This document shows, in pieces, positions 1 to 64,000 of a stretch of DNA of 64,000 nt (within the stretch, counting starts at the first letter, position 1; each line of letters opens with the position of its first letter). The notes below the pieces were generated by a model, which was given only the letters and a program-made list of their open reading frames with translations, was not told the DNA's origin and did not search any database. The translations under genes and the position numbers were made by a program. Source of the DNA: a virus; IMG/VR virus record IMGVR_UViG_3300045988_139374, positions 96,001 through 160,000 of that record; one strand, given 5' to 3'.

Positions 1-2285
1 TCTTTACTATTCATATTAAGAATTCTAGTGACAAAAGAGAATAGAGATCCATCTTTATATCTTAAGAATTCTCTATATGTATATGCCATTTTAGCAGTAC
101 CAATTTTCTTAAGATCATTATTCTCTTTAATATACAAATCAAGATTATGATCTTCAGAGAATGTATCAGGTACTACGAAGCATAGATTATTATCATCGAT
201 AGATTCTACAAGCCATTTCCAATCGCGAGTAAAATCATCAGGATTATGATAATCTTCTTCTTTAGGCAATACAATAAATTTAGATTTATATCCATTTGCT
301 TTATATTTATCTACAATAGTATTATTACCAACAAGGAAATATTCCATGTTATAATTCATAGTAAGTAGACTCTTATAAAGATAACGATATGCATCATAAA
401 TCTCTTTAGATGGAGGATTCCTCATGACTTTAATGATATGATCATAACAATCTTTATTTGTAAAGAAAATATCTTGAAGTTGTTTAAAAGAAATAATAGA
501 GTTATTATCTGGAACTGCATATGTATCTACATGCAGATCCTTAAGTGTTAATCCTTTATGATTTTCTTCTAACCAAGCAGAAATCTTTGCCAAATCTGCT
601 TCCATATTAAATCCTAGAATCTGTGCACATTTAGATCTAGTATCTACTATAGTATCTTCTACTCCATAATAGATATAGCTTAAAGAAAATAGAGCAATAA
701 TAGTATCTACTAATTCAAATTTCTTTGTCGTAGATACATTAGGAAGATTAATCATAAGAGTAGATTTATCTACGTTATTATACATAAGAATATTCATAAA
801 ATATCCTAAAGTAAAATTACGTTTTGCAAGATCAATAACTGCTTCTATAGAATAATACTTCGATCTCAGGACAGTAAAATCTAGATCTTTGATATCTTGT
901 TTTACGTCTTTATATTGCTTATCTCCAGTCCAATATGCATCAGATTCTACTACAGTATCATATTTCAATACACTAGAGTCTTTACGGATATAATTATCAT
1001 ATTTATCAAGCAATGGAACCTTAATAAATTTCAAATCATAATCTTTATCGTTGTCTTCAGATACTATTGTATTACCCATTGAGTCTGTAGTAACTTTCTT
1101 TTCGTCGTAATAATCTAGAATGTCTTTAGAATTTACATATCTATCTTTCATGATATAATATCTAAAAACTTCAATATTCTCTGCTCCGAAAATAGAAACT
1201 ATATCAACGATGCATTTATCTGTAGATTTAAACTTAATAAGTTTATTAAGATTCTTTACCAAAGCAACTTGATACTTTAGAGGAATATCTTTAAAATACT
1301 TTACTCCATTAGATTCAAAGATATATTTACAAGTACGTGTATCAAATATATCTCGTCTAATAATATATTCAGGCAGCTCAACAATCAAATCAATGATTGT
1401 TTGAATAGTAAGAAAGATCATCATAAAATTATCGTAATAATCAGATCTATACTTATAAGCTTCTGAATATCCAGTATACAATAGATATAGTCTATTTGCT
1501 TCAAAGAGATCTTTAAATCTACGTTGTACTTCTTGAGCATCTGATTCTGGACAGTATAGAAGAGCAAATCTATCTGCAACTCGTGCATTATAATAATCTA
1601 CTTCTCTATCTCCAATATGCATTATATATCTTACATCAGATTGAGTAAGATCCCAAGATGCTAAAGTATTAGTATCATTGTAGATATTTTCGCATGTTCC
1701 ATTTTCACAGATCAAATTCTTCTGTGATACAGAAAGTTGATCAATTGGCTGATAATCAGAAACTACGATACGATTTCCATCATCATCGTAATCATATTCT
1801 TCTTTATAAAAAGCAGATACATGATCGATGCTTGTTGGAGTTACAGAATTGATATATTTAGTATCAATCCACAAACCTTTCCAAGCACCAGTTTCATCGT
1901 AATTAGGCTGACCATGAAGCATACGATAATAGTTATTTTGCTCTTCATAGTTATCCTTAAAAATCTGAATTGCTAAATTCAATAACTTCTGTCTATCAGC
2001 CTTTGGAATCAAGTTATTGTCTCTAGCAAATGCCGCAGCTGTTTCTTTAGAATATAGGTGCTCAAGAATCTCTTCATCATAATAGAAATTACTAAATGAT
2101 ATAGTATTATTACCTATTGCAACTAGTGTATCTCCATTAAGCATAGATTCTTTTGTCTCGTTTTTATTTGCCAAATCATAGTCTTTTACGACTATTCCAG
2201 TGGCAATTTGTCGAGCATTATATACTATTTCGTCCAGCAGAGGGTTATCTGTAAATACCTTGTTGGACAAGGATACTTTTTCCAT
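1..2285 (-). CDS. Large hypothetical protein, first 761 codons; ORF continues past the left edge of the window
   Basis: ATG at 2285-2283, 10 nt downstream of AGGAGGA (complement of 2296-2302). Hand translation of the complement frame at 2285-1921, 1500-1441, 900-841 and 240-3 (MEKVSLSNKVFTDNPLLDEIVYNARQIATG ... YKDGSLFSFVTRILNMNSK) met no stop. It is missing from the ORF track only because it has no stop inside the window. No family recognised. Confidence 0.75.
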   Translation of the reverse strand, partial: MEKVSLSNKVFTDNPLLDEIVYNARQIATGIVVKDYDLANKNETKESMLNGDTLVAIGNNTISFSNFYYDEEILEHLYSKETAAAFARDNNLIPKADRQKLLNLAIQIFKDNYEEQNNYYRMLHGQPNYDETGAWKGLWIDTKYINSVTPTSIDHVSAFYKEEYDYDDDGNRIVVSDYQPIDQLSVSQKNLICENGTCENIYNDTNTLASWDLTQSDVRYIMHIGDREVDYYNARVADRFALLYCPESDAQEVQRRFKDLFEANRLYLLYTGYSEAYKYRSDYYDNFMMIFLTIQTIIDLIVELPEYIIRRDIFDTRTCKYIFESNGVKYFKDIPLKYQVALVKNLNKLIKFKSTDKCIVDIVSIFGAENIEVFRYYIMKDRYVNSKDILDYYDEKKVTTDSMGNTIVSEDNDKDYDLKFIKVPLLDKYDNYIRKDSSVLKYDTVVESDAYWTGDKQYKDVKQDIKDLDFTVLRSKYYSIEAVIDLAKRNFTLGYFMNILMYNNVDKSTLMINLPNVSTTKKFELVDTIIALFSLSYIYYGVEDTIVDTRSKCAQILGFNMEADLAKISAWLEENHKGLTLKDLHVDTYAVPDNNSIISFKQLQDIFFTNKDCYDHIIKVMRNPPSKEIYDAYRYLYKSLLTMNYNMEYFLVGNNTIVDKYKANGYKSKFIVLPKEEDYHNPDDFTRDWKWLVESIDDNNLCFVVPDTFSEDHNLDLYIKENNDLKKIGTAKMAYTYREFLRYKDGSLFSFVTRILNMNSK

Positions 2286-2375
2286 TTACATCTTATCCTC
2301 CTATCTCTTAATAATTACATATATGTCAACTCTCTCATCCTCCACATTTCATTAATCTAAGGAGGTAAATTTATT

Positions 2376-3242
2376 ATGGAAACTAGTGTTGTTCAATATA
2401 ATAATGATACCAAAATTGCCGACTCTAAAGATATAAATGTATATCTTGCGCAGGAGTATATCAATACTCAAGATCCAATTCCAGCTATATATTTTCCTAG
2501 ATGTGAATATCCATTAACTTTCTATCAGACTAGAGATACTCTAGCAGATATGGATAAATATAAAGCATTTATAGACAATTGCACTCATAGATTCAGAAAA
2601 TCTAGAACATATAAATCTTATAAATCATATCTTATGAGTATGGGTCTTGATAGATGTCAAGTTATTGGAAATATTCAAGATGGAATGGCTAATATAGAAA
2701 TGCATCATAATTTTCTCACTATTTATGATATTACTATATTAATATCTCAGCATATTTTAAATACTGCTGGCAGATGCACTACATTTGATATAGTAGCCCT
2801 ATTGATGCAAGAGCATAGAAATAATAATATTCCTATCGTAATGCTTTCAGAAACAGTCCATCAGCTATATCATGACAATCCAGATTTTTATATTCCTATT
2901 TCTATGACATTTGGTAAATGGTGGGATCTGCTAATAAAATATAGATATGGAATAACTCTTGATATTGCCTACAAAGTAGTAAAATATATTCAAAATTGTC
3001 AGAGAAATAATGAATTAAATTCTGTAGAATTTTTCAAACTGTCTGATGATATTAAGAATTGGGGAGAATATAATGAATACAATTATTATAACAATTATTG
3101 TGGCAACATTGTTAATTATGGTTACGGCAATAATAGTAACTCTAAGTTTGAGTTTAACACGCCTGTTGAAAACTCTTCTCCGGATCTCAGAAATTCGGCA
3201 GGAGTCGGACAAATTCTCACTGCAAACGAAATATACGGTTAA
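2376..3242 (+). CDS. Hypothetical protein; paralogue of 28258..29070 (shared IE[MI]HH ... T.H.L.H ... IP....FG core)
   Basis: ORF track; AAGGAGG 8 nt upstream of the ATG. First gene of a rightward unit, divergent from the 1..2285 gene. By-eye alignment with the 28258 product: NIEMHHNF / KIEIHHTPF, SETVHQLYHDN / TATEHELVHNG, YIPISMTFGKW / FIPPSKVFGRY. Confidence 0.7.
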   Translation: METSVVQYNNDTKIADSKDINVYLAQEYINTQDPIPAIYFPRCEYPLTFYQTRDTLADMDKYKAFIDNCTHRFRKSRTYKSYKSYLMSMGLDRCQVIGNIQDGMANIEMHHNFLTIYDITILISQHILNTAGRCTTFDIVALLMQEHRNNNIPIVMLSETVHQLYHDNPDFYIPISMTFGKWWDLLIKYRYGITLDIAYKVVKYIQNCQRNNELNSVEFFKLSDDIKNWGEYNEYNYYNNYCGNIVNYGYGNNSNSKFEFNTPVENSSPDLRNSAGVGQILTANEIYG

Positions 3243-3561
3243 AGAATCTAGAGATCTACTAGAATATCTTATAAATCAAAAGCTTGCAGAGTGGCAAATC
3301 TATAATCTAAATCCTGAGACAGAAAATTATATGTCTCAGAATAGTATGGATAATTGTATTGTCTATATTATTAAAGGAATCATCAATGAAATGACTCCTG
3401 TTCAAAAGATGATTCTTTCTGTAGGTTATCCTATGGAAACAGAAGCTGAACAAATTGAGAGTATAAAAAATAAAGCAAAGTTTGTTGTATTAAATTATTC
3501 TATTGAACAAAATACTCCTAAAGAACAAGGAGAATCGTTAAAGAATATTAATACATTTTAA
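3073..3561 (+). CDS. Small membrane protein (N-terminal TM helix MNTIIITIIVATLLIMVTAIIV)
   Basis: Track ORF 3046..3561. I prefer the ATG at 3073, preceded by GGGGAG. It overlaps the 3' end of the 2376..3242 ORF out of frame by 170 nt. Confidence 0.6.
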   Translation: MNTIIITIIVATLLIMVTAIIVTLSLSLTRLLKTLLRISEIRQESDKFSLQTKYTVKESRDLLEYLINQKLAEWQIYNLNPETENYMSQNSMDNCIVYIIKGIINEMTPVQKMILSVGYPMETEAEQIESIKNKAKFVVLNYSIEQNTPKEQGESLKNINTF

Positions 3562-3624
3562 TTTTTAATCCTATAACAATTTATTACTCGGAAAGATGTA
3601 TTGAGCAAAGTGTATCTTTCTGAT

Positions 3625-3717
3625 ATATCTGATTGGTAGGCTTCATAAAAGATCTCTCACATCTTTGTTTCTCTTTCAACCTCACAAATTGATAAGAAAT
3701 TCTTACTAATCAGATAT
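3625..3717 (+). other. Long-range inverted repeat or structured element immediately upstream of tRNA-Gly
   Basis: 3625-3640 (ATATCTGATTGGTAGG) pairs with 3702-3717 (CTTACTAATCAGATAT) over 16 positions. Two of these are G-T, which are wobble pairs only if read as plus-strand RNA. The 3' arm overlaps a copy of the AGATATTATA promoter-like motif. Confidence 0.3.
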
Positions 3718-3722
3718 TATAT

Positions 3723-3798
3723 GCAGCTGTAGTTCAATTGGTAGAGCGTCTGCCTTCCACGCAGAATGTTGCGAGTTCGAGTCTCGTTAGCTGCTCCA
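3723..3798 (+). tRNA. tRNA-Gly (anticodon TCC), CCA encoded
   Basis: Hand-folded cloverleaf. Acceptor GCAGCTG/TAGCTGC. D arm GTTC-AATTGGTA-GAGC. Anticodon arm TCTGC-CTTCCAC-GCAGA. T arm GCGAG-TTCGAGT-CTCGT. Discriminator T followed by CCA. Confidence 0.85.
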
Positions 3799-3939
3799 TT
3801 AGAATTTAGGTTTTGGCTTTCCCTAAATTCTAAAAATTCCATCTTTTCGTCAACGTTCGTATTTTTTCACATCCATCCGCATTTGTTCCTTTCTGTTTTT
3901 CTCTCGGCTAGTACTCTGGCTAGTCGAGAGTTTTTATGA

Positions 3940-4010
3940 TGCGCCATCGCCAAGCGGTAAGGCAGGGGACTTTGACTCCCCCATCGTAGGTTCGACTCCT
4001 GCTGGCGCAA
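3940..4010 (+). tRNA. tRNA-Gln (anticodon TTG), no encoded CCA
   Basis: Acceptor TGCGCCA/TGGCGCA, giving the U1-A72 pair typical of bacterial tRNA-Gln. Anticodon arm GGGGA-CTTTGAC-TCCCC. T arm GTAGG-TTCGACT-CCTGC. Confidence 0.8.
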
Positions 4011-4015
4011 TTTAT

Positions 4016-4104
4016 GCTGGAGTAGCTCAGCTGGCCAGAGCGGATGTTTTGTAAGCATCGTGCCTTTACGGATCTCGCAGGTTCGAATCCTGTCTCCAGC
4101 TCCA
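4016..4104 (+). tRNA. Atypical 89-nt tRNA; the canonical fold gives anticodon TGT (Thr) with a 17-nt variable region
   Basis: Acceptor GCTGGAG/CTCCAGC. D arm GCTC-AGCTGGCCA-GAGC. Anticodon arm GATGT-TTTGTAA-GCATC. Variable region GTGCCTTTACGGATCTC. T arm GCAGG-TTCGAAT-CCTGT. Ends T + CCA. The identity call is uncertain (see findings). Confidence 0.6.
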
Positions 4105-4160
4105 TTTCTTCTATCATTCTCTTCATGTTCAACTCCTTTCTCGTTTCAAAAAAAAATAAT

Positions 4161-4188
4161 AGAGGTAGGGATTTGATTCCCTACCTCT
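4161..4188. terminator. Bidirectional intrinsic terminator between the tRNA cluster (+) and the 4198..5010 gene (-)
   Basis: Stem AGAGGTAGGGA/TCCCTACCTCT with a 6-nt loop. An A-run lies upstream and a T-rich tract downstream. Confidence 0.7.
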
Positions 4189-4197
4189 ATTTATTTG

Positions 4198-5010
4198 TCA
4201 ATGAACAGATCTTCTATATAAGTCAGATACAATACTCATCAGATCTCTTAGAATTAGTAGATTACGATTGATATCTATTACCTTGATCATGCTATCATCG
4301 ATCTCACCCAATGAAGCAGCTCTGTAAAACGTATTAATCGTATATCCAGAGAATGAATCAAAGTTTCTATAATACTGTTTAGGAAGAGATCTAGTAATGA
4401 ATGCCTCATACATATTAGCCATCCATTTCATAGTACCTTTAATATCTTCCCGTTGAAGTTTGTAACAGAGATTACATATTAAATCTAGCATTCCATCTTG
4501 ATGTAAAATTAGCATATCGTCTCCGATACCTTTTACATCAATATTGGTATTGACAATTCCACTTACAGGGTCTACGATATCTCCATAATAAATTTCGAGA
4601 TCAGCAGCTTGCAAGTACACGGTGTAAACATTTTTGACTTTAAATTCAAATGGTGGAAATATTGTAGATGCAAGATTCCTACCAGCAATAAACATTGCAT
4701 CGTTTTTTACAGAAACTACTTCAGAATCTTCAATATTATTTGCAAATACCAATCGTCTCTTTGCTTCAATAATTCCCTTTTGAATATCTTTATATACCGA
4801 TTTGTCTTTCTTTATCCAAAGGCCAATTTTAGTCTCTCGTTCATTTCTATCCATTGCTAAATAGATTTTATGATCTTCCACACTTATGCGCTTAGTGTAT
4901 AATAGAGCATTAATATTAGCCTTAGATAAATCATACTCACGGATAAAAGTATTTATAAAGTATTTATATTGAGTTTTATAATTCAAAGATCTCCATAATT
5001 CTGTCGGCAT
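4198..5010 (-). CDS. Hypothetical protein
   Basis: ORF track; AAAAGGGG 9 nt upstream of the ATG. It has weak D.S / ND motifs reminiscent of polymerase palm motifs, but I cannot support a call. Confidence 0.7.
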   Translation of the reverse strand: MPTELWRSLNYKTQYKYFINTFIREYDLSKANINALLYTKRISVEDHKIYLAMDRNERETKIGLWIKKDKSVYKDIQKGIIEAKRRLVFANNIEDSEVVSVKNDAMFIAGRNLASTIFPPFEFKVKNVYTVYLQAADLEIYYGDIVDPVSGIVNTNIDVKGIGDDMLILHQDGMLDLICNLCYKLQREDIKGTMKWMANMYEAFITRSLPKQYYRNFDSFSGYTINTFYRAASLGEIDDSMIKVIDINRNLLILRDLMSIVSDLYRRSVH

Positions 5011-5036
5011 CTTGCATAACCCCTTTTATTGGCATA

Positions 5037-5258
5037 TTAAGGATAACCAGAAGAGAGATCAGATCTACTAATAGTTTCTGTAGTATCTCTTCCGCACTCT
5101 GGACATTTCATTCTGTACTGATCAAATAGTAAGCTATTATTTTTAGCTACTGTATGAATAGTTTCAGAAATTGTAGCTGTCCATTCACATTGACAATATG
5201 TGCACTTAAAGCTTATTTCTTTAAGTGTTCCATGTTTGATGATTTTCAATAAACTCAC
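5037..5258 (-). CDS. Small zinc-ribbon protein (CTYCQC ... CPECG)
   Basis: ORF track; AAAGGAGGTG at the start. The true start may be the TTG three codons in. Two Cys pairs lie about 40 residues apart. Confidence 0.6.
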   Translation of the reverse strand: MSLLKIIKHGTLKEISFKCTYCQCEWTATISETIHTVAKNNSLLFDQYRMKCPECGRDTTETISRSDLSSGYP

Positions 5259-5264
5259 CTCCTT

Positions 5265-5792
5265 TTAATAATCATCACTTATAGGAAGAGTATTTGTCAT
5301 AATCTGGTTCTCAACAGATAATGTCAAATATCTCTTACGGTCGTTATCGAAATTTTGAATTCCCATTACTGACATAAAGTCGCATCCATCTTGCGGAATA
5401 TAGTTTATGTCCTCTGCATTGTTTATGATTGAATATTTAATATCATATCTTGTCTGAATCAATTTCATAAAAGATTCATTTAGAATAGATACATAATCAG
5501 CATTGATATAGTCTGCAATACAGACATATACATGCCGCCCATCATATAGTGCAGTAAGAATAGACATAAGAGATGAACAAGCTGTAGGATCATTTAATAC
5601 ATAATTATAGTACCATGCATCAAAAGATCTTTCAACTTGTTCTCCCATTTCAACAGATGGATATAATGACTTATCAGGAGGGTTTACAAACAATCCAGGA
5701 AGTTTTTCGATATACTGTGTCGGAGAAGAGAGATTAAATACAGTAAAGTCAGAATTTCTCGGAATTGCTCTAAAAGGTCCAAAGACAAGCAT
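5265..5792 (-). CDS. Hypothetical protein
   Basis: ORF track; tightly packed behind the 5807..6508 gene. Confidence 0.65.
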   Translation of the reverse strand: MLVFGPFRAIPRNSDFTVFNLSSPTQYIEKLPGLFVNPPDKSLYPSVEMGEQVERSFDAWYYNYVLNDPTACSSLMSILTALYDGRHVYVCIADYINADYVSILNESFMKLIQTRYDIKYSIINNAEDINYIPQDGCDFMSVMGIQNFDNDRKRYLTLSVENQIMTNTLPISDDY

Positions 5793-5806
5793 TATATTAC
5801 CACCAC

Positions 5807-6508
5807 TTATCCAAACGTAACTGCTGCTTTGAGCAAAGATACTCCTCCAGTAGCCATCATCAGATTCTTTGCATCATAGTAGATTGTCATAGGATCAACT
5901 CCAGGACCAGCCATAGGAGCCAATTCCATACGAAGCTTTCTATCTGCTTCTGGAGATCTAGACAATGGATCGGAAAATGCTAGATACTTAGAAAGATTCA
6001 TATAATTGTTTACATACAAAATATCTGCTATGTGGCCATCATATCTAATATCATGTGCATATGGAGTATCAATACCAGTACCAATTGTAATACCAAATCT
6101 GGTAAAGAAATACAATAGTAGAGTATTGGTCCATAATGCATCATCTTCCAGATGACTAGGAGTATACAGAATGATATTACCACCATAGCTGAGATACATT
6201 AGCATGCTTCCAATGAACTCTTGAACAGTAGAATCATAATCAAGATAATCATTGTATTCATTAATGAATCCTTCAGAGTCTCCATCTATTTCCTTATACA
6301 TTGCACTAGGAGGAGGACAAAGAATTGTAGCCTTCTGACAATGCTCAGGAAACCAAACCTCAAGCATATTATCTGTCTCATCCATATCCATACAGATTAC
6401 TGTATTAGGATTGAGAGCTGCCCCAGGAGGGGGCATTCTCATGAGATTGTTTTTCAATACATCGATGTGAGGTTCATCGATGATATACATGGTGCCGGTA
6501 AGAAGCAT
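5807..6508 (-). CDS. Hypothetical protein
   Basis: ORF track; AAGAGGAAG upstream of the ATG. Confidence 0.7.
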   Translation of the reverse strand: MLLTGTMYIIDEPHIDVLKNNLMRMPPPGAALNPNTVICMDMDETDNMLEVWFPEHCQKATILCPPPSAMYKEIDGDSEGFINEYNDYLDYDSTVQEFIGSMLMYLSYGGNIILYTPSHLEDDALWTNTLLLYFFTRFGITIGTGIDTPYAHDIRYDGHIADILYVNNYMNLSKYLAFSDPLSRSPEADRKLRMELAPMAGPGVDPMTIYYDAKNLMMATGGVSLLKAAVTFG

Positions 6509-6526
6509 AATATCACTTCCTCTTAA

Positions 6527-8131
6527 TTAATTTTCAAAATCCTCAAGATTAATCTTTACATTAGGCTTAGACTTGAGCATTTCGATCATAGGATTAGAAT
6601 ACTCTTTGGTATCATCCTTAGGAGGTTCAGGATCCTTCTTTTCTTCCTCCTTATCCTCAATGGGATTCATAGCATCGATGACCCATTCATCGCTCTCACG
6701 ATTATAGAATGCCTTGCATACCTTTCCTTCATGCACAGTATAAGGTGTGCATACGATGGTATTGATAATAGACGGATCCTTTGCTCCTTCATATGCATTC
6801 TTTACTGCATCGATGTCAGAGTTATCATTCACGACAAAATACAATACATCTTCTTCCATCTCTTCTTTAGGAGGAAGCTTTGCAACAATCTCATATTCGA
6901 TATTATCTTCTTCTTCATCAGATTCAGAATCAGAAGAATCATCTGCAGGATTCTCAAGTTCCTTAGGTTCATCATGAGATTCCTCAGGAATGCTCTCTTC
7001 AATAGTATTGTCGTGAATGATCTGCTTCATCTGATCGAAGTTAATCTCTTCAGGCTGCTCAGGTTCAACCGATTTCGGTTCCTCTACAACTTCAGGAACT
7101 ACTGCAACAGTTTCAGGCTCAACTTCAGGTACAGATACAGTGGGAGCAGGTTCAGCATAGCTGATTTCCTCAGCAGGATGCTTCTGAAGCATAGCTTCTT
7201 CTTCCTTCTTTTTCTGCTCTTCCTTCCACTGATCATAGGTGATGCCCATCATCTTTTCATCAAAGATAATAGTATCATTTTCCATAAGACGAACGATGCG
7301 CTTTCCACGATAAAGTCTGGTAGTCATATTCTTATTCTCCTCTTCATTTGTATTGATAGTGAAAATTCTACTTACTTCAGGAGGTTTTGCTAGGTCTCTA
7401 GCTCTATAAATTCTTCCACATTTCTTGCAGATTAATTTATTAAAGCCATCATCATAGTCAATCTCTCCACCACAAATTGTTCCATCATCTAATTCATTTC
7501 CACATTTGAGCTTTCTGCCATCAAGCTCATACAAATATGGAAAATCCAAGATTACTGGATGACAACCTACTCTAATTCCTACATTCATGAAGAAATTAAT
7601 GCCGATATCTTCCATTACATATTTGCCAATAATCTTTCTTGACAAAATATAGAAATAGTCATCAGCAATCTGATAAAATTCATCAAATGTAGTAATACGA
7701 TATACTCTTTCAAAGGATGCAATTGTTCCACACGGAGAACACTCGAATACCTTGCAACAATAAGGCTTAAGAAGCTCTTGGTTATGATATTCTGCAGGAT
7801 TATCAGTAATACCTACAGAATCAATTGCCACTTTGAATACTGCATTGGGTGCAGCAGGATGGATATAAACTAGTCGATTGGTGCCACCAGCAAATCTAGT
7901 AAATCCTCTGAAATGCATTACTTCATCAATCTTATCCATCTTATACTTATTATTTCCGGAGTATCTCGGAGATAAAATAAGTTTACGAATATAATCAATG
8001 TCCTGCATAGACATGAGGCTCAAAATTGGAACAGTACGCATCTTATCCCAATTGAATTGCTCAAGTGTAGTAGTTCCTCCATACATGACATTCATTAATT
8101 CTTTTTCTTCTTCAGATCTCAATATTATCAC
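6527..8131 (-). CDS. Multidomain protein: tentative protein-kinase-like core, C4 zinc ribbon, long acidic disordered linker, C-terminal domain
   Basis: GTG start overlaps the stop of the upstream gene (GTGA). Residues about 75-205 carry GGTNRLVY, FKVAID, VMEDIGINF and ILDFP with kinase-like spacing. Zinc ribbon: CGNELDDGTICGG ... CKKCG. The region of about residues 300-420 is E/P/D-rich. Confidence 0.7.
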   Translation of the reverse strand: MIILRSEEEKELMNVMYGGTTTLEQFNWDKMRTVPILSLMSMQDIDYIRKLILSPRYSGNNKYKMDKIDEVMHFRGFTRFAGGTNRLVYIHPAAPNAVFKVAIDSVGITDNPAEYHNQELLKPYCCKVFECSPCGTIASFERVYRITTFDEFYQIADDYFYILSRKIIGKYVMEDIGINFFMNVGIRVGCHPVILDFPYLYELDGRKLKCGNELDDGTICGGEIDYDDGFNKLICKKCGRIYRARDLAKPPEVSRIFTINTNEEENKNMTTRLYRGKRIVRLMENDTIIFDEKMMGITYDQWKEEQKKKEEEAMLQKHPAEEISYAEPAPTVSVPEVEPETVAVVPEVVEEPKSVEPEQPEEINFDQMKQIIHDNTIEESIPEESHDEPKELENPADDSSDSESDEEEDNIEYEIVAKLPPKEEMEEDVLYFVVNDNSDIDAVKNAYEGAKDPSIINTIVCTPYTVHEGKVCKAFYNRESDEWVIDAMNPIEDKEEEKKDPEPPKDDTKEYSNPMIEMLKSKPNVKINLEDFEN

Positions 8132-9657
8132 CCCCCATAGAGTCGTACATCATTTTTCTGTTTTGCACCTTGCATTGCAATCATAAAACGATTATGGGCA
8201 TCTATTTCAGGTGTTTGTGGAACAACTCCTTCCGTTGTAACTACTGGTGGTGCGTTCTCCGGCACCCGGGACACCATATTTGTACTTCCATAGCTTGGTG
8301 TAGGCCTAGGTGTATTCATTGTCATAGCTTCTTTCTTATTCCTTTCATACACCTTTTTAAGAAGCTCCTCAATGGATACATATTCATCGTCTTTAGACGA
8401 AATAGGAATTTGAGTGTTCGATTCTCTAGCAAGACTTGCTCTGAAGTTATTAGTAGAATACTTATCATATCCTACTTTGGATCTCTTCTTTGCATCTCTC
8501 ATCGCAGACTGGATACGAAGAGAATATGCATTATCAAGGAACTGAGACAAAGTATAGTTAGTACCAGGTTCAAATCCCAATGCACGATCATGAGAATCTT
8601 TGATCTTCTGATGCATCTGTTCTGCATATGCAATTCTCTGAGGCATCTGCATTTCAAGATTGTCCAAATAATGACAAGCATCATATGCAGATCTAGTTTC
8701 CATATACTTATCATACTTCTCCTTTTCTTCAGGAGATGCACAAGTATAATTGAAGGGTTTTGCATGAGGCTGTTCTTTAACAGGGTCAAAATACTTTCTT
8801 GTTTTGTCTTCATCAAAGTCCTGATGCAAGTAAGTTGCTGCTGCTCTTGCAAGATCTGTGAAAACATTGATTTGATTGTTTCTGGCTTTTTCAAATTCCT
8901 CCTGACGTTTCTGGCTCATCATAGCTCCATACTGAGGATTACTATAGATAGGAGCTCCATAATAATCATATCCAACAACATAACCCTGAGGTTCCTGTAC
9001 TGCATCTTTACCAAGAACTTTTTCCATGATAGAAGCAGGATCTACGCTAGACGAATCTTCATAAAGAATTTCCTGAAGATCGAGGTTATAAGGATTCTGA
9101 CTATAAAGAGTTCTATTATAATAATTATAGAAGTTATACTGATTGAGACCAGAATTTTGTGCAGAATAATAAATATTATTAGTCCGCTTAGAAGGATCAT
9201 AAGGTTCAAATCCAAGCTGATTGGTATTAGCAGGATTCTGAACTGCAGACATAAAAGGATTATAACCCTGAGCTACAGAAGGAGGAGTGAATGTCTTTGT
9301 GACAGGATCATATCCACCTTGATTTACAGTTGCTCCACCCTGAATATATCCAGTATTCACTGCATTAGGGTTTACAGGATTATATCCAGATCCAGGGATA
9401 TTAGGATAAGCTGCTTGCTGCTGATGCATAGGAGGATTATATACTCCCATCATAGGCTGCTGTGGAGGAATAGTAACAGTAGTACCATTACTAAAGGTTG
9501 CTTCGATAGGAGTATTTACTCCAGGAATAATCTGACTCATCCCATTGCTATAGTTAGGATAAGAAGGAGGGTATCCATATCCTGGATACCCTCCAATACC
9601 ATAACCAGTATTAGGAGGAGTCATAAAATTACCTGAATACATATTTGTATCCATCAT
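8128..9657 (-). CDS. Hypothetical protein with about 190-aa N-terminal G/Y/P/N/Q-rich low-complexity region
   Basis: ORF track; AAAAGGAG upstream of ATGATG. The N-terminus MMDTNMYSGNFMTPPNTGYGIGGYPGYGYPPSYPNY resembles that of the 53885 product. Confidence 0.75.
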   Translation of the reverse strand: MMDTNMYSGNFMTPPNTGYGIGGYPGYGYPPSYPNYSNGMSQIIPGVNTPIEATFSNGTTVTIPPQQPMMGVYNPPMHQQQAAYPNIPGSGYNPVNPNAVNTGYIQGGATVNQGGYDPVTKTFTPPSVAQGYNPFMSAVQNPANTNQLGFEPYDPSKRTNNIYYSAQNSGLNQYNFYNYYNRTLYSQNPYNLDLQEILYEDSSSVDPASIMEKVLGKDAVQEPQGYVVGYDYYGAPIYSNPQYGAMMSQKRQEEFEKARNNQINVFTDLARAAATYLHQDFDEDKTRKYFDPVKEQPHAKPFNYTCASPEEKEKYDKYMETRSAYDACHYLDNLEMQMPQRIAYAEQMHQKIKDSHDRALGFEPGTNYTLSQFLDNAYSLRIQSAMRDAKKRSKVGYDKYSTNNFRASLARESNTQIPISSKDDEYVSIEELLKKVYERNKKEAMTMNTPRPTPSYGSTNMVSRVPENAPPVVTTEGVVPQTPEIDAHNRFMIAMQGAKQKNDVRLYGG

Positions 9658-9710
9658 TAGCTTTTATGATCTCCTTTTCTGTTTTAATTGAACTCTTCTC
9701 CTGAATCGTT

Positions 9711-9726
9711 CATAGTTATAATATCT
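9711..9726 (-). promoter_or_regulatory. Promoter-like 16-mer AGATATTATAACTATG (site a)
   Basis: Complement of 9711-9726. About 54 nt upstream of the 9657 start and on the same strand as that gene. Confidence 0.45.
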
Positions 9727-9731
9727 TTTTA

Positions 9732-10637
9732 TTATTCAAATTCGTTATCAGAAGTTTCCTTAAGATTGATACTATTGTTATAGATAGTATTTGCATCTCT
9801 AAAGTTGTCAATCAACACATTAGGATTCTCACCAGAAAGGAGAGCAGTCTCCAGAACACAAGCTTCATAATTCAGATCGCCCATGAACATTCTGAACAGA
9901 AAATTGAATCCTTTATAGAAATTCTCAGCATCCTTTGCAGTCATATAAGGAATCATACGAGGAATTACTCCACAAGCAAAAGTATTGTGAACAGATGCAC
10001 CATAATTATTAACTGCAGATGCAATATAAAGATGGAAAAGTCCAGAGTTCACAATATCCTCAATCTCCTTAGGAGCTTTACGGAAAACATCGTCAACGAT
10101 CCCAGCAATATCGTACTTAATATAATCATTAGCACTATATTCATCGAAATTAAAGGGCTTGACACCATAATTTCCAGCTAGATCATTTACGCTCTTAGCA
10201 ATAGACCAGAACAGATTGTTAGAAGCCTGAACAAAAGAGCTAACAATAGTTCTAGAAATAGTATCAGCATTATCAGATGCTGTACGAACAGTATCTTTTC
10301 TGCACAGGAATGCAGTATCTGCAGGAATCTTAGAAAGCTCAAAGTTATATCTGTCTGCAATATCACAGAAGCAAGCTCTAACAGTATTAGAGCCACTTGC
10401 ATTATCATCATAGCAATACAGAGTGACATTATCAAAAGTCACTGCAGGCTTATTGGGAACATACTTAGGCTGATCAACTTCTTCAGACTTAACTTCTTCA
10501 AGAGGAGAAGCAATAGTAGTGACGTTCATCCCTTCATGGATCTTAATGCCCATGGATTCAATGAACTTTCTAACATCTTTAGGATTGTTACCATTGTAGA
10601 TCTTATTGGGAATGATTTTCTTAGCGTTGTTCATCAT
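9732..10637 (-). CDS. Hypothetical protein
   Basis: ORF track; AAAGAAAGGAAAA upstream of ATGATG. Confidence 0.7.
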   Translation of the reverse strand: MMNNAKKIIPNKIYNGNNPKDVRKFIESMGIKIHEGMNVTTIASPLEEVKSEEVDQPKYVPNKPAVTFDNVTLYCYDDNASGSNTVRACFCDIADRYNFELSKIPADTAFLCRKDTVRTASDNADTISRTIVSSFVQASNNLFWSIAKSVNDLAGNYGVKPFNFDEYSANDYIKYDIAGIVDDVFRKAPKEIEDIVNSGLFHLYIASAVNNYGASVHNTFACGVIPRMIPYMTAKDAENFYKGFNFLFRMFMGDLNYEACVLETALLSGENPNVLIDNFRDANTIYNNSINLKETSDNEFE

Positions 10638-10662
10638 AATAATTTTCCTTTCTTTTTAGAGC

Positions 10663-11007
10663 TTATTTATCGAAATCATCTGTGGAATCATGATCCACAT
10701 ATGATTCATTCATCATTTCAGACATTGCATCAAAGTCTTCTTCAGAAGGATCAAATCCATTATCAATTTCTTCCGTCATCTTTTTGCAATAATCTTCGCA
10801 GAATTGATTAAGATCAATACCTTGCTGCTTGAGTTTAATTCTTTCAGCCATATAGATCATAAAAGTATATTTATGAATCTTATCCTGAGTAAAATCAATA
10901 AGCGTAAGGATGTCTTTGATATCGCCTAATCTAATAACAATAAGTGCTAAAAGAATAGCAATGCAGCCAAATGCTCCCCAAAAGCAGATGTAATTATACA
11001 TAGTCAT
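10663..11007 (-). CDS. Small membrane protein (N-terminal TM, acidic C-terminus)
   Basis: ORF track; GGAGG 11 nt upstream. Hydrophobic stretch YICFWGAFGCIAILLALIVI. Confidence 0.6.
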   Translation of the reverse strand: MTMYNYICFWGAFGCIAILLALIVIRLGDIKDILTLIDFTQDKIHKYTFMIYMAERIKLKQQGIDLNQFCEDYCKKMTEEIDNGFDPSEEDFDAMSEMMNESYVDHDSTDDFDK

Positions 11008-11476
11008 CTAAATTTTTACCTCCATCCATCTTAAGCATCCCAATTAGGGCATCTAAGAATTTATTCTGTATAGATATTGTTGTACCCACATTAAAATCTA
11101 ATAATGTAAAAGGTTTAATAATAATATTTGTTTTATTACTTTCTCCTTCTACGCTTAATTGACATGGATAGTTGTAAGTATTTTCATAGCATCCTACACT
11201 TACAATGTTTCCATCTTGATTATATTTAGATTTAAATATAAGAGAAGTAATTAATTTATACATGGATTCAGATTCCATTTTTATAGTTACCACTTCTCCT
11301 CCAAGTAAATCCAATATAGTAATCATATGGACATAAGTAGAGATAAACCTTCTTTCAGGATGTTCAGGATCATAGTCATAATCCGAAATCTTAGATGAAA
11401 GATAGACCTTGTGATCAAAAGTCCATTCTCCAATTTTATTGATTACCTGGTCTATTAAACTCCCGATATTTTCCAT
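10994..11476 (-). CDS. Hypothetical protein
   Basis: ORF track. The start overlaps the 3' end of the RNase H gene by 41 nt. Confidence 0.6.
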   Translation of the reverse strand: MENIGSLIDQVINKIGEWTFDHKVYLSSKISDYDYDPEHPERRFISTYVHMITILDLLGGEVVTIKMESESMYKLITSLIFKSKYNQDGNIVSVGCYENTYNYPCQLSVEGESNKTNIIIKPFTLLDFNVGTTISIQNKFLDALIGMLKMDGGKNLDDYV

Positions 11477-12185
11477 TCCTGTTCACCAAACTTAAATACT
11501 CATTCATATTGAATCTAGAATAGTCAAAACGTACTGCAAGTTTACCACTAGTAGTACAATCCCTATTTTCAATATAGGATTTAATAAATGTAGTAGAATA
11601 ATTATCTACTGTATTATTGCACATAGCGATAAAATAAGCTAGTTCATTAGTGATGTCTTCTCCAATAAATGGATTACTTCTAACAAACATTTCTTTAGCA
11701 TGTTCTAGAGCCGGAATATCTTTAATATTTACATGACCTTTTACATGATAAAACTCAAGTGGAATCTGATTAGCCAAAATAGTATAGATAATATCCATAT
11801 AGTAATTCTGATTTTTGATTCTACCTTTAGGTCCTAAAACATTTCCATAGTTATTTGTATCAATTACCCATCTATAGAGCCATTCTCTAATACCAATAAT
11901 AGCATTCTGATTATCTCCAAAGATCTTAATTCTATATCCTTTATACTTAACAGCTGCCTGCACTCCTAATAGAAGTGCATACAATTCTCCTTGCTGTGAA
12001 GTAGAGTTTAAAAGAATTGTCGCACCTTGCTCAATACACATATCGTTATGATAAACACAATATGCTGGAGCTGTATATGGAACATTAATGCCTTTAGAGA
12101 AATCTGGATTCTGTGATGAGGCATCTGTAAAAATACAGATAGTCTCATCATTAAAAAATTCTTCTTTAGTAGCGATTTTATACAC
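11436..12185 (-). CDS. rnhA: RNase HI-like ribonuclease H
   Basis: The catalytic D-E-D-H-D pattern appears in order: IFTDAS, GELYAL, IFGDNQ, HVKGHV. GTG start directly after an in-frame TGA, with AAAGGAA upstream. Confidence 0.7.
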   Translation of the reverse strand: MYKIATKEEFFNDETICIFTDASSQNPDFSKGINVPYTAPAYCVYHNDMCIEQGATILLNSTSQQGELYALLLGVQAAVKYKGYRIKIFGDNQNAIIGIREWLYRWVIDTNNYGNVLGPKGRIKNQNYYMDIIYTILANQIPLEFYHVKGHVNIKDIPALEHAKEMFVRSNPFIGEDITNELAYFIAMCNNTVDNYSTTFIKSYIENRDCTTSGKLAVRFDYSRFNMNEYLSLVNRNGKYREFNRPGNQ

Positions 12186-12245
12186 TATTCATCACCATTC
12201 CTTTCTTTATAAGTATATTGAAGAAATAATAAATCTTAACTTCTT

Positions 12246-12261
12246 CAATATTATAATATCT
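12246..12261 (-). promoter_or_regulatory. Promoter-like 16-mer AGATATTATAATATTG (site b)
   Basis: Complement of 12246-12261. It lies directly downstream of the terminator at 12282-12305 and about 61 nt upstream of the RNase H start. Confidence 0.45.
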
Positions 12262-12281
12262 GATTATAATAAAAATTAAAA

Positions 12282-12305
12282 CCCAAGAGGATTACTCCTC
12301 TTGGG
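12282..12305 (-). terminator. Intrinsic terminator closing the cassette array
   Basis: Stem CCCAAGAGGA/TCCTCTTGGG with loop TTAC. A T-run follows on the minus strand. Confidence 0.7.
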
Positions 12306-12312
12306 ATAATTA

Positions 12313-12636
12313 TTATCTAGGAATACAGAGCATTTTCCATTTAATAGTCATGTTTGTAGTACTAACCAATTTATATCCATTATCATAATTTCCAAGTTTC
12401 CATACGTAAAACATTTGCATTGTATCATATGGAAAATCATTACTTGGTGTTGTAGATATGAATGATAATCCTGGATATATATCATATGGGATTGCCCACA
12501 TTGATAATACCCAATATTTATACACATCTAGATCTCCAGAGTACGATCCATTATAATCATGCCCATTTAAAGTTATAAGTTGTGTGGTAGATGTAGAAAC
12601 TGTTGTAAGGTTCTTCACTTTAATAGAAGCGTCAGA
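12313..12636 (-). other. Cassette 1: open frame of 107 codons beginning SDASIKVKNL directly after a TAG; no ATG or SD
   Basis: The frame opens at 12636, right after TAG (12639-12637). The track ORF (12313..12618) relies on an internal GTG with no SD. It is in the same frame as cassette 2, separated by TAA-TTA-AAA-TAG. Confidence 0.5.
12624..12634 (-). repeat. Junction 11-mer TGACGCTTCTA, copy 1
   Basis: Exact 11-mer on the minus strand at the first codons of cassette 1. Confidence 0.9.
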
Positions 12637-12645
12637 CTATTTTAA

Positions 12646-13089
12646 TTATTTATTCACCCAATGATCTATATTATTCATATCATCATTATAAGTACTATTA
12701 TCTTTAATATACCAAAATTTGCATATAATAGGATTATTATAATCACGATATACTGATGTAGCAGAAATTGTTTCATCTATTGATAGATAAATACGACACC
12801 CATTATACATACCATAATATTTACTAAGTCCAAGGTCTGTTAATTCATCTCCTGGAAAAATAATCGCTGTATACCTATATAAGCTACTAACATTTCCAGC
12901 TATTTCTTTAATGGCATAACAAGGATATGCTTGTAAAACAACTATTGTATTTCTTAGCTGTGCATAATATTTTGTGGATGACTGTGGGATCTTGCACGTT
13001 CCACTTTCAATCTTAGAAGCGTCATACTCATTAAACATAGATAATATTTGCATGGTATGAAGTATCATAAGATGATGATGTACCATCAC
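12646..13089 (-). other. Cassette 2: open frame containing YDASKIESGT; possible weak start MFNEYDAS at 13038, no SD
   Basis: Track ORF with a GTG/ATG start at 13089/13086 that overlaps the end of cassette 3 in another frame. The only SD-like GGAG sits 2 nt from the ATG, which is too close. Confidence 0.5.
13014..13024 (-). repeat. Junction 11-mer TGACGCTTCTA, copy 2
   Basis: Exact 11-mer on the minus strand. Confidence 0.9.
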
Positions 13090-13255
13090 TCCAATGTTTT
13101 ATCCATCTACAATATAATTTTCCTTTATTTTGATAAACCCAGTCTGCATCATGGCTTACATCATCTAATATATCAAATCCTATCAATGTACCATTTAATG
13201 TATATCCATCTTTAGTAATATAAATATTACTAAGCTTCTTTATAGAAGCGTCAAA
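13031..13255 (-). other. Cassette 3: 74-codon open frame FDASIKKLSNIYITKDGYTLNG... opening directly after TGA-TAA; no start codon or SD
   Basis: Hand translation of the complement of 13255-13031. Below the ORF-track size cut-off. Preceded by the terminator at 13274-13303. Confidence 0.45.
13243..13253 (-). repeat. Junction 11-mer TGACGCTTCTA, copy 3
   Basis: Exact 11-mer on the minus strand. Confidence 0.9.
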
Positions 13256-13273
13256 TTATCAAAAAAAAAATAA

Positions 13274-13303
13274 AATGAGTGAAGATTTTATTCTTCACTC
13301 ATT
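13274..13303 (-). terminator. Intrinsic terminator after the 13311..13868 gene
   Basis: Stem AATGAGTGAAGA/TCTTCACTCATT with a 6-nt loop. On the minus strand it is followed by a run of 10 T (13270-13261). Confidence 0.75.
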
Positions 13304-13310
13304 CTTTCAG

Positions 13311-13868
13311 TTATTTCTGAATGTCGGTGTATCTTGTAAATATATCGTATGCTCTATGAATAAGATTGGTATATTGTCCTTTAAAACTAAGATCATATAA
13401 TTCATGAATAACATCTGTTCCGATAATATTCATATCTTTATCGTACCTAATAATATTAATATTAGGTATAGTATTTATCGAAAACTGATATCCATATTTA
13501 GCTTTATACATATCTGTATTGAAAATAAGGTTGTTAAACTGTCCATTGCACACATCCATACATGGAATAACATTTACATCTACATCTTTTTTACCTGCTC
13601 TCATAGTATAGCTAGTATTAGGCGAAGCTATTCTAATATAACCATCAACAGAAACTCGAATATATCCATCTAATTTAAATTTATCACCATTTACATGGCA
13701 TAATACATATAAAATATTTCCTTTAATACGTTGAAAAGCTACTTCATCTTTATAATCTCTATTTCCAATAGGAATATTTTTTGGAATGATTGTTCCTAAA
13801 TCTCCATAGGTGAAAAAATCATTATTTTCACAATTAATTTCAGCGGTCAATGCACTAGTAATACCCAT
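13311..13868 (-). CDS. Hypothetical protein (185 aa), possibly the expressed member of the cassette locus
   Basis: ORF track; GAAAGGAAAA upstream of the ATG, and promoter-like site c upstream. The N-terminus MGITSALTAEIN contains TTGACCGCTG (13850-13841), a degenerate relative of the junction motif. Confidence 0.7.
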   Translation of the reverse strand: MGITSALTAEINCENNDFFTYGDLGTIIPKNIPIGNRDYKDEVAFQRIKGNILYVLCHVNGDKFKLDGYIRVSVDGYIRIASPNTSYTMRAGKKDVDVNVIPCMDVCNGQFNNLIFNTDMYKAKYGYQFSINTIPNINIIRYDKDMNIIGTDVIHELYDLSFKGQYTNLIHRAYDIFTRYTDIQK

Positions 13869-13922
13869 AATTCATTTTCCTTTCTGTTATGAAATAATTA
13901 TTATGAATAGATATTTTCTATT

Positions 13923-13938
13923 CATATTTATAATATCT
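13923..13938 (-). promoter_or_regulatory. Promoter-like 16-mer AGATATTATAAATATG (site c)
   Basis: Complement of 13923-13938. Directly downstream of the terminator at 13954-13980 and about 55 nt upstream of the 13868 start. Confidence 0.45.
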
Positions 13939-13953
13939 AATTAAAACAAAATT

Positions 13954-13980
13954 TCCGGTAGAGATTAAATCTCTACCGGA
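13954..13980 (-). terminator. Intrinsic terminator after the 13988..14764 gene
   Basis: Stem TCCGGTAGAGAT/ATCTCTACCGGA with loop TAA, followed by a T-rich tract on the minus strand. Near-identical to the hairpin at 24989-25015. Confidence 0.75.
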
Positions 13981-13987
13981 TTTATTT

Positions 13988-14764
13988 TTAAACTGTCATG
14001 ATTAGAGGAATACTCTTATTATTAGCACTAACGTAATTAGATTCAAGATAATCAATTACATTATCTCTCTTACTAGCTTCATTCTCAAGATTTCCAATCT
14101 TAAGATCTAGAGTTGAAAATACTGTTTCCAATCCATCCCAATATTTTAAGTTATTAGAGAGGAAAGCTGCAACGTCAGCTTGAGCTAATTGTTCAAACTT
14201 TTCCATTGCAGTAGCAGGAATACTAGTAAGAGAATCTAAATGCTTTAGCAGAAGAATGATATTAAATTCTCCAATTGATACATCATAGTTGCCAGTTGCA
14301 ACTAGACGAATTCTATTAGGAGGTTCAAATTCAGGAATGATCTGATTACTAAACATAGAAGCATAATCAGCTCTTCCTTTCATTCCTAGGATATCATCCA
14401 TAGTAAAGTTTGCTGCTAGACCAGCATCTATAGTGCCATATCCAAAAGTTTGTGCAAGTCCAATAGATCTATTTCCATATTTGGTCCAATCTATATCTCC
14501 TACACCAAGAATAGTTTGCCCACCAATGAAATCTTCATTGATATAATACCAGCCTTCTTTTTTAGGAGCTGTTTGCTCATTAATCTTAAAAGAAAGCTTT
14601 CTAGGACAATATCTAGAATATGTAGTAAGAGAATCTTCTTTAATAACATTTGCCCAAGCATCTTTTCCAAATTCTGCAGGCAAATGCTTAGTAAGAGGAA
14701 TAAGTCCTAATCTCCACTCAATTTTATCTACCAATTTTGCAATATTATTTTGATATCCAGCCAT
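13988..14764 (-). CDS. Hypothetical protein (likely virion-module gene by position)
   Basis: ORF track. It follows the stop of the 14772 gene by 7 nt, downstream of the protease-like gene. Confidence 0.65.
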   Translation of the reverse strand: MAGYQNNIAKLVDKIEWRLGLIPLTKHLPAEFGKDAWANVIKEDSLTTYSRYCPRKLSFKINEQTAPKKEGWYYINEDFIGGQTILGVGDIDWTKYGNRSIGLAQTFGYGTIDAGLAANFTMDDILGMKGRADYASMFSNQIIPEFEPPNRIRLVATGNYDVSIGEFNIILLLKHLDSLTSIPATAMEKFEQLAQADVAAFLSNNLKYWDGLETVFSTLDLKIGNLENEASKRDNVIDYLESNYVSANNKSIPLIMTV

Positions 14765-14771
14765 AGGTCAT

Positions 14772-15107
14772 TTAACCTACTTTCTTAATAACAATGGATC
14801 CATTATTACATTCAATCTTATATTGATTAGGACACACAGAATCGATGGTAGATTGTAGCAAACCTACAACTACATTAGCAATGAAAGGTTCAAGAAATTT
14901 ATTAAAGAATTTATCATTAGTAAGAGCAACATCAACTTGCATACCATCATCAGAAATGGTAGTGCAAACATGGAGTTTCTTCTTAGTGGTATCTTTTTCT
15001 TTACAAAGATCTTGATATTCTTCTACACAATTCAAATCATCAATACAAGGTGTAATAACAGAATTTAGTTTATCAATATCTTCATTGGTAAATTTCTGTG
15101 TACTCAT
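14772..15107 (-). CDS. Hypothetical protein
   Basis: Track ORF 14772..15113. The ATG at 15107 is preceded by AAAGGAGAA. Confidence 0.65.
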   Translation of the reverse strand: MSTQKFTNEDIDKLNSVITPCIDDLNCVEEYQDLCKEKDTTKKKLHVCTTISDDGMQVDVALTNDKFFNKFLEPFIANVVVGLLQSTIDSVCPNQYKIECNNGSIVIKKVG

Positions 15108-15128
15108 AATCAATTCTCCTTTCGTAGA

Positions 15129-15989
15129 TTAAATGTAATTTTGAATCTCATTTGCAATATAGTCTTCAATACTCATAACGATAGTATTTTTTCCAGCTTC
15201 AGTAAGAGCTAGCTTATGAGGATTAATAATATCTACTGTATCATACTTAGTCATATCATAGCATTCCTGGAGCATCTTAAAATTAGAACTCTTATCCTTG
15301 ACATAGCTAATAGCAGATTCTTTAATAGTAGAAATTGCATTAACTACATCTTGATTAGAAAATTCCTTAATGAAAGATTTACTTCCATCCATTGCATTAG
15401 ACATAGCAAAGTTAGACTTAGGAATAGCAATACTAGAAGCAGATTCATTTAGAACTCCTCTTGTATATGCGTGAGGATGAGAAGGATAAATGACATAGTC
15501 ATAAGTAATCATCTTAAGATTCTCAACAACTGCACCCTGAGGAGTACTAGAAATAGTACCAAGTGCACGAAGTGAAAATGCAGGAAGAACTCCTTGACGC
15601 AGATCCTTATCAAAAGCTTCGCCTAGAGCATTATTAGTTCCCTGGAAGGTAGACATAACATTATCGCCTTCCATCCAAAGCTTTAGATATCTAACACAGA
15701 TCTTAGTCGGATCAATAGTTTGCTGACGAACTAGAGAACTAGCATCTGCTCCAATAGGATGTCCAGCTTCTCCACATAGTTGTCCAGCTGCTAGCAATTC
15801 TTGCTGTCTAGGAGCATTAACTTCTCTAATCAGATCTGCAGTCCTATAAATACGTCCATTACGATTCTTTTCATTGCCTGTCTGAAGAGTGCCGATACCA
15901 GTAACACGATTATTATTTTTATCTTCTCTAATGTCTACACTTTCCATGCAAACACTAGATTCATTTAGAATATATCCAATTTTGCCCAT
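15129..15989 (-). CDS. Prohead (head-maturation) serine-protease-like protein
   Basis: Track ORF 15129..16007. The ATG at 15989 follows GGGAGG. Motifs NRNGRIY ... GQLCGEAGHP ... FSLRALG match my recollection of the NxNGRxYP ... GELDHP ... SSRGLG pattern of SPO1/Twort-type prohead proteases. This is from memory, not a search. Confidence 0.5.
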   Translation of the reverse strand: MGKIGYILNESSVCMESVDIREDKNNNRVTGIGTLQTGNEKNRNGRIYRTADLIREVNAPRQQELLAAGQLCGEAGHPIGADASSLVRQQTIDPTKICVRYLKLWMEGDNVMSTFQGTNNALGEAFDKDLRQGVLPAFSLRALGTISSTPQGAVVENLKMITYDYVIYPSHPHAYTRGVLNESASSIAIPKSNFAMSNAMDGSKSFIKEFSNQDVVNAISTIKESAISYVKDKSSNFKMLQECYDMTKYDTVDIINPHKLALTEAGKNTIVMSIEDYIANEIQNYI

Positions 15990-16050
15990 GGTAATAATAC
16001 CTCCCATGCTAAAATTTGTTAGGCTAATTACTAAAAAGTTAAGGAATAAT

Positions 16051-16079
16051 ACCCGAATAGACTATTTGCCTATTCGGGT
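16051..16079 (-). terminator. Hairpin terminator between the 16089 and 15989 genes
   Basis: Stem ACCCGAATAG/CTATTCGGGT with a 9-nt loop. T-rich tracts flank both sides. Confidence 0.55.
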
Positions 16080-16088
16080 AATTTTTAA

Positions 16089-16811
16089 TTATTCATCATA
16101 ATATTTAATCTCTGCATTCTTATGAAGCCTAAATCTAACTTTAATAGGATTACCATTTTTTGCAACGATAAAATCATATAGTTTTTCTAGAAAAGCAATA
16201 TTGAATACATCGTCATCATTTCTAATCTTCTTTTCTAGAATTCTAACTTGCTTTCTACCATTCTTTTCAATAATGGCTTTCTCATCAATAGTAAATACGT
16301 TTCCTCTTTCTGTTGCTGCAAGATAACCAAATACTCTATCTAGAAATTCAATATTATCAGGATGCATATTCCTATTATTACGAGCAGATTTCCACCAATT
16401 CAATTCTGCTTGATAAGATGAATTTCCATTATTATATGCCATATTTGCTCCTAGATAATCACACATAAGTTCAACAAGATATCTAAGAGGAATACGTACA
16501 GCATATCCTCCTTCATCAAAATCATCTGTCCAAAATTCATAATGATGAGGATTACATGCCTTATGATGCATCCAAGGTTCAGAATATCCGCAAATTTGTT
16601 TATTCTTAATAATAGGAGATAATCCAGGAGTGGTATACTTTACGTTTGTAATAAATTCTTTTGGAGAAAATTTAGAAAGATCATGTGTTAATCCAACAAA
16701 AGGCATTCCACATCTGGAGCAATAAATATATACATATTTCTTATGATTAAGAATAGTTTTAAGATGGAGTTTCATTTTCTTCCATGTAAAATCTGTATTA
16801 AATTCTTCCAT
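16089..16811 (-). CDS. HD-motif protein (DUF5662-like, tentative)
   Basis: Track ORF 16089..16850. The ATG at 16811 follows AAGGAGAA. Motifs LTHDLSKFSPKEF and WMHHKACNPHHYEFW match my memory of the HDxSK / HH..N.HH.EYW family. Confidence 0.45.
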   Translation of the reverse strand: MEEFNTDFTWKKMKLHLKTILNHKKYVYIYCSRCGMPFVGLTHDLSKFSPKEFITNVKYTTPGLSPIIKNKQICGYSEPWMHHKACNPHHYEFWTDDFDEGGYAVRIPLRYLVELMCDYLGANMAYNNGNSSYQAELNWWKSARNNRNMHPDNIEFLDRVFGYLAATERGNVFTIDEKAIIEKNGRKQVRILEKKIRNDDDVFNIAFLEKLYDFIVAKNGNPIKVRFRLHKNAEIKYYDE

Positions 16812-16833
16812 AATTATTTTCTCCTTATAATCA

Positions 16834-17832
16834 TTAAGCAAAATCAGCACATTTTTTAAAAGTAATTGTCATCTGACAATTCATATGATCTCCACTACGA
16901 AGATAGATCTCATGCTTTTTTAGCATATAATACACTCCAGTATATTTGGGGTTATCTTCATAATTAGCTAGAGTATATTGTTTATTAGGAGTAAAAATTC
17001 TACTATCCATATCGATTTTAGAAATAATAAGAGTACTAGCATTTTCGGCAATCTTAGTTTTAAGATTAGATGCAGCATTCTTATCTTCAGATACTGTAAT
17101 AATAGAAGATCCACTATCACTAATATTAGTAATCTTAGAAGTATTAACTGCAGAAGATTGTAGATTTGTGCCTTGCTCTACATTAACTGCACTAATATTT
17201 CCAATAATAGAACTAGAAGATCTATCAATAGAAATTTGACAGTCAGTTCCTGGCACATAAATAATATATGCATCTTGATCAGGATCTTCTACGATACCAG
17301 AAGATAGTCCTTGATATTTTGTGAGATCTCGAACATCAATTGCTATATTAGGATGATCTCCATCTTTAGCATCAATATATGAACCATCAAAACTTCTTAA
17401 ATAAGTTTTCTCGAAATCCATATAAAACATATAATTTCCTTTATAGAAAGATGCTTTATTATTTAGATATCCAATAAACTTAACTACAGAACTTAGATTA
17501 GGACATACAAATGTTTTAATTGAAGTATCGTGATCAAAAGGTTGCAATACAAGGTTATTCATATCTTTCAAAGCTTCTTTTACTAAGGCTTGAGTGGATT
17601 TTCCTTGCATAATTCCACCAAAAGATTTTTGATTCTTCTTTTGTAAATCTAGACTGTATAGTCCAATTCTACAATTCTTATATGATGTACCTCTATCTTC
17701 ATGTAATTCATCAAGTTCTTTATAAGAATTAGGATCGTCTGCCATTAAATAATCAAATTCTCCATAAATAACTTTCTTAGGAGTAGCAGATGTAGATCCT
17801 TTATTTCTTGTGGAATAAAGTTTTAGATACAT
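16834..17832 (-). CDS. Hypothetical protein (structural-looking, Ser/Thr/Asn-rich middle)
   Basis: ORF track. The start lies immediately after the stop of the 17834 gene. Confidence 0.65.
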   Translation of the reverse strand: MYLKLYSTRNKGSTSATPKKVIYGEFDYLMADDPNSYKELDELHEDRGTSYKNCRIGLYSLDLQKKNQKSFGGIMQGKSTQALVKEALKDMNNLVLQPFDHDTSIKTFVCPNLSSVVKFIGYLNNKASFYKGNYMFYMDFEKTYLRSFDGSYIDAKDGDHPNIAIDVRDLTKYQGLSSGIVEDPDQDAYIIYVPGTDCQISIDRSSSSIIGNISAVNVEQGTNLQSSAVNTSKITNISDSGSSIITVSEDKNAASNLKTKIAENASTLIISKIDMDSRIFTPNKQYTLANYEDNPKYTGVYYMLKKHEIYLRSGDHMNCQMTITFKKCADFA

Positions 17833-17833
17833 C

Positions 17834-18028
17834 TTACTCTTTATTATATGTAGATGGAAGTAGATTTACGTTGATATAAATAAGAGGCATCATCTTATTT
17901 TCATAATCATGATCTACTGTAATATATCTAATACATTGCTTAGGAATTTCTATTGCTTTATCTTCGCCTTCTTTATTAAAGGCCAATTCACATTCATAAG
18001 TAAAAGTACTGATAAAAGCTTTCCCCAT
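17834..18028 (-). CDS. Small hypothetical protein
   Basis: Track ORF 17834..18070. The ATG at 18028 is preceded by AAGGAGGA. Confidence 0.6.
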   Translation of the reverse strand: MGKAFISTFTYECELAFNKEGEDKAIEIPKQCIRYITVDHDYENKMMPLIYINVNLLPSTYNKE

Positions 18029-18117
18029 TTTGCTATCCTCCTTAATAGAATTATATAGGAGTGAACCCAATAAGAAATTTTAGAAAAGAGGAGGATCATA
18101 TAAGATCCTCCTCAATT

Positions 18118-18798
18118 TTATTCCCAATATTCTAAAGATGATTGTCCAAAGAAAAATGCTTTAATTCTGCAGAAAATATAATGAATATATTCTTGCCTAC
18201 AGATATTATACAATATAGATCTATCAGATACAGGATTCTTTATATCTCTTGCGATGCATTTTTTAATTTCAATATTCTTAATTCCTTTAATACAATCCAT
18301 ACGAATATCTAATATTGCAGAATTATAAAAAGTGCAAGGTTCATAAAAGATAGAATCATGCCAATTGGAAAAATTCATTAAACTATTGCTGAATAATACT
18401 CTATTGAATTTACAATGACTAAATAAAGCTCTATCCATCTTACAAGTCTCAAATCTCATATGCTTGAAACTACAATGCTCACTCCAACTAGATACAAGGT
18501 TTGACATTGTGAAAGAAGCAAAAGAGAAATCACAATCGTCAAAATGGACACTATCTAATTTAGTATTAAAGAATTTTGCTCCAAAGAAATTACAATGCCT
18601 AAAAACAGATACGTCTAAATTTGCATTAGAAAAATCTACATTTTGAAAGCTTGCATATTGAAGATTTTTAAATGACAGATCCATCCCGCTAAGATCTAAT
18701 CCATCAAATATTGCTCTATATGACTCCCAATCTTCTACGTCTTGTGCAAGATAATGAGCGTGTCTCTCAAGAATCTTATTAAGGGTTTCCTCTGTCAT
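18118..18798 (-). CDS. Pentapeptide-repeat protein (Qnr/MfpA-type beta-helix predicted)
   Basis: About 24 consecutive five-residue repeats have L/F/M at the central position, running from DLSGM DLSFK NLQYA SFQNV DFSNA NLDVS VFRHC NFFGA KFFNT KLDSV HFDDC DFSFA through LFSNS LMNFS. AAAGAAAGGAA lies upstream of the ATG. Confidence 0.8.
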   Translation of the reverse strand: MTEETLNKILERHAHYLAQDVEDWESYRAIFDGLDLSGMDLSFKNLQYASFQNVDFSNANLDVSVFRHCNFFGAKFFNTKLDSVHFDDCDFSFASFTMSNLVSSWSEHCSFKHMRFETCKMDRALFSHCKFNRVLFSNSLMNFSNWHDSIFYEPCTFYNSAILDIRMDCIKGIKNIEIKKCIARDIKNPVSDRSILYNICRQEYIHYIFCRIKAFFFGQSSLEYWE

Positions 18799-18911
18799 AC
18801 TACCAATTCCTTTCTTTTTAGAATAATTAATTAGGAGTCGATTTGATTATAAACCTTAAAAATGGCTCAGTGGAACACTAATATAATCAAATCTAAGGAG
18901 GTAGATGATCA

Positions 18912-21900
18912 ATGGTCGTACTTGAAGATCTTAAAGATTTGCTTATGTATAAGAAGCAATTCTTCCTTCCTGTGAATATGAAGGATAAACGTCATGGATC
19001 TGCAATCATGCTCATGACCCCAAATTATCAGTCATCTATGCTAGCAATGACTGAACCTTATACACTAAATAGACGTACCTTTGAGTCTTATTATATCGAA
19101 AAAACTATTACAAGATATATTCAACAACAGACTGAATCTGTTGTTGAAATTACTGATCCTGGTGAGTATCTTTTTGAAGTTGAATTGACTTCTAAAGAGA
19201 GAAAAGAACTTGATGATAGTGAATTCGGCATTCCTGAACAAAGAAGATATCCTCTGAATGATGAATCTCATGTACTAGCTGCTATTAGATTCTTTAATCA
19301 TGTAGAAAAGGAATATGAAGCAGAACTTGCTAAGAATATCATTAAAAAGATTAAAGAATATGATATGGCTGACAAAGTTCATGTAGGAGATGGAAATAGA
19401 TTTAAGCCCTATTGGGAAAAATCTGGGCTTGCTAATAAATCTACTAATGAATCTGGTCAAATTGTTAAATCTGCTCCTGATCCTGAGGAATATAAGAAAA
19501 CTCTTATTAATGCAGTAAAGGATACTCTTCATCTTAAGGGATATAAATGTGGAATTCATAAAGATGATAGATGGGGTACTGATGAATTTATCAATGGTGT
19601 GAATTCTCTTTATATTGGCAGATATGATGATACAGAAATTAAAGATGTAGTCAATCAAATCAAAGCTGTTATTGGTCCTGGATATAAAGTATGTGAAGAC
19701 GATTTTAATACTGTCTTTATTGATGGTCCTAATAAAGCAATGAGAGAATTCACTGAAGATGAATATTTCAATGAGTTTAATATTAAGAGCTTTATTAGTG
19801 GTACTGCTATATCTTCTGCTAATAAGAAGATGAATAAGGATTATCGTCTTCTAACCTTTACTGGATATGAAAGAGATATCAATGTTGTGCAGAAGTATAT
19901 TGATCAAGAATATATTAAGGCATGCATGGCAAAAGTCAAACAAAAGATGCCTTATGATAAGATCAATATTATTTGCTGTGGTGATGGATCTAAGCCTGAA
20001 GAATTTACTCCTACTTCTGTTCTGGTATATACTCCTGAGGCTTTTAAACATGCCGGTGGAAAGTTTGGATATGGAGACTATATTAAATATATTCTCCAGC
20101 TATATGCAGTTTATTGCATCAAGATGCCTATTGGAAGCAAATATGAAAGAGTTCTAGATAGTCTTGCAGAACCTGCTGCTATTCTATTTTCTGGAGTTGC
20201 AGCAAAAGAAATTGCTAAGAAAACTAATGATGATCAATTTACTGTAGAACGAGTATTCCAATATATTATTGATAAAGATGGCATTGATACACTACTTAAA
20301 ATTCTCAGATACAATGCAACTGCTGCTGTTATGAAATATGCAGCAGAATATGGAAAGATTTATTATCCTATTAATAGATCTCTCTTTGTAGAAATAGCTG
20401 AAGAGAATGAAGAATATCTAAAATCTCTTCAAGAAGATACTACTATTCCTGTTCCTAATCCTATGCCTGATAGTATTAGAAAGCTTGGAAATACTGCAGA
20501 ACGCATTAAGAGAAGGCTTAAGTCTAAGACTATTTATAAGCTTAATAAACTTAAAAGAGATCTTGAAAAAGGAACTGGAGATTCTGATAATCCTGGATAC
20601 ACTATTCAAAGTCTTGATGTAGGTATTCCTACTCCTTCTAATGGATCTTCTGCTCCTAGTGAATCTTTCAGTCTTTCTAAACTGAATCTCTGGTCTCAAG
20701 GAGATTATGTAAATGAAAATGGATTTGTATATCTATTTGAAGATTCTACAAAATATGATATGCAACTTCGTAAAGCTCTTTATAGAGATAGATTGAAAAA
20801 TGATAAAGCTGTTATTCAGCTATATAAGAAGGTAAAAGCTGATATGCCTATCATCAGATATACCTTTGTTAAAATGAATAGATACAATAACCGTAATCTA
20901 TTCTATGATCTATCTTATTACAATGAGTCTTTCTTTAGAAATATGGCTATGATCAATGATAGTGATCGTAAAAATATTATGAGACTCTTTAAAACCTATA
21001 TTGAGCTTATGGAACGTCTACTAAATGATGATTCTCTAAGTGGATATTCTAAGAAAACTGTTTTTATCCCTGTACTAGATTGGAGACATAATAACTCTCT
21101 AAAGATGTGGATGTATAAAGAGGATATTAATCCTATTTCTGCCATCTATTATTATATGAGAAATAATCCTAAAGAACTCTCTAAACTATTTGGAGATAAA
21201 GACGTTGTTTTTCTTGGAGCTAAAAATTACTTCAAAGTAAACTTTGCTAAGGATGATTTTAGTAAGAGTGGAAATGTAACTAAATTCCTAAATCTTATTA
21301 AAAGAATTGTAGCCCTTGGGTATAATTCTCCTGCAGATCCTGATCCTGAAGGTGAGCTTGAAGATTCTCCTAAGGGAATTGCTATGGCTATCATTGATAA
21401 GGTTGAACAATCTAAAAATGTTCAAATCAATGATATCTCTAAACTAGATAATCTTTCTAATGATCAGAATCTTTATAATGATCAACCTGCAAAGGCAAGT
21501 ATGATTCCTGATGAAACTGCTGTGAAAAAGAAAGTAGTAGATACTGCATATAAAGTATCTGATGATGTGGTCACTACTACTTATGCAACAAATGTCAAAA
21601 ATAAGGTTGTTAAAGTTTCTGTAGATAGAAAGACTGTTACTAAAGAAGAGAATAAAGCAGCCACTGGAGTATCTGGTACCAAATCTGTAAATAGTACTTC
21701 TTCTAAAGAAAAGAAGGATGCTATTGTTGACTCTGTTGCTCAGGCAGCAAGAAATTCTGACAGTGTAGATACTGCTATGAATAAACTTGATGACGATCAG
21801 CAGTTTAAAGATATGGTCAATGCTATTCAGAATGATGATGAAGAGAATGTCAGAGTTGATAAGTCTCAAGCATCTGCTGTTATTGCTAAGCAAGAAGAAT

Positions 21901-24900
21901 TTCATAAGAAAGACGTTGAAGGAAAATCTGTTCAGGATCTTCTAAATGTGGATACCGCAGAAAAAGAATTGCCTGAAACTAAGTTAAAAGTATCTTCTAT
22001 CAATGACGATTGGCAACATATGACTTTCATGAACTTTGATAAAGATTATGATCCTGATAGTGATATTGTAAAGATGCTCGATGCTATGCAGCATTGGACT
22101 TATCCTATTGCTGTTACAAATGTTAGTGTTAAAGATAATTCTACATCTGAAGACATTGTAAATCTATGGACCATTGAATGTATAGATTATAAGAAAACTA
22201 AGTTTACACTTAAGGTTGATATTCCTAAATTTATCAATGGATCCAACTTCCTAAAACTCCGTGGCAATGAAAAGACACTGATGATTCAATCTGCACTTCT
22301 ACCCATTATCAAAACTGGTTTGGGAGAGTGCCAAATTATTGGTTCTGGCGGATATAACAAGATCTTTGTCAGAAGATTTGGTTCTCGTAAGGGTCAATCT
22401 AATGCCTATGCTAATAAACTCATTAGAGCTATTAGCAAGTATTGTGATAAGCATGATGATATTAAGTATGTAGCTGGTGATAATACTAAGGTTTGTACTA
22501 AATATGAATTGCCTATCGACTATATTGACCTTGCCCAAGTATTTAACTCTATTGAATCTGCTGGTCTAAAGATTTTCTTTAATCAAGATGAACTTAGATC
22601 TGAATATGAAGTGGATGATACTAAGGGCATTCCTATTGGTGTATTTACTCAATTTGATTCTAAGGATAAGACTGGTAAGGATGTAATCATTTACTATGAC
22701 GGAACTTCTAGTCCTACTCTAGCTGGTTATATCACTACTTTGCTATTTTATAGATCTCAGGAGTTTATGGAATTCTATAATAGTCTAAAGATTACTGGTA
22801 CTCGCTGTACTTATTCTAAGGCTAGTATTTTGAATTGTGAGATTCCTGTTATTCTAATTTGCTCTTATCTTGAGGGTCTGATTAAGACCATGAATAAGGC
22901 TGGAATTAAGTATGAATTCGTACAAGAGCTAAATAAGGATATCAAATATAGTACTTATCAGGATTATATTGAATTCTCTGATGGCTATCTTGTATATGAA
23001 GCAAATTACTCTTCTAGCATGCTTATGAATGGTCTTAAGGAAAATGATACTTCTTCTTATTCCATCAAGGATGTAAATAATAGAAGAATGTATCTAGAGT
23101 TCCTTGAGACTTATACTAATAGTCTAAATTCTGATGGTCTAGAAAACTCTTATGACTGTATGATTGATCCTATTACTAAGGAAATTCTTGAGAGATTCAA
23201 GCTTCCTAGTGATTACGTTGGTATTCTAATCCATGCAAGTAATATGCTTGCAGATAATAAGTACATACGTCATATCGATCAAGGTGGTCGTAGATGGCGT
23301 CGTAAAGAACTTATCGCAGGTTACTTCTATAAAGCTCTTACTACTTCTTATCAGGATTATGCTAACCAGAATCGTCATACTCGTAAGAGAACAAAGATGA
23401 CGATTAAGCAATCTGCTGTTATCGATCTAATTGTTTCTAAAGACCCTGCTACCTCTGACCTTTCTATTAACAATGCTCTAAATGACGTTGAATGCTCAAA
23501 CTCTGTTACTAACAAAGGTCTAGTTGGTATGAATGTTGCTCGTGGTTATACTATTGCTACACGTGGATATGATGATTCTATGCTTAATCTATTAGGCATG
23601 GATACTGGATTCTCTGGCAATGTTGGTATTAATCGTCAAGCAACTGTTAATGCTAATATTGAAGGTGGAAGAGGATTTGTTAAAACTATTGATGGTAATA
23701 CAGATAAATTGTCTTCTGCTGCTTCTTTTACTATGACAGAAGCTGTTACTCCTCTTGGTACTACTCATGATGATCCTCCTAGATCTCTGATGACTTATGT
23801 CCAGACTTCTAAGCACATGATTCGTTGTGATAATAACGATCCTACTCTACTTACTACTGGTGCGGATGAAGCATTGCCTTATCTGACTTCTGATATCTTT
23901 GCTTATAAAGCTAAGGAAGATGGTAAGATTGTAGAATTGGTACAAGAAGGTTTTGGTAAGAGAAACTATATCGTTGTAGAATATAAGAGTGGTAAACATG
24001 AATTTATCAATCTTTCTGAAGAGGTTAAGAAAAACTCTGATGGTGGATATTATGTGCCTATGAAACTTGATACAGATATGAGTGTTGGTAAGACTTTCAA
24101 AGCTGGTCAAATTCTTGCATATGATAAGCTATCTTTCTCTAAATCTCTTGGCGAATCTGGTAATCTAGCTGCTAATATGGGCACTCTTGCAAAGATTGCT
24201 ATTATTAATACTGATGAAGGATTCGAAGACTCTGCAATGATTACTGAATCTTTTGCCAATAAACTAGGAACTCAAGTTATTCAAGGAATTGAAACTAGAC
24301 TAGAGAAAGGTTCTAATATTCAGGTTAGTAAATATCTTGGAGATCAAGTTATGGAAGGTGATACTCTATTCACTTTCCAAGCTGACTTTGATGACGAAGC
24401 TATGAATAGCCTGCTCAAGAATCTAGCAATGGATGCTGGTGAAATTTCTGAATTGGGCAGAAATCCTGTTAAATCTAAATATACTGGTATCGTATGTGAT
24501 ATTCAAATCTATCGTACATGCGATATTGATACTTGCTCCGAATCTCTACGTAAATTCATTGGACTTTATGAGAAGAGAGTTAAAGATATCAAAAAAGTAT
24601 ATGATCAGTACGGAATTGATTCTGCCATTCTTCCTAAGACTGGTAAAGTTCCTGAAGTTGGCAAAACTAAAAATCTAGATGATTCTGTTCTAGTAATCTA
24701 TTATATCAAATATACAGATACTATGTCTGCTGGTGATAAGATTACTTTCTATTCTGCAAATAAGGGTATCATTAAGAAGATTATTCCTAAGGATGTAGAA
24801 CCTTATACTGCTTTCAGACCTAATGAGCATATTGATAGTTTCATGTCTCTAAGCTCTATCTCTGGACGTATGACTTGTTCTATTCCTCTATTTGCAGCAA

Positions 24901-24977
24901 CTTCTAAACTTATGGTAGAATTGGATAGATCCGTTAAAGATCTAGCTGGAATTCCTTACGACGAGAGTCAATTGTAA
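18912..24977 (+). CDS. Giant 2021-aa protein: about 1000-aa N-terminal extension fused to a multisubunit RNA polymerase beta-subunit-like region that ends shortly after the GDK...NKG motif
   Basis: AAGGAGG upstream of the ATG. Near residue 1520, SINNALNDV...RGYDDSMLNLLGMDTGFSGNVGINRQ aligns by eye with the E. coli beta segment NNPLSE...[28 protein letters not shown]. Near residue 1940, SAGDKITFYSANKGIIKKIIPKDVEPY...RM aligns with [25 protein letters not shown]...SRM. Confidence 0.75.
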   Translation: MVVLEDLKDLLMYKKQFFLPVNMKDKRHGSAIMLMTPNYQSSMLAMTEPYTLNRRTFESYYIEKTITRYIQQQTESVVEITDPGEYLFEVELTSKERKELDDSEFGIPEQRRYPLNDESHVLAAIRFFNHVEKEYEAELAKNIIKKIKEYDMADKVHVGDGNRFKPYWEKSGLANKSTNESGQIVKSAPDPEEYKKTLINAVKDTLHLKGYKCGIHKDDRWGTDEFINGVNSLYIGRYDDTEIKDVVNQIKAVIGPGYKVCEDDFNTVFIDGPNKAMREFTEDEYFNEFNIKSFISGTAISSANKKMNKDYRLLTFTGYERDINVVQKYIDQEYIKACMAKVKQKMPYDKINIICCGDGSKPEEFTPTSVLVYTPEAFKHAGGKFGYGDYIKYILQLYAVYCIKMPIGSKYERVLDSLAEPAAILFSGVAAKEIAKKTNDDQFTVERVFQYIIDKDGIDTLLKILRYNATAAVMKYAAEYGKIYYPINRSLFVEIAEENEEYLKSLQEDTTIPVPNPMPDSIRKLGNTAERIKRRLKSKTIYKLNKLKRDLEKGTGDSDNPGYTIQSLDVGIPTPSNGSSAPSESFSLSKLNLWSQGDYVNENGFVYLFEDSTKYDMQLRKALYRDRLKNDKAVIQLYKKVKADMPIIRYTFVKMNRYNNRNLFYDLSYYNESFFRNMAMINDSDRKNIMRLFKTYIELMERLLNDDSLSGYSKKTVFIPVLDWRHNNSLKMWMYKEDINPISAIYYYMRNNPKELSKLFGDKDVVFLGAKNYFKVNFAKDDFSKSGNVTKFLNLIKRIVALGYNSPADPDPEGELEDSPKGIAMAIIDKVEQSKNVQINDISKLDNLSNDQNLYNDQPAKASMIPDETAVKKKVVDTAYKVSDDVVTTTYATNVKNKVVKVSVDRKTVTKEENKAATGVSGTKSVNSTSSKEKKDAIVDSVAQAARNSDSVDTAMNKLDDDQQFKDMVNAIQNDDEENVRVDKSQASAVIAKQEEFHKKDVEGKSVQDLLNVDTAEKELPETKLKVSSINDDWQHMTFMNFDKDYDPDSDIVKMLDAMQHWTYPIAVTNVSVKDNSTSEDIVNLWTIECIDYKKTKFTLKVDIPKFINGSNFLKLRGNEKTLMIQSALLPIIKTGLGECQIIGSGGYNKIFVRRFGSRKGQSNAYANKLIRAISKYCDKHDDIKYVAGDNTKVCTKYELPIDYIDLAQVFNSIESAGLKIFFNQDELRSEYEVDDTKGIPIGVFTQFDSKDKTGKDVIIYYDGTSSPTLAGYITTLLFYRSQEFMEFYNSLKITGTRCTYSKASILNCEIPVILICSYLEGLIKTMNKAGIKYEFVQELNKDIKYSTYQDYIEFSDGYLVYEANYSSSMLMNGLKENDTSSYSIKDVNNRRMYLEFLETYTNSLNSDGLENSYDCMIDPITKEILERFKLPSDYVGILIHASNMLADNKYIRHIDQGGRRWRRKELIAGYFYKALTTSYQDYANQNRHTRKRTKMTIKQSAVIDLIVSKDPATSDLSINNALNDVECSNSVTNKGLVGMNVARGYTIATRGYDDSMLNLLGMDTGFSGNVGINRQATVNANIEGGRGFVKTIDGNTDKLSSAASFTMTEAVTPLGTTHDDPPRSLMTYVQTSKHMIRCDNNDPTLLTTGADEALPYLTSDIFAYKAKEDGKIVELVQEGFGKRNYIVVEYKSGKHEFINLSEEVKKNSDGGYYVPMKLDTDMSVGKTFKAGQILAYDKLSFSKSLGESGNLAANMGTLAKIAIINTDEGFEDSAMITESFANKLGTQVIQGIETRLEKGSNIQVSKYLGDQVMEGDTLFTFQADFDDEAMNSLLKNLAMDAGEISELGRNPVKSKYTGIVCDIQIYRTCDIDTCSESLRKFIGLYEKRVKDIKKVYDQYGIDSAILPKTGKVPEVGKTKNLDDSVLVIYYIKYTDTMSAGDKITFYSANKGIIKKIIPKDVEPYTAFRPNEHIDSFMSLSSISGRMTCSIPLFAATSKLMVELDRSVKDLAGIPYDESQL

Positions 24978-24988
24978 AAAAAATAAAT

Positions 24989-25015
24989 CCCGGTAGAGAT
25001 TAACTCTCTACCGGG
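24989..25015. terminator. Bidirectional terminator between convergent genes
   Basis: Stem CCCGGTAGAGA/TCTCTACCGGG with a 5-nt loop. An A-run lies upstream and T-rich sequence downstream. Confidence 0.75.
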
Positions 25016-25023
25016 ACTTTTAG

Positions 25024-25311
25024 TTATTTTTCAAATGTGAAGCTGTGCTCATCCTCACGATTAAGAACGATATCAAATGCAATCCTGCACATCATATCAT
25101 CCTGATAATCCTTTGAAATGATAATGTTCTTACACTTCATTGCATAGAGGACCATCATATTATTATAATCATCTTCTTCCTTGCTATCTGCAAAGACAGC
25201 ATAGAAGATATTATCGTCATTGGTCATCTTTTTGAGATCAGTGAGGCGAGACTGAATCTCTTCTTCAGTCTTTCCCTTAGTAGGGAGCAAGAGAAAAGTA
25301 CCATTAATCAT
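25024..25311 (-). CDS. Small hypothetical protein
   Basis: ORF track; GAAAGGAAGGAA upstream. Confidence 0.65.
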   Translation of the reverse strand: MINGTFLLLPTKGKTEEEIQSRLTDLKKMTNDDNIFYAVFADSKEEDDYNNMMVLYAMKCKNIIISKDYQDDMMCRIAFDIVLNREDEHSFTFEK

Positions 25312-25332
25312 ATTAAAACATTCCTTCCTTTC

Positions 25333-25575
25333 TTAAAAAATATTACCCTGAGAATCTTGCATACACTCCTTACCACACCAAGCACAAATGCAATGATTTG
25401 AACAGCCATCATAATAAGTCCATTGAATCTGAGAAGGCCAGCAATGCCAACCAATATTACAATAGAATTTTCTTAAAGGTTTAACAAACCCTGCAATTGC
25501 CCAGAAAGGGAAAAGCATTAAGCAACCAATAGAAAATGCTGAAATTGCATAAATCGTAATATCAAAAGCATCCAT
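25333..25575 (-). CDS. Small membrane protein with Cys/Trp-rich C-terminus
   Basis: ORF track; GGAGGAA upstream. TM-like stretch ITIYAISAFSIGCLMLFPFWAIAGF, then CNIGWHCW...CSNHCICAWCGKEC. Confidence 0.65.
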   Translation of the reverse strand: MDAFDITIYAISAFSIGCLMLFPFWAIAGFVKPLRKFYCNIGWHCWPSQIQWTYYDGCSNHCICAWCGKECMQDSQGNIF

Positions 25576-25587
25576 TTATATTCCTCC

Positions 25588-25884
25588 TCAGCAATTAGGG
25601 CAACTGTATTTTGCTTCAAGATCTTCTACTCTCTTCAGTGCCAGTTTACCAATGCCAATCCAGAGAGGATTGCAAACGATCTCGATAGGATTGATATCCT
25701 GCTGATTAGAGAATACAACAGTAAAACTCTCAATCTGCTGATAGAGATATGACTCAGGCTTGAGCTGATAATCAAGAGCATAGCCATCGCAATAGGTTAG
25801 AGGAGTCTTCTGACCCATAGGAATACACTCTGCTTTGATCATTGCCAGGATTTGCTTCCGGTGCTTACTGCTTTTGTTTTTCAT
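25588..25884 (-). CDS. Small hypothetical protein
   Basis: Track ORF 25588..25926. The ATG at 25884 follows GAAAGGAAG and removes the overlap with the upstream gene. Confidence 0.55.
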   Translation of the reverse strand: MKNKSSKHRKQILAMIKAECIPMGQKTPLTYCDGYALDYQLKPESYLYQQIESFTVVFSNQQDINPIEIVCNPLWIGIGKLALKRVEDLEAKYSCPNC

Positions 25885-25901
25885 TTTCTTCTTCCTTTCT
25901 A

Positions 25902-26180
25902 TTACTTCTGCATTCCTGCAGCACATCCGATGAAAATTGGTTTGAGTACTATATGATATTTTCTATTGAAACTAAGGATAATATTATAAAGAGTACTCAA
26001 ACTATACTTAGCTACAAGCAGCGACTTATTAGAAGAGTAGTAATAATAAATCGCGGTAGGAATTCCATCTTCTTTAGGAGGAATAATTTCCAATCCAATA
26101 TAATAGAATTTATTGCTCTTAAAAAGATTGCCAATCCATATGCCTGCAGCTTTAATTAAGATTGCTTTTTCTTCATCCAT
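25902..26180 (-). CDS. Small hypothetical protein
   Basis: ORF track; GAAAGGAAA upstream. The start overlaps the upstream stop (TAATG). Confidence 0.6.
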   Translation of the reverse strand: MDEEKAILIKAAGIWIGNLFKSNKFYYIGLEIIPPKEDGIPTAIYYYYSSNKSLLVAKYSLSTLYNIILSFNRKYHIVLKPIFIGCAAGMQK

Positions 26181-27181
26181 TAATTATTTCCTTTCATATT
26201 GCAATCGGAGAAAGAATTCATGACATCAAGCATATCGTAATGATTATATCCTTTCAGATATGACTGATACTTTATAATGAAATCGAATAGATATGCATCG
26301 TCTTCATATGTGTAAGGATATTCCATACTAAGGCTAAAAGGAGATACAGGCTGATCAATGTCATAAATTACTTTATTTTTTTGATCATAGCAATTAAGAA
26401 GAATCTTAGAAGATTCTTCGACTTTTCTTACGAAATAGATGTTACTATCATCAAGAAAATTTAAGTTATGAGTATCCCATCTAGGCCTTACAATATCTCC
26501 TACTGTAAAATTATGAGTAACGCTATAGGATTTATTAAATAATGGATGGATATCAGGAAAATCTGTGCCCTCCTTAGGTTTGAAATTATCAAAGAAGATC
26601 TGGAGAAGCTCTCCATTACTACCAAGAAGGCAAGAGCATGCTGTATTATCTTTCCCAGATTTATACCGATCTCCTCTAATGATCACAGTTGCATCCAGCA
26701 AATGAAACTGAAGATCGATAAACATCTTATTTGCTGGTTCATCCTTAACACATTTTTCGTTGAAATACTTAATATAATCAATAGCGCAGTCAAAAGAATC
26801 AAATATTCCACCAGGCTCATTACGGATATTATTAAGAGAACTCAACGAAGATTTATTACCCCTATAGACTGTATATACAAGATCAGGATTGCTATTGAGA
26901 TAGTCATATGCAATATCCGATCTTGTAATATATGCGTCAATAGCAGCCTTAATATCTTTATCCTCTGTAAAAGACTTAAGTTGCATAAACAAAAGTCTCT
27001 TATTATCAACAGGAATGTTGGAATCATAGATCATATGAAGTAAAACTTCATCAGTAGTTACTTCTTCATAGAAATCTTTCCTATTGCTTTTGAGACTCTC
27101 ATACATATCTCTCATAGTAAAGGCGAGAATTTCCTTATTATCAATGACGGAATCGATAAAAGCTTTCTTATCCTTGTTCAT
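26180..27181 (-). CDS. Hypothetical protein, paralogue of 27202..28119
   Basis: ORF track; AAAGAAAGGAAAA upstream. Shared N-terminal pattern, for example KAAIDAYITRSDIAYDY vs RKTIDAYIKCRKYEYDL. Confidence 0.7.
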   Translation of the reverse strand: MNKDKKAFIDSVIDNKEILAFTMRDMYESLKSNRKDFYEEVTTDEVLLHMIYDSNIPVDNKRLLFMQLKSFTEDKDIKAAIDAYITRSDIAYDYLNSNPDLVYTVYRGNKSSLSSLNNIRNEPGGIFDSFDCAIDYIKYFNEKCVKDEPANKMFIDLQFHLLDATVIIRGDRYKSGKDNTACSCLLGSNGELLQIFFDNFKPKEGTDFPDIHPLFNKSYSVTHNFTVGDIVRPRWDTHNLNFLDDSNIYFVRKVEESSKILLNCYDQKNKVIYDIDQPVSPFSLSMEYPYTYEDDAYLFDFIIKYQSYLKGYNHYDMLDVMNSFSDCNMKGNN

Positions 27182-27201
27182 AATGCATTTTCCTTTCTTT
27201 A

Positions 27202-28119
27202 TTAAACAAGATCAATATACTGAATCGGGAAACCTTCTGCCAATGCAGTCTTTTTATTGTTATTACGAACAACTGCATTGTGGCCAACAAAAGAATTGTC
27301 ATTCAAATATGCAATGATATAATTCTCTTTCTCAGTTACATCGCAAAGGCCTCTGGTATAGAAGCTATTATAGACCTTTACCTTTTTATTAGGAATGAAC
27401 TTATCGATGCCTTTGAACTTGAAAAGATGATCGTAAGGAATCTCTACAGATTCACTGTAATCAAAGATAGGATATTTCTTTTCAGAAGGACTATGCTCAT
27501 CGACTCTAAAGTCATAGATGAAGAGATCGATGATATGGCCATCTTTATTAAAGTAAATATCTCCATTAGAGCAATCAAGATCTTCATACTCCTCTTTGAA
27601 AAGCAGAGTTTTAGATACCATATAGAACAACTGATAGCTAGTATCATGAGTATCTTCTTCATCTTCTCGATACTGTTCGTGATCAAGAATGATCATTGCT
27701 TGTGCAGCATCAAGATCAATTGCTGTACAAATAAATCTGTTACACTGACCCTGATGATTGCTTAACTCCTCAATGCATCTGTCTGTATGTTTCTCATGAT
27801 ACTTCATAGAGTAAACATTATAGACAAATTTCATTCCCTGACCAGTTTTCTTTCTAATAAGATCATACTCGTATTTTCGACACTTAATATAAGCATCGAT
27901 AGTCTTTCTGAATTCTTCATCAGCAAATGCCATCAGATTGGTAAGCAATCTGAACTTATCATTCAGAGTATGCATAGACTCAGTAATGAGAATATACAGC
28001 ATTTCATTGCTTACCAATTTCCAATTATTATTGAAAATCTCTCTCATAGCCTTAGAGGGTACACAGACAGAATCGTTGATGATAGATTTGATAAATTGTT
28101 CCTTGTTTGTAATACTCAT
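27202..28119 (-). CDS. Hypothetical protein, paralogue of 26180..27181
   Basis: Track ORF 27202..28137. The ATG at 28119 follows GAAAGGAAG. Confidence 0.7.
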   Translation of the reverse strand: MSITNKEQFIKSIINDSVCVPSKAMREIFNNNWKLVSNEMLYILITESMHTLNDKFRLLTNLMAFADEEFRKTIDAYIKCRKYEYDLIRKKTGQGMKFVYNVYSMKYHEKHTDRCIEELSNHQGQCNRFICTAIDLDAAQAMIILDHEQYREDEEDTHDTSYQLFYMVSKTLLFKEEYEDLDCSNGDIYFNKDGHIIDLFIYDFRVDEHSPSEKKYPIFDYSESVEIPYDHLFKFKGIDKFIPNKKVKVYNSFYTRGLCDVTEKENYIIAYLNDNSFVGHNAVVRNNNKKTALAEGFPIQYIDLV

Positions 28120-28177
28120 TTTAGTACTTCCTTTCATATTAAGAAAATTATTCGGTGAAGATCATTCCATAAATCTT

Positions 28178-28193
28178 CACTATTATAATATCT
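28178..28193 (-). promoter_or_regulatory. Promoter-like 16-mer AGATATTATAATAGTG (site d)
   Basis: Complement of 28178-28193. About 59 nt upstream of the 28119 start, at the head of the leftward 28119-25024 cassette. Confidence 0.45.
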
Positions 28194-28257
28194 AATTAAA
28201 ATAAAATATTTAATGGTATAAAATCAACTAAACTATAATGAGTGAGAGGGTTTAATT

Positions 28258-29070
28258 ATGATTAATCCTGTTAATCTTATCAAATTAGATGATATCAGAG
28301 ATAGCTCTGGTAAAACGTTCCATATAGGACAATTACCTGATTATGATCAAGAAGATTATGACCTTGCAAATCCAAAAGACTTTGAAAGATATGTAAAGGA
28401 CGTTAAATCTGAAGTTCGAGGATCTTTTGAATATAGAGAGATGGTCAAATATCTTAGAGAATATTGTGGAATGGATAGATCTGGGCTTAATCCTGATATT
28501 ACTAATAATGATAGCAAACGTGTAAAAATTGAAATTCATCATACTCCATTTGTATTGGAAGATATAGTACGAATTGTTTATGAAAAGAGACTAGCTAATC
28601 ATGAAGACCTTTCTGTAGAAATGGTTGCTAAAGAAGTAATGGCTTGCCACTATAGATGTATTATAGGATTATATCCTCTTACAGCTACAGAGCATGAATT
28701 GGTCCATAATGGATATTTATTTATTCCGCCGTCTAAAGTATTTGGTAGATATGATTTATTTATGCAAGAATATGCTCCTTATATAGATCCTGCTGATAAA
28801 GAAACTATTGAAGAAATAGAAGGTCATGAAAAATCATTTAATCCTGAAGAGCAAAATATGCTACTATCTCAGTCTAATATTTACTTAGATCCGGAGGGTG
28901 CATATCAAGTTCCTCAACTAGACCAATTTAGTCAATCTATTTCTAATAGAATTGATATGATTAAAGATAATATGTATGCTTTGCCAACTATGCAAGAAGC
29001 ACAGCAATTACCTGTACATCAACAAGATATAGAAGCTATAACTTTTCTAGACGATTCTAGCAGTAATTAA
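28258..29070 (+). CDS. Hypothetical protein; paralogue of 2376..3242
   Basis: ORF track; GAGAGGG upstream. First gene of the long rightward block. See 2376..3242 for the shared motifs. Confidence 0.7.
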   Translation: MINPVNLIKLDDIRDSSGKTFHIGQLPDYDQEDYDLANPKDFERYVKDVKSEVRGSFEYREMVKYLREYCGMDRSGLNPDITNNDSKRVKIEIHHTPFVLEDIVRIVYEKRLANHEDLSVEMVAKEVMACHYRCIIGLYPLTATEHELVHNGYLFIPPSKVFGRYDLFMQEYAPYIDPADKETIEEIEGHEKSFNPEEQNMLLSQSNIYLDPEGAYQVPQLDQFSQSISNRIDMIKDNMYALPTMQEAQQLPVHQQDIEAITFLDDSSSN

Positions 29071-29086
29071 AAGGAGGAAAACTAAT

Positions 29087-29587
29087 ATGAATTATGAAGC
29101 TCCTATTCTAGAGGAAGTTGAAATTCCTAGAGATTGTCATGTATATTTCCAAGATCCTGTAGATCTTAAGATTCAGAATGATAATAATCAGAGTGATATG
29201 AAGGTTGTTCTTCATGATGATGAAGATCCTACTGATTCTACTTCTAGTGACATTCCTGTACATACTCCTGATGAAAAACCTCCCGTTGAAGCTAATAGTC
29301 CTATTGAGGCTATTAGTAAACTAAGAATGGATCCTCGTAATGTTATGATTGCCAAATATGGTGATAATTATTACGTTGATCACAATGATCTTAAGTGCTA
29401 TATGGATGCATGTAAGGAAACTAAGTATGAAAATGCGCTAAATAATATCATTAAGGTTCATGAAGACGATGATATTAGTGCTTCTAATATTAGAGTCATT
29501 ATGACTAAATCCGATTATAGTGCAATGAGTGAATCTACCAAGAACAAAATTAACGAATCTTCTGTTAGTTTTGATATCTATGGTTGA
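29087..29587 (+). CDS. Acidic protein with one copy of a roughly 65-aa repeat domain
   Basis: ORF track; AAAGGAGGAAAA upstream. The domain PIEAISKLRMDP..IAKYGDNYYVDHNDLKCYMD...LNNIIKVHEDDDISASNIRVIM recurs twice in the next gene. Confidence 0.7.
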   Translation: MNYEAPILEEVEIPRDCHVYFQDPVDLKIQNDNNQSDMKVVLHDDEDPTDSTSSDIPVHTPDEKPPVEANSPIEAISKLRMDPRNVMIAKYGDNYYVDHNDLKCYMDACKETKYENALNNIIKVHEDDDISASNIRVIMTKSDYSAMSESTKNKINESSVSFDIYG

Positions 29588-29643
29588 TTATAAATTATCC
29601 GGATAATATATTTTATATTCTTTTGCAAAGGAAGGTATATCTT

Positions 29644-30366
29644 ATGCTAAACTTTTTTGATGAATCTGATGAGATGACCATGGCTGTTCAGGTTGGTCCT
29701 GACTCTGAGGTTGTTGCTTCTTCTGAAGATGAGAAGATCGATAATCCTATCTCTGCTGCTAAGAGTGATCCTGAGACTATTTCTGTTGCTAAGTGCAATG
29801 AAAGCTATTATGTTGACTGCAAGGATGTTGTTAAGTACGCTAAGATTGCAGAAAGCAATCTGATGGATTCTTTGAACAAGATCATTGCTTGCAATGAAGG
29901 TGTTAGTGCTCAGAATCTGTTCGTTGTTGTTGATGAGAGCACTATGAAGTATGTCCCCGGTCTGGAGAGATATGGCGTTCAGTGCACTCAGTACATTGTT
30001 CGTGAAAGTGATGGCGTCGATGATGTCGAGATGGATGTCCAAGTTGGTCCCAATGAGGATGAAGTCAAGGTGTCTGAGGATCCCCAGGTTGTCAATCCTG
30101 TAGATGCTGTCAAGCGTGAGTATAACAATGTCGTCGTTGCTAAGACTCCTGATGACAAGTTCTTCACTGATGTTGAGGATGTGCAGAAGTGTGCAGAGCT
30201 GAAGTGTGAGAGTGTAGTTGAGACTCTGAATGGCATTATTGCTGCTAATGAAGGCATGAGTGCTCAGAATCTGAGTGTCCTGATTCATCCGAATACTTCT
30301 AAGGAAGTTAAGGATCTGATGGAAAGTGCCGGTGTCAATATGGTTATTGATACGGACGAAATTTAA
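29644..30366 (+). CDS. Acidic protein with two copies of the same repeat domain; GC-richer codon usage
   Basis: Track ORF 29584..30366. The ATG at 29644 follows AAGGAAGG. Repeats: NPISAAKSDPETISVAKCNESYYVDCKDV...LNKIIACNEGVSAQNLFVVV and NPVDAVKREYNNVVVAKTPDDKFFTDVEDV...LNGIIAANEGMSAQNLSVLI. Confidence 0.7.
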   Translation: MLNFFDESDEMTMAVQVGPDSEVVASSEDEKIDNPISAAKSDPETISVAKCNESYYVDCKDVVKYAKIAESNLMDSLNKIIACNEGVSAQNLFVVVDESTMKYVPGLERYGVQCTQYIVRESDGVDDVEMDVQVGPNEDEVKVSEDPQVVNPVDAVKREYNNVVVAKTPDDKFFTDVEDVQKCAELKCESVVETLNGIIAANEGMSAQNLSVLIHPNTSKEVKDLMESAGVNMVIDTDEI

Positions 30367-30385
30367 CTCCGATCATTTAAATAAT

Positions 30386-30411
30386 GGTGCTATGGAGCAA
30401 TCCATAGCACC
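30386..30411 (+). terminator. Intrinsic terminator
   Basis: Stem GGTGCTATGGA/TCCATAGCACC with loop GCAA, followed by TCTTTTT. Confidence 0.75.
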
Positions 30412-30439
30412 TCTTTTTATATAAATTTAAATCGTTTTT

Positions 30440-30467
30440 TTGACTATAAATTAATAATTACTAAATA
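30440..30467 (+). promoter_or_regulatory. Sigma-70/SigA-type promoter candidate (TTGACT - 16 nt - TAAATA)
   Basis: TTGACT at 30440-30445 and TAAATA at 30462-30467, about 18 nt upstream of the 30486 start codon. Confidence 0.35.
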
Positions 30468-30485
30468 TAAGGAGGAATTCAAATA

Positions 30486-31268
30486 ATGGCTATATTTACA
30501 GAATATACTTGCTTAAATTGGTTTAATGAATCTTCATATAAGCCAATTATTTCTTGGGAAGAAGTAGAAGATATTTTAAATATTTGTAAATCATTTATAG
30601 ACAAGCACCAATTTCTAAGATCATGCACTACATATACTACAAAAGAAAAATATGATAAATATGCAGCTGAAGCATCTACTCCTGAATATTCTAAAACCAA
30701 TGGCAAATATCATAATTTTACTATATGCTCTGTTGATGTAAAGAATAAATCTAAAGGAGCAGTAGATGCTGTTGCAAATCTTCAAAAAGAAATATTTGAA
30801 TATCGTAAGAAAACAAAGAAAGATTTTTATATCGGTGGTGGAGATGGAAAATTATTTATACGAATCCTTAAGATTGATAATGAATATATAGCGAGAACTA
30901 AAATCCCACAAGTTCTTAAGAATATTATTAAAAGGATTAAAGAACTAGATAAGCAATATCATGCAAAATACAAGAATGAATGCTATTATAAAATTACTAT
31001 TCTAACTCAAGCTAAAATTAAAGAAAATATTAGTGACGAATTAGAAGGTTCTGAATTTGCAACCGTAGATATTATCGATGTTAAAGATGATAAAAAATGG
31101 AAAGATCCAAATTTGTCAAGAACTGAATTTATTGATCAAGTAAATTCAAGATGGCAAATATTTGGTGATCTAATAAATGATATTCAAAAAGAATTTAAAG
31201 GATATATTGACTACGATGGAGACAAATTTGATGCTCAAATTTATTTTATAAATAAAGATAATGAATAA
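30486..31268 (+). CDS. Hypothetical protein, MAIFTE-family member 1
   Basis: ORF track; AAGGAGGAA upstream. N-terminus MAIFTEYTCLNWF. Confidence 0.7.
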   Translation: MAIFTEYTCLNWFNESSYKPIISWEEVEDILNICKSFIDKHQFLRSCTTYTTKEKYDKYAAEASTPEYSKTNGKYHNFTICSVDVKNKSKGAVDAVANLQKEIFEYRKKTKKDFYIGGGDGKLFIRILKIDNEYIARTKIPQVLKNIIKRIKELDKQYHAKYKNECYYKITILTQAKIKENISDELEGSEFATVDIIDVKDDKKWKDPNLSRTEFIDQVNSRWQIFGDLINDIQKEFKGYIDYDGDKFDAQIYFINKDNE

Positions 31269-31303
31269 TATAATCATTAAATTTAATGGAGTGATTAAAA
31301 GAG

Positions 31304-31338
31304 ATGGCTATTTTTACTGAAGAATATTGTGTAAATAT
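31304..31338 (+). repeat. 35-nt exact repeat, copy 1 (ATGGCTATTTTTACTGAAGAATATTGTGTAAATAT)
   Basis: Identical to 31752-31786. The identity ends exactly where the reading frame of this gene breaks. Confidence 0.9.
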
Positions 31339-31740
31339 ATTCTTGAAGGTAAATCTTCATATTCATTTCATGGAATTACTTTAGATTGCTCTGATGCAGA
31401 AAATCCTGAAAAAGTTATTTCTTTTGCAAATAAATATTATCAGGAAATTGAGAGGCAAGCTGCTGAATCTATTTGGAAAGATATGGATAATGATTATGAC
31501 TATTATGGTAATAAACCTCAAAAAGCTGCTCTAGATTCATTCTTTAAGAAATATCCTAAATATAAAGATATAATTCCTATTCTTCAACTTAAGAAAGGCT
31601 TTATTGATGAAGATGATTGTCTAAGCATCTACTTTAATATAAAGGATGATCCTACTGGTTCTAAAAGAATGTTAAATTTATATATTAAATTTAGCAGTTC
31701 TGGAAATATGAAAATTATTGATATTGACTTTGATAGATAA
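31304..31740 (+). pseudogene. MAIFTE-family member 2 with a frame break after codon 12 (pseudogene, mis-assembled base or recoding)
   Basis: ATG at 31304 (GGAGTGA upstream) gives MAIFTEEYCVNIFLKVNLHIHFMELL and stops at 31384. The long ORF (track 31327..31740, TTG start, no SD) lies in the -1 frame. Confidence 0.5.
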
Positions 31741-31751
31741 GGAGAATTATA

Positions 31752-31786
31752 ATGGCTATTTTTACTGAAGAATATTGTGTAAATAT
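31752..31786 (+). repeat. 35-nt exact repeat, copy 2
   Basis: Identical to 31304-31338. Confidence 0.9.
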
Positions 31787-32159
31787 GCTCGATGAATTTA
31801 ATAACAGAGTAGAAGGAATTGAATTTACTCCTGAGCAGATTCAAAAGATTTGTGAGGATTGTAAATCTATTCCACTAAGTATTGCTGAAAGTTATCTTAT
31901 TGAGGCTTCTACAAATTCTAAATTGAATAAAATTGGTCTAAATGGTGCAACACCTGCAATAAATGCTGCTGCGAATGAAATTGTGGATACATGCAAGGCT
32001 CATGGTATTAATTCTGAGTCCAAAAAGAAAATTCATAATATTATTTCTGATATGTTTAAATCTATTGCTAATAAGATAGATGCAAGTATATCTAAAAATT
32101 ATCCAAAGCTAGAAGGTAATTCCAAAAATATCCAGAAAGCATATTCTCTAATTGGATGA
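31752..32159 (+). CDS. Hypothetical protein, MAIFTE-family member 3
   Basis: ORF track; AAGGAGAA upstream. Confidence 0.7.
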   Translation: MAIFTEEYCVNMLDEFNNRVEGIEFTPEQIQKICEDCKSIPLSIAESYLIEASTNSKLNKIGLNGATPAINAAANEIVDTCKAHGINSESKKKIHNIISDMFKSIANKIDASISKNYPKLEGNSKNIQKAYSLIG

Positions 32160-32192
32160 AGAGCTGTTATAGAAATTCTACTTTCTCTTGTA

Positions 32193-32609
32193 TTGAATAA
32201 AATGCTTGGTGGTTTTGGATATACTATTTATAGCTATATTGCTGAGCCCATTATATCTGAAGCTGCAAAAGCGATTGCTGTAAAAGGTAATTTCGATAAA
32301 GAATATATTGCAGTCTGTGGCTTGTATGCAATGGCACCTATTGTGGCATTTAAGATTGCAGGTGAAAAGAAGAGTAGTATAGCAGTTTTTGCAAAGAGCA
32401 CTGTTGTAAACTTTGGATTGAATGCCATCACTCAATTAATTCAGCATGTTATGAATAGTGATAAATTCAAAGATAAGTTTAATATTGATAAGAATAATAA
32501 AGATAGTAATGATAAATGCACATTTGCATCTTATATTATTTCTACATTGATTCATTCTTCTTGGAAAATTATTCCCGATGCAGTTTTCCGTGCTTCGCTT
32601 CATATTTAA
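32193..32609 (+). CDS. Hypothetical, probably membrane-associated protein
   Basis: ORF track (TTG start; ATG at 32202). No good SD. Hydrophobic segments AVCGLYAMAPIVAFKIAG and IAVFAKSTVVNFGLNAI. Confidence 0.5.
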   Translation: MNKMLGGFGYTIYSYIAEPIISEAAKAIAVKGNFDKEYIAVCGLYAMAPIVAFKIAGEKKSSIAVFAKSTVVNFGLNAITQLIQHVMNSDKFKDKFNIDKNNKDSNDKCTFASYIISTLIHSSWKIIPDAVFRASLHI

Positions 32610-32614
32610 ATGAG

Positions 32615-32650
32615 AATAAGAGGTAGCAAAATATTTTGCTACCTCTTATT
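32615..32650 (+). terminator. Intrinsic terminator
   Basis: 17-nt arms AATAAGAGGTAGCAAAA/TTTTGCTACCTCTTATT followed by TTTTTATT. Confidence 0.75.
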
Positions 32651-32691
32651 TTTTATTGAATTTCACATTAAATTAAAAGGAGGATATCATT

Positions 32692-34602
32692 ATGGAATAT
32701 CTTAATGAAGTGTATTTTGGTAAAGAATCTATTAAGCCTTTTCAAGATGCATTTTCCAAAGTTAGAGCTAAGCTAAGAAATAAGCCTGTTACTTCTACTA
32801 CTAATCAAGATCCTGAAATTTTGAAATTTAATAGAGTAGCAGAGAATACATTTGGCTTCAGATCTTTTGCTCTATATATTCAGCCTGATAATTCTTATAA
32901 TGCTGGAGCTTATCCTATTGATAATTTCTATACCGAAGAGGAAAAGAAAGAACTTCTAAAAAATCTTATTTCTAATCCTACTGGATTTAAATATAAGAAA
33001 GTATTTCCTGGAGTTTGTTTTGTTATGACTATTAATAGTGGTCTATTTAATTCTGAAGATTTTTCTGATGAAGAATTGATTGCTGTTACTCTTCATGAAG
33101 TCGGTCATAGCTTCTTTGAAGCGGTCATGAATAAAGATAGTAACTATACTTCTGCTAGACGTCTTAATGGACTAATTTCTAAGGTTAATGATCTTATCAA
33201 AGATAAGATAAAATCTGGTAAAGCTGTTACTATTGAGATTATCAATACTGAACTTAATAAATTTAACTCTGCCATTACTAGTGTAAGACGAAATCTTACT
33301 AAGCTTCTTCCTAAATTCTTTAAAGAATCTATGGAAGATAATATGAAACGATCTCGTTTTGATTATACAAATGAAAAATTTGCAGATACATTTGCTGCAA
33401 TGTTTGGATATTCCGATGAGCTTCATACATGCCTTACCAAGATTACCAATAAAGTCTATTATGATTATTATGGTATTCGTACTTATCCTAAATTTGTAGA
33501 ATACTTCAAAGCATATATTCTTTACTTTAATGATTTTCTTGCTTATGTAACTGATGTTCAAGATGAGCATCCTGCAGATCTTGCTAGAATTAAAGTTTCT
33601 ATCGAGTATCTAAAGAGAGAAGTTGCTAAAGAAGGTATCGATCCTAAAACAAAGAAGGAGCTAATTGATCAAATTAGTAAGCTAAATAAGCTTATTGATG
33701 ATTATATTAATTTCCCGAAGGATAAAGATGCAATGCGAGTTATTCGTCTCTACTATACAATGCTTTATAAGAAATTTGGTGGAGATAGGCGTGAACAAGA
33801 TACAGATAATGATGCTCTATTCCAAGGTATCGATGATAGATACGATGAAGTAAAAGAAGATGCTGTAATTGAAGCTAGTAATTATTCTGATACAGATATC
33901 TTTCTAGATGTACTTTGTGCTTCTGCAGATAATTATAATGAAGGTGCGATTGATAATATTAAGAAAGACATTCTTAATGTAACAGATCTATGGAAACAAT
34001 GGGAAAAGAGTACTGGGTCTTTCGTTAAGCATAAATGGATTTATAGATACATTGATGAAAAACAAAAAGCTGCTCTTCAAAAGCATATGGATGTTGTTTG
34101 TGCAGAGAAGCCTTTTTATAGTGCTTATAAAAGATCCTTTAATGCTATCTGTAAATTTGTTGGTCTTCCTAATGATTCTGTTATTCTTGAAAATGTAGTC
34201 TTCAAGAAAGACGAAAAGGATAAAGATCAAGATATTATTGCAGTTAAGTATTCTAAGGGTAAAGTAAAAGTTACTATTCCTGAAGGTATTCAATTGATTC
34301 ATACTACACCTGCTGCTGGAATTAAAGAACTTATTCCTTCGTTCAAATCTAAAGTTGCTGGTAAGTATATGTATCCAACTCGTAGAGTCTTCTTTTCTTG
34401 TATTAATCCTATTGCTGCAACTCAAGCAGGACTTGAGGGTAAGAAACTAGTAAGATTTACACCTAAAGAACGTATTACAACTGCTTATATTGATCCTACT
34501 TATAGTGAATTTTCTAGTAATTCTGTTTACGTAGAAACTGAAAGACCTATTCCTGTAGAATCTTTCCGTACATTCATTGATAAGCTATTTCATAAATCTT
34601 AA
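32692..34602 (+). CDS. Zinc-metallopeptidase-like protein (HEXXH; M48-like EXXADXXA) with a C-terminal domain shared with the next gene
   Basis: AAAGGAGGA upstream. TLHEVGHSFFE, and about 90 residues later NEKFADTFAAMFGY. C-terminal block VTIPEGIQLIHTTPAAGIKELIPSFK...AYIDP...VYVETERPIPVE. Confidence 0.6.
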   Translation: MEYLNEVYFGKESIKPFQDAFSKVRAKLRNKPVTSTTNQDPEILKFNRVAENTFGFRSFALYIQPDNSYNAGAYPIDNFYTEEEKKELLKNLISNPTGFKYKKVFPGVCFVMTINSGLFNSEDFSDEELIAVTLHEVGHSFFEAVMNKDSNYTSARRLNGLISKVNDLIKDKIKSGKAVTIEIINTELNKFNSAITSVRRNLTKLLPKFFKESMEDNMKRSRFDYTNEKFADTFAAMFGYSDELHTCLTKITNKVYYDYYGIRTYPKFVEYFKAYILYFNDFLAYVTDVQDEHPADLARIKVSIEYLKREVAKEGIDPKTKKELIDQISKLNKLIDDYINFPKDKDAMRVIRLYYTMLYKKFGGDRREQDTDNDALFQGIDDRYDEVKEDAVIEASNYSDTDIFLDVLCASADNYNEGAIDNIKKDILNVTDLWKQWEKSTGSFVKHKWIYRYIDEKQKAALQKHMDVVCAEKPFYSAYKRSFNAICKFVGLPNDSVILENVVFKKDEKDKDQDIIAVKYSKGKVKVTIPEGIQLIHTTPAAGIKELIPSFKSKVAGKYMYPTRRVFFSCINPIAATQAGLEGKKLVRFTPKERITTAYIDPTYSEFSSNSVYVETERPIPVESFRTFIDKLFHKS

Positions 34603-34622
34603 TGAAAGGAGTCTGATATATA

Positions 34623-35327
34623 ATGGAAGAGATGACTAATTATCAATCTCTTCAGGAGCTATTCGTAGATAAAGAAACTCAAGAACTCATTAAGAAATGG
34701 AAAATGTCTAATGAGAAGCAAAAGAAGGAAGTATTTAAATCTACACTTTCTGATGCTGAATATCAGAAGTTGGCTCCTATCTTTAAAACTCTTAAAGAAG
34801 AAACAGAAAACTATGCTCCTTACTATAAAGCATTTAAAGCTCTCTGCAAATTCTGCCATATCGTTCCTAATGGAACTATTATTACTAAATATAAACTTAA
34901 GAAGGGTAAAAAGGAAGATGATAGCATTATTCTAGTAGAATATACCTATAATGCTAAGCCTATTACTCTTCCTGCTGGAACTAAACTTTATCATCAGTCT
35001 GTTGTTGCTGGTATTAAAGAACTTATTCCTAAGTGGAAACTTCGTGGTAAGAGTGAGAATGGATATCTTTGTGAAGCTCCTAGGATTTATCTTACTATGA
35101 GTAAATCTCTACCTACAATTAGTACTGATAATAAATTTATGAGCAAAATGCATACTTATGAAGTGCTACGACAGCCTACAAAGGTTTATATTGATCCTCT
35201 ACTTCCTGATGTATTCCAAAAGGCTGTTTATGTAGAAACTGTTACTCCAATTCCTGTTAAGGAAATCGAAAAGGAGTCTCTAGTTAAGAAAGCTTCTGAT
35301 GCTGTAAAGAAAACTATTCTGAAATAA
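34623..35327 (+). CDS. Hypothetical protein carrying the same C-terminal domain as 32692..34602
   Basis: GAAAGGAG upstream. ITLPAGTKLYHQSVVAGIKELIPKWK...VYIDP...VYVETVTPIPVKE. Confidence 0.7.
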   Translation: MEEMTNYQSLQELFVDKETQELIKKWKMSNEKQKKEVFKSTLSDAEYQKLAPIFKTLKEETENYAPYYKAFKALCKFCHIVPNGTIITKYKLKKGKKEDDSIILVEYTYNAKPITLPAGTKLYHQSVVAGIKELIPKWKLRGKSENGYLCEAPRIYLTMSKSLPTISTDNKFMSKMHTYEVLRQPTKVYIDPLLPDVFQKAVYVETVTPIPVKEIEKESLVKKASDAVKKTILK

Positions 35328-35351
35328 AATATATAAAGGAGAATATTAATC

Positions 35352-36281
35352 ATGGCTTTCAAATATGATGAACCTATTAAAGAGTATATTGTAGATCAGC
35401 CTCTCACTGAAGCTCAGTGTGATCATCTTTTGCAAATTGCTATGGAAGCTGCTAAGTCTGATGATCCTAAGAAGTATATTCAAGAGGCTGGAGAAGCTCT
35501 AATGCTTGGTGGTATGGCAGTTACTGTCATTATTGCTTGGCTTATGAAGTTTCTAAAAAATAAATATACTATTAATATTAATAAGCTTTCTTCTCAATCT
35601 AAAGAGCTTAATGATATCTATACTAAGGTAAATGATCTTCTTAAGCATGATAAGATGGCTCGCTTTAAGCATCGCAATGATAAAGTCAATGCTACTATGA
35701 AGATAATTCTTCTAAGAGATAAGAATAATCCTAATACATACTACAAGCTTACAGTAGATGAACTTATTTGGAATTCTGAATATGTAGTCAATTTCATTGA
35801 TAATACTATGGCTACTGTTATCAATACCAATGATGAGAAGACTAGACAGAATATATTTGATTCTGCATATACCGATATTATTAGCCAGATTGATAGTACA
35901 TTTACTAAGAATCATGGATATATTACTTATACAGAGCCTTTTATCCAGAATACTGATTATAAGAATCAGAGGCTCGAAGATGTACTAATGATTTATAAAG
36001 ATAATATTGGTGTTGTTTATTATAATATTGCCTATATGAATAAAACTGTTTCTAGTCAGATGAAATATTTGCAGTTTGCTCAACAAGCTTATAATCGTAT
36101 GATTGGAAAGTATGGTAAAGATAAACTTGGTAAGAAAATGGTTGAAGATGTCTTTAAGAAAATACTAACATATGCTGGTATGTCTATTGATTTCAATGAT
36201 GCTATTACTGATTCTATGCTAGAAGTAATTCGTTATTATACAAATGCTCTAAATGAGCTGTATAATTTTATTAAGGATTAA
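35352..36281 (+). CDS. Hypothetical protein with one TM segment
   Basis: AAAGGAGAA upstream. ALMLGGMAVTVIIAWLMKFL. Confidence 0.7.
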   Translation: MAFKYDEPIKEYIVDQPLTEAQCDHLLQIAMEAAKSDDPKKYIQEAGEALMLGGMAVTVIIAWLMKFLKNKYTININKLSSQSKELNDIYTKVNDLLKHDKMARFKHRNDKVNATMKIILLRDKNNPNTYYKLTVDELIWNSEYVVNFIDNTMATVINTNDEKTRQNIFDSAYTDIISQIDSTFTKNHGYITYTEPFIQNTDYKNQRLEDVLMIYKDNIGVVYYNIAYMNKTVSSQMKYLQFAQQAYNRMIGKYGKDKLGKKMVEDVFKKILTYAGMSIDFNDAITDSMLEVIRYYTNALNELYNFIKD

Positions 36282-36324
36282 TTTCTAATACTTCTAAATA
36301 ATTACTATAAGGAGGTAATTTATT

Positions 36325-36453
36325 ATGTGTCCTGAAAAGTCTACCGATGCAAAGTATTCTGTTATCACTGAACAGGGTGATCTGGGTCTTGGCGCAGATG
36401 TTCTGTCTGATGACGATCAGAAGATTGTCGAAGAGTCTACAGATAAGCAGTAA
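36325..36453 (+). CDS. 42-aa acidic micro-protein (MCPEKSTDAKYSVITEQGDLGLGADVLSDDDQKIVEESTDKQ)
   Basis: Not in the ORF track (under 60 aa). AAGGAGG lies 8 nt upstream of the ATG. It has its own terminator at 36464-36491 and GC-richer codons (CTG, GGC, CAG). Confidence 0.6.
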   Translation: MCPEKSTDAKYSVITEQGDLGLGADVLSDDDQKIVEESTDKQ

Positions 36454-36463
36454 TATCTAAATT

Positions 36464-36491
36464 GGGTGGATAGGATTTGCTCCTATCCACC
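36464..36491 (+). terminator. Intrinsic terminator
   Basis: Stem GGGTGGATAGGA/TCCTATCCACC with loop TTTGC, followed by TTTATTTT. Confidence 0.75.
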
Positions 36492-36567
36492 TTTATTTTG
36501 GCTTCTCAAAACTTAATATTAATGGTGCTACTTAGTTTTTATTTTTATGAAAAGGAGGCTAAAGCAC

Positions 36568-37500
36568 ATGGCTGATAATGATAAATATATTGCCAGAATT
36601 CCAATCGTGCTTGATGAATTTAAGAATAAGAATAATCATCAAAACCATGAGCTGGTTGTAGATATTGATAATGAAGACCTATATATCAAAAATGGTAATG
36701 GATATATCAATATTACTGGTAAAATTAGAGAACAAATTAAGGAAATTCAGGATGGATCTTCCGTTATTCATGTAGTCACTGAACAGACCATTCCTCCTGT
36801 TAAGGATCGTGAGGAAAACCATTGGTATTATGTAATTACAGATACTGAAGATGCAGATGGTGGTAGTATGTCTACCACTTCTTACATCTATTATGGTCTT
36901 ATTAAGACATATGATACTTCTAAGAATTATCTTCTTATTGCACAAAATACTACTATCGGTTCTGATGTAGTTAAGATGACCATTGCTGAAGGTTATGTAC
37001 CTTGTTTCTACGTTCCTATTAACTATAATGCTAGCTTTAAGAATAATTCTACTAGTAAAACAATTACTGCTACAATAGAAGATCGTGTATATGCAATGAA
37101 CTCTGCTGCTGGCAGCTATATTGCATATGACGTTTATGTTCTTCAACTTTATGATGCTGGTGATTATAATATCAAAATCGATCTTACTGGTAGCAATAAT
37201 TTCTCCATTAACTTTGATACAAATGAAGCAAATGTTCCTGGATTGAAATTACCTGCTACAATGTCTGTTAAAGATGGAGATACTATCGGAACTATTGTAA
37301 CTCCTACATGGACCGATCCTAGATTTATTTTCAAAGGTTGGTCTACTAGTAAAATTGCTGCTACTATTATTGATCCAACTAAGTATAAGCCTAATGGAAA
37401 TATGACTTTGTTTGCTTGGTTTGAATACAATACTAGTACTACAGCTCTTGCATATTATGCTACTTGCCTATCTTCTACTAATAAAGCAGTGGAGGGTTAA
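36568..37500 (+). CDS. Surface-binding/adhesin-like (tail-fibre candidate) protein with a Listeria-Bacteroides-type repeat
   Basis: Track ORF 36547..37500. The ATG at 36568 follows AAAGGAGG. The C-terminal segment FSINFDTNEANVPG...DPRFIFKGWSTS...NMTLFAWF fits the pattern of a FxGW motif followed about 25 residues later by AxW. Confidence 0.55.
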   Translation: MADNDKYIARIPIVLDEFKNKNNHQNHELVVDIDNEDLYIKNGNGYINITGKIREQIKEIQDGSSVIHVVTEQTIPPVKDREENHWYYVITDTEDADGGSMSTTSYIYYGLIKTYDTSKNYLLIAQNTTIGSDVVKMTIAEGYVPCFYVPINYNASFKNNSTSKTITATIEDRVYAMNSAAGSYIAYDVYVLQLYDAGDYNIKIDLTGSNNFSINFDTNEANVPGLKLPATMSVKDGDTIGTIVTPTWTDPRFIFKGWSTSKIAATIIDPTKYKPNGNMTLFAWFEYNTSTTALAYYATCLSSTNKAVEG

Positions 37501-37502
37501 TT

Positions 37503-38654
37503 ATGGAAGATAATAATATTGTAATTGGATCTTTCTGCTCCACTGCAGAAAAAGATACATATGTTTATCCTAAAGAGATTCCTGGATATATAGCTCCTGA
37601 ACCTCAGATTCTGAAAGAAGATAATCAACGGTTCAATTTCATTTATACTCCTATTGAATATTCAATTGGATATAACCTAGATGGTGGTGAAATTGATGTT
37701 GATCTAAAATCTTCGTATACTATAGAAGATGATACCTATACACCTCCTATTCCTACAAGAAAAGATTTTGTATTCAATGGGTGGGAACCTAAATCTATTC
37801 CTGCTGGAACTATTGGAGATATTAATTTTACTGCCACTTGGAAATCTCTTCCGATTCTTAAAACTGGTACTGAACTTAATAAGATCTTTGAAACTATTGC
37901 TGGCAGTAAAGATAATATTCTAGGATTTAGAATTGTAGATTATATTAATAACTGTGTAGATGTATCTTCTACTATTACTCCTATTTATGCATCTTATGAT
38001 GACGGAATTATCAATCTTGCTTGTGAAGATGCAATTCATTGCAATGATGATATGAGTCATGCTTTTGAAGGTTTTTCTTCTCTCTACGATATTAGTTGCT
38101 TCTCTTACTTTATTGCAGCTAATGGAATGAATTGCAATTCAATGTTTAAAGATTGTATTGCTCTCTCAGATGTCCAATCTGTGGAGTATTGGAATAATGA
38201 TAAAACATTTGGTGATATTACTGATGCTTTCCTGAATACTAGTGCACTTGATGCTAATAGAACTCCTAATTGGTATATTTGGAATGTAAATATCAAATAT
38301 ATCTCTTCTTCTGGAAAGATTCTAAAAGATACTCATGTAAATAAGAAACCTGGAGAAATTGTATATCCTATTAGTATTGATGGATATAAATGCAATACTA
38401 ATTCTATTATCATAGATTCTTATGATAATATTTATACATTTATCTATACTCCTATTGAATATGAGATTAGATATAGTCTAGACAATGGAGTGCTTCCTTT
38501 TGCTAAAACTAATTATAATATTGAAGAGGAAGATTTCTATCCTGCTAAGCCTGTAAAGGATGGATATACTTTTACCAATTGGGATCCTGAATATATTCCT
38601 TCTGGTAGTACAGGTAATTATAATTTCATTGCAAATTATGCACCAAATAATTAA
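37503..38654 (+). CDS. Adhesin-like protein: two Listeria-Bacteroides-type repeats flanking a BspA-type LRR-like segment
   Basis: YSIGYNLDGGE...RKDFVFNGWEPKSIPAGTIGDINFTATWK and YEIRYSLDNG...KDGYTFTNWDPEYIPSGSTGNYNFIANY. Middle segment FEGFSSLYDIS...MFKDCIALSDV. SD GGAGGG within the end of the previous gene. Confidence 0.6.
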   Translation: MEDNNIVIGSFCSTAEKDTYVYPKEIPGYIAPEPQILKEDNQRFNFIYTPIEYSIGYNLDGGEIDVDLKSSYTIEDDTYTPPIPTRKDFVFNGWEPKSIPAGTIGDINFTATWKSLPILKTGTELNKIFETIAGSKDNILGFRIVDYINNCVDVSSTITPIYASYDDGIINLACEDAIHCNDDMSHAFEGFSSLYDISCFSYFIAANGMNCNSMFKDCIALSDVQSVEYWNNDKTFGDITDAFLNTSALDANRTPNWYIWNVNIKYISSSGKILKDTHVNKKPGEIVYPISIDGYKCNTNSIIIDSYDNIYTFIYTPIEYEIRYSLDNGVLPFAKTNYNIEEEDFYPAKPVKDGYTFTNWDPEYIPSGSTGNYNFIANYAPNN

Positions 38655-38675
38655 AATAAAGGAGAGAAATAATCA

Positions 38676-39830
38676 ATGGATTCTAAGATTGAAAATCTAA
38701 TTAGTGATATTGAGAAACTCCGTGATCTTTCTACTTCAAAATCTGCTGTAGAAAATATTAGAAAAGATCTGAATCTCATTATTACTACTGGCAAGTGTAG
38801 AGAATTCATCTATACAAATAATATAGATAAGCTTCCTTTTGGATGTATTGTTTTTCCTACTTTTGCAGACTTTGATATCAATGCTTTCTTTATTGCTGGA
38901 GAGCCTTGTAAGGTTGGAGAATATAAGTGTGAAATTGATTCTAAGATGTTTGATTACGGTCTGACAAATGAAGAAGTAGCACAGATTATTCTATTTAATG
39001 CTTATCATATGACTGCTGACTCTAGACCTTCTGAAGTTGTTAGAGAGCATATTGATATTTTCTTTACTAAAGAAAATACTCAGCTGATTATTAGAGATTG
39101 TGTTCAGTATAAAACTATTCTATCCTTTGGTCTAGCTGATGCTTTGTCTACGGTTACTTCTTGCTTCGCTCTTCCTGATGATGTAGAAGCAGATGCTTAT
39201 CTATCTTCTCTTGGATTTGCAGAAGGTTCTTTTAAGATTGGTATAGATAAGCTGTTTCAAGAAATGCTTGGATGTGAAAATGAAGTTAAGCGTCAGGTTA
39301 ATCTGTCTATGCTTGATTGGTCTCTGAGACTATATTGCAACGTAGACTCTGAACGTCCTGCTGCAATTCATCTTCTTTCTAAGTGTAAAGATATTACTGC
39401 TTCTATTCTATACATTAAGAAAGTTGAATCTGTTATCAATTCTCTAAATAGAATTGATACTGACGCTTATATCACAGAAGCTGTAAATCAAATCTTTACA
39501 GAATCTAAGAAGAATGGTGGATTCCTGGGATATCTAAAATATTCTGGACTTAGAGATGTAGAGAATGATCTCTATGAATTCCAAGTCAGAGCAAAGAATG
39601 CAGAATCTGAACAAGATGTGCTATATGCTCTAAAGCAGATTAATGCTAGACTTACTATTCTATCTGACTACATCCGTGAAAATCGTAATGATCCTGATAT
39701 TGATCATTGGATTGCAGTCAAGGAAGAATATGAAGATCTTCGTATGATTCTTGCTAAGAAGAATCTACATAAGAGAGCTTATGGCATCTTTGTTGATTAC
39801 GATGCTCTCGATAATTATGAAGAATTTTAA
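38676..39830 (+). CDS. Hypothetical protein
   Basis: ORF track; AAAGGAGAGAAA upstream. Confidence 0.7.
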   Translation: MDSKIENLISDIEKLRDLSTSKSAVENIRKDLNLIITTGKCREFIYTNNIDKLPFGCIVFPTFADFDINAFFIAGEPCKVGEYKCEIDSKMFDYGLTNEEVAQIILFNAYHMTADSRPSEVVREHIDIFFTKENTQLIIRDCVQYKTILSFGLADALSTVTSCFALPDDVEADAYLSSLGFAEGSFKIGIDKLFQEMLGCENEVKRQVNLSMLDWSLRLYCNVDSERPAAIHLLSKCKDITASILYIKKVESVINSLNRIDTDAYITEAVNQIFTESKKNGGFLGYLKYSGLRDVENDLYEFQVRAKNAESEQDVLYALKQINARLTILSDYIRENRNDPDIDHWIAVKEEYEDLRMILAKKNLHKRAYGIFVDYDALDNYEEF

Positions 39831-39843
39831 TTAAAATAAATAA

Positions 39844-39874
39844 AATCCTCTATGGTTTTATGCCATAGAGGATT
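39844..39874 (+). terminator. Intrinsic terminator
   Basis: Stem AATCCTCTATGG/CCATAGAGGATT followed by ATTTTT. Confidence 0.75.
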
Positions 39875-39912
39875 ATTTTTCTATTTATTAACATTTGTTC
39901 ATAATTTGTTAA

Positions 39913-40280
39913 CAAATTTTGTCAAAAATACCCTATTTTTGGCAAAGTAAACTTTTTTTCAGATAGATATTTTAATAGTGTAATTTATTTAAAATTAAAA
40001 TTAATGATTATTAATAATAAAAAAGATTTATATGTTTATATATTAACTATGATTATACTACTTATATACTATGATTCGTCTTAATTCCTAAACTGATATT
40101 ATACTATTCCTCAAGCAAAAAATGATTCTATTGATAATATTGACCCTTGTTCTAAAATGATTAATCTATTTAATAATCGTTCCTTAGTATAGTAGATTGA
40201 TCTTATAAGCATAAGATCAATCTACACATTTACACTATCAAAATAACTGTGGAGGAATTTAAAAAGTTTCACTTTTTAAG
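39913..40280 (+). repeat. Non-coding repeat unit A (box 1 ...TGGCAAAGTAAA...; promoter-like box; 15-bp hairpin; box 2 plus hairpin)
   Basis: Box 1 lies around 39920-40020, a perfect 15-bp hairpin at 40192-40225, box 2 AAAATAACTGTGGAGGAATTT at 40240-40260, and a hairpin at 40259-40279. Confidence 0.7.
39965..39980 (+). promoter_or_regulatory. Promoter-like 16-mer variant AGATATTTTAATAGTG
   Basis: 15/16 identical to site d (AGATATTATAATAGTG). Rightward orientation. Confidence 0.4.
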
Positions 40281-40282
40281 AT

Positions 40283-40530
40283 TTTTCAAAAAACCCTTAA
40301 AAATGGCAAAGTAAAAAAATTTTTCAGACATATATTTTAATATTGTATATATTAAAATTAAAATAATCTTGTTAATTTTAATGATGATTATTAAGTAATA
40401 TCTCACTTATTCTAATTAAGATAATACTTATCTTAAAGAAACAACAAATAATGAATATACTAGTATATCCATATTAAAATAACTACGGGGGAATTTATAA
40501 AGTTTCACTTTATAAAAATTCTTCTTAAAA
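40283..40530 (+). repeat. Non-coding repeat unit B (degenerate copy of unit A)
   Basis: Blocks shared with unit A: TCAAAAA, CCCT, TGGCAAAGTAAA, TTTTTCAGA, ATATTTTAATA, TTAAAATTAAAA, ATGATTATTAA. Box 2 AAAATAACTACGGGGGAATTT at 40476-40496 and a hairpin at 40494-40516. Confidence 0.7.
40330..40345 (+). promoter_or_regulatory. Promoter-like 16-mer variant ATATATTTTAATATTG
   Basis: Occupies the same position within unit B as 39965-39980 does in unit A. Close to site b (AGATATTATAATATTG). Confidence 0.35.
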
Positions 40531-40589
40531 ATAAGAAAAACTTCAAAATAATTATTTTTATAATCTCAAAATAAAGGAGAGAAAGAAGA

Positions 40590-41360
40590 ATGATTTTAGA
40601 AGATAATCAAATAAAAGAATTATTAGAAAAAATAAAAGATCTAGAAATTAAAAATAGTACTAAGAGCAATTATTCTATTGATGATAAAAGAGTTCCTAGG
40701 GTAACAGAAATATTATCTGCAATGATGCATGAAGACAATCTAATGAATTGGGCTAATGGTTTAGGATGGAAAAGAATATCCTATAGAGCATTTATGAAAG
40801 ATGCTCAAGATAAAGGAACTTATTCACATTTAGCAATAGAAATATTCTTAAGACAAGGAAGAATTGATCTAGATACAGATTTACAAATTCCTAATCAAAA
40901 AATTAGAGATACTGTAGAATCTTGTTTAGACGGTTTCATTCAATGGTGGGATGAATTACATAAACTTCATAAAAATATTAAATTAATCTATCTAGAAGAA
41001 ACTATGATCAATGAATATTTTGGAGGAACATGTGATTGTTTACTTCAAGTAGATGGAGAATATTGGTTATTAGACTTTAAGACTTCTAATCATATGAATT
41101 ATAAATATTCTCTACAATTAGCAGCATATCGATATCTTTTAAAAAATACAAAGAATATTAATATTTCTAAATGTATGATTTTAAGATTAGATAAACTAAA
41201 TCATTTTTATGAAACTCAAGAATTTAATCTTAGCAATAAAGATCATCTAAACTATATTGAAAATTGTGAGCAAACATTTATGATTCTTTTAACAGCATTT
41301 AAGATGAGAATGTATACTAATCTTCAATATCAAGAAATTACTAATTTAAACAAAAAATAA
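40590..41360 (+). CDS. PD-(D/E)XK family exonuclease (Cas4/RecB/YqaJ-like)
   Basis: AAAGGAGAGAAAG upstream. Motifs GTYSHLAIE, GGTCDCLL, WLLDFKTS and QLAAYRYLL appear in the canonical order. Confidence 0.65.
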   Translation: MILEDNQIKELLEKIKDLEIKNSTKSNYSIDDKRVPRVTEILSAMMHEDNLMNWANGLGWKRISYRAFMKDAQDKGTYSHLAIEIFLRQGRIDLDTDLQIPNQKIRDTVESCLDGFIQWWDELHKLHKNIKLIYLEETMINEYFGGTCDCLLQVDGEYWLLDFKTSNHMNYKYSLQLAAYRYLLKNTKNINISKCMILRLDKLNHFYETQEFNLSNKDHLNYIENCEQTFMILLTAFKMRMYTNLQYQEITNLNKK

Positions 41361-41364
41361 TAAC

Positions 41365-41391
41365 ATGGAGTACTACGACGTAGTACTCCAT
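41365..41391 (+). terminator. Intrinsic terminator
   Basis: Stem ATGGAGTACTAC/GTAGTACTCCAT followed by TATTTTTT. Confidence 0.7.
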
Positions 41392-41454
41392 TATTTTTTC
41401 ATTATATAAAAAACTTTCTTAGTAATCATATCTATTTTGGAAGGAGTAGAAAAT

Positions 41455-42024
41455 ATGAATCTTGATATTATTAGTATTATTCGGTCATGCAACACATTGC
41501 ATGAATTGAAGGAAGAATTCAAAAAACCTTTCGGTTGGTTTAGATTCATATCTAAAAATAAAGCTAAAAAATTAGAAGATAAACTAGATTCTACTATTAA
41601 AACTATCCTGTCTAAAGATGAATGGGATGTACAATATCTTTATGATCTAGAAAGAGCAATCTTTCTTTTTTATAATAATCTAAAAGATTATATGGTAAAT
41701 GTAACAATTCCTTCTTATAATCCAAATGATAAATACAATCCTAAGAATTTTATTCCTATCTATTTTTATGATAAAATTAAAGATAGAAATATTATTGTAG
41801 AGATTGTATCTACTAATATCATATTTACAGTATTTGATAATACTACAGGAAAGAGTATTGTTATTTCTACTTCAGAATCTGTATCTAAGTCTCAAGAGAA
41901 AGTAGAAAATCAATGTAAAGAAATTCTAATAGATTTCTTTCTTAATTATCTTCATGAATATAAAATTCCAGAAGAAGAAAAAGCAATTACTCTAGCAAAT
42001 AAAATCAATGGAAAAAATAATTAA
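41455..42024 (+). CDS. Hypothetical protein
   Basis: Track ORF 41437..42024. The ATG at 41455 follows GGAAGGAG. Confidence 0.65.
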   Translation: MNLDIISIIRSCNTLHELKEEFKKPFGWFRFISKNKAKKLEDKLDSTIKTILSKDEWDVQYLYDLERAIFLFYNNLKDYMVNVTIPSYNPNDKYNPKNFIPIYFYDKIKDRNIIVEIVSTNIIFTVFDNTTGKSIVISTSESVSKSQEKVENQCKEILIDFFLNYLHEYKIPEEEKAITLANKINGKNN

Positions 42025-42116
42025 AACTATGATGAGATATATATTATTATCTCAAGATAATAATATCTAACTTTTTTATTTTATTTTTTAAATATTTAGA
42101 AGGAAGGTGATAAATT

Positions 42117-42359
42117 ATGAAACCATATAAAAAGAAATGGAATCCTAAATATAGACAAGCAATAACAGTAGATTGGCATAGAGCATCTAATGAACTTGAA
42201 GCTATTATGAATAGTAGACAATTCTCAAACTATTCATTTGATCATAGATTGAAAATTACAAATATTTATTTGCAAGTAAAAGATTGTGAAAGATCTGATA
42301 ATATTGAAGCTTATTTTGAATTATTAGACCAAAATAGAAAATTGATAAAAGGAGTATAG
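42117..42359 (+). CDS. Small hypothetical protein
   Basis: ORF track; GAAGGAAGGTGA upstream. Confidence 0.65.
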   Translation: MKPYKKKWNPKYRQAITVDWHRASNELEAIMNSRQFSNYSFDHRLKITNIYLQVKDCERSDNIEAYFELLDQNRKLIKGV

Positions 42360-42364
42360 ATATA

Positions 42365-43135
42365 ATGGCTAATCGAAATGCAAAGATTCGTAAATATTCA
42401 GATTTTATATTAAATTTTCTTTACTTTGTATCTGTATATATGGTATCTATTGTTTATGATTATGCAAATAATTATATTATTTTGAATAATCATGAAGCAA
42501 TGAGGCAAGTAGTAATGTGTGTCACTAAAGGATATTTGATGTTAGTACCATTCATTACTATTGTCTTAATCTCATGGAATGAAAATAGTCTCTTAGATGC
42601 AATTATTGATTCTTTTGTTTCTTTTAATGCATCTTATATTATTTGTCCATTCTTCATTTATATATCTGGATTCCTTAAGCATGAAGATTATTGGGTAGGT
42701 TCTGTAATACTCGAAAACGGTATCTTGATGAGTAAGATAAATCCATTTACGCTAATTCTAGAGATTGTCATGTATACTTGCACTGGAGTAATCTTACTTC
42801 GCTTTATTTTGGATAAAAAATTTGAATTCTTTGGTCTATGTATAACTTGTGTTGTATTTTCCTTTATTTTAAATTTCTTTAATATAATTGATCAAGTTGC
42901 AAAGCTAAGTTATATTCCTCTTTGTATTTATGCTAGAATCGATTATGCTCTAGTAGAAGAAACTCAATTACCAATGGAAAAAGTTAGTCAAATCACTTGG
43001 ATTGTTTGGTTTGTAAAATTTATAATTCCAATTGCAATTGGAGCATTTATCCCAATTGTAATTGATGCAATTATCCAAAGTGTAATTGAGTTCAAGAGAA
43101 ATAAGGAAAAACAAAACTCAGATTCAGATAAGTAA
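42365..43135 (+). CDS. Polytopic membrane protein
   Basis: AAAGGAG upstream. At least six hydrophobic segments, for example ILNFLYFVSVYMVSIVY, LMLVPFITIVLISW, IICPFFIYISGFL, LILEIVMYTCTGVILLRFIL, GLCITCVVFSFILNFF, WIVWFVKFIIPIAIGAFIPIVI. Confidence 0.7.
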   Translation: MANRNAKIRKYSDFILNFLYFVSVYMVSIVYDYANNYIILNNHEAMRQVVMCVTKGYLMLVPFITIVLISWNENSLLDAIIDSFVSFNASYIICPFFIYISGFLKHEDYWVGSVILENGILMSKINPFTLILEIVMYTCTGVILLRFILDKKFEFFGLCITCVVFSFILNFFNIIDQVAKLSYIPLCIYARIDYALVEETQLPMEKVSQITWIVWFVKFIIPIAIGAFIPIVIDAIIQSVIEFKRNKEKQNSDSDK

Positions 43136-43169
43136 TATAAAATCGAAAGAAAGGAAAGAATTTTCAATT

Positions 43170-43415
43170 ATGCTGCCTAAGATTTCATTGTTTAGTATTA
43201 TTGGAAAAATTGAATGTAAACCAGATGGAATACATTTAATATCTACAGATGCTACTAAATTACAGAAAGTAGATTTTGTAATTTCAATTGAAGACTTGAA
43301 AAAGATTCAAGATTATTATTTTCCCATATTTCTTGAATCTAAGGCTGATTGTCCTAAGTTTATTGAATCTCTAAAGAAGTTTGTAGAAGAGAATAGTAGT
43401 TCTGGAGGAGAATAA
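43170..43415 (+). CDS. Small hypothetical protein
   Basis: Track ORF 43086..43415. The ATG at 43170 follows AAAGGAAAG and removes the overlap with the membrane protein gene. Confidence 0.6.
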   Translation: MLPKISLFSIIGKIECKPDGIHLISTDATKLQKVDFVISIEDLKKIQDYYFPIFLESKADCPKFIESLKKFVEENSSSGGE

Positions 43416-43718
43416 ATGATGGGAATTTATGATATGGCTCAGTATACTATTAATAGTCAATTAGATTCTGTAGTTGATAAAATTAATGATACTAGCGGTT
43501 GGCCTAAAACTGAATATACAATTTCAGATAAAGGTCTTACAGTAAAGACTCCAATGATTGGATATCATAATTCTAATATGTATAAATCTTACGATATTCC
43601 TAAGTATGTTTTTACAGAAGCTATTAAAGCATACTTACCAGAATTAATTCAGACAGATCCAGATATTAGAAATATGATTTCTAGTGTCATTAAGAAAGAA
43701 ATTAGAAAAGCTCGATAA
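43416..43718 (+). CDS. Small hypothetical protein
   Basis: ORF track; GGAGGAGAA upstream. Confidence 0.65.
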   Translation: MMGIYDMAQYTINSQLDSVVDKINDTSGWPKTEYTISDKGLTVKTPMIGYHNSNMYKSYDIPKYVFTEAIKAYLPELIQTDPDIRNMISSVIKKEIRKAR

Positions 43719-43731
43719 AGGATATATCATC

Positions 43732-44889
43732 ATGACTATTGAAGAAGAAATTGCTCAATATAAGCTCAAAGATCAAATCGATAAAGGAACTCTTATCACA
43801 GCACATATCTCCGATCTCCATTTTCCAGTAATGGATCCATATAAGCAATATAGTATTCTAGAGGATCAATTTCTTCAGAAAATAAAAAAGATGCCTAGAC
43901 TAGATCTAGTTTGTGTAAATGGAGATTTATTTGATCACAAAGTTCAGACCTCATCAGATGCTACTTTATATGCATCTATGTTTGTTGGAAGATTAGTAGA
44001 AATTTGTAGATCTCATAATGCTACTTTGATTATTCTTCAAGGTACTATGTCTCATGATTCTAATCAAATTAAAATCTATTATCACTATATGCAGAGAAAA
44101 GATGTCGATGTAAGAATAGTGACTAATATTAGATTTGAAATGGTTAAGAATGCTAGAATTCTTTGCATTCCTGAATTATATGGTGTTCCAGAAGAATACT
44201 ATCAGCATATTTTATTTGGATCTGACTTTTATGATTTGTGTATCATGCATGGTACAATTCATGGAGCAGTATATGGTGATACTGTCGGAAATGGAAGATT
44301 ATTCCATATTGAAGATTTCTTAAATTGTAAAGGTCCTATCATTTCTGGTCATATTCATAAGCCTGGAACATTTAATGATCATTTCTATTATTGCGGATCT
44401 CCATATAGATGGAGGTTCGATGACGATCATGAAAAAGGTTTTATATTAATGACTTATAATCTTAATACAAGATATTATTATCTTGATTATGAAAAGATTA
44501 TTTCAGACACTTATAAAACTATTTATCTTGATCAATTGATTAATAATGATCCAGTAGAAACCATTAACTATATTAAGAATCTAAAACAGACTCAAGGAAT
44601 TGATTATATTAGAATTAAATTCAATAGACCAATTCCAGGGGCTAGTAAAATGGCACTTAATGATTCTTTTAGACTTGATGATTCTGTTACGTTAGAATTC
44701 TATTCTCAGGAATTAGAAATTGCTAAACAAGCAGAGCAGCAAATCAAAGAAGATAATGAAAAAGTGGCATTTTTGTTAGATCCGAAGTTGACAGATGAAC
44801 AGAAATTTGTATTATGGGTTAATTATCTTAAACAAGATGAAACCTATCTTACAGTAGAAGAATTAGAAGCGTTATTGAAGAAGGAATGA
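43732..44889 (+). CDS. sbcD: Mre11/SbcD-like metallophosphoesterase nuclease
   Basis: Track ORF 43684..44889. The ATG at 43732 follows AAAGGA. Calcineurin-like motifs appear in order: HISDLHF, NGDLFDH, QGTMSHD, IMHGTIHG, SGHIHKP. Confidence 0.7.
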   Translation: MTIEEEIAQYKLKDQIDKGTLITAHISDLHFPVMDPYKQYSILEDQFLQKIKKMPRLDLVCVNGDLFDHKVQTSSDATLYASMFVGRLVEICRSHNATLIILQGTMSHDSNQIKIYYHYMQRKDVDVRIVTNIRFEMVKNARILCIPELYGVPEEYYQHILFGSDFYDLCIMHGTIHGAVYGDTVGNGRLFHIEDFLNCKGPIISGHIHKPGTFNDHFYYCGSPYRWRFDDDHEKGFILMTYNLNTRYYYLDYEKIISDTYKTIYLDQLINNDPVETINYIKNLKQTQGIDYIRIKFNRPIPGASKMALNDSFRLDDSVTLEFYSQELEIAKQAEQQIKEDNEKVAFLLDPKLTDEQKFVLWVNYLKQDETYLTVEELEALLKKE

Positions 44890-45131
44890 TTATGGATATT
44901 GATAGAAAAGATTATAAAGGAACACCCATTGGATATCCAATGGGTAATAGTATCAAGAAAGAAGATGAATTATACGGCAAAAAATATCCAAATGCATATC
45001 CTCATTATGATGACGATAATTTTTATCTTCCCATGGTAATAGGAAAAAGCAATGTAGTATATTTAACAATCGATAAGTATTGTATCATGGATGCTCTTAA
45101 ACATTGGAAATTTATAAAAGAGGATGAATAA
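44886..45131 (+). CDS. Small protein, member 1 of a tandem triplet (I[DN]K[YH]CIMDAL[KE][HY]W motif)
   Basis: ORF track. ATGA overlap with the nuclease gene stop. Confidence 0.65.
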   Translation: MIMDIDRKDYKGTPIGYPMGNSIKKEDELYGKKYPNAYPHYDDDNFYLPMVIGKSNVVYLTIDKYCIMDALKHWKFIKEDE

Positions 45132-45366
45132 TGATATGAATTATTATAAAACTCCTGATGAATATCCATCATCTGAAATAATAAGACAAGCAGATCTGAT
45201 TGGAACTCCATATCCTTCAGCTCATGCCCAGTATGATGATAATTATCTCTATATTCCGATTTTTATTGGTAAAGGAGTTGCCTATCTTAAAATAGATAAG
45301 CATTGTATTATGGATGCTCTTGAACATTGGGAATCGATGGAAGAAGGTGAATCTAATGGACAATGA
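45124..45366 (+). CDS. Small protein, member 2 of the tandem triplet
   Basis: ORF track; AAGAGGATGA upstream. YLKIDKHCIMDALEHW. Confidence 0.65.
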   Translation: MNNDMNYYKTPDEYPSSEIIRQADLIGTPYPSAHAQYDDNYLYIPIFIGKGVAYLKIDKHCIMDALEHWESMEEGESNGQ

Positions 45367-45763
45367 AAAAGTAGAAATTTCAAGAGAAGATTATCATAAA
45401 ACTCCTGATAATTTTCCACTAATTCGTATTCTTAATAATAATTCTAATTGCAAAACTGAAGATACAATGGCATATCCATGTTACGATGACAATAATTTGT
45501 ATTTACCACTTGGTATGTATTCTGGTAATAATACAAAAGGGAATATTACATATTATATGGAGATTAACAAACATTGTATCATGGATGCTCTTGAATATTG
45601 GAAATCTATTAAAGAGCATGAAGATGACGATATTCAATATTTTAGACATACTACTATTATTGAAGCTGCAAATATTGGATTTGACAATATGATTGTCAAA
45701 GGTGTTCTTGCTTTAAACAATAGAGAATATAAAGAAGAAAAGGAGATTAGTGATGATGAATGA
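45356..45763 (+). CDS. Small protein, member 3 of the tandem triplet (with C-terminal extension)
   Basis: Track ORF 45314..45763. The ATG at 45356 follows GAAGGTGA. YMEINKHCIMDALEYW. Confidence 0.6.
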   Translation: MDNEKVEISREDYHKTPDNFPLIRILNNNSNCKTEDTMAYPCYDDNNLYLPLGMYSGNNTKGNITYYMEINKHCIMDALEYWKSIKEHEDDDIQYFRHTTIIEAANIGFDNMIVKGVLALNNREYKEEKEISDDE

Positions 45764-46214
45764 AGAAAACAATATGGTGGCTAACAACGATACTGCCAAT
45801 GAAAATGGATTTGTGGAAAATGAGACTGGAAATAGTAATCCTGAATCTGAGGTTAACAAGGAGCAAAACGAGAACGGAAATACTGAAGCTTCAAATAGCA
45901 ATTCTGAAGAAGCAGGCGGAGCACCGTTAACGAATGATGAGATTAGAGAGCTTATGAAGCATGGTGGAGGATTTAATAATGGAATGAATCCTGAAGTTCT
46001 TAATAGACTTATGAATCAGCCTGGTCCCGATACTAAAGCTCTTCTTGAAAGAATTTCTGATGTATTAAAGATTCAAGATGAAAATATTGGTAAAGCCTTT
46101 ACTAAGATTAATGACCTTGAACTGAAAGTATCTTCTCTTATGGTCACTAATAAATTTACTACTATTATTGCTATTGCTTCTATTATCGTATCTATTGTTG
46201 CTATTATTCTGTAA
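45750..46214 (+). CDS. Tail-anchored membrane protein (N/E-rich N-terminus, C-terminal TM)
   Basis: ORF track. C-terminus FTTIIAIASIIVSIVAIIL. Confidence 0.65.
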   Translation: MMMNEENNMVANNDTANENGFVENETGNSNPESEVNKEQNENGNTEASNSNSEEAGGAPLTNDEIRELMKHGGGFNNGMNPEVLNRLMNQPGPDTKALLERISDVLKIQDENIGKAFTKINDLELKVSSLMVTNKFTTIIAIASIIVSIVAIIL

Positions 46215-46226
46215 AGGAGAATAGCT

Positions 46227-46565
46227 ATGAGATTTATAGGTATAGAATTTGATAATAAAGTAAATAATACTCATGTAGAAGGATATGCTATTATTCCTGA
46301 GAGTTTAAGTTCTATTTGGCAAGTAGGATTTAGAAAGTATTTATTCAATACTTATAAAGCTCAGAATATTAGTATTTATAATCTAAATGTAGCTTCTGGA
46401 GTAAATGCTACAGACTATATGCTTAGTCTAAGAGGAAAGACTAATCTAGAAGAAGATCTAGATAAAGCTATTACTTGTACTAAAGCATTTCCTAGAAATG
46501 ATGAAAATGATTCTCTTAGAAGGCAATGGCAATCAATGTATTCTTTAAATCATAAATATATTTGA
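46227..46565 (+). CDS. Hypothetical protein
   Basis: ORF track; AAAGGAGAA upstream. Confidence 0.65.
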   Translation: MRFIGIEFDNKVNNTHVEGYAIIPESLSSIWQVGFRKYLFNTYKAQNISIYNLNVASGVNATDYMLSLRGKTNLEEDLDKAITCTKAFPRNDENDSLRRQWQSMYSLNHKYI

Positions 46566-46648
46566 AATAATTCTTTTAAGATTTTGGGTTTCTATTTTGA
46601 TCAAAACTACCAAGTACTAAATCAAAATAGCAACGGAGAAATTGTGTT

Positions 46649-48571
46649 ATGAATATCAGTAGAAAGATTAATAATAATACTCGTTCCGTTAAATCAAATA
46701 CAGAGTCTATTAAGCCTCTATTCGATATCAAAACTCTAGAATTCTATTGTAGATATGTAATCTCAATGAATCAGAATATTAGAATTAGTAATCTAAATCT
46801 AATTAGAGATCTTTTTGATAGAGTGGATGAAAATCAATATGGAAATGATATTGATCGTATTACTCGTATTAGATTTATCAAACGAGGGTTAGATGCAAGA
46901 ATTTCTAAGAAATTAACTAATAAAGATATGATCATTCAATATATCAATGGTGGTATTGGAGATAAACCTTTATTAGATGCTTCTACATTAGAAGAAATTT
47001 CTGATGAAGATCTTGCATATCTTAATGAACAAGCAAATGAACTTGTAAAATCATATTTTGTTGATGAAAGATATGATGAAATTCTTAATTTAGCAGCAAA
47101 TCTTCACAATGCAAATTATGGAAGAAGATCTGATGTTGTTAATCAGATTCAACAGCTTACTGCAGATTTAAATATGCAGTTTAATAAGATGGATGAATCT
47201 ATTAGCCAATCCCAGATGTTTAGCCTATTGCCCCAAGAATTCGAAAGTGTAATGTCTGACATTCATGCAAGACAGACAAGTCCTTCAAGAGTTCTTCGAA
47301 CTGGTATGACTGGATTAAATGCAATGCTAGATGGAGGATTTCAAGCAGATAGAGTCTATATCATTTTTGCACAAGCTGCTGGTGGTAAATCTTTTACTAT
47401 GCTTGATCTTGCGATGCAAATTAAGAAATATAATAAAGATTATATTCCTCATGATCCTACCAAGATTCCTACTATTGTATTTCTTACTATGGAAAACTCA
47501 GAAGATGAAAATATTGGAAGAATGTTAAGTATGGTCTCTGATGGTAAAACATTTGGAGATTGTTCTCTTGAAGATTCTATTAATATTTTTAGAACTAGTG
47601 GATTGGGATATGATAAAGATACTGATCCAATCGATATAGTAATGATTTATAAGCCTAATCTGTCTGTAAATACAGATTATATGTACACATTGACAGATAA
47701 GCTTAGAGAGTCTGGTAGAGAACCAATATGTTTTTTCCAGGATCATATTAAAAGAATTAGACCAGTTAATAAGAGAAATGATATTAGACTTGACTTAGGT
47801 GAAGTTGTAAATGAATTCAAAGCTTTTGCAACTGCTACTAATATTCCTGTTATTACTGACTCTCATTTGAACAGAGATGCATCTAAAGTTCTAGATGACA
47901 ATTCTGGCTCAAATAAAAAAGATCTTATCAGATCTCTTGGTAGTTTTAATGTATCAGAATCTTATTTGATGATTGATAACTGTGATCTTGGTATTATTAT
48001 CAATAAAGAGAATGATTCTCATGATAATCTCTATATGGGATTTAAGTGTATTAAGACTAGAACTAAGTGTACTCTTGATTTATTTTATCAGCCATATATG
48101 ATGACTAATGAAATTAAATTAGTAGAAGATCTTTATTCTCCGGTACCTTCTTTTAAGAGACAACTCAAGGAAGATAAGAATACTGGTATGAAGATTTCTA
48201 AGAGAGTTAATAGATCTGATGACGATGATTTGTTTAGTTTGAATACTATCTCTGATAATATGGAACCTGGGAGAAAAGTAGATCCTGGTATTGGAGCAGT
48301 TCCTGTAGATCCGAGTAGTATTCTTTATCCTAGAAATGAAAATCAGAGTCAGTTTGTTACTTCTGGTATGCCATCTGAACCTGTATTGCCAATGCCAGCA
48401 ATGATTCCTGATGCATTTGCAAATACTAGTCCTATTAAGAGTGATCCTTGGGAAACTGAATTAATTAGTAGAAGTATTATTAATAGCGGTCTTGATAAAC
48501 CAGCCATTAGATTCTTAGATGATGATGGTGTATCTATTAATAATGGTTTACTTCCTTATGAACCTAAATAA
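46649..48571 (+). CDS. dnaB: DnaB-family (T4 gp41-like) replicative helicase-like protein with long C-terminal tail
   Basis: TGMTGLNAMLDGGFQADRVYIIFAQAAGGKSFTMLDLA (Walker A), VFLTMENSEDENIGRM, FFQDHIKRIRP, ITDSHLNRDASK. These match the DnaB pattern TG...LD...G...GKT, SLEMS, DYLQL, SQLNR. Confidence 0.65.
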   Translation: MNISRKINNNTRSVKSNTESIKPLFDIKTLEFYCRYVISMNQNIRISNLNLIRDLFDRVDENQYGNDIDRITRIRFIKRGLDARISKKLTNKDMIIQYINGGIGDKPLLDASTLEEISDEDLAYLNEQANELVKSYFVDERYDEILNLAANLHNANYGRRSDVVNQIQQLTADLNMQFNKMDESISQSQMFSLLPQEFESVMSDIHARQTSPSRVLRTGMTGLNAMLDGGFQADRVYIIFAQAAGGKSFTMLDLAMQIKKYNKDYIPHDPTKIPTIVFLTMENSEDENIGRMLSMVSDGKTFGDCSLEDSINIFRTSGLGYDKDTDPIDIVMIYKPNLSVNTDYMYTLTDKLRESGREPICFFQDHIKRIRPVNKRNDIRLDLGEVVNEFKAFATATNIPVITDSHLNRDASKVLDDNSGSNKKDLIRSLGSFNVSESYLMIDNCDLGIIINKENDSHDNLYMGFKCIKTRTKCTLDLFYQPYMMTNEIKLVEDLYSPVPSFKRQLKEDKNTGMKISKRVNRSDDDDLFSLNTISDNMEPGRKVDPGIGAVPVDPSSILYPRNENQSQFVTSGMPSEPVLPMPAMIPDAFANTSPIKSDPWETELISRSIINSGLDKPAIRFLDDDGVSINNGLLPYEPK

Positions 48572-48580
48572 AGAATAAAT

Positions 48581-48611
48581 AATGTAGTAGGGACAAAATC
48601 CCTACTACATT
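48581..48611. terminator. Bidirectional terminator between convergent genes
   Basis: Stem AATGTAGTAGGGA/TCCCTACTACATT with loop CAAAA. T-rich sequence lies downstream on both strands. Confidence 0.75.
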
Positions 48612-48623
48612 AAATTTTATTTT

Positions 48624-49097
48624 TTAAACATTCCAAACTTCATTTCCGTCATTATTCTTAAAATCAATTTTAAGTTTATTTCTATTATTGTTTATATAGT
48701 CTTCATTTACTGCTTGAATTCTATTAAGAATAGTGGACAGTTGACCAGGATCTATTACTTTTACTTTATCAAAATCGAATTCTTTAGGATCGATGATTCC
48801 ATTCATCATCATTACTAAAAATTGAGATTCCGTAGATCCATATACATCATAAGCGAATAGCCATGGCTTATACTTGTATTTTGCTTTCTCTCTAGCATTT
48901 AAAGCAATAGTAGTAGATATGTCTTGTAATTCATCTTCATAATCATATAGAAGATTAGTAATAAACATATCAAATCCATGTAGATATTCTACGATAGAGT
49001 AATTGTAATAGGTTACATCATCTGTAGTTCTAATAGCAATAAACTCTTGAACAGTAATAGTTTTATCTGCAGAACCTGCATATCCTACATTAGCCAT
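48624..49097 (-). CDS. Hypothetical protein (leftward islet)
   Basis: ORF track; GAGGAG upstream. Confidence 0.65.
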   Translation of the reverse strand: MANVGYAGSADKTITVQEFIAIRTTDDVTYYNYSIVEYLHGFDMFITNLLYDYEDELQDISTTIALNAREKAKYKYKPWLFAYDVYGSTESQFLVMMMNGIIDPKEFDFDKVKVIDPGQLSTILNRIQAVNEDYINNNRNKLKIDFKNNDGNEVWNV

Positions 49098-49103
49098 TTA
49101 TTA

Positions 49104-49505
49104 TCACTCCTCTACACCAATAATTCTAGGAGTATCAATATTACCACCCATATTTACTACAATAAATTTTGTTCCTGAAGTATATTGCTTTCTATATACT
49201 AATTGTTTAGGCTCACATGTCATTATTCCACCAACAGCATCAGGAGTTGTTATTTTAACAGTTTTAATTCCATCAGGTTGATAATCTCCATAAGGCATAA
49301 TATAGAAGAAAAATTTAGGAACAGTAAGTTCTATTGTATTTTCACCTTTGATCTTTGATTCTCCATTAGGATTTACATAATCAAGTTTAAATTTACCTTT
49401 AGGATTATCAAAAGAAACAGTTCCTTGTAGAATTGCATAATGCGCTCCATATAGCAATTCTGGACTGTTTGCATAAGAGTTAGGATTCATATTGTTTGCA
49501 TTCAT
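49104..49505 (-). CDS. Hypothetical protein (leftward islet)
   Basis: ORF track; AAAGGAG upstream. Confidence 0.65.
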   Translation of the reverse strand: MNANNMNPNSYANSPELLYGAHYAILQGTVSFDNPKGKFKLDYVNPNGESKIKGENTIELTVPKFFFYIMPYGDYQPDGIKTVKITTPDAVGGIMTCEPKQLVYRKQYTSGTKFIVVNMGGNIDTPRIIGVEE

Positions 49506-49557
49506 ATTATCACTCCTTTTATATATGAGTTTTTAAGCGCTAAAAATACCCATAAGT

Positions 49558-49573
49558 AGATATTATAAATATG
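49558..49573 (+). promoter_or_regulatory. Promoter-like 16-mer AGATATTATAAATATG (site e)
   Basis: Identical to site c. Lies 43 nt upstream of the ATG at 49616, on the same strand. Confidence 0.45.
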
Positions 49574-49615
49574 ATCAATAGGTATTGGTCTATATATTTT
49601 TTGGAGGTTTTAATT

Positions 49616-50110
49616 ATGTTCGATCGAAATGAAAGTGTCAATGTAACTCGTAAATTCCTTATTGCTCTTGGCATGGAGCTTCAGCCTAGTACTAATACTC
49701 TTGTAGATCAGGAGACTAAGAGCCCTATTTACTTTGAGGGAAAAATTGTAAAAGCAAATAATGATCCTGATAAAGCATTGTATATCTCTGATTACGATGT
49801 AAAACTTGATCCTTTGGATCCTAAGTGTACAAAGATTGTTGAAAGACTCTTTGGAAAGTTTCTTGATGATAATAGTTCTCCTGAGATGCAAAACATTCCT
49901 GAAGTATTAGCATATTTCTTTGATAAAAATGAAGAAGATAGATTGTATCGTTTGAATATTAAGTATGAAGACGGTACTAAATGGATTGGAAATTGGTTCC
50001 TTAATAAGATTCTTTGCTATTTGGAAGCTATCTTTAGTATTGATGGAACATTTGATGATATCGATTTAAAGATCTACGATGTAGATCAAGATGAAGAGGA
50101 GAATAAATGA
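49616..50110 (+). CDS. Hypothetical protein
   Basis: Track ORF 49571..50110. The ATG at 49616 follows TGGAGG. The track start at 49571 sits inside the promoter-like motif. Confidence 0.65.
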   Translation: MFDRNESVNVTRKFLIALGMELQPSTNTLVDQETKSPIYFEGKIVKANNDPDKALYISDYDVKLDPLDPKCTKIVERLFGKFLDDNSSPEMQNIPEVLAYFFDKNEEDRLYRLNIKYEDGTKWIGNWFLNKILCYLEAIFSIDGTFDDIDLKIYDVDQDEEENK

Positions 50111-51315
50111 TAGTTTTAAATAAAGAACAGGAAGAAGCTGCTAATAGAGCAGTATATTGGTTTCATTATTCATCACAACAATACTTTTCTATTGTGGGAT
50201 ATGCGGGAACTGGTAAAAGTGTAGTTATTTCTGAGATTATTAGAAGATTAAGACTTAAACCAGAAGAAGTATTACCCATAGCTTATACTGGACAAGCATG
50301 TACAATTATGCGAACAAAAGGATTTGTTAATGCTTGTACTTGTCATGCTGGATTATTTAATCCTGTAAAAGTACCAATGAAAGATAATTTGGGCCATGTA
50401 ATTATAGATAAGCAATTTAATACTCCTAAAACTACATGGAGTTATATTCCAAAAAGTTTTAGTGGAACAAAGATTAAATTGATTGTTCTAGATGAAGCAT
50501 GGATGGCACCTGAATTTATTAGAAAAGTATTAGACGATACGGGAATCAAAGTACTAGCTGCTGGAGATCCAGGACAGTTGCCTCCAATAGGTGGCAAACC
50601 TGCATTCTTAATGGATGGAATCATTTGTAGACTTACTGAACTAATGAGGCAATCAGAAAATTCTCCTATTGTTTATCTTGCCAATAGAGCAAGAAATGGA
50701 GAACCAATTTGCCCAGGAGTTTATGGAAATTCTGTATTCGTTATCTTTGATGATGAATTGAATAATGAAATATTATCTAGATCTCATATAGTAATTTGTG
50801 CAAAAAATGCTACTAGAGATTATCTAAATAATAGAGTAAGACATGAGATTCTTCACAAATTTTCTAATTATCCAGATTATGGTGAGCGTATAATTTGTAG
50901 ACACAATAACTGGGATAAATCTGTTGGAAATATTCCATTAGTAAATGGATTAGTAGGAACAGTGATTTCTCTTCCAGATGTAAGTAGAGTAGATAAAGAT
51001 ACTTTAAAATTAGATTTCTTACCAGATCTTACTAATGAAAAATTTAGTAATCTAGAAATCAATATAAAGTATTTAAATATGGCTTACAAAGATAGAGAAT
51101 TCTATTCTAGAAATCCATATTTTCAGGGTGAACAATTCGAATATGCATATGCTTCTACGGTACATTTAGCACAAGGATCTGAATATCTTTGCGGCACTTA
51201 TATTGAAGAAGCAATGAATCCTCAATTGGTAAAAGCAGCGAATTATACAGCTATTACAAGATTTAAACAACAGATGGTATATGTTATGCATAAACCTAAA
51301 TTCTGGAGCATATAA
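50107..51315 (+). CDS. SF1B helicase, Dda/RecD-like
   Basis: GYAGTGKS (Walker A), LIVLDEAWM (Walker B), AAGDPGQLPPIGG, LTELMRQ, ASTVHLAQGSEY. ATGA overlap with the upstream stop. Confidence 0.75.
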   Translation: MIVLNKEQEEAANRAVYWFHYSSQQYFSIVGYAGTGKSVVISEIIRRLRLKPEEVLPIAYTGQACTIMRTKGFVNACTCHAGLFNPVKVPMKDNLGHVIIDKQFNTPKTTWSYIPKSFSGTKIKLIVLDEAWMAPEFIRKVLDDTGIKVLAAGDPGQLPPIGGKPAFLMDGIICRLTELMRQSENSPIVYLANRARNGEPICPGVYGNSVFVIFDDELNNEILSRSHIVICAKNATRDYLNNRVRHEILHKFSNYPDYGERIICRHNNWDKSVGNIPLVNGLVGTVISLPDVSRVDKDTLKLDFLPDLTNEKFSNLEINIKYLNMAYKDREFYSRNPYFQGEQFEYAYASTVHLAQGSEYLCGTYIEEAMNPQLVKAANYTAITRFKQQMVYVMHKPKFWSI

Positions 51316-51329
51316 AAGGAGAATAAAAT

Positions 51330-51812
51330 ATGTATCAACAGTATCCTGATATGTATGTATTTAATCCTGGAGGAGTAACTTCTATTCCTTCTACAATGGT
51401 TAGTACAAATATTTTACACCCGGAACTTGTAGGTAATCTTAATAGAGACAATACTGGTGTATTATGGATGACTCTGATGTATAAATCAGGAGTCAGATCT
51501 TATGTTCTAAGCTATAATATCATGAATGTTTTCATGTATGCTTATAGTAATAAGAACTCTGATAAAAAGTTTGTTACTTTTATTCTTGGAAATCGTAGAA
51601 TAAATGTAAAGTATAGTGATATTAGAGGATATAAGTTACTCGATAAACTTACTATGCTTGGAGTTGAATTTGCTATTGATGCTCCTAAGAATAAGAAAGC
51701 AGATACTTTAAATACCTTAGTAATTAAATCTATTCTTCAAAATGGATTCATTACTTTGGATGATGATACTTTTAAATCTGAATACAAAAAGGAGGATGTT
51801 GAATTTGTATAA
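51330..51812 (+). CDS. Hypothetical protein
   Basis: ORF track; AAAGGAGAA upstream. Confidence 0.65.
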   Translation: MYQQYPDMYVFNPGGVTSIPSTMVSTNILHPELVGNLNRDNTGVLWMTLMYKSGVRSYVLSYNIMNVFMYAYSNKNSDKKFVTFILGNRRINVKYSDIRGYKLLDKLTMLGVEFAIDAPKNKKADTLNTLVIKSILQNGFITLDDDTFKSEYKKEDVEFV

Positions 51813-51813
51813 C

Positions 51814-52266
51814 ATGGATTCAGATGAAGATTTAATGAGAATCATTCAGCAAGTAGAAGAAGAAAACGGCGCTACTCTAGCAATGGCAATTCCTGCCGTT
51901 ACCTTTGATGACGATCCTGACGAAAAGATATATATTCTTCTCCTTACAACATATGATTCAGAATATAATTCTAGAGATTGGTCTGTTAGTAAGGGCAGAC
52001 AGAACACTTATAACTATCTCAAAGGATTAATCAAGGACGAAATAATCGATCCTAATCTATCTTTTATTATTGTATGTGATACAGATACTACAAATCCTAT
52101 TAAGCCTAATGCTGTTCCTAATTCTAAACCTATTACAGTATTTAGATTTATGAAAGTTATGCTTGATAATATGAAGGTAATCGATGATATGGATGGATTC
52201 GATATCAATGATTTTAATCCATCTGAACAAGTAGGAGATAAAACTATTCTTGAGGAGATATTATAA
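51814..52266 (+). CDS. Hypothetical protein
   Basis: Track ORF 51742..52266. The ATG at 51814 lies 1 nt after the upstream stop, suggesting coupled translation. Confidence 0.55.
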   Translation: MDSDEDLMRIIQQVEEENGATLAMAIPAVTFDDDPDEKIYILLLTTYDSEYNSRDWSVSKGRQNTYNYLKGLIKDEIIDPNLSFIIVCDTDTTNPIKPNAVPNSKPITVFRFMKVMLDNMKVIDDMDGFDINDFNPSEQVGDKTILEEIL

Positions 52267-52296
52267 TAATAGAAAGGCATGAAAGGAGTAAATATT

Positions 52297-53169
52297 ATGT
52301 CTTATTTTGCACCAAATTATAATGTATATCAAGCGCTAGTGAATGGATCGTTACCTGTAATTAACGATAATGAATCCAAAGTAAGTATTCCTGAGAGTTT
52401 TAATCTTCCCACTTATGCTACTCAGGAAAAGAAATCTGTAGCTCCTAATTTCAAATCTGCAATTATCGAAGAGAAACCTATTACTGAAGCTTCTATTGAT
52501 TTTTCTAGTCTTGTGTCAAATGTTCCTATGGAGGATTATGTAAGACAACAGTTTGAGATCTCTCCTGTAAATGATCCTCATGATGTTATTGTCTATAATC
52601 AAATTCCTCAGGTGCCCGTTGCAGGCTCACTTATTAATAATCCCATTCCTGACAGTATCTGTAATGGTAGAAAAATGTCTAACTGGTTTACTAGAATGAT
52701 TGATCAGCGAGGCGAGGATTTCATTACTATTGGAAAAATTTCCGTAGATGAAGTTGGTAAGAATGTAGATAAAATTATTGATGATATCATTGCTGGCAGA
52801 GTAGATTTCTCTAAGCATGGTAAATATATTATTGAACCTATCATCATTGATACGATTCTTGATTATTGTGCTAATAAGGTTAATCTTAATACTGCTAATC
52901 TTTATACTCAGAATTATTTCTATTCTGATTATGTCAATCGTATTAAGTATATGCAAACAGATCCTGAAAGATTTGGTATTCTGAATACCAATGATAATAT
53001 GATTAGAAATATTGTGAGATCCATGAGCATGGCTGATCGGGATATTGGTATTTATACGATTCTGTATAACAAGTTTATGACTGTTAAGAATACTAAGAAT
53101 GCAATGGTTCTTATTAGTCTTAACAGCGAGCTTAATGCTTATAGAAAACTTGCTAAAAATAATAAATAA
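52297..53169 (+). CDS. Hypothetical protein
   Basis: Track ORF 52279..53169. The ATG at 52297 follows AAAGGAG. Confidence 0.65.
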   Translation: MSYFAPNYNVYQALVNGSLPVINDNESKVSIPESFNLPTYATQEKKSVAPNFKSAIIEEKPITEASIDFSSLVSNVPMEDYVRQQFEISPVNDPHDVIVYNQIPQVPVAGSLINNPIPDSICNGRKMSNWFTRMIDQRGEDFITIGKISVDEVGKNVDKIIDDIIAGRVDFSKHGKYIIEPIIIDTILDYCANKVNLNTANLYTQNYFYSDYVNRIKYMQTDPERFGILNTNDNMIRNIVRSMSMADRDIGIYTILYNKFMTVKNTKNAMVLISLNSELNAYRKLAKNNK

Positions 53170-53183
53170 AGGAGATAATTTAT

Positions 53184-53696
53184 ATGAATAAAGAAGAAGT
53201 GCTTTATCTGTTTGATAAATATAAGGATCGTCCTATTGAAATTGATACCGGCGACTCTGCTGCAGTCCTTCGTGGAAATATTGATGGTCATTGGCTCTTT
53301 CTGAAGGGCGATTCTGTTGTCGAGGTTAAGAAGAATACTCCTGATGGATCTTTTAATATTGCTAATACTAATCAGCCTCAGTGTCCTTTTAAGGTTACTA
53401 TGCTAAGCTTTGGCGATATTGCATATATTAGATCCTTCATTAATTCTGATCCTGGTGATGTACAGAAACAAATTGGTGATCTTGAGCCCATTGGCACTTC
53501 TAAGAATATGGCAGATATTCTTAAAGAAATCAAAACCGATACTATTTATAATGCATCCTCTGCAACTGGATCCTTGAATACTGAAGCTACTGCACCTGGC
53601 ACTATGTATGGTAACTTTAAAGGAACTGTTCTCTCTACTGAAATTGGAGGCATTCCTCAAAATGTTGTAGATAAGGTTCTTACTCCTAAAGAGTAA
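53184..53696 (+). CDS. Hypothetical protein
   Basis: ORF track; AAAGGAGA upstream. Confidence 0.65.
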   Translation: MNKEEVLYLFDKYKDRPIEIDTGDSAAVLRGNIDGHWLFLKGDSVVEVKKNTPDGSFNIANTNQPQCPFKVTMLSFGDIAYIRSFINSDPGDVQKQIGDLEPIGTSKNMADILKEIKTDTIYNASSATGSLNTEATAPGTMYGNFKGTVLSTEIGGIPQNVVDKVLTPKE

Positions 53697-53777
53697 GTAT
53701 AGATTTACACCTCCTGCAACATAAAAATACTGATTATGATTGTGCCTAATTTTCGTTTGCTAAAATGAAAATTGAGC

Positions 53778-53793
53778 ATATATTATAATAATG
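53778..53793 (+). promoter_or_regulatory. Promoter-like 16-mer variant ATATATTATAATAATG
   Basis: 15/16 match to AGATATTATAAnnnTG. Lies 92 nt upstream of the ATG at 53885. Confidence 0.35.
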
Positions 53794-53842
53794 AACAAAA
53801 GCAATATCTCACTTGCTTAAGTTCATGTCCGATCTTCCACAC

Positions 53843-53864
53843 TTTTAATTTGCGCAAATTAAAA
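53843..53864. promoter_or_regulatory. Perfect 22-bp palindrome TTTTAATTTGCGCAAATTAAAA (operator or leader hairpin)
   Basis: The sequence is exactly self-complementary. It ends 5 nt before the SD AAAGGAG of the 53885 gene. Confidence 0.5.
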
Positions 53865-53884
53865 AGACAAAGGAGTAAACAACA

Positions 53885-54775
53885 ATGATGAACAACATGT
53901 ATCCGAATGGTTATGCAATGCCCATGGGTGCTGGCTATCCTCAGCCCGCTGCACAGCAGACCGGTGGTAACACTAACTGGCTGAGTCCTGATAAGGTCGC
54001 TCGTCTGAAGAAGGATAATACTCAGTTTTCTCTGAGTGTTTCTGATGAAGAGCTTCTGCGTGGCCAGTGCAATCATTATAACTCTGATCGTACCTCTGCT
54101 CTGGTTGAGAATCCTGATGGTAGTTATACTTGCTCTATCTGCGGTACTACTTTCAATGTTCATACTGGTACTACTGAAGATGTCAAGACTGCAGTTCAGC
54201 TGGTTCTGGATTATATGAACACCTGCAAAACTAGCTATCTGTCTCTGAGCCCTGATGCTGCTCTGACCTATTTCCAGATTATTCCGTTCCTGGAGAAGTT
54301 CCCTGGCCTGTATGATCTGGCTATTAAGGATTATGCAAAGCATAATAACATCAATCCGATGCAGGCTCAGAATGGTATGAACACTTTTGCAATGTATGCA
54401 AATCTGATCAACAGCCCGATGTATGCTCAGCCTGGTATGATGGGTGGTATGCCGATGGGTGGTTATCCCCAGCAGCCTTATGCTTATGGTGCTCCTGTCC
54501 AGCAGCCTGTCATGAACACCAATATGCCTCAGCAGCCTGGTTATAATCCGATGTATGCTCAGCCCATGCAGCCTGCAGCTCCTGTCCAGCAGCCTGTTGC
54601 TCAGACTGGTTATCAGCCTGCACAGACCGGTTATGCATTCAACCCTCAGGGTCCTGCACAGCCGATCAATACTAATATGCCTCAGCAGCCTGCTCCTGCA
54701 GCAGCTCCTCAGGCACCTGCTGCTCAGCCTGCAGTTACCGAAGCAGTAAAGGTTCCTGAAACTTTCCAGAAGTAA
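53885..54775 (+). CDS. Low-complexity (M/P/Q/Y/G/A-rich) protein with a central folded domain; GC-rich codon usage
   Basis: AAAGGAG upstream of ATGATG. N-terminus MMNNMYPNGYAMPMGAGYPQPAAQQ. The C-terminal 130 or so residues are repeats of the QP/MP/YAQP type. The central part includes CNHY...CSICG. Confidence 0.75.
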   Translation: MMNNMYPNGYAMPMGAGYPQPAAQQTGGNTNWLSPDKVARLKKDNTQFSLSVSDEELLRGQCNHYNSDRTSALVENPDGSYTCSICGTTFNVHTGTTEDVKTAVQLVLDYMNTCKTSYLSLSPDAALTYFQIIPFLEKFPGLYDLAIKDYAKHNNINPMQAQNGMNTFAMYANLINSPMYAQPGMMGGMPMGGYPQQPYAYGAPVQQPVMNTNMPQQPGYNPMYAQPMQPAAPVQQPVAQTGYQPAQTGYAFNPQGPAQPINTNMPQQPAPAAAPQAPAAQPAVTEAVKVPETFQK

Positions 54776-54825
54776 TTTCTAAGTAAAGTTCATATAGCAA
54801 CAATCGCATCGTCATAATAAATATT

Positions 54826-54853
54826 GGAGTGGAGGATTCATGTCCTCCACTCC
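54826..54853 (+). terminator. Intrinsic terminator
   Basis: Stem GGAGTGGAGGA/TCCTCCACTCC followed by TTTATTTATTATTTTT. Confidence 0.8.
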
Positions 54854-55062
54854 TTTATTTATTATTTTTAATACTAATAGATTATAGAACAATCATTTAC
54901 CAAAATATAAAATTTGGTAAATGATCTTATGTAGAACTCAACAATAATCCGAAATTGGGTATCCAAGGAAAGATTATTTTCATATAAAGCAAAATTAATT
55001 TTTTAATGAACATGTACACATAATTATGAGAAAAAGAATCTAGAGAAAGGAAAAGACTGAGA

Positions 55063-56253
55063 ATGATTAAGAATAATATCAATTGTGAAGATATGCCTTA
55101 TGAAGCTATCGATGTTATGAGTGATCATAACTACGTAGATTATATGGGCAAAACAATTGGTAATGCTTATGTGCTAGGAAAAACTACTCCACATGTAAAA
55201 CCAGATGGTAGTATAAAAATTAGATATCTTTGCAAGTGTAATCTTTGTGGTAAAAAGTTTATTGCTTATAGAGATGCCCTTACAAATCATATTAAAGGAA
55301 AATATATTCGTCCTTTATCTTGCGGATGTGATATAGAAAGAAAGCCTATTACTTCAGGAGAGAAAATTGGTAAACTTACAGTAGAAAGATTAATAAAAGA
55401 TGGAAAATCTTCAGAAGATAGATTCTGGATTTGTAAATGTGAATGTGGACGAGAAGTTGAAAAGAGAGAAAGCAATCTTTTAAATAGAACAATTAAAGAT
55501 TGTGGAATGTGCGGTAAAATTAAATCTGTACATGAGCCATATAAAGTAGGACAAAAACTTGGAATGCTTACAATCCGAGAAGTGCATAATGCTGGAATTG
55601 TAAGTACAGAATATTATATTTGTGATTGTGACTGCGGTACAAAAGGAGTTGTAAAGAAATATACCCAGCTTAATTATAAAGATGCATCTTTAAATTGTGG
55701 ATGTGTTAATGTTCAAAAAATGAAGAACCTTCATGATAAAACTAGAAAGCATGGTTTATCTGATACTAGAATTTATAATACGTATAAAGATATGATTAGA
55801 CGCTGTTATTGTAAAACAGATGATCATTATAAAGATTATGGTGGCAGAGGTATTTATGTTTGCGACGAATGGCAGAAGAAAGATAATTATAGTGGGTTAA
55901 AAGCGTTTGTTGATTGGGCATATAAAAATGGATATAATGATAATTTGTATATTGATCGTATTGATGTAAATGGCCCATATTCTCCTAGTAATTGTAGATG
56001 GGTATCAATGATTATTCAAGCAAATAATAAAAGAGATAGCGTATATATCACCGCTAATGGAGAAACATATACATTAGCGCAATGGGAAGCAGCTTCTGGC
56101 ATTAATCAAAATACTATTAGAAGAAGGTGTGAAAAAGGATATGATCCTCATACTGCAGTATATACTCCTACACCTACAAACCATGATTGTGTAAATGCAA
56201 TCTATTTTGTAGATGAGTATAATAATCCTATAAGTCAATTCGATAAAGAATAA
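55063..56253 (+). CDS. Zn-ribbon-repeat protein with homing-endonuclease-like (HNH_3/AP2-type) C-terminal module (tentative)
   Basis: GAAAGGAAAAG upstream. Three N-terminal repeats of the type G.K[IL]G...V...C.C.CG. C-terminus YKDYGGRGIYVCDEW ... YIDRIDVNGPYSPSNCRW ... QANNKR. AT-richer codon style than its neighbours. Confidence 0.4.
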   Translation: MIKNNINCEDMPYEAIDVMSDHNYVDYMGKTIGNAYVLGKTTPHVKPDGSIKIRYLCKCNLCGKKFIAYRDALTNHIKGKYIRPLSCGCDIERKPITSGEKIGKLTVERLIKDGKSSEDRFWICKCECGREVEKRESNLLNRTIKDCGMCGKIKSVHEPYKVGQKLGMLTIREVHNAGIVSTEYYICDCDCGTKGVVKKYTQLNYKDASLNCGCVNVQKMKNLHDKTRKHGLSDTRIYNTYKDMIRRCYCKTDDHYKDYGGRGIYVCDEWQKKDNYSGLKAFVDWAYKNGYNDNLYIDRIDVNGPYSPSNCRWVSMIIQANNKRDSVYITANGETYTLAQWEAASGINQNTIRRRCEKGYDPHTAVYTPTPTNHDCVNAIYFVDEYNNPISQFDKE

Positions 56254-56273
56254 ATGAGAGGAGTTAATAATTA

Positions 56274-58643
56274 ATGGCAAAACTTACCGCTGAACAAATC
56301 AAGAATATTGATAGCTATGATAAGGACATTACCCATATTGAAGGTACGATCAATGCTATTCGAGCCCGTGCGGGCATGTACGTTGGCGCACTTGAGCAGT
56401 TTGCCGCGATAACAATGTTTAGAGAGATTTTTCAGAACTCTGTTGATCAGATGCTTTATGATAAATCTCCTTGCAACTTTATTTCTATTCTTTTTGATGA
56501 GAGAGATACTAAATTTATTATTACAGATAATGGACTGGGGATTCCATATGATAAGCTTGTGGCCGTATTTACGGAGGGACACACAGGCAAGAACCTCACA
56601 GAGAAAAAAGAAGGAGATTATTCTGCTGGATTAAATGGTATTGGTGCTAAAGCAACTAATGCATTGTCTGAGTATTTCGATGTCAAGTCTTATCGCTATG
56701 ATGGTACTTGTAAGCATGCTTTGTTTAAGAAAGGTGTCTTGAAGAAAGAAGAGATTATTAAGAATCCTGAAAAACTTCAAGGTACTAGAACAGAATTTAC
56801 TCCTGATCATAGTATTGTAGGTCCGACTCCTGTTGAACCTGCAGAAGTTTATACTCTTGTAAGAGATACTCTATCTCTGCTGCCTATTGGTGTTACTGTT
56901 GACTATACTTCTATTAATAAGCGTGGTAAGACTTATCATGAGAAGATGGTCAATGAAGATGGTATTGCTACCAATATTCTTGGTAAATGCGCTAGTATGC
57001 TAGTGTCTCCTATTATCATTAAAAATGATAATGGCCATATGAAACTAGAGTGTGCATTTACTTTTGACCAACAGGATCTTGGCGGTGAAGATGTCACTGC
57101 ATATGCTAATATGTGTCCTACGAGTAGTAGCGTATTGAATACTCATGTTACTGGTACTTTGGATGGTATTTGCACATGGTTTGGAAATTATATTAATAAG
57201 ATTTATTTGACAGATAGAGAGAAGAATAAGATTAAGATTGTTCCTAACGATGTCAAGATGGGTCTTAAGGTAATGATTTCTGCATGGCATTTGGAACCTC
57301 AATTTACTGGACAGGCAAAAGAAGTTTTAAGCAATCAAGACTTTAAGCCTTTTGCAAAAGAGACTATTATTAATGGTCTAGATGCATGGGCTAAAGCAAA
57401 ACCTCAAGATTTGCTGAAAGTTTGTAAATTCCTGAAGGATTTGGCACTTGTAAGAATTAAAGCAGATAGTGAAAAGGTTAAAGTAACCGCTAAGTATGCT
57501 ACTAGTGCTACTACTGGATTACCTGCTAAATATGTAAAGCCTTCTACCAAAGATCCTAGTAAGATTGAGCTCTTTATTGTAGAGGGCGATTCTGCATTAG
57601 GCTCTGCAAGATCCGCAAGAAATGTTGAAACACAGGGTATTTTCCCGATTCGAGGTAAGATTCTAAATGTCTTTCAAGCAAGTCCTCAAAAGATTGCCGC
57701 AAATAATGAGGTTATGGCAATCACTCAAATTCTGGGAGCCGGGTATGGTAAGCACTTCGATATCTCAAAACTTAAGGTATCGAAAGTTATTTTTATGACG
57801 GATGCCGATTCAGACGGATCTCATATTGCAGACCTTCTTCTGCTTGTATGTCTGAAGATGTTCCCTGGCTTAGTTGAATCTGGTAGAGTCTATAAAGCAG
57901 TTCCTCCGCTTTATGGTATTCCTATGGGAAAAAATCGTATGAAGTATTTTGCAGAGCGTGTTGACTTTGTAAGATATATGCAGAAGGAATATTATAAGAA
58001 GAATTCTGTTACAGATCTTAAGGGTAAACCGATTGATTCTGCTACCTTTACTAGAATTCTAATTGAGAATTCCGATTATATTTATGACTTCTCTACGATT
58101 GCTGAAAGATATAAGGTTAATCCTATTCTATTGGAAATTGTTATATCTTCCTATATCAAGAAGGAGAAGTTTGAAACTCTGCGTAAGAGAATTACTTCTG
58201 AATTCAGATTTATGGAGAATGACAATGTCACTAAGATGGGTGATACTATTAGAATCAAAGGTTTGATTAATGGAAGAATTGAAACTATCTTCTATAATCA
58301 GAGATTTATCGAAGATTGTGATCCTTTGATTAGACCTATTAAAAAGGCAATGAGTGAAGATCATATGAGATTTATTGTCAATGGTCAGAAAGTTGGTTTG
58401 TATGATATGGTATCAATGGCTATGAATACTATTGGCAATATGAACCGATTTAAAGGTCTGGGTGAGATGAATGCTGACCAGTTGGCTGAATCTACTATGA
58501 GTCCTAATACTCGTACTTTGATTCAGTATACTGTCGATGATATTAATGAAACTACTAAGATCATTCGCCAGTATGATTCTAATAAGAAACTCATTCTTCA
58601 AGAAACTGGTGTTGTTGATCGTAGTGCGCTGATCGGTTTGTAA
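56274..58643 (+). CDS. gyrB: Type IIA DNA topoisomerase subunit B (GyrB/ParE-like)
   Basis: GHKL ATPase motifs ITDNGLGIP and GLNGIGAKATNALS. TOPRIM motifs ELFIVEGDSALGSAR and IFMTDADSDGSHIA. C-terminal KGLGEMNADQLAESTMSP. Confidence 0.85.
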   Translation: MAKLTAEQIKNIDSYDKDITHIEGTINAIRARAGMYVGALEQFAAITMFREIFQNSVDQMLYDKSPCNFISILFDERDTKFIITDNGLGIPYDKLVAVFTEGHTGKNLTEKKEGDYSAGLNGIGAKATNALSEYFDVKSYRYDGTCKHALFKKGVLKKEEIIKNPEKLQGTRTEFTPDHSIVGPTPVEPAEVYTLVRDTLSLLPIGVTVDYTSINKRGKTYHEKMVNEDGIATNILGKCASMLVSPIIIKNDNGHMKLECAFTFDQQDLGGEDVTAYANMCPTSSSVLNTHVTGTLDGICTWFGNYINKIYLTDREKNKIKIVPNDVKMGLKVMISAWHLEPQFTGQAKEVLSNQDFKPFAKETIINGLDAWAKAKPQDLLKVCKFLKDLALVRIKADSEKVKVTAKYATSATTGLPAKYVKPSTKDPSKIELFIVEGDSALGSARSARNVETQGIFPIRGKILNVFQASPQKIAANNEVMAITQILGAGYGKHFDISKLKVSKVIFMTDADSDGSHIADLLLLVCLKMFPGLVESGRVYKAVPPLYGIPMGKNRMKYFAERVDFVRYMQKEYYKKNSVTDLKGKPIDSATFTRILIENSDYIYDFSTIAERYKVNPILLEIVISSYIKKEKFETLRKRITSEFRFMENDNVTKMGDTIRIKGLINGRIETIFYNQRFIEDCDPLIRPIKKAMSEDHMRFIVNGQKVGLYDMVSMAMNTIGNMNRFKGLGEMNADQLAESTMSPNTRTLIQYTVDDINETTKIIRQYDSNKKLILQETGVVDRSALIGL

Positions 58644-58650
58644 AAGCAAA

Positions 58651-58685
58651 GGAGAGACTAGTAGCACCAAATAACTAGTCTCTCC
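58651..58685 (+). terminator. Intrinsic terminator directly after the GyrB-like gene
   Basis: Stem GGAGAGACTAGT/ACTAGTCTCTCC with an 11-nt loop, followed by TTATTTTTATTT. Confidence 0.7.
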
Positions 58686-58711
58686 TTATTTTTATTTAAG
58701 GAGAAGATGGT

Positions 58712-59308
58712 ATGTATATTGAATATCAACGTATGCATCTTGGAAAAGAACCTATCACTTTTATCACTGAAGAGTTTTGTGATTCTTATCGTAACAGCGG
58801 ATATTTATCAACAAGGCTTCAATATGGAGCTATTCTAGCTTTTATTAAAGATTTCTTTAAAGATACAGATATCTTTAAGTATTATGAATATAATATTGAA
58901 ATTAAGCATATCAATACTAATAAACTTTCATCTAAATCTATTATAGATAGCTATAAAGAGAAGTCTGAATGCTCATCTTCACGGGTTGAAAAGTTTAAAG
59001 TACGTATAAGATCTGCTGAATATGGCAGTGAGGATTACGAATGTGCAAATTTTAAATTTTGGCTTAGTGGAACTTATATTGTAAAATACGAATTCTGTAA
59101 TCCAGACTATATGAAGCAGCTCTTTAGAGATAAATGGCCTATTGAAGAAAAGGTAAAAAATAATTCTTCAGATGACAATATTGGTACAGTTACCATAAGT
59201 GATAAAGATCAAACTGTAAATGGTACAAGTTTAGTTATTGAAAATCAAGCTAATGAATTCATGCAAACGATGAATTCTAAATTCATTAGAAAGAAAGGAG
59301 AAAATTAA
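58712..59308 (+). CDS. Hypothetical protein (between the topoisomerase subunit genes)
   Basis: ORF track; AAGGAGAAG upstream. Confidence 0.65.
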   Translation: MYIEYQRMHLGKEPITFITEEFCDSYRNSGYLSTRLQYGAILAFIKDFFKDTDIFKYYEYNIEIKHINTNKLSSKSIIDSYKEKSECSSSRVEKFKVRIRSAEYGSEDYECANFKFWLSGTYIVKYEFCNPDYMKQLFRDKWPIEEKVKNNSSDDNIGTVTISDKDQTVNGTSLVIENQANEFMQTMNSKFIRKKGEN

Positions 59309-59310
59309 TT

Positions 59311-59799
59311 ATGGAAGCAAAATGGGTTGAGAATGAAAATGGTAGAGTAAGCATTGCTACTTATACTAGAGAAGATATGTATATGAGGCCTTGCGTACAA
59401 GATATCTATGATAATCTTCCTGAGTTTAATGATCCTATTCAATGGATTATGTATATTCATCCCAATGCAGATTGTACAGTTCAGGATGTCCTTGACTGTC
59501 TAATCAATGATTATTCTAATATTGACACTTTGCTATTTGCTCAAGCTGGTACTATTTGCCCTATTCCTGCTAGTGGGTCTATTGCAGAAGGCAAAGAATT
59601 TATCTCTAACCAAAAGAATCTTTTGACAAATTCTATGTTTGATCGAATTTCGTTTAATCGTTGCATGGAGCATTCTTATGGAAATGATTGCATTTATCTC
59701 TTCCATAATGATACTGCAGAAAATTGGATTAAAAATAATACTGGAGAGAACAAGATTATTGATTATTCCTCTGGAGAATTTGCAGAATATAATAAATGA
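59311..59799 (+). CDS. Hypothetical protein (between the topoisomerase subunit genes)
   Basis: ORF track; AAAGGAGAAAA upstream. Confidence 0.65.
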   Translation: MEAKWVENENGRVSIATYTREDMYMRPCVQDIYDNLPEFNDPIQWIMYIHPNADCTVQDVLDCLINDYSNIDTLLFAQAGTICPIPASGSIAEGKEFISNQKNLLTNSMFDRISFNRCMEHSYGNDCIYLFHNDTAENWIKNNTGENKIIDYSSGEFAEYNK

Positions 59800-59819
59800 A
59801 AGTCGGGTGCAAATAAATA

Positions 59820-62189
59820 ATGGCCGAAGTAATTCGTCAAAATACAGCTCATAAGCAGTATATCGAAGATCTGGCTCTATATACTATTGCAACTAACTTG
59901 GTTCGTGCATTACCTGATGTGCGAGATGGATTGAAACCTGTTGCAAGACGTATTCTTTATACTCTTATGAATGATGAGAAAGCTATCGATCCTGCTCATC
60001 AGGTTAAGTCTGCTGCAGTAGAAGGTACCGTTATGAAGAAATATCATCCTCATAGTGGAACTTATCCTACGTTCAAGACTATGGTAAACTGGTTTGAAAT
60101 TAAACAACCTATGATGATCGGACAAGGATCATTTGGTACAGTTTCTGGTGAAGTAGCATCTGCACAAAGATATACTGAGTGTTGCCTTAGTCCTTTTGGT
60201 CTTGAATGTGTTTGTGGAGCATTGTTCAATAGCAATGAAGTTGTTGACTGGAATCCCACTTATGATAATAAGAACTATGAACCTCAGTATCTTCCAGTGA
60301 AAGTTCCTCTGCTTCTTATTAACGGTATTCTTGGTGGTATTGGTACTGGTATCAAAGCAGATCTTCCTTCTCATAATATGGGAGAGGTTATCGATGCTAC
60401 ACTAAGATTGATTGATGATCCTAAAGCAGATGTAATTCTGATTCCTGATCATTGCTTACCTTGTGAAATCATTGATACTGATTGGAAAAATATCTGTAAT
60501 AAAGGATATGGATCTTATCGTGCTAGAGCAACTATGAGTGTTTCTCATGATAAGAATGATTATCCTTATATTACGATTACCTCTCTTCCTATATATGGCA
60601 CTAATAATGTCGTAAATAAGATTGATGAAGGAATTGCAGCAGGTAAATTTCCTCAGATTCTTGATGTCAACGATGAATCTAAGAATGACTATGGTGTAAG
60701 AATCGTCATCAAGTTGAAAAAGGGTACTGACGTAAACTTCGTTAAAGAAGCTCTATATAAGTATACTCCTTGCGAGCAATCTTTTAGAGTTAACTTTGAA
60801 GCGGTCTATGGTACTGAGCTGGTTCGTCTGTCTTATAAGGAATATTTGAATCTGTTTATTAGATTTACTACTGATAATAAGATTAAAGAATATTCTGCGA
60901 GACATTATGTAATCTCTACCAGATTGCATAAGTTGGATGCATTCATCAAGATTGTAGGATCTCCTGATATTGATAAGATTATTAATCTTATCAAGAAAGG
61001 AAAAGCTAGTTCTGATAATGAATTAATTGAGCTTTTGATTAGTAAATATAAGCTGACCGATATTCAGGCATCTTATATTATCAATGCTCAGCTTAAGCAG
61101 CTATCTAAATCTTATCTTGATAGATATAAGGCAGACTTTAAGAAACTAAGTGAAGAAGAAACATGGCTAGAAGGTAGAATTGCTAATAATAATCTTATTC
61201 TTCAAGATGTTAAGGATGAACTGATTGCTATTAGAAATAAATATGCTACTCCTAGATTGTGTAAAGTTATTAAGGTTAGTAATCTTGGAAATATCCCTGA
61301 AGGAACATTCAAGTTTGTTATTACTGAAAACAATTATGTCCGTAAGATTGGTGAGAATGAAAATGTGAATGTAATTAAGGGAGATAGACCTAAGTTTATT
61401 ATGACTGTAAGTAACTTGGAGAATATTCTTCTCTTTGATAATAAGGGAAGAGTATTTAAACTTCCGATTCACAAGATTCCCATCATGGCAAAGAATGATC
61501 CTGGCATTGATGTCAAGGGTATTATTAAAGGATTGACTGCTGATATTATTTCTGTACTTTATGAGCCTATGGTTATTAAACTTGCAGCTTTAAAACAGAA
61601 AGTATATGTTGCAATTCTATCTAAGAATAATACTATTAAGAAACTTGATATTCAGGATTTCCTTAATGTACCTCCTTCTGGTATCATCTATTCTAAGATT
61701 ACTCAGGATGATGATATCGTAGATACTCAGCTTGTATCTGATAATATGGATCTGGTTCTATATAGTGACACGAAAGCTCTAAGAATTGCTTCTACGGATA
61801 TTACTCTTCTTAAACGTAACACTATCGGAACTCTGGGAATGGGAGGACAGCATGGACCCATGGAAGGAATGAGTATTATCTATACAGATAAGAAAAATCC
61901 TTCTAAGTATATTCTTGTCATTACTGAATCTGGTAAGGTTAATAAATTCTCTGCTAGTGGATTTGAAAGAAGTCAAAGAAATAAAGCTGGTAGTAAAGTT
62001 ATTGATCTTGCTAGAGGTGACCGTATTAAGACTATCTTTGGAGTTTCTGATAATAATGTTTTGAATATCGTTACTACAGGAACTAATTATAGTCTGCCGA
62101 TTTCTGAGATGCAGATGATGAGTTCTGTAAGCAAGGGAATTAAGGTTACTGGTAAGAATGAGATTGTTGTAAGAGCTACGATTTCCTAA
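59820..62189 (+). CDS. gyrA: Type IIA DNA topoisomerase subunit A (GyrA/ParC-like)
   Basis: VRDGLKPVARRILYTL, KKYHPHSGTY, and the catalytic-Tyr context SAQRYTECCL (compare AMRYTE). Full length, with a C-terminal repeat region. Confidence 0.85.
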   Translation: MAEVIRQNTAHKQYIEDLALYTIATNLVRALPDVRDGLKPVARRILYTLMNDEKAIDPAHQVKSAAVEGTVMKKYHPHSGTYPTFKTMVNWFEIKQPMMIGQGSFGTVSGEVASAQRYTECCLSPFGLECVCGALFNSNEVVDWNPTYDNKNYEPQYLPVKVPLLLINGILGGIGTGIKADLPSHNMGEVIDATLRLIDDPKADVILIPDHCLPCEIIDTDWKNICNKGYGSYRARATMSVSHDKNDYPYITITSLPIYGTNNVVNKIDEGIAAGKFPQILDVNDESKNDYGVRIVIKLKKGTDVNFVKEALYKYTPCEQSFRVNFEAVYGTELVRLSYKEYLNLFIRFTTDNKIKEYSARHYVISTRLHKLDAFIKIVGSPDIDKIINLIKKGKASSDNELIELLISKYKLTDIQASYIINAQLKQLSKSYLDRYKADFKKLSEEETWLEGRIANNNLILQDVKDELIAIRNKYATPRLCKVIKVSNLGNIPEGTFKFVITENNYVRKIGENENVNVIKGDRPKFIMTVSNLENILLFDNKGRVFKLPIHKIPIMAKNDPGIDVKGIIKGLTADIISVLYEPMVIKLAALKQKVYVAILSKNNTIKKLDIQDFLNVPPSGIIYSKITQDDDIVDTQLVSDNMDLVLYSDTKALRIASTDITLLKRNTIGTLGMGGQHGPMEGMSIIYTDKKNPSKYILVITESGKVNKFSASGFERSQRNKAGSKVIDLARGDRIKTIFGVSDNNVLNIVTTGTNYSLPISEMQMMSSVSKGIKVTGKNEIVVRATIS

Positions 62190-62200
62190 ATGCAATATAA

Positions 62201-62229
62201 ATGGGTAAGGGAGTAAATCCCTTACCCAT
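62201..62229. terminator. Bidirectional terminator between convergent genes
   Basis: Stem ATGGGTAAGGGA/TCCCTTACCCAT with loop GTAAA, followed by TATTTTTT. Confidence 0.75.
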
Positions 62230-62265
62230 TATTTTTTACTTAAATAATCTTTAGACTAAGAAGTT

Positions 62266-62391
62266 TTAGCGAGGAATCTTCTTAATCTTCTCACTCTGAG
62301 CAGCAGTAATCCAATTAAGCTGGACAGCCTTATCGACGCCCTTTTCATCAATCATATGCTTCTTCCACATACGTACGACAGAATTATACAT
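62266..62391 (-). CDS. XkdX-like 41-aa phage protein (MYNSVVRMWKKHMIDEKGVDKAVQLNWITAAQSEKIKKIPR)
   Basis: Not in the ORF track (under 60 aa). AGGAGG lies 9 nt upstream of the ATG at 62391. Its size and the W...V....IT..Q...I pattern match my memory of the XkdX family. Confidence 0.5.
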   Translation of the reverse strand: MYNSVVRMWKKHMIDEKGVDKAVQLNWITAAQSEKIKKIPR

Positions 62392-62427
62392 AGTATAAAT
62401 CCTCCTGATTTGTATTATTATTTTGAA

Positions 62428-62928
62428 TTACTGAACAGCCTGAGCATCGGAATCATCGCCACCAGCCATCTGCATATTCAGCAGGGTGCTGCCCAGCATA
62501 TCGACGCTAGACTCCAGACTAGACAGACGCTCGTTAACATCAGGAGCACCGACATTGACAACGAAGATGGTAGCAGTGACTTCCTTCATAGTAGGACCAT
62601 CAAAGGTTGCATTGCAAGCAGTACAAGTAGTTGCAGTATTCTCGACATCTGCACCACACTCAGGGCAGACATACTTGGTCTCGATAACAAAGTTAGGAAC
62701 CAGCTGAACATTGCGAACAACAGTCTTACCAGTAATAATCTGGATAGCAGTGTCATCGACCTTAGCAGTAATTGTATCATTACCAGTAAAGTCTGCCAGG
62801 ACCTCTTCAGCAGTCTTGGTGACACCTTCCATAGGACGAACCTTGAAAGTTGCAACGTCGTTGTACTGATTTACGCCGTCAGTGCACAGAAGATACTCAG
62901 CGCCATTGGACAGAACTAGCTTTTCCAT
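62428..62928 (-). CDS. Hypothetical protein with inserted zinc ribbon (CPECG...CTAC); GC-rich codon usage
   Basis: Track ORF 62428..62952. The ATG at 62928 follows AAGGAGGA. Confidence 0.7.
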   Translation of the reverse strand: MEKLVLSNGAEYLLCTDGVNQYNDVATFKVRPMEGVTKTAEEVLADFTGNDTITAKVDDTAIQIITGKTVVRNVQLVPNFVIETKYVCPECGADVENTATTCTACNATFDGPTMKEVTATIFVVNVGAPDVNERLSSLESSVDMLGSTLLNMQMAGGDDSDAQAVQ

Positions 62929-62977
62929 AGAAAAGTCCTCCTTAATGTACATTAATTTTTGATTGGAGTGAATAGAA

Positions 62978-63967
62978 ATGACAAATGTAGAGATGATCTT
63001 AAAATTAATGGAACCAGAGCTCGATACTATTCAACTAGCTAAATTGAAGAACGTGCTTGACACAATCTTAAGAACATCAAGAAACGTCCTACCAAATGAA
63101 GAATTGATAGAACGATTCAAACAACAGAAGAGCTTAGTAGGATTGAAACCATCTTCATTAAATGGATATGTAACAGAGGTTAGAGCAATGGCAAGATACT
63201 ATAATGATAAAAGCTATTGCGATATTACTACTGCTGATATGAAGGATTATCTTGCTTATATGGTTAAAGCAAGAAATCTTCAAGCTGCTACATTACAGAC
63301 TAAGATTAGAGCTATTAGCTCTTTCTATGAATTCTTAGTAAATGAAGAATTTATTGATAAGAATCCTACTAATAAGATTGAAAGAGTCTTGTGTGAAAAG
63401 AAGATCAAGAAAGCTTTCTCTAATGCTGAGATGGATGCTATGAGAGCAGAATGCTTAACAAAGAGAGATAGAGCATTCTTTGAGTTCCTTTATTCTACTG
63501 GAACTAGACTTGCAGAAGTCATTGCCCTTAATGTAAAGGATATCAATTTCTCAGAAGGAGAAGTTATTGTCTTCGGTAAAGGACATAAGGAAAGAGTTGT
63601 TTATCTAAGTAACATTTGCATGAAATATTTACAAGAATACTTAGAAGAACGATATGCTCAACCAGATGAACCTTTATTTACACACTTGACAAATGGTCAT
63701 AGATTGACTCCTAGAGCAGCAGAATTAATTCTTAAAGATATTGGCGATAGAGTAGGAGTAGAAAATGTGCATCCTCACCGATTCCGTAGAACTTGTGCTA
63801 CTCACTTGATGGACAGAGGAATGCCTGTTGAACAGATTCGAGAAGTACTCGGTCACGCCAAGTTAGAGACTACTATGATTTATTGTAATGTGAATAGCAG
63901 TAAAGTTAAAGCTAGTTTTAAAGAAGCATTTAATAGAGATACATATTTTAATGATGTAAATATTTGA
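62978..63967 (+). CDS. Tyrosine site-specific recombinase (XerC/XerD/phage integrase family)
   Basis: YSTGTRLAEVIAL (catalytic Arg), HPHRFRRTCATHL (H-x-x-R), LGHAKLETTMIYCNV (catalytic Tyr). N-terminal SAM-like core-binding domain. Confidence 0.85.
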   Translation: MTNVEMILKLMEPELDTIQLAKLKNVLDTILRTSRNVLPNEELIERFKQQKSLVGLKPSSLNGYVTEVRAMARYYNDKSYCDITTADMKDYLAYMVKARNLQAATLQTKIRAISSFYEFLVNEEFIDKNPTNKIERVLCEKKIKKAFSNAEMDAMRAECLTKRDRAFFEFLYSTGTRLAEVIALNVKDINFSEGEVIVFGKGHKERVVYLSNICMKYLQEYLEERYAQPDEPLFTHLTNGHRLTPRAAELILKDIGDRVGVENVHPHRFRRTCATHLMDRGMPVEQIREVLGHAKLETTMIYCNVNSSKVKASFKEAFNRDTYFNDVNI

Positions 63968-63969
63968 TT

Positions 63970-63985
63970 AGATATTATAACTCTG
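63970..63985 (+). promoter_or_regulatory. Promoter-like 16-mer AGATATTATAACTCTG (site f)
   Basis: Lies 3 nt after the recombinase stop codon. The downstream gene is outside the window. Confidence 0.35.
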
Positions 63986-64000
63986 ATAGGAATACAAGAT

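Follow-up and report, generated by a model that had tools for sequence, protein, structure and literature searches.

Box-headed small open reading frames of human-gut jumbo phages appear to form a shuffling gene-cassette system

Jumbo phages of a human-gut AR9/PBS1-like clade carry small open reading frames (ORFs) that are headed by an invariant sequence of 11–20 bases, here called the start box, and that lack conventional start signals. Three of them stand in a row in the 64-kb stretch of virus DNA analysed here (the window). About 50 distinct ones, of 68–306 codons, were found in sister genomes, the count being 35–58 according to the locus set and de-duplication used (four genomes from IMG/VR, with further contigs from ENA and Logan). 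Known rules leave the expression of these cassettes unexplained and, to judge from their sequences, they behave as a shuffling gene-cassette system. The reading that we favour, with a probability of about one half, is that the cassettes are stand-alone small genes and that the box is an unconventional signal for expression or translation start as well as a recombination linker.

The three window cassettes and their surroundings are listed in Table 1. Cassette 1 has orthologues in L054, L085, L243 and L244; cassette 2 has one 99% orthologue, in human-gut contig L244, and no further relative was found. Two terminators had been described as bracketing the array, and both are detected; terminator-like sites in the array region number six against 0.9 expected. 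At least 13 other arrays have the same layout of gene stop, hairpin, T-run, (G)ATAATC and box. Genes 5′ of arrays end 51–61 nt before the box and, at different loci, are ordinary and mutually unrelated. Most arrays have a hairpin and T-run before the first cassette; internal cassettes have none, and cassette stops fall 0–25 nt from the next box with no conserved 3′ element or hairpin.

Table 1. Positions of the cassette array, its borders and other features of the window
Feature	Position	Strand	Remarks
Start box copy 1	13243..13253	-	exact match to TGACGCTTCTA; core of extended signal 13257-13238
Start box copy 2	13014..13024	-	exact match
Start box copy 3	12624..12634	-	exact match
GATAATT linker with conserved A(-4) R(-3) T(-2) of extended signal	13254..13260	-	position profile
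Cassette 1 ORF, F-DASIKKLSN..., 73 codons from GAC, W-C1 family	13031..13255	-	stop 13033-13031
Cassette 2 ORF, Y-DASKIESG..., 125 codons from GAC	12646..13026	-	
Cassette 3 ORF, S-DASIKVKNLTT..., 106 codons from GAC, W-C3 family	12313..12636	-	
Hairpin and T10 run 3′ of 185-aa gene, usual left array border	13261..13305	-	terminator-like detection
Terminal hairpin, array end	12282..12305	-	terminator-like; conserved in L001, L004, L242
Ordinary 185-aa gene with SD and ATG, 5′ of array, outside cassette family	13311..13868	-	
Early-promoter-like box AGATATTAT-AAATAT-G before 185-aa gene	13923..13938	-	
Early-promoter-like box AGATATTAT-AATATT-G before RNase H gene, right limit of variable locus	12246..12261	-	
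RNase H-like gene, conserved right flank of variable locus	11436..12185	-	Pfam RNase_H E=1e-8
258-aa virion structural protein gene, conserved left flank	13988..14764	-	phrog_18911; 12 related loci
Xer-like tyrosine recombinase	62978..63967	+	Phage_integrase E=4e-39; ~50 kb from array

Copies of a promoter-like box (AGATATTATAA...) at 13938 and 12261 flank the array and, as noted previously, none lies within it. Such AGATATTAT-N6-G boxes share the architecture of the AR9 early promoter, AAATATATATTAT-N6-G(+1) (PMC5312081), and may, by analogy, act as promoters here. At three arrays an AR9-type early-promoter box places its predicted +1 G 23–26 nt 5′ of the start box, which would put the box inside the transcript. 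The 185-aa gene is itself exchanged for an unrelated 71–75-aa gene in L001, L002, L004 and L249. A degenerate relative of the box, TTGACCGCTG, had been reported within it at 13850-13841; the sequence is present, but it aligns only with an indel and is not kept in the orthologue, the 195-aa gene of L242 having TTTATTTCTG there, and we treat it as chance. The window array stands two genes away from the prohead protease.

The box, TGACGCTTCTA, has three exact copies in the whole window, every one on the minus strand, and in all three the long ORF frame reads x-GAC-GCT-TCT, so that the positions and the constant codon phase given in the preliminary description both stand. The repetition was rightly held to be beyond chance: with at most one mismatch there are 7 matches in the window against 0.85 expected, and none of 100 shuffles gave 7. 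The four one-mismatch copies (31901, 39461, 44864 and 52485) lie within ordinary long ORFs or closed frames and look like chance, and no other window gene has an exact box. A position profile built from 35 instances gives the extended consensus A-R-T-C-TGACGCT[T/A]CT-A-NN-AAR, which encodes x-Asp-Ala-Ser-x-Lys as the first codons. In this profile A(-4) and T(-2) are conserved as well, 5′ of the ORF and past the in-frame stop.

Elsewhere in the clade, box-headed ORFs are found on either strand and at numerous loci; as a rule they stand directly 3′ of the terminator of an arbitrary gene, and some form divergent back-to-back pairs only 24–27 nt apart. They share one frame, which is open for 68–306 codons in every case in DNA of ~32% GC. 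The exact box is kept in 59 of the 60 ORF segments homologous to cassette bodies. GAC-GCT-TCT is found in 41/41 DASxK-headed ORFs, with zero synonymous variants; GAC is rare, making up 14% of Asp codons in ordinary genes, and the joint chance of GAC-GCT-TCT is therefore 0.035 per independent cassette. The box is obligatory for the cassette ORFs, and the constraint on it acts at the nucleotide level. Samples of 20 kb from more distant relatives (L005-L011) contain no analogue of the box, and a literature search for the motif returned primers only.

Recombination at the shared junction, proposed from the window sequence, is borne out by comparison of near-identical genomes, in which the number and order of cassettes differ. 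At one and the same locus, genomes with 97%-identical flanks carry 0, 1, 2 or 3 cassettes (the RNase H-side flank, for one, is 97% identical in L001 and L002), and the joints between differing arrays fall at the 5′ edge of the box. The W-C3 cassette is the last at the window locus in eight genomes, with five different upstream junctions. In P0001 the end of cassette 1 is joined straight to cassette 3, and the deletion in L002 has its ends at the TAATC before the box and at a TAATC in the loop of the terminal hairpin. Whole cassettes are thus gained and lost, and enter new combinations in different genomes, with the box as their 5′ border.

AR9-like phages have Firmicutes as hosts, in which dependence on the Shine-Dalgarno sequence (SD) is strong. 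Among 48 cassettes, the median distance from the ORF start to the first in-frame ATG, GTG or TTG is 34 codons; a canonical start falls within 8 codons in only two, and five ORFs have none at all. One cassette of the 48 has a full SD in front of its first in-frame start, compared with 42/59 ordinary genes. The window cassettes agree with what was first described: cassettes 1 and 3 open right behind stops, without ATG or SD (TGA-TAA-TTT-GAC and TAG-TCT-GAC), and cassette 2 has a weak candidate, an ATG four codons 5′ (13038-13036) without SD. This ATG comes from out-of-frame C-terminal codons of cassette 1.

Several ways of supplying a start were considered and rejected. A hidden canonical start fails for lack of any consistent ATG, GTG, TTG or SD near the box. 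Initiation at an NTG overlapping the box (CTG, ATG or TTG at -1..+1) with a subsequent frameshift is ruled out, as a TAA closes that frame in every 'CTATAAAG' cassette and a slippery site is missing. For a prfB-like +1 shift at AUC-UGA-C, the codon before TGA is variable, sometimes a stop, and there is no upstream ORF. For bypassing of the T4 gene 60 type, the 5′ genes and their last codons are unrelated, and internal and divergent cassettes lack a gene of this kind. Reassignment of stop codons is opposed by the occurrence of all three stops just 5′ of the box, ordinary ORFs being intact under code 11. A special tRNA was likewise discarded: the window encodes only Gly-UCC, Gln-UUG and Thr-UGU, and three tRNAs alone reach the gathering threshold when Rfam covariance models are run over the whole window. 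Pairing of the box with 16S rRNA is no better than in random controls, no anti-box RNA acting in trans was found in 237 kb (nothing rose above controls), and no conserved local RNA structure is present at the box.

Two observations concern cassette-like genes that do have normal starts. The W-C3 orthologue of L242 has acquired an ATG through an ATGA overlap and its box now reads TGACACTTCT; L246 has the same ATG, yet its box is intact. Small canonical genes at the window locus carry TAACACTTCT in the same frame, four codons after SD and ATG. The argument that the box decays where an ATG is present thus draws on one orthologue and one small gene family. The L242/L246 orthologue, with its own ATG, works as a stand-alone ORF, which counts against silent C-terminal modules.

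The cassette products fall into at least 10 unrelated families of 68–306 aa (blastp), with only x-DAS-x-K in common, and cassettes also form paralogous families. The three window frames do not cluster with one another by blastp, as had been recognized. All 48–58 ORFs examined are intact, with their own stop codons, in AT-rich DNA. That the ORFs encode proteins is supported by the paralogous families, by a pN/pS of 0.37 for W-C1 against its L054_513 orthologue and by the model of W-C1 described next. Of the three orthologue pairs compared, two have a pN/pS near 1. Cassette codon usage is unusual, with ATA at 5.4% vs 1.4%. The AlphaFold2 model of W-C1 (pLDDT 94) is a self-contained all-beta domain of 74 aa whose first strand starts at residue 6, right after the tail encoded by the box. 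It has no significant neighbour in PDB or BFVD and no match to a receptor-binding tip; the model of W-C3, at pLDDT 38, cannot be used. Neither the 185-aa gene nor any of the cassettes matches a family in Pfam, PHROGs, NCBIfam or PADLOC. No distant cassette homologue with a normal N-terminus was found in 1.8 billion representatives or in deposited phages; two matches in cellular genomes, in actinobacterial proteases, were dismissed as chance.

Under the reading favoured here, a cassette is a unit of invariant start box, complete small ORF opening within the box, and stop; such units lie in arrays of 1–6, directly behind the terminator hairpin and T-run of an arbitrary gene or ~25 nt behind an early-type promoter, and the three window frames would be ORFan cassettes of this mobile system of the clade. 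In the mRNA the box would occupy the usual place of SD and start codon and would direct non-canonical initiation at or next to its GAC codon, independently of a start codon or with the help of a phage factor. We tentatively go one step further, to a possible but rather doubtful version, in which the box (~20 nt) is a self-contained translation-initiation signal that replaces SD and start codon and is read by the ribosome or by a phage factor or RNA. We know of no bacterial or phage mechanism for initiation that lacks both an AUG-like codon and an SD. The position of most arrays behind terminator-like hairpins speaks against expression in place. The products are probably early accessory proteins, for host takeover or anti-defence. 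Sequence identity of the box would also supply the homology for cassette shuffling, as PeSL does in T4-type phages.

PeSL (promoter-early stem-loop) elements are mobile regulatory cassettes of T4-type phages that contain a sigma-70-type -35/-10 promoter and end in SD and ATG (Arbiol et al. 2010, PMC2839356; Comeau et al. 2014, PMC4122927). They are the closest to our cassettes in behaviour. Both are short conserved intergenic modules, repeated dozens of times in a genome, that adjoin small ORFans in hypervariable stretches; in both, a stop upstream is followed by an AT-rich tract, a stem-loop terminator, the conserved signal and the ORFan; and in both whole ORFans are inserted, deleted or replaced in near-identical genomes, with joints inside the module. 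Unlike PeSL, the box cassettes have no sigma-70 promoter, SD or start codon, the box overlaps the first five codons and is frame-locked, and the stem-loop stands, in most arrays, before the first cassette only.

Integrons resemble the arrays in that promoterless single-ORF cassettes are lined up in one orientation, with contents that vary between close relatives, and some integron cassettes also lack their own translation-initiation region. In contrast to integron cassettes, box cassettes have no attC-type imperfect inverted repeat at their 3′ ends; the conserved element is 5′ and coding, and each genome has numerous arrays, placed after arbitrary terminators. No IntI lies beside the arrays. 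The sole recombinase of the window is Xer-like and ~50 kb away; its best matches are to XerA/C/D models, all below cut-off, and it scores 100 bits with the integron-integrase model, whose cut-off is 265. No link between it and the cassettes was seen. With neither attC nor IntI, an integron-like system was rejected.

The preliminary description took the cassettes for silent alternative C-terminal modules of a receptor-binding or other variable protein, to be joined to an expressed 5′ segment. The modular cassettes, the frame-locked nucleic-acid signal and the recombination at the junction are upheld; the silent C-termini of a receptor-binding protein are not. The more general proposal, that the cassettes are 5′-truncated silent donors expressed only after recombination at the box with the promoter, SD, ATG and N-terminal part of an expressed gene, is unlikely in our estimate. 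It would account for cassettes that lack SD and start codon and often lie behind terminators, and for the box as the recombination joint, and TAACACTTCT four codons after the ATG of canonical genes has the geometry expected of an expression site. The box-like sequence of these genes has decayed, though, and would therefore give poor homology for recombination. No internal DA[ST]xK acceptor was found in long ORFs of 237 kb of related DNA, including the whole window (genomes partly sampled), and fusion to a true N-terminal domain is not seen in any of ~45 database homologues, whose extensions are junk read-through of upstream DNA. Chimeric acceptor-cassette junctions are absent from these assembled homologues, in which rare variants would not assemble. 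The lack of relation among the genes 5′ of arrays, the diversity in family and size of the products, which are not variants of one protein domain, the dispersal of cassettes on both strands, some behind an early-type promoter, and the intact ORFs with their own stops all count against it as well.

The pilS loci of Neisseria (expressed at pilE) and the vls cassettes of Borrelia (expressed at vlsE) are silent ORF segments without promoter, RBS or start, bordered by a short conserved sequence, and box ORFs share with them the missing promoter, RBS and start codon and the conserved border. They differ in that no expression locus was found in 237 kb (genomes partly sampled), in that the box ORFs, each with its own stop, encode proteins without relation to one another and of widely varying length, and in their dispersal over both strands of a lytic-type jumbo phage genome. 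In the Gin, Cin and Rci systems of Mu, P1 and R64, inverted repeats surround invertible segments, the 5′ part of the gene is constant and an invertase is adjacent. In these, as in our arrays, a short conserved sequence in constant codon phase borders alternative coding segments; the boxes within the window array and other arrays, in contrast, are direct repeats, and there is no constant part.

We think it as unlikely as the silent-donor proposal that the box is a promoter or activator site for a phage RNA polymerase or factor, with weak starts at AUA, AUU, GUG or UUG downstream. The promoters of AR9-like phages are indeed compact and unusual (PMC5312081), the box stands after terminators, where a promoter might be expected, the divergent cassettes 24–27 nt apart resemble divergent transcription units, and the third codon after the box is ATT, ATA, GTG or TTG in 18/35 cassettes. 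But a promoter has no need of the invariant frame and spacing, about half of the cassettes lack the start-like codon (some have none for 10 or more codons), and no other window gene has the box. The box is also unlike the AR9 late promoter consensus AACA-N6-TA/G (PMC5312081), and the three arrays with an early-type promoter already have one 5′ of the box. Sigma-70-like sites are not enriched in the array region (21 vs 28 expected), and the position profile contains no -35/-10 pair.

A still smaller chance is given to the box being only a recombination linker, an N-terminal targeting peptide or both, kept identical by recombination, with inefficient near-cognate initiation. The joints of shuffling do lie at the box. 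A parallel is offered by the T-even internal proteins (PMC3012670), likewise diverse small accessory proteins with only a short N-terminal segment in common (in T-even phages a capsid-targeting sequence, CTS, that the prohead protease cleaves from the packaged proteins; the first ~6 residues in our case), encoded at loci hypervariable between close relatives, and the window array is near prohead protease genes. Most arrays at other loci are away from head genes. Internal protein genes have an ordinary RBS and ATG, and conservation of their CTS is explained at the peptide level (PMC3012670), whereas the constraint on the box is at the nucleotide level, without a synonymous variant in 41 ORFs and without RBS or ATG; as conserved positions lie 5′ of the ORF, a constraint on the peptide alone is insufficient. 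Moreover, 11–15 identical bases are short for homogenization by homologous recombination alone.

We regard as very improbable the joining at the RNA level of an SD- and AUG-bearing leader to the box, by trans-splicing, cutting and ligation, or template switching. A frame-locked invariant sequence at the 5′ edges of ORFs does resemble a 3′ acceptor site, and AR9-like phages carry self-splicing introns (PMC5312081). Against this, no intron or ribozyme signal appears at gathering thresholds or in a permissive Rfam scan of 11300-14200, which gave noise only, nor does a leader-type copy of the box or a complementary guide in the related DNA searched. Such leader joining is, to our knowledge, without precedent in phages. 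That the cassettes are decaying pseudogenes or paralogue remnants with an 11-mer inherited from a common ancestor is strongly disfavoured: the missing start codons, the pN/pS near 1 in two pairs and the odd codon usage would fit, but the ORFs are intact throughout, cassette families are conserved across many samples, the box is invariant although the bodies have diverged beyond recognition, and the W-C1 fold is confident.

Gene callers miss or shorten essentially all box-headed ORFs, so that dozens of genes per genome are invisible in current databases. In L243, multi-kb stretches that seem empty are actually filled with cassettes. Should expression be driven by the box, a bacterial virus would initiate translation independently of a start codon or with a dedicated factor, which would supply a new rule for gene finding and possibly an orthogonal expression tool. 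If it is a self-contained initiation signal, a clade of gut jumbo phages would have a private initiation channel for its mobile early accessory genes. Even without expression driven by the box, the cassettes represent a previously undescribed shuffling system for the rapid turnover of accessory genes in abundant human-gut jumbo phages.

The minus-strand layout that the preliminary description gave for 12100-14000 is borne out exactly by a re-reading of the sequence (see table). Each of the three ORFs is a cassette, a small ORF without a Shine-Dalgarno (SD) sequence or usable start codon, headed by a start box comprising the 11-mer TGACGCTTCTA and flanking conserved positions and reading x-Asp-Ala-Ser-x-Lys (DASxK); consecutive cassettes form an array. 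GATAATT separates the T10 run from the first cassette. Exact TGACGCTTCTA occurs in the 64-kb window only at these three sites; with up to one mismatch allowed the count rises to 7, where 0.85 would be expected (at least 7 in 0 of 100 shuffles), the four inexact copies lying within ordinary genes or closed frames. Cassettes 1 and 3 have an in-frame stop one codon 5′ of GAC, and cassette 2 has an ATG four codons upstream, without SD, that arises from the end of cassette 1 read out of frame.

Coordinates of features in the window and in related loci or contigs (L-numbers)
Feature	Position	Strand	Remarks
185-aa gene	13868-13311	-	SD and ATG
14-bp hairpin, then T10	13305-13261	-	3′ of 185-aa gene; hairpin detection
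TGACGCTTCTA, opening three ORFs	13253-13243, 13024-13014, 12634-12624	-	
Second hairpin	12305-12282	-	end of window array
GCUUCU-AUAA-AGAAGC hairpin	13243-13220	-	cassette 1 family
AGATATTATAAnnnTG	13938, 12261, 9726, 28193	-	29-116 nt 5′ of SD and start
AGATATTATAAnnnTG	49558, 53778, 63970	+	29-116 nt 5′ of SD and start
Hairpin GGTAGAGATT...AATCTCTACC	13954-13980, ~24989-25004, ~35101-35116, ~60908-60923		
AGAAACGTCAGG	8912	-	in 509-aa gene
AGAAACGTCAGG	L001 15020; L002 14649; L242 9725		
Small SD+ATG genes before array	L002 10980; L249 2434; L250 722		69-75 aa; start M-x-T-I-N-T-S-I
Cassette arrays	L243 4154-7412, 9722-11340		
RNase H-like protein	11436-12185	-	
2021-aa ORF	18912-24977	+	
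Xer-like recombinase	62978-63967	+	

Neighbouring genes of the array code for a prohead protease (Peptidase_S77/S80) and for virion structural and RNase H-like proteins. Further products of the window are gyrase A/B-like proteins, helicases resembling DnaB and Dda, a Xer-like tyrosine recombinase, a 2021-aa protein resembling RNAP beta, and three tRNAs. Among deposited phages the best matches of the protease, 27-29% identical, are in AR9/PBS1/Goe21 (Bacillus) and in jumbo phages of Staphylococcus and Listeria; no deposited phage matches at the nucleotide level. The same array is present on contigs from human gut metagenomes. The phage is accordingly an uncultured jumbo phage of the gut, related at a distance to the AR9 type. 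RNAP subunits of AR9-type phages are usually split; here a single ORF matches beta-subunit families over residues about 650-2010, with DUF6582 at its N-terminus. In the RNase H-like protein some 95 additional C-terminal residues match no family, and the ‘DAS’ of its active-site region, IFTDAS, is coincidental. The recombinase gene adjoins the gyrase-like genes of what seems to be a lytic jumbo phage of AR9 type and is conserved in L243. The enzyme is not integron-type, its gene is not adjacent to the window array, and nothing found connects it with the cassettes.

Pattern scans of IMG/VR return mostly chance 14-mers, along with many further loci in four related genomes, and one ENA contig packs 12 or more cassettes into 20 kb. 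Distinct box-headed ORFs number about 50 (48, 53 or 58 by locus set and de-duplication), span 68-306 codons, and occur on either strand, some as divergent pairs only 24-27 nt apart. An array usually starts 51-61 nt past the stop codon of an unrelated gene of no particular kind, in the order hairpin, T-run, (G)ATAATC, box. The same terminator hairpin recurs at at least four window sites, and AATC, the four bases that precede the start box, is a common ending of terminator loops in this phage. The position profile of the box is A(-4) R(-3) T(-2) C(-1) TGACGCT(T/A)CT A NN AA R; conserved positions extend 5′ of the ORF, and farther upstream there is only A/T-richness. Of 60 ORF segments with homology to cassette bodies, 59 have the exact box, and GAC-GCT-TCT is used in all 41 DASxK-headed ORFs, although only 14% of Asp residues in ordinary genes are encoded by GAC.

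Conventional starts are lacking. The first in-frame ATG/GTG/TTG comes a median of 34 codons into the ORF and within 8 codons in only 2 of 48 cassettes; five ORFs (73-107 codons) have none. A full SD precedes the first in-frame start in 1/48 cassettes, against 42/59 ordinary window genes. N-terminal extensions in database proteins (MFNEY-, MKLS-, MVVVQELVLKIIMQILFIFNE-...) vary by copy and are translated upstream sequence, either the previous cassette in the wrong frame or the T-run.

All cassette ORFs are intact, in paralogous families of 16, 4, 3, 3, 2, 2 and 2 members plus singletons, and decayed pseudogenes are scarcely credible. Cassette 1 has a pN/pS of 0.37 against its orthologue (two other pairs are near 1), and its structure model (pLDDT 94) is a complete 74-residue beta domain whose first strand begins at residue 6, directly after the box-encoded tail. 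Cassette 3 gave no usable model, Foldseek found no significant structural neighbour, and the profile libraries recognised no cassette. By these signs the cassettes are protein-coding, and the box is constrained as nucleic acid. Codon usage in cassette bodies (window 12313-13255 and related loci) departs from that of ordinary genes: ATA 5.4% versus 1.4%, ATC 0.6% versus 2.2%, ATG 1.7% versus 2.6% (p=2e-5).

The 258-aa structural gene, as query, retrieved 12 IMG/VR loci. In the closest, the flanks are 97% identical and the stretch between structural and RNase H genes differs: three cassettes in the window, three different ones in L004, one in L001 and none in L002, whose deletion joint runs from the TAATC 5′ of the box to a TAATC in the terminal-hairpin loop. 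Among ten versions of this locus the cassette 3 family comes last in eight, with five different sequences directly 5′ of its box, and in the database orthologue P0001 the end of cassette 1 joins directly to cassette 3. Gain, loss and re-assortment therefore involve whole cassettes, with the box as their 5′ boundary.

Some clues bear on what the box does. The recurrent intergenic AGATATTATAAnnnTG is built like the early promoter of the AR9 virion RNAP (ATATTAT-N6-G+1), AR9 early promoters being AAATATATATTAT-N6-G(+1) (PMC5312081). At three arrays such a box is placed so that the predicted +1 G falls 23-26 nt 5′ of the start box; by analogy, the start box would then lie towards the 5′ end of an early transcript, at the position of a translation-initiation region. 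Of the 60 homologous segments the one exception, with TGACACTTCT as its box, is the cassette 3 orthologue of L242, which has acquired an ATG where an ATGA overlaps the stop of the cassette before it; in L246 the ATG is likewise present but the box is intact. Small canonical genes preceding the array in three loci, with good SD and ATG, carry TAACACTTCT, the start box with both Gs changed to A, four codons after the ATG in the same frame, and are possibly related or ancestral to the cassette head. These two cases, a small sample, suggest that the exact box is required only where a conventional start is absent.

The cassettes form a mobile ORFan-cassette system whose 5′ box is obligatory, nucleotide-constrained and frame-locked, and is also a recombination boundary. 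We give a probability of about 0.5 to their being stand-alone small genes with the box as expression signal. The box would most plausibly be an unconventional translation start, its identity between copies also providing homology for shuffling; there is a fair chance, though well short of even, that it represents an initiation signal of a categorically new kind. The preliminary description took the cassettes for silent alternative C-terminal modules to be joined to an expressed 5′ segment; no acceptor gene with internal DA[ST]xK occurs in 237 kb of related DNA, and silent donors are unlikely. That the box serves transcription, with weak non-canonical starts following it, is likewise improbable. 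That the box is purely a recombination linker or a targeting peptide is quite improbable, and RNA-level joining, for which no intron or ribozyme signal was found, very much so.

None of four candidate mechanisms holds up: frameshifting from an overlapping NTG, a shift at UGA-C as in prfB, bypass of the gene-60 type, or reassignment of stop codons. No unusual tRNA is encoded in the window, pairing between the box and 16S rRNA does not exceed that of shuffled controls, no anti-box RNA occurs in 237 kb of related DNA, and the box has no conserved local RNA structure. The conserved AGAAACGTCAGG is complementary to the box core at 10 of 12 positions, probably by chance within coding sequence. In the cassette 1 family the box can pair with the next codons in a 6-bp hairpin, which is confined to that family and not general among cassettes.

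Closest in behaviour are the PeSL cassettes of T4-type phages (PMC2839356); T-even internal proteins (PMC3012670) likewise share only a short N-terminal segment. The cassettes lack the sigma-70 promoter, SD and ATG that define both, as well as the attC and IntI of integrons and the expression locus, single protein family and inverted repeats of silent-cassette or invertible systems, and we therefore place them as a variant within the mobile-regulatory-cassette kind. At two arrays of L243 the gene caller left multi-kb gaps or called truncated or artefactually extended proteins; such misses at cassette arrays amount to a systematic annotation blind spot.

Follow-up and report, generated by a model that had tools for sequence, protein, structure and literature searches.

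A probable virion RNA polymerase N-beta subunit with a variable N-terminal insert from an uncultured jumbo phage

Judging from its sequence relatives, the long open reading frame analysed here very probably specifies an N-beta subunit, one that belongs to the multisubunit RNA polymerase which an uncultured jumbo phage packages into its virion (vRNAP). The novelty of the protein is its N-terminal organisation, in which a variable insert, 521 residues long in the focal protein, is located between two conserved motifs. As a whole, the protein is likely best explained as a vRNAP N-beta precursor composed of a leader, a cassette and a body. The vRNAPs consist of N-beta, C-beta and three beta-prime pieces, and are packaged into the virion and then ejected (PMC7598289, PMC7824862, PMC5694885). 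The focal polymerase is most likely packaged in the capsid, and the virion-packaging role suggested in an earlier note on this DNA is plausible. The features of the gene and of its surroundings within the 64-kb stretch of DNA that was analysed (hereafter, the window) are collected in Table 1.

Table 1. Position of the N-beta gene, the parts of its product and two neighbouring genes in the window
Feature	Coordinates	Strand	Residues and basis
N-beta gene (coding span)	18912..24977	+	ATG start, 2021 aa and stop; ORF call
Leader N0	18912..19178	+	residues 1-89; blastp conservation, AF2
Y-L-F-E motif 1, putative prohead-protease site	19167..19178	+	residues 86-89; conservation, linker position
DUF6582 / phrog_16160 module	19179..19466	+	residues ~90-185, includes FGIPEQRRYPLNDESHVLAAIRFF; Pfam
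Domain D3, alpha/beta	19479..19733	+	residues ~190-274; AF2 pLDDT ~83, blastp map
Domain D4	19842..20426	+	residues ~311-505; AF2 pLDDT ~85
Y-L-F-E motif 2, putative prohead-protease site	20730..20741	+	residues 607-610; start of constant-length body
Domain D5	20754..21461	+	residues ~615-850; pLDDT ~88, within phrog_14872
Linker	21462..22028	+	residues ~851-1039, rich in K, V, D, A, S, T
RNAP beta module	22029..24974	+	residues 1040-2021; AF2, Foldseek, profile alignment
Prohead (head maturation) protease gene	15129..16007	-	phrog_207 E=3.3e-26, phrog_3014 E=1.5e-17
Virion structural protein gene	13988-14764	-	PHROG scan

The C-terminal half of the protein is an RNAP beta module, with a match far above chance, as the earlier note had recognized by eye; PHROG, tblastn and Foldseek searches agree on this assignment. 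The 'RNA polymerase beta subunit' profile phrog_3148 covers residues 850-2008 with E=1.8e-134, and phrog_14872 covers residues 655-2011 (E=1.2e-116). In tblastn searches, 264 phage records were matched (best E = 1e-113), including SA1, S6, LPJP1, phiR1-37 and phiKZ-like phages, every match being confined to residues ~905/1042-2011. The AlphaFold2 model of residues 1040-2021 (pLDDT 78, pTM 0.72) matches bacterial RNAP beta chains in Foldseek (E~1e-24, probability 1.0, TM(query) ~0.5), and the module begins with the N-terminal lobes, includes both active-site lysines and SGRM, and ends one helix later. Alignment of the family profile with bacterial beta brings the HDD..R..LM and GDK..NKG..P..PY motifs into register, in the same order. 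A residue check recovered all previously quoted motifs in place, namely, FGIPEQRRYPLNDESHVLAAIRFF (residues 105-128), NNALNDV (1520-1526), RGYDDSMLNLLGMDTGFSGNVGINRQ (1551-1576), the GDK...NKG lysine motif GDKITFYSANKG (1941-1952) and SGRM (1984-1987). Residues G1941, D1942, K1943 and K1951, which align to the bacterial GDK..NKG, are invariant in 40-87 orthologues. Neither Pfam nor tblastn searches detected beta homology in residues 1-1039, and the solved chains of non-virion RNAPs (nvRNAPs) show no sequence-level match to the focal protein.

Compared to bacterial RpoB, the focal protein displays a similar fold, with the landmarks in a matching order (lobes, fork/Rif-like region, HDD..R..LM, GDK..NKG, SRM), but is ~12-13% identical, lacks the last ~200 residues and carries an added ~1040-aa non-beta N-terminus. 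In Thermus beta, the GDK stretch spans positions 823-860 of 1119, whereas only 69 aa separate NKG from the stop in the focal protein, leaving ~200 bacterial residues without a counterpart. In RpoB, the barrel of the active site needs these last ~200 residues for its completion, and beta-prime docks on them. None of the six frames of the window contains a GGQRxGEME or HxVDDK motif. The beta-prime-docking C-terminal region of beta is indeed missing from the polypeptide, as previously noted, and a full-length cellular-type RpoB is ruled out by the early stop and the missing C-terminal motifs. By contrast, the suggestion that the module is truncated or split at an odd place has to be abandoned: the stop coincides with the ends of the PHROG family profiles, lies within a few residues of the ends of Staphylococcus phage SA1 N-beta (1418 aa) and of KTN4_219 (1451 aa; the phiKZ gp178 counterpart), and is shared by 86 of the 86 aligned orthologues, with at most 13 residues extra. 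By these alignments, the C-terminus is normal for a jumbo-phage vRNAP N-beta, such as phiKZ gp178 or SPN3US gp241. The N-beta/C-beta split is canonical for virion RNAPs (PMC7598289, PMC7824862), and the focal protein stops after the SGRM helix because the remaining ~200 beta residues form a separate C-beta polypeptide in this family, in which the beta-prime pieces are separate as well. Residues 1040-2021 provide the lobes of beta, its fork/Rif region and the active-site lysines of the beta side.

The tie to the split polymerases of the phiKZ and AR9 types drawn in the earlier note stands. The nvRNAP beta of phiKZ (gp123 and gp71-73) and that of AR9 are also split, phage-encoded and function without alpha and omega subunits. 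However, in the phiKZ nvRNAP, the lysines (K386 and K394) are located in the C-terminal piece, gp71-73, downstream of the split, whereas in the focal protein they terminate the N-terminal piece; different beta split sites of vRNAP and nvRNAP are described in a review. An nvRNAP beta piece is ruled out by the presence of the lysines and lobes on one chain, the head-gene context and the 1039-aa extension.

The closest known relatives are the vRNAP N-beta subunits of cultured jumbo phages (phiKZ gp178/KTN4_219, SPN3US gp241, 201phi2-1 gp274/273, phiR1-37 g099, and those of SA1 and S6; PHROG 3148 and 14872), which are homologous to residues ~655-2011, end at the same point just past the beta lysine motif, and also combine a non-beta N-terminal region ahead of beta with a prohead protease encoded nearby. 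The focal N-beta gene lies 3 kb from the prohead protease gene, and the neighbourhoods in phiKZ and KTN4 are alike. In a 99%-identical contig, the protease matches Peptidase_S77 and, weakly, S80. No C-beta or beta-prime gene was found within the window, in which neither a DFDGD nor a GEME motif occurs in any frame, and none of the 40 other ORFs scanned matched an RNAP PHROG. Related contigs reach 282 kb, suggesting that the genome probably exceeds 200 kb, and the absence of the partner genes from the window therefore says little; we assume that they lie outside it and that the vRNAP gene set is intact.

Whereas the C-terminal part is conventional for the family, the focal protein is ~600 aa longer than the N-beta of cultured jumbo phages (1393-1451 aa), to which it is 22-31% identical. 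The extra portion consists of a conserved 89-aa leader and a variable cassette with two Y-[LI]-x-E borders; a profile search found neither the leader nor DUF6582 in SA1. Residues 611-1039 fall within the body that is conserved in the family. The ~1000 extra N-terminal residues counted previously against bacterial beta are indeed free of beta homology, but only ~600 aa are truly extra relative to cultured phages. Nor is a long non-beta N-terminus in itself new, being known in SPN3US gp241, phiKZ gp178 and 201phi2-1 gp274/273.

The layout was compared across 86 orthologues, all of them metagenomic sequences (1465-2471 aa, median 1990, which makes the 2021-aa length typical for the clade, and not unusual as first thought). 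It comprises a leader of ~89 aa that closes with Y-[LI]-x-E, a cassette that ranges from 30 to 976 aa, the second motif and a body that, counted from E610, measures 1321-1445 aa in all orthologues, the size of N-beta in cultured phages. The leader folds into a compact, confidently modelled domain (residues 1-71; pLDDT ~90 for 1-70) followed by a flexible tail (72-89; pLDDT <50) with the end E-Y-L-F-E89. Nearly every orthologue begins with a conserved version of this leader, as do non-beta paralogues. At the first motif, Glu occupies position 89 in 80 of the 86 orthologues, with Tyr at P4 in 74/89 and Leu/Ile at P3 in 68/89; at the second, Glu610 is conserved in 85/86, within a low-pLDDT segment (600-614). 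No other [LIVM]-x-E site is conserved in the first 1050 residues, a region of poor overall conservation; the two sites share Tyr at P4 and lie in low-pLDDT stretches that separate confident domains. A third instance, YFNE288, is located in a linker and is not conserved. Furthermore, Y-[LI]-x-E directly precedes DUF6582 modules in the unrelated proteins P0014, P0015, P0018, P0043 and P0006.

The Y-[LI]-x-E motifs resemble prohead-protease sites and are putative cleavage sites; alternatively, they could be structural or interaction motifs. The T4 prohead protease prefers L/I-x-E. Prohead proteases of T4, phiKZ, 201phi2-1 and SPN3US cleave after Glu in x-X-E motifs (PMC5694885), although the published giant-phage motifs have S/A/G/T, not L/I, at P3. 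The N-beta homologues are known to be packaged in the head and ejected. In 201phi2-1, the N-terminal region of N-beta is cut off as a 275-aa propeptide after the Glu of TFE-275, whereas the homologous region of SPN3US is not removed and that of phiKZ gp178 probably is not either (PMC5694885). Processing is therefore not a fixed trait of the N-beta family.

The cassette of the focal protein (residues 90-610) consists of DUF6582 and two unassigned domains, D3 and D4. DUF6582 (PF20223; residues 96-150, E=3.6e-9, above the cutoff) is the sole Pfam match in the ~1000 N-terminal residues. Copies that are 45-76% identical occur in ~900-aa proteins and in multidomain phage proteins with GNAT, kinase, endonuclease and HAD domains, a distribution by which DUF6582 is a promiscuous domain; no related solved structure was found for the module. 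D3 is present in a subset of the orthologues and has homologues confined to the clade; likewise, the 6 representative homologues of residues 181-603 all fall inside the clade. Comparison of the whole N-terminal model with the PDB yielded Foldseek matches with E>=0.12 only, to ColH, M1 aminopeptidases and lethal factor, which came without query coordinates. The model may bear a faint likeness to the zincin-type peptidase fold; HExxH is absent from the focal sequence. In orthologues, the same slot holds NUDIX, GNAT or AAA_18+DUF362 domains, for none of which did our literature search find a report on N-beta. The second activity envisaged in the earlier note accordingly fits orthologues with NUDIX or GNAT, but no enzymatic domain can be assigned in the focal protein: Pfam, PADLOC and PDB searches recognized no enzyme or effector domain in its cassette.

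Ahead of the beta module, D5 is a conserved family-specific domain, with structural matches in a 921-aa protein of PBS1 (E=2.6e-5) and in G4KK38, a 1393-aa viral protein (E=2.4e-3). D5 is also found in proteins without the beta module (P0004-P0011), and the leader and D5 occur together on GNAT-bearing proteins lacking beta, a pattern more in keeping with targeting or delivery than with catalysis. The linker that follows D5 is probably disordered, judging from its composition; its columns are weakly conserved, and the tblastn matches to cultured phages begin past it.

Given this layout, we infer a precursor ordered as a targeting leader, a cargo and the polymerase body, and we tentatively propose, at somewhat less than even confidence, the following course of events. 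The protein would be synthesized late in infection as a precursor. The leader, perhaps with D5, would direct the precursor into the prohead alongside the other vRNAP subunits, where the T4/phiKZ-type prohead protease encoded next door, which we infer to be the processing enzyme, would cleave after Glu89 and Glu610. Cleavage would remove the leader and set the cassette free, to stay inside the head or be ejected as a protein of its own, and would yield a mature N-beta of ~1411 aa, matching in size those of cultured jumbo phages. This mature subunit would leave the capsid with the DNA and transcribe early genes. The leader recalls the T4 capsid-targeting sequences and giant-phage propeptides in that it is N-terminal, ends in x-X-Glu and is encoded near a protease gene; the cargo of those phages is bound for the inside of the capsid and for ejection, as proposed here. 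However, the T4 targeting peptide is 10-20 aa long, whereas the focal leader is a folded domain of ~70 aa with a tail and its processing is putative, and two sites would, unlike in those propeptides, free an internal cassette in a polyprotein-like manner.

Could the long ORF be an artefact or a degenerate gene, whether by chimeric assembly, by read-through across two genes or as a cellular rpoB pseudogene that has been truncated? Its length might appear out of the ordinary, and the beta part has no above-threshold Pfam match. Nevertheless, the chance of this is minute, and the reading is effectively refuted by independent data: 300 sequences cluster under a 2021-aa representative (P0078) that is 99% identical to the focal protein, over 80 collinear orthologues of full length (40-88% identity) share the start and end positions of the focal protein, motifs including those of the active site are invariant among them, and the neighbouring genes are phage structural and replication genes. 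It is also unlikely that the N-terminal ~1040 residues are retained and work within the polymerase, for example, as an assembly platform or as a module for promoter recognition or regulation that replaces the missing sigma, alpha or omega, with Y-L-x-E serving as structural or docking motifs. Such retention has a parallel in the virion N-beta of SPN3US, which still carries its long N-terminal region and is functional (PMC5694885); homologues of alpha, omega and sigma are missing from jumbo-phage RNAPs, and according to a review, as of 2020, the vRNAP had not been purified and its specificity factor was not known. D5 and the linker are conserved in every orthologue, and one structural match of D5 is to a viral protein of N-beta size. 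However, a cassette whose length lies anywhere between 30 and 976 aa and in which unrelated enzyme domains are exchanged is hard to square with a core function, beta-less proteins also bear the leader and D5, and the motifs are located in linkers predicted to be flexible. Limited to D5 and the linker, retention as a part of the polymerase is plausible.

It appears quite improbable that the protein serves chiefly as a polyvalent carrier of effectors, with a cassette that is injected for host takeover or against host defences, remains uncleaved and tethered to N-beta, and acts next to the polymerase on the incoming DNA. The NUDIX, GNAT and AAA+DUF362 domains of the orthologues would suit such delivery, injected polyvalent phage proteins with GNAT and ADP-ribosyltransferase domains are known (PMC7824862), and an HD phosphohydrolase is fused to the AR9-type vRNAP C-beta, but the focal cassette has no identifiable catalytic domain, and the conserved Glu motifs at both of its borders suggest release over tethering.

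Returning to the processed precursor, the focal protein resembles the polyvalent proteins (Iyer et al. 2017, PMC5512222) in being large, multidomain, predicted to be delivered with the virion and assembled from unrelated modules, and the HD-domain fusion of AR9-type C-beta sets a precedent for enzyme domains on vRNAP subunits. It differs from the polyvalent proteins in combining beta with DUF6582 and unassigned domains, without a recognized conflict-related domain, and from both in that the carrier is N-beta and the insertion site is fixed between the leader and the conserved body. Because this site holds NUDIX, GNAT or AAA+DUF362 domains in the orthologues, the slot probably delivers accessory or host-takeover proteins together with the polymerase.

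The gene at 18912-24977 (+) is a single unbroken ORF of 2021 codons with an ATG start, and the motifs quoted in the earlier note all lie in its translation where they had been placed: FGIPEQRRYPLNDESHVLAAIRFF at residues 105-128, NNALNDV from residue 1520, RGYDD...GINRQ at residues 1551-1576, GDKITFYSANKG at residues 1941-1952 and SGRM at residues 1984-1987, with 69 more residues following NKG. The proposal that the C-terminal half corresponds to an RNA polymerase (RNAP) beta subunit was borne out by PHROG profiles, tblastn, a Foldseek search with a structural model and profile alignment. The Pfam match to the beta part (Rpb2_6, E=0.003, under its threshold) is marginal by itself; at the sequence level, the phage family profiles of PHROG are decisive for the assignment, with phrog_3148 ('RNA polymerase beta subunit') matching residues 850-2008 over profile positions 296-1416 of 1424 (E=1.8e-134) and phrog_14872 matching residues 655-2011 over positions 107-1390 of 1393 (E=1.2e-116). 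A tblastn search of 50,697 phage records matched 264, every one at less than 60% identity and confined to residues ~905/1042-2011, including the Staphylococcus jumbo phages SA1 and S6, Listeria phage LPJP1, Yersinia phage phiR1-37 (g099), Fusobacterium phages and phiKZ-like phages. By megablast, positions 18000-26000 had no close relative in the phage collection, and phmmer searches of PDB sequences with the whole protein and with residues 1-1050 yielded zero matches even at E<=10. Residues 1040-2021 were modelled with AlphaFold2 from 40 orthologues (pLDDT 78, pTM 0.72), and the model matched bacterial RNAP beta chains in Foldseek (E~1e-24, probability 1.0, TM(query) ~0.5). Furthermore, two landmarks of the family profile align with bacterial beta in conserved order, namely, 'TPxGSTHDDPxRTLMTYxQTSKH' with the 'IPFLEHDDANRALMG' region and 'GDKIVFYSANKGxIKYIIP..EPY' with the stretch ending in EDMPF, which corresponds to Thermus beta 823-860 of 1119, so that roughly 200 bacterial beta residues have no counterpart in the focal protein.

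This early stop had been read as a module truncated or split at an unusual place, which did not hold up, as the protein ends where its family usually does. The end of the ORF coincides with those of phrog_3148 and phrog_14872; the match to phage SA1 runs to 6 nt before the end of a 1418-aa CDS, and that to phage KTN4 (species Phikzvirus phiKZ) stops 63 nt short of the end of KTN4_219 (1451 aa), which position and annotation equate with phiKZ gp178. None of 86 aligned full-length metagenomic orthologues runs more than 13 residues past the focal C-terminus. The core of the virion-packaged RNAP (vRNAP) of jumbo phages consists of an N-terminal beta piece (N-beta), a separate C-terminal one (C-beta) and three beta-prime pieces, and its beta split site is not like that of the non-virion enzyme (nvRNAP) (PMC7598289). 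In vRNAP, the portion of beta past the lysine-bearing barrel is a protein of its own (PMC7824862), whereas the solved structure of phiKZ nvRNAP places the lysines in gp71-73, the C-terminal piece (PMC8287921). Taken with this published layout, the shared C-terminal end indicates that the apparent truncation is the canonical N-beta/C-beta split of vRNAP. As far as sequence can tell, the gene is shown to be an orthologue of vRNAP N-beta, every family feature that can be read from the gene and its neighbourhood being present, and its early stop and long N-terminus are both known traits of the family. An intein, intron or gene-fusion artefact was rejected, given that the reading frame is unbroken and more than 80 orthologues share its ends and order.

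Genes for a virion structural protein and a head-maturation protease lie in the genomic neighbourhood (see the table). The protease of a 99%-identical contig matches Peptidase_S77 (the T4 gp21 family in MEROPS) and gives a weak match to S80, the family of phiKZ gp175. The protease of the window carries F-I-K-E at residues 212-215 of 292, a position similar to that at which C-terminal autocleavage is reported for SPN3US gp245 (AQE-203). The KTN4 neighbourhood is alike, with a head protease and two head proteins followed by N-beta, and the protease/N-beta neighbourhood is syntenic across giant phages (PMC5694885). For the partner subunits, a six-frame motif search of the window recovered neither the beta-prime DFDGD nor the beta C-terminal GEME or HxVDDK (an LLVRDK in a 116-aa ORF was dismissed as chance), and the PHROG scan of 40 other ORFs in the window revealed no additional RNAP subunit. 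A counterpart of the 'beta-subunit' gene adjoining SA1 N-beta is also absent from the window. Since related contigs reach 250-282 kb, the C-beta and beta-prime genes probably sit elsewhere in the genome, outside the 64-kb window. By eye, the SA1 gene product itself (QPI17141.1), annotated 'RNA-polymerase beta-subunit', has a stretch resembling a bridge helix as well as a Cys motif, features more usual in a beta-prime piece, and the annotation may be imprecise. Elsewhere, the window carries replication genes, for DnaB-like and Dda-like helicases, an exonuclease, RNase H and two topoisomerase II subunits; the HNH endonuclease gene directly upstream of the latter may represent a homing-endonuclease association. 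A tyrosine-integrase-like gene is present in a genome that otherwise looks like that of a lytic jumbo phage.

Coordinates of features in the window and in compared loci and proteins
Feature	Position	Strand	Basis or remark
Paralogous genes, phrog_12252 (unknown-function family)	2376-3242; 28258-29070	+	E=3.5e-25; E=5.7e-40
Three clustered tRNA genes (Gly-TCC, Gln-TTG, Thr-TGT)	3723-4104	+	ARAGORN; Rfam confirms
Virion structural protein	13988-14764	-	PHROG scan
Head-maturation protease	15129-16007	-	PHROG scan
Pentapeptide-repeat protein, 226 aa, divergent from N-beta	18118-18798	-	Pfam, 99%-identical contig; also several PHROGs of unknown function
DUF6582 module of N-beta	19179-19466		
Strongly AT-rich stretch around an intergenic gap and the exonuclease gene	40001-42000		GC 0.23 versus ~0.31 in the window
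Exonuclease gene	40590-41360		
HNH endonuclease gene	55063-56253	+	
Topoisomerase II subunit genes, separate, 789 aa each	56274-58643; 59820-62189	+	two small ORFs between
Tyrosine-integrase-like gene	62978-63967	+	phrog_1, E=4.9e-53
SA1 QPI17141.1	L001 3658-4884		adjoins SA1 N-beta
Beta-less P0005	L004 10001-13243		
Beta-less P0010	L007 10001-14767		
Beta-less P0008	L008 10001-14116		
NUDIX	P0130 129-243		Pfam; variable segment
GNAT	P0137 219-301		Pfam; variable segment
GNAT + NUDIX	P0149 486-729		Pfam; variable segment
AAA_18 + DUF362	P0187 211-640		Pfam; variable segment

Homology searches and blastp revealed a modular N-terminus. A leader (residues 1-~89) is kept at the extreme N-terminus of nearly all orthologues and is followed by a DUF6582/phrog_16160 module (~90-185), a region seen within the focal clade only (~186-600) and a part kept in all orthologues (~600-2021). 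Across the 86 orthologues, total length ranges from 1465 to 2471 aa (median 1990 aa); the stretch between two conserved Glu residues spans 30-976 aa (median 474 aa), and the part after the second Glu 1321-1445 aa (median 1406 aa), the size of a whole N-beta from cultured phages (1393-1451 aa). Considering these lengths and the domains that other orthologues carry in the variable segment, the focal protein comprises a leader of 89 aa, a cassette of 521 aa and a canonical body of 1411 aa, and its length is ordinary within the clade. Residues 181-603 had 6 matches among 1.84 billion representatives, all in the focal clade, so that no function could be transferred. Permissive Pfam scans of five N-terminal segments detected DUF6582 alone, PADLOC gave no match, and the leader alone as a query retrieved two fragments and nothing further. 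Profile HMMs of the leader, DUF6582 and the domain at ~615-850 (D5) gave no significant match to SA1 N-beta, with D5 collinear at E=1.

When residues 1-860 were modelled with AlphaFold2 (pLDDT 74), confident domains covered residues 1-71, 90-177, 190-274, 311-505 and 615-850, with segments of low confidence between them (72-89, 178-189, 275-310, 506-523, 554-586 and 600-614). Against the PDB, Foldseek returned at best weak likenesses to zincin peptidases (E>=0.12), and HExxH is absent by eye; peptidase activity is accordingly not claimed. Among viral models, the best matches were an uncultured Myoviridae protein (E=1e-6), an uncharacterised PBS1 protein of 921 aa (E=2.6e-5) and the unnamed viral protein G4KK38 (E=2.4e-3), which at 1393 aa equals the phrog_14872 profile in length. 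The aligned lengths and PHROG coverage suggest that D5 is a family-specific domain ahead of beta, in the region termed 'a unique N-terminal region' by Iyer et al. (PMC7824862).

DUF6582 is shuffled among many otherwise unrelated large phage proteins (P0014-P0077) at 45-76% identity, often directly after Y-[LI]-x-E. Its carriers include ~900-aa proteins encoded on contigs of 260-290 kb, as well as proteins that bear GNAT, kinase-like, endonuclease or HAD domains. The invariant residues of DUF6582 include G, P, P, D, H, A, I and F, in the pattern 'FG[IL]P..[RK][RK][YF]P[LM].D..HV..AI[RK].FN'; its profile had chance-level matches only in the PDB, with no related solved structure, and a literature search on the domain found none. 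A further set of proteins (P0004-P0011, 1080-1627 aa) shares the leader, DUF6582, GNAT and/or DUF362, and D5, and terminates ~80 aa past D5 without a beta module. In the three loci examined (L004, L007 and L008), no beta module lies within 10 kb of these genes, and the gene order is common, with RNase H and ThyX upstream and Cpn60/GroEL downstream. These beta-less proteins may have arisen as paralogues, or N-beta may be split further and they may be its front half. The leader and D5 are hence found beyond polymerase subunits, which favours a predicted role in virion incorporation or ejection over a catalytic one in transcription, although they may still be associated with vRNAP.

Within the poorly conserved residues 1-1050, conservation singles out just two [LIVM]-x-Glu sites, E-Y-L-F-E89 and V-Y-L-F-E610, the Glu being kept in 80 and 85 of the 86 orthologues, respectively, with Tyr/Phe at P4 and Leu/Ile/Phe at P3 strongly preferred. 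Both lie in low-pLDDT segments of the AlphaFold2 model, exactly at the leader/cassette and cassette/body borders. Y-[LI]-x-E also directly precedes DUF6582 in several unrelated proteins (YIEE in P0014, YLSE in P0015 and P0018, YINE in P0043, YLQE in P0006). Lacking conservation, a third motif, YFNE288, was discarded as a general site, and counts of [YF][LIMF]xE in neighbouring ORFs were uninformative, the motif being too short. The T4 prohead protease prefers Leu or Ile at P3. The characterised prohead proteases of T4, phiKZ, 201phi2-1 and SPN3US cleave C-terminal to Glu at x-X-E motifs (PMC5694885). Given the conservation of the motifs, their border positions and these Glu-cutting enzymes, we infer that E89 and E610 are putative prohead-protease sites and the gene product a putative precursor. 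The leader, with or without D5, would target the precursor to the prohead, where cleavage at both sites would free the cassette, which would become an internal or ejected protein, and leave a mature N-beta of ~1411 aa; a K/V/D/A/S/T-rich linker (851-1039) may help unfolded passage through the tail, which has been raised as a problem for vRNAP subunits (PMC7598289, PMC5694885). Precedent exists for both cleavage and retention: a 275-aa propeptide is removed from 201phi2-1 N-beta at T-F-E, and the homologous region can stay uncleaved in SPN3US (PMC5694885). If retained, the N-terminal region might function inside the polymerase or act as a tethered effector.

Literature searches found no description of a fixed N-beta cassette slot with interchangeable NUDIX, GNAT, AAA+DUF362 and DUF6582, of its two conserved Glu-motif borders, or of a leader, DUF6582 and D5 common to N-beta and beta-less proteins; the AR9-type C-beta with a fused HD domain and polyvalent injected proteins are the closest precedents. 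Building on proteolytic release, a broader reading, possible but in our judgement rather doubtful, is that across a widespread, uncultured jumbo-phage clade the N-beta gene serves as a delivery chassis, in which a fixed slot between a capsid-targeting leader and the body would hold swappable cargo (NUDIX, GNAT, AAA+DUF362, DUF6582 and the other domains of the focal cassette), released by the protease at two Y-[LI]-x-E sites as lineage-specific, co-injected takeover or anti-defence sets, with the leader, DUF6582 and D5 of beta-less proteins forming a shared targeting code for ejected proteins.

As of a 2020 review, no jumbo-phage virion RNAP had been purified (PMC7598289). The layout described here bears on capsid targeting, tail passage and reassembly of the five or more vRNAP pieces, and yields testable predictions regarding the targeting signal, the start of the mature subunit and the co-delivered proteins. 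If the N-terminal region is just retained, as in SPN3US, the focal protein would be a longer-than-usual member of a known family. If, instead, the slot truly carries interchangeable enzymes such as NUDIX and GNAT, it would provide a new means of injecting activities for host takeover or anti-defence, as well as a natural template for loading the heads of giant phages with foreign proteins.

Follow-up and report, generated by a model that had tools for sequence, protein, structure and literature searches.

In the window, the 64,000-nt stretch of viral DNA analysed here, positions 39831-40589 are non-coding and hold two tandem units, A and B, with common ordered blocks (Table 1). Both units lie on the + strand, between a terminator (or the other unit) and the gene for a PD-(D/E)XK/Cas4-like exonuclease, the first gene of the replication-recombination block that these cassettes serve. 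The terminator of the upstream gene forms the left boundary of the control region. Its loop is inverted in the relative L002, and it and the terminator after the exonuclease gene are the only two intrinsic terminators listed in a scan around the locus. A 2021-aa protein with matches to RNA polymerase beta subunit families is encoded elsewhere in the window. The 760-bp gap has no coding potential: none of its small ORFs is kept in relatives, where the frame is shifted or the ORF is lost. A preliminary description of this DNA had called the gap the largest ORF-free stretch, and among ORFs of at least 90 aa lying whole inside the window it is indeed the longest interval; every element named in that description was located where it had been placed.

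Table 1. Features of the control region and of the gene that follows it, in window coordinates
Feature	Position	Strand	Remarks
Intrinsic terminator of upstream 384-aa gene	39844-39874	both strands score	12-13 pairs, 5 G-C; T-runs on either side
Near-perfect palindrome TTTGTCAAAAATA-CCC-TATTTTTGGCAAA	39918-39946		13-nt arms, 92% complementary; unique in window, 0.07 expected
AAGTAAA box, unit A	39945-39951	+	invariant in every unit; 16 nt upstream of TATTTT, at about -35
Conserved TTCA, unit A	39959-39962		at about -20
Putative promoter core ATAGATATTTTAATAGTG, unit A	39963-39980	+	2 mismatches to the TTAGATATTATAA-N3-TG family
Leader A	39981-40232	+	G-poor, AT-rich; sequence unrelated to other unit types
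Perfect 15-bp hairpin, 4-nt loop	40192-40225	+	-19.6 kcal/mol, z -7.5; no U-tract after it
Inverted core, unit A	40233-40248	-	reads TATTTTGATAGTG, with AGT before it; 19 nt, 89% complementary
GGAGG Shine-Dalgarno look-alike, unit A	40251-40255	+	AAG at the usual ATG position
Hairpin TTAAAAAGT/TTC/ACTTTTTAA, unit A	40259-40279	+	G.U pairs can extend it over GGAGG and the downstream U-run in + strand RNA
Block 1, unit B	40282-40347	+	AAGTAAA box 40309-40315; putative promoter core 40328-40345
Leader B	40346-40468	+	homologous solely to the leader of the third-locus unit (vs L012, z 5.6)
Inverted core, unit B	40469-40484	-	reads TATTTTAATATGG
GGGGG Shine-Dalgarno look-alike, unit B	40487-40491	+	hairpin 40494-40516 is next
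Hairpin, unit B	40494-40516	+	loop TTC; z -4.8 on +, -1.7 on -
Real ribosome-binding site AAAGGAGAG	GGAG 40576-40579	+	precedes exonuclease ATG at 40590
PD-(D/E)XK/Cas4-like exonuclease gene, with ribosome-binding site	40576-41360	+	ATG at 40590
Intrinsic terminator after exonuclease gene	41365-41391		scores as a terminator

The DNA matched nothing among GenBank phages, a protein search with the upstream gene was likewise without a match, and Rfam models run over 38500-42000 at a permissive E-value gave best scores of at most 23.2 bits (E of at least 2.9), far under gathering scores. A retron- or DGR-like element was dismissed, the YxDD reverse-transcriptase motif occurring in no window ORF of at least 150 aa.

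Each unit opens with a block of promoter-like sequence (block 1). The preliminary description had pointed to promoter-like 16-mers, and these were found at 39965-39980 and 40330-40345 as part of a recurrent, gene-oriented intergenic motif; block 1 belongs to the resulting window-wide family of putative promoters, TTAGATATTATAA-N3-TG. The generic motif TTAGATATTATAANNNTG is present in three exact copies and several more with one or two mismatches, nearly all intergenic and all but one facing the downstream gene; with up to three mismatches allowed there are 32 matches against 18.6 expected, a number equalled by none of 100 shuffles. The unit B core has four mismatches to the family by our own reading. 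In the 64 kb, TGGCAAAGTAAA has exactly two occurrences (39940 and 40304), and a TTGrCm hexamer lies 23-24 nt from TATTTT in the cassette units. Transcription is predicted to start at G39980 in unit A and G40345 in unit B. Independent support for start-site prediction from the motif comes from its other copies, since RNA beginning at the final G folds into a hairpin starting at +1 at six of seven generic sites; no +1 hairpin was found in units A and B (-0.7 kcal/mol in the first, no 5'-terminal stem in the second). A further point against the best reading is that the TATAAT of the generic motif is replaced by TTTAAT in the cassette core. Sites resembling sigma-70 promoters are not in excess of shuffles (15 vs 17.0), and sigma-54, Bacteroidetes-type and MotA-type promoters fitted poorly on inspection by eye. 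Profiles of blocks 1 and 2 run with nhmmer recovered no extra copy within the window, and a scan of a genome collection with the block 1 pattern gave chance matches over unrelated phyla. Just upstream, the palindrome at 39918-39946, centred about 48 bp before the predicted unit A start, is found in the primary unit types (unit A, L003/L004 and L159; L numbers designate relatives), not in unit B or the third-locus copy described below, and could be bound by a dimeric regulator.

In layout the motif matches the early promoter of the AR9 virion RNA polymerase, AAATATATATTAT-(6N)-G+1, which that polymerase reportedly reads with no tolerance of single changes (PMC5312081). The motif here, TTAGATATTAT-AAnnnT-G, has the same TATTwT-6N-G arrangement, a likeness of layout only. 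Also shared with the AR9/phiKZ group are an extended, AT-rich and highly conserved motif with a G start 6 nt downstream, phage-encoded multisubunit RNA polymerases and, as in phiKZ-like early promoters, conservation at about -10, -20 and -30 (PMC11512511). The cassette differs in having TATTTT for TATTAT and in its own AAGTAAA box.

The leaders that follow are strongly depleted in G (7.8% over the 270 nt measured for leader A, to 40250, and 5.7% over the 141 nt measured for leader B, to 40486, vs 16.7% in the window). Comparison of leader interiors detected no similarity between unit types save that of leader B to L012. What survives of the two-unit repeat layout proposed earlier is the set of ordered blocks common to both units, and not a simple tandem duplication, the leaders (270 and 141 nt) having no detectable similarity; the region contains three direct-repeat families of two copies each (34, 28 and 49 nt; 76-89% identity). 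Hairpins within leaders recur: L003/L004 have one of equal size at the equivalent of 40192-40225 and L159 a 12-bp hairpin in mid-leader, all three unrelated in sequence, and in L002 and L282 the stem at 40192-40225 is kept and the loop varies. This hairpin may be an RNase III-type processing site. Two smaller elements of the preliminary description fared differently. The palindrome at 40455-40468 is present as described and conserved; the 9-bp hairpin at 40416-40436 is present but not conserved, being lost in strain L282, where some 65 nt of the leader B interior (about 40370-40437) have been swapped for unrelated sequence. Such replacement has taken place between strains whose exonuclease proteins are identical. 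An inversion was considered for L282 and rejected, as the replacement sequence is not inverted.

The leaders end in a second conserved block (block 2), in which AAAATAACTnnGGrGGAATTTA occurs at 40240 and 40476 (0.04 expected in shuffles). After the GGAGG or GGGGG, every unit type reads AATTTAwAArG, and none of ATG, GTG and TTG is found within 4-12 nt; after what looks like a Shine-Dalgarno site and its spacer, AAG or AGG stands in place of ATG. A pattern scan of metagenomes illustrates the resemblance, at least about 110 unrelated ordinary ribosome-binding sites reading GGAGGAATTTAnAATG, that is, with ATG, and true cassette copies in the loose form of the scan numbering two among the matches listed.

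A hairpin follows the Shine-Dalgarno look-alike in 8/8 variants, and it covaries. The compensatory A-T/T-A change between the hairpins of the two units, on which the preliminary description had based its case for selection, is real; relatives add an A-T to G-C double change, and covariance analysis across them strengthens the argument. In the hairpin alignment (A1), 89.6% of cells pair, vs 43-54% when partners are slid; five pairs have changes on both sides, and the observed covariation score was reached in none of 500 shuffles. L012 keeps a 14-bp hairpin of different sequence; that of L159, also different, has 13 bp with a single G.U pair and an ACA loop. Compensatory and G.U changes favour the + strand, which folds better than the - strand in six of the eight variants. 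The stems have one or two G-C pairs, and they fail criteria that the real terminators of this phage pass. This hairpin is not a terminator, because a U-tract follows it in unit A alone and is missing from five of the six unit types.

Directly before block 2 lies a copy of the promoter core in inverted orientation, without the upstream half of the promoter motif. Folding predicts a long-range RNA helix between core and inverted copy, with three double changes. It was set aside as the primary reading because the predicted start falls downstream of its 5' arm, wobble pairing in the + strand cannot accommodate its mismatches and the permutation test was not significant: arm matching within a unit does not significantly exceed that across units (22/120 permutations).

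Comparison with relatives shows the units to be portable cassettes, since a third unit (L012) occupies an unrelated locus in sister genomes of 95% identity and distant relatives have one unit and none at the two loci. The third unit is flanked by a terminator on one side and, on the other, by the ribosome-binding site of an RNA-polymerase-subunit operon; its hairpin ends 8 nt before that site, and the unit is missing at the equivalent locus in genomes of 73% identity. At the exonuclease locus there are two units in the window, L001 and L002, and one in L003, L004, L155-L158 and L159; the cassette is thus polymorphic in copy number. Two Logan contigs each break at AGTAAAC of block 1. At both loci a terminator precedes the cassette and the first gene of an operon follows it. 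Where exonuclease identity is 57-63%, relatives retain a long AT-rich gap in this position and have no recognisable cassette, so the conserved function of the locus could be something that the cassette merely accompanies. An identical locus was found in a human-gut metagenome, the sister genomes encode a 597-aa RNA polymerase subunit with the motif GADYDGD, and the cassette is confined to a lineage of human-gut jumbo phages with multisubunit RNA polymerases of their own. The host phylum may be Gram-positive, to judge solely by the strength of the GGAGG ribosome sites.

These observations are read here, with moderate confidence, as tandem promoters of the phage whose long leaders finish with a stabiliser or processing element working at the RNA level. 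Among the three roles offered in the preliminary description (an iteron origin, tandem promoters with structured leaders and small RNA genes), the motif family and the placement between terminator and first gene at both loci favour the second. Five parts can be read from the sequence with consistent order: a putative promoter of the phage's own, with -10-like TATTTTAA, TTCA near -20, AAGTAAA near -35 and G 6 nt after TATTTT; a G-poor, AT-rich leader of about 125-255 nt, free to change in sequence, with one strong hairpin in the long versions; the inverted copy of the promoter core; the GGAGG/GGGGG look-alike without a start codon; and a hairpin that would act in the + strand RNA. Transcription from about G39980 and about G40345 would run into the exonuclease/replication operon; with both starts feeding that operon, the cassettes would act as tandem promoters. 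We infer both the polymerase that would read them and the role of the inverted core, whose recurrence before block 2 the model leaves unexplained.

The module at the 3' end of the leader most likely works post-transcriptionally. Known 5' stabilisers of Gram-positive bacteria lengthen mRNA half-life and lie near the mature 5' end; they include the STAB-SD of Bacillus thuringiensis cryIIIA (attributed to Agaisse and Lereclus, 1996) and, from the early RNA of phage SP82, a polypurine 5' stabiliser (reportedly described by Hue, Cohen and Bechhofer, 1995). The SP82 element belongs to a phage early region and is situated just downstream of a hairpin cleaved by RNase III. The cassette resembles both in having a perfect Shine-Dalgarno-like sequence, complementary to the 3' end of 16S rRNA, in a long 5' leader without a start codon, which in sequence terms would qualify it. 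In unit A, moreover, the 15-bp hairpin stands 26 nt before GGAGG, in parallel with SP82; the classical STAB-SD definition does not include an adjacent covarying hairpin. By analogy, a stabiliser role is suggested in which, after cleavage at the strong upstream hairpin, the start-less site would hold a 30S subunit and the 5' part of the mRNA would be protected, or its limit set, by the neighbouring hairpin. The conserved ends of the cassette may double as recombination handles, which would explain the differences in copy number and the swapped leader interiors.

Recombination of this kind is described for the PeSL (promoter-early stem-loop) cassettes of T4-type phages, which are some 100 bp long, occur about 50 times per genome and have -35/-10 boxes of the sigma-70 type with a G/C-rich stem-loop, at or beside the promoter, that terminates transcription (PMC2839356, PMC4122927). 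PeSLs and the units described here are both repeated intergenic cassettes of promoter and stem-loop that end at a Shine-Dalgarno sequence before early genes, and both offer patches of homology through which insertions, deletions and replacements could arise between close relatives; presence or absence, copy-number change and replacement of the interior were all seen here, with one to three copies only. The cassette differs from PeSLs in this low number, its length of 200-370 bp, its phage-specific promoter, the long variable leader, the inverted core and the start-less Shine-Dalgarno site. Sigma-70 boxes at 16-18 nt spacing do not occur in it, and its hairpin lies 300 or 175 nt past the promoter without terminator features, a separate gene terminator preceding block 1.

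Each unit might instead be a small non-coding RNA gene, of about 300 and 175 nt, starting in block 1, ending at or just past the block 2 hairpin by weak termination or processing, and acting in trans, for example via GGRGG or the variable interior. The order of promoter, non-coding stretch and conserved hairpin would suit such genes, as would AUUUUUC after the unit A hairpin and the fact that unit A is followed by another unit and no gene. The jumbo phage 201phi2-1 also makes small RNAs from 5'UTRs by premature termination, with ends at mapped termination sites (PMC11512511); there, as here from a predicted start, a structured 5' UTR element lies within 250 nt and is conserved in position among relatives, but the cassette lacks the terminator features. 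The tails after the hairpin are A-rich, not U-rich, in five of the six unit types, and the weak, AT-rich stems do not score as the phage's real terminators do. Both facts weaken this role, although RNA processing could still yield such ends. The third-locus hairpin, moreover, ends 8 nt ahead of a ribosome-binding site, the interior that would supply target specificity is freely replaced and, within the window, no complementary target stands out (blastn-short with both units gave noise only). Small RNA genes are accordingly regarded as unlikely.

A regulatory module of an undescribed type is given a similarly small chance. In it the core and its inverted copy would bracket a hypervariable, G-depleted leader, either as convergent promoters of a sense/antisense switch or as a structure formed solely in read-through RNA or single-stranded DNA; the output would be the start-less ribosome site and the hairpin, and the interior would be exchanged between strains, possibly under host-defence pressure.

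A more specific proposal built on the inverted core, and a doubtful one, is that it is a convergent promoter with - strand starts near 40233 and 40469, the counter-transcript spanning the leader and modulating read-through or the stability of the sense RNA. Antisense control of this sort is familiar from ColE1 RNA I/RNA II and, as attenuation by a counter-transcript, from pT181/pIP501. TATTTT-6N-G is preserved on the - strand arms of 5/5 unit types, and the 18-nt core of L003 is the same in both orientations, but these arms have no upstream half of the motif, their AAGTAAA-like box being 22-27 nt off and not 16. The strong hairpins of the leaders are 8-9 nt away from where the - strand RNA would start, the terminator before the cassettes is bidirectional and the leaders have more C than G on the + strand, the reverse of every other transcribed strand in the window. 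Since the block 2 hairpin is not a terminator, there is no attenuator on which a counter-transcript could act.

Equally improbable is a replication origin, in which transcription from promoters next to it would activate or prime an AT-rich unwinding region with hairpins. Transcription-primed origins include the T7 primary origin and T4 oriF/oriG, and that of T7 consists of tandem promoters with AT-rich DNA after them, much as found here. The 1-kb bin at 40001-41000, which holds most of the region, has the lowest G+C of the window (22.5%); the exonuclease, helicase and topoisomerase block lies directly downstream; and in distant relatives the gap at this place is still long, AT-rich and hairpin-rich despite sequence turnover. 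The iteron-based origin of the preliminary description was not supported, as there are two-copy families and trivial AT-rich tandem repeats in place of iteron arrays. Cumulative GC skew has no inflection at 40 kb, rising steadily over 35-64 kb, with its minimum at about 18-19 kb, where gene orientation flips; in some genomes the cassette also stands before the RNA-polymerase operon, where close relatives lack it. A stable R-loop is disfavoured because the leader RNA is G-poor, and covariation with G.U pairs points to RNA as the working form of the hairpin.

The units could finally be mobile or invertible DNA, with regulation secondary: a MITE-like element whose boundaries are composite inverted repeats, or an inverton, a segment flipped by a site-specific recombinase. 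Inverted repeats of 16-21 nt flank every leader, unit-specific variants are common to both arms (G/C in unit A, A/T in L012), presence and copy number are polymorphic, the interior is variable and a tyrosine recombinase is encoded in the window at 62978-63967. Conserved sequence nevertheless runs 45-50 nt beyond the inverted repeats on both sides, there are only one to three copies per genome and the arms within a unit match no better than those of different units by the permutation test above. For a MITE, no target-site duplication can be defined, the empty site in L152/L153 being too diverged; for an inverton, the leader is collinear in 13/13 relatives' assemblies that span at least one whole unit, the opposite orientation is found in none and the L282 replacement is no inversion. 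In the Correia/NEMIS-type MITEs of Neisseria the inverted repeats are at the very ends of the element, with TA duplications. The EGeRS1 regions of pLS20-family plasmids are 400-750 bp long, GC-rich and block read-through (PMC8708921). Like the cassette, both kinds are repeated, structured and non-coding, occur dispersed ahead of operons in a mobile genome and have inverted repeats, and some have promoters or are processed as RNA; neither has sequence or detailed anatomy in common with it. Mobile or invertible DNA is judged improbable.

The cassette is a genuine, lineage-specific feature, though one of a largely familiar type, and none of the evidence marks it as an origin or a small-RNA gene. 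Almost nothing is known of gene control in uncultivated gut jumbo phages with their own RNA polymerases, and the promoter motif with its predicted start could guide the annotation of transcription units throughout this group of phages. Its compact assembly of promoter, decoy ribosome site and hairpin may provide expression parts that can be tested with reporters. The PeSL idea is extended past T4-like phages by this example of regulatory DNA, which moves and is exchanged among near-identical phage genomes, and the inverted promoter core, if functional, would add a new regulatory layout.

The overall picture drawn in the preliminary description, a non-coding gap holding two repeat units (A and B), is confirmed. 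Bounded by the stop codon that ends a 384-aa gene and the ATG of an exonuclease gene, positions 39831-40589 form the longest gap between ORFs of at least 90 aa lying whole within the window, and comparison with relatives reveals no conserved ORF in it. Every motif reported there is present at its position, among them the perfect 15-bp hairpin at 40192-40225 (folding -19.6 kcal/mol, z -7.5). TGGCAAAGTAAA occurs exactly twice in the 64 kb, the 22-nt block AAAATAACTnnGGrGGAATTTA twice against 0.04 expected, and a repeat search recovered three ordered two-copy families across the gap. Each unit is a cassette of fixed order: promoter-like block 1, a variable leader, an inverted promoter core, and block 2.

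Positions of the gap borders, repeat families, inverted core and promoter-like motif copies
Feature	Position	Strand or orientation	Remark
Terminator of 384-aa gene	39844-39874		left side of gap
PD-(D/E)XK exonuclease gene	ATG at 40590		right side of gap
Repeat family 1	39918-39951/40282-40315		repeat search
Repeat family 2	39955-39982/40320-40347		repeat search
Repeat family 3	40236-40284/40472-40520		repeat search
Inverted core pair, unit A	39968-39983 with 40233-40248	reverse complement	
TTAGATATTATAA-N3-TG copy	9711-9728	-	intergenic
TTAGATATTATAA-N3-TG copy	12246-12263	-	intergenic
TTAGATATTATAA-N3-TG copy	13923-13940	-	intergenic
TTAGATATTATAA-N3-TG copy	28178-28195	-	intergenic
TTAGATATTATAA-N3-TG copy	49556-49573	+	intergenic
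TTAGATATTATAA-N3-TG copy	53776-53793	+	intergenic
TTAGATATTATAA-N3-TG copy	63968-63985	+	intergenic

To judge by its sequence, block 2 consists of what looks like a ribosome site lacking a start codon, with an RNA hairpin after it. Every cassette has AAG or AGG in place of ATG, and none places ATG, GTG or TTG at initiation distance from the Shine-Dalgarno look-alike; the unrelated matches (at least about 110) in a loose metagenome pattern scan read GGAGGAATTTAnAATG, an ordinary ribosome site with a start codon. The hairpin is present in all eight sequence variants (-6 to -15 kcal/mol). Aligning seven sequences gives 89.6% paired cells, compared with 43-54% once partners are slid, and none of 500 shuffles reaches the observed covariation score; both-sided changes occur in five pairs, two in the hairpin (A-U to U-A, A-U to G-C) and three in the long-range repeat. 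The stem is lengthened to 14 bp in the related contig L012, while L159, from a separate lineage, has a different 13-bp stem with one G.U pair and loop ACA. Two observations point to a hairpin acting as + strand RNA: G.U pairs occur in L003 (a 73%-identical relative), L159 and unit A, and the + strand folds better in six of the eight variants. Its loop varies (UUC, UUUC, CUUUCA, ACA), which speaks against recognition by a loop-reading protein such as lambda N with boxB, and an intrinsic terminator is ruled out by a U-tract confined to unit A. Small-RNA genes, another proposal of the preliminary description, would have a precedent in the 5'UTR-derived small RNAs of jumbo phages (PMC11512511), but terminator features are absent from the units and we regard this reading as unlikely.

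Block 1 is best read as a promoter of the phage's own type, and of the roles first proposed, tandem promoters are the one favoured. Both unit cores, AGATATTTTAATAGTG and ATATATTTTAATATTG, are variant copies of a motif that recurs in the window, TTAGATATTATAA-N3-TG. It has three exact copies and several with one or two mismatches; allowing up to three gives 32 matches where 18.6 are expected, a total reached in none of 100 shuffles. The good copies (those tabulated, except 53776-53793) are intergenic and oriented toward the next gene, and two sit directly 3' of a terminator, abutting it and thus leaving no space for another promoter. In six of seven generic sites, RNA from the motif's final G is predicted to fold into a hairpin starting exactly at +1, which independently supports that G as the start site; the motif looks like a promoter class whose transcripts would bear a protective 5'-terminal stem-loop. 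Early promoters of the AR9 virion polymerase, AAATATATATTAT-(6N)-G+1 (PMC5312081), share the layout of TATTAT-6N-G in the generic motif, and phiKZ-like early promoters are conserved at about -10, -20 and -30 (PMC11512511), likewise the case here, where the invariant cassette positions are TATTTTAA (about -12 to -5), TTCA (-21 to -18) and AAGTAAA (-35 to -29). From the motif family, the +1 hairpins, this shared layout and the invariant positions, transcription starts are predicted at G39980 and G40345. Three caveats attach to the promoter reading: TATAAT of the generic motif is replaced by TTTAAT in the cassette core, folding finds no +1 hairpin in the cassettes, and a sigma-70 scan gave hits no more numerous than in shuffles.

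A palindrome at 39918-39946 (centre about -48), carried by the primary units and unique in the window, is a candidate regulator site. Separately, the 13-mer CCTTAAAAATGGC, perhaps a regulator site common to two loci, lies at the junction of units A and B (40296-40308) and recurs within 18840-18871, about 40 nt 5' of the ATG of a 2021-aa RNA polymerase gene. Two further promoter-like copies, at 42053-42070(-) and 44468-44485(+), sit inside near-palindromes (CAAGATAATAATATCTAA, CAAGATATTATTATCTTG), the former pointing antisense into the + strand gene 41437-42024.

The promoter core, from TATTTT through the start (16-21 nt), recurs reverse-complemented directly before block 2 in every unit type; 18 nt are identical in L003, and some variants specific to a unit appear in both arms (G/C for unit A, A/T for L012 and, for L159, a 21-nt extension). 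Were the 5' arm transcribed, a closing helix would be predicted by folding. An RNA helix is nevertheless not the reading preferred, as the predicted start falls downstream of the 5' arm, the mismatches are not wobble-compatible on the + strand, and a permutation of within- versus cross-unit matching is not significant (22/120). Possibly the inverted core is a second site for the binder of the promoter core, pairs only in read-through RNA, or serves in recombination or inversion. It may also be a convergent promoter, albeit one that lacks the motif's upstream half. An antisense switch built on such a promoter is quite improbable.

The unit is a portable cassette. Both units are kept in two 95%-identical genomes (L001 and L002), whereas a single one stands at the exonuclease locus in 73%-identical L003, L004 and L155-L158 and in L159. 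Scanning for the pattern also turned up a third unit, at another place in the two genomes closest to the window, running from a terminator through block 1, a 140-nt leader and block 2 (14-bp hairpin) to a ribosome site serving the first gene of an operon with a beta-prime-like subunit; at that locus the 73% relatives lack a unit, and their intergenic region measures just 70 nt. The copy number is thus either 1 or 3, and presence or absence is polymorphic. Block 1 is also where two independent Logan contigs stop, both at AGTAAAC, as expected for a dispersed repeat. Relatives with 57-63% exonuclease identity retain a long AT-rich, hairpin-rich gap 5' of the gene with no recognisable block 1 or block 2. 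A replication origin, also proposed at first, would suit this positional conservation in distant relatives, the AT-richness of the gap and the adjoining replication genes; however, repeat searches found no iterons, GC skew shows no inflection and the second cassette locus is dispensable, leaving an origin with little probability. At 59-62% exonuclease identity, the equivalent gap of one contig (L141, 3290-4010) holds its own tandem repeat pair of about 130 nt each, nearly G-free and ending in a G-rich patch (GGGTGGGGAAG or GCTGGGGAGCC); another (L143, 3731-4010) has a hairpin of about 32 bp, with a reverse-transcriptase (RVT_1) gene 3.5 kb upstream.

Cassette ends are conserved and interiors exchangeable. 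Leaders are G-poor (5.7-7.8% G versus 16.7% for the window; C exceeds G), and only unit B and the third-locus unit have leaders that resemble each other (z 5.6); between all other unit types similarity is absent in both orientations. Strain L282, whose exonuclease protein is identical to the window's, has some 65 nt of leader B swapped for unrelated sequence, and the 9-bp hairpin 40416-40436 is lost with them; comparison rules out an inversion. Long leaders carry one strong hairpin each, unrelated in sequence, near the 3' end in unit A and L003/L004 (15 bp) and mid-leader in L159 (12 bp). None of 13 relatives' assemblies spanning at least one whole unit has an inverted leader allele; that the unit is a MITE or inverton seems hardly probable.

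The source is an uncultivated gut jumbo phage encoding its own multisubunit RNA polymerases, as gene content, the contig sizes of its relatives (IMG/VR, 160-260 kb) and an identical copy of the locus in a human-gut metagenome attest; a DNA search of GenBank phages gave no match to the region. G+C is about 31%, and ribosome sites are strong and GGAGG-type. Residues 650-2010 of the 2021-aa ORF (18912-24977) match phage RNA polymerase beta subunit families (E 1.8e-134), and sister genomes encode a separate 597-aa protein (L012 1820-3613) with GADYDGD, which we take to be the beta-prime catalytic motif; it is likely that the phage has at least two polymerases. The window also encodes DnaB-like and Dda-like helicases, topoisomerase II subunits, an HNH endonuclease and a tyrosine recombinase.

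Other features of the window deserve mention. Three phage tRNA genes (Gly-TCC, Gln-TTG, Thr-TGT; 3723-4104) lie inside a 636-bp non-coding stretch. The HNH gene (55063-56253), directly 5' of the topoisomerase II large-subunit gene, comes after a segment of locally high G+C (42.9% over 54001-55000); together (53885-56253) they may be a homing-endonuclease insertion. The tyrosine recombinase/integrase-family gene (62978-63967; PHROG 1, E 4.9e-53), with an exact promoter motif directly 3', sits in an otherwise lytic-looking replication region. A 265-bp gap contains a 42-aa ORF (36325-36453), probably a real small gene; its ribosome site, AAGGAGGTAATTTATTATG, is strong and a terminator-like hairpin comes after it. 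The 7-nt terminator loop at 39856-39862 is TTTTATG in the window and L001 and its reverse complement, CATAAAA, in L002 (~5260); the stems being identical, close strains thus differ by a flip of the hairpin loop.

As tandem promoters, the two cassettes would drive the exonuclease/replication operon. The GGRGG-plus-hairpin module would act on RNA, most plausibly as a 5' stabiliser or a processing-defined 5' end, on the logic of STAB-SD and the SP82 polypurine stabiliser, the latter of which sits after an RNase III site. The conserved ends may serve as recombination handles, as in the PeSL cassettes of T4-type phages (PMC2839356). The cassette fails the tests that define a PeSL, an intrinsic terminator, an iteron origin or an Rfam family; it is best filed with phage promoter-leader cassettes, as a real, selected and lineage-specific regulatory element.
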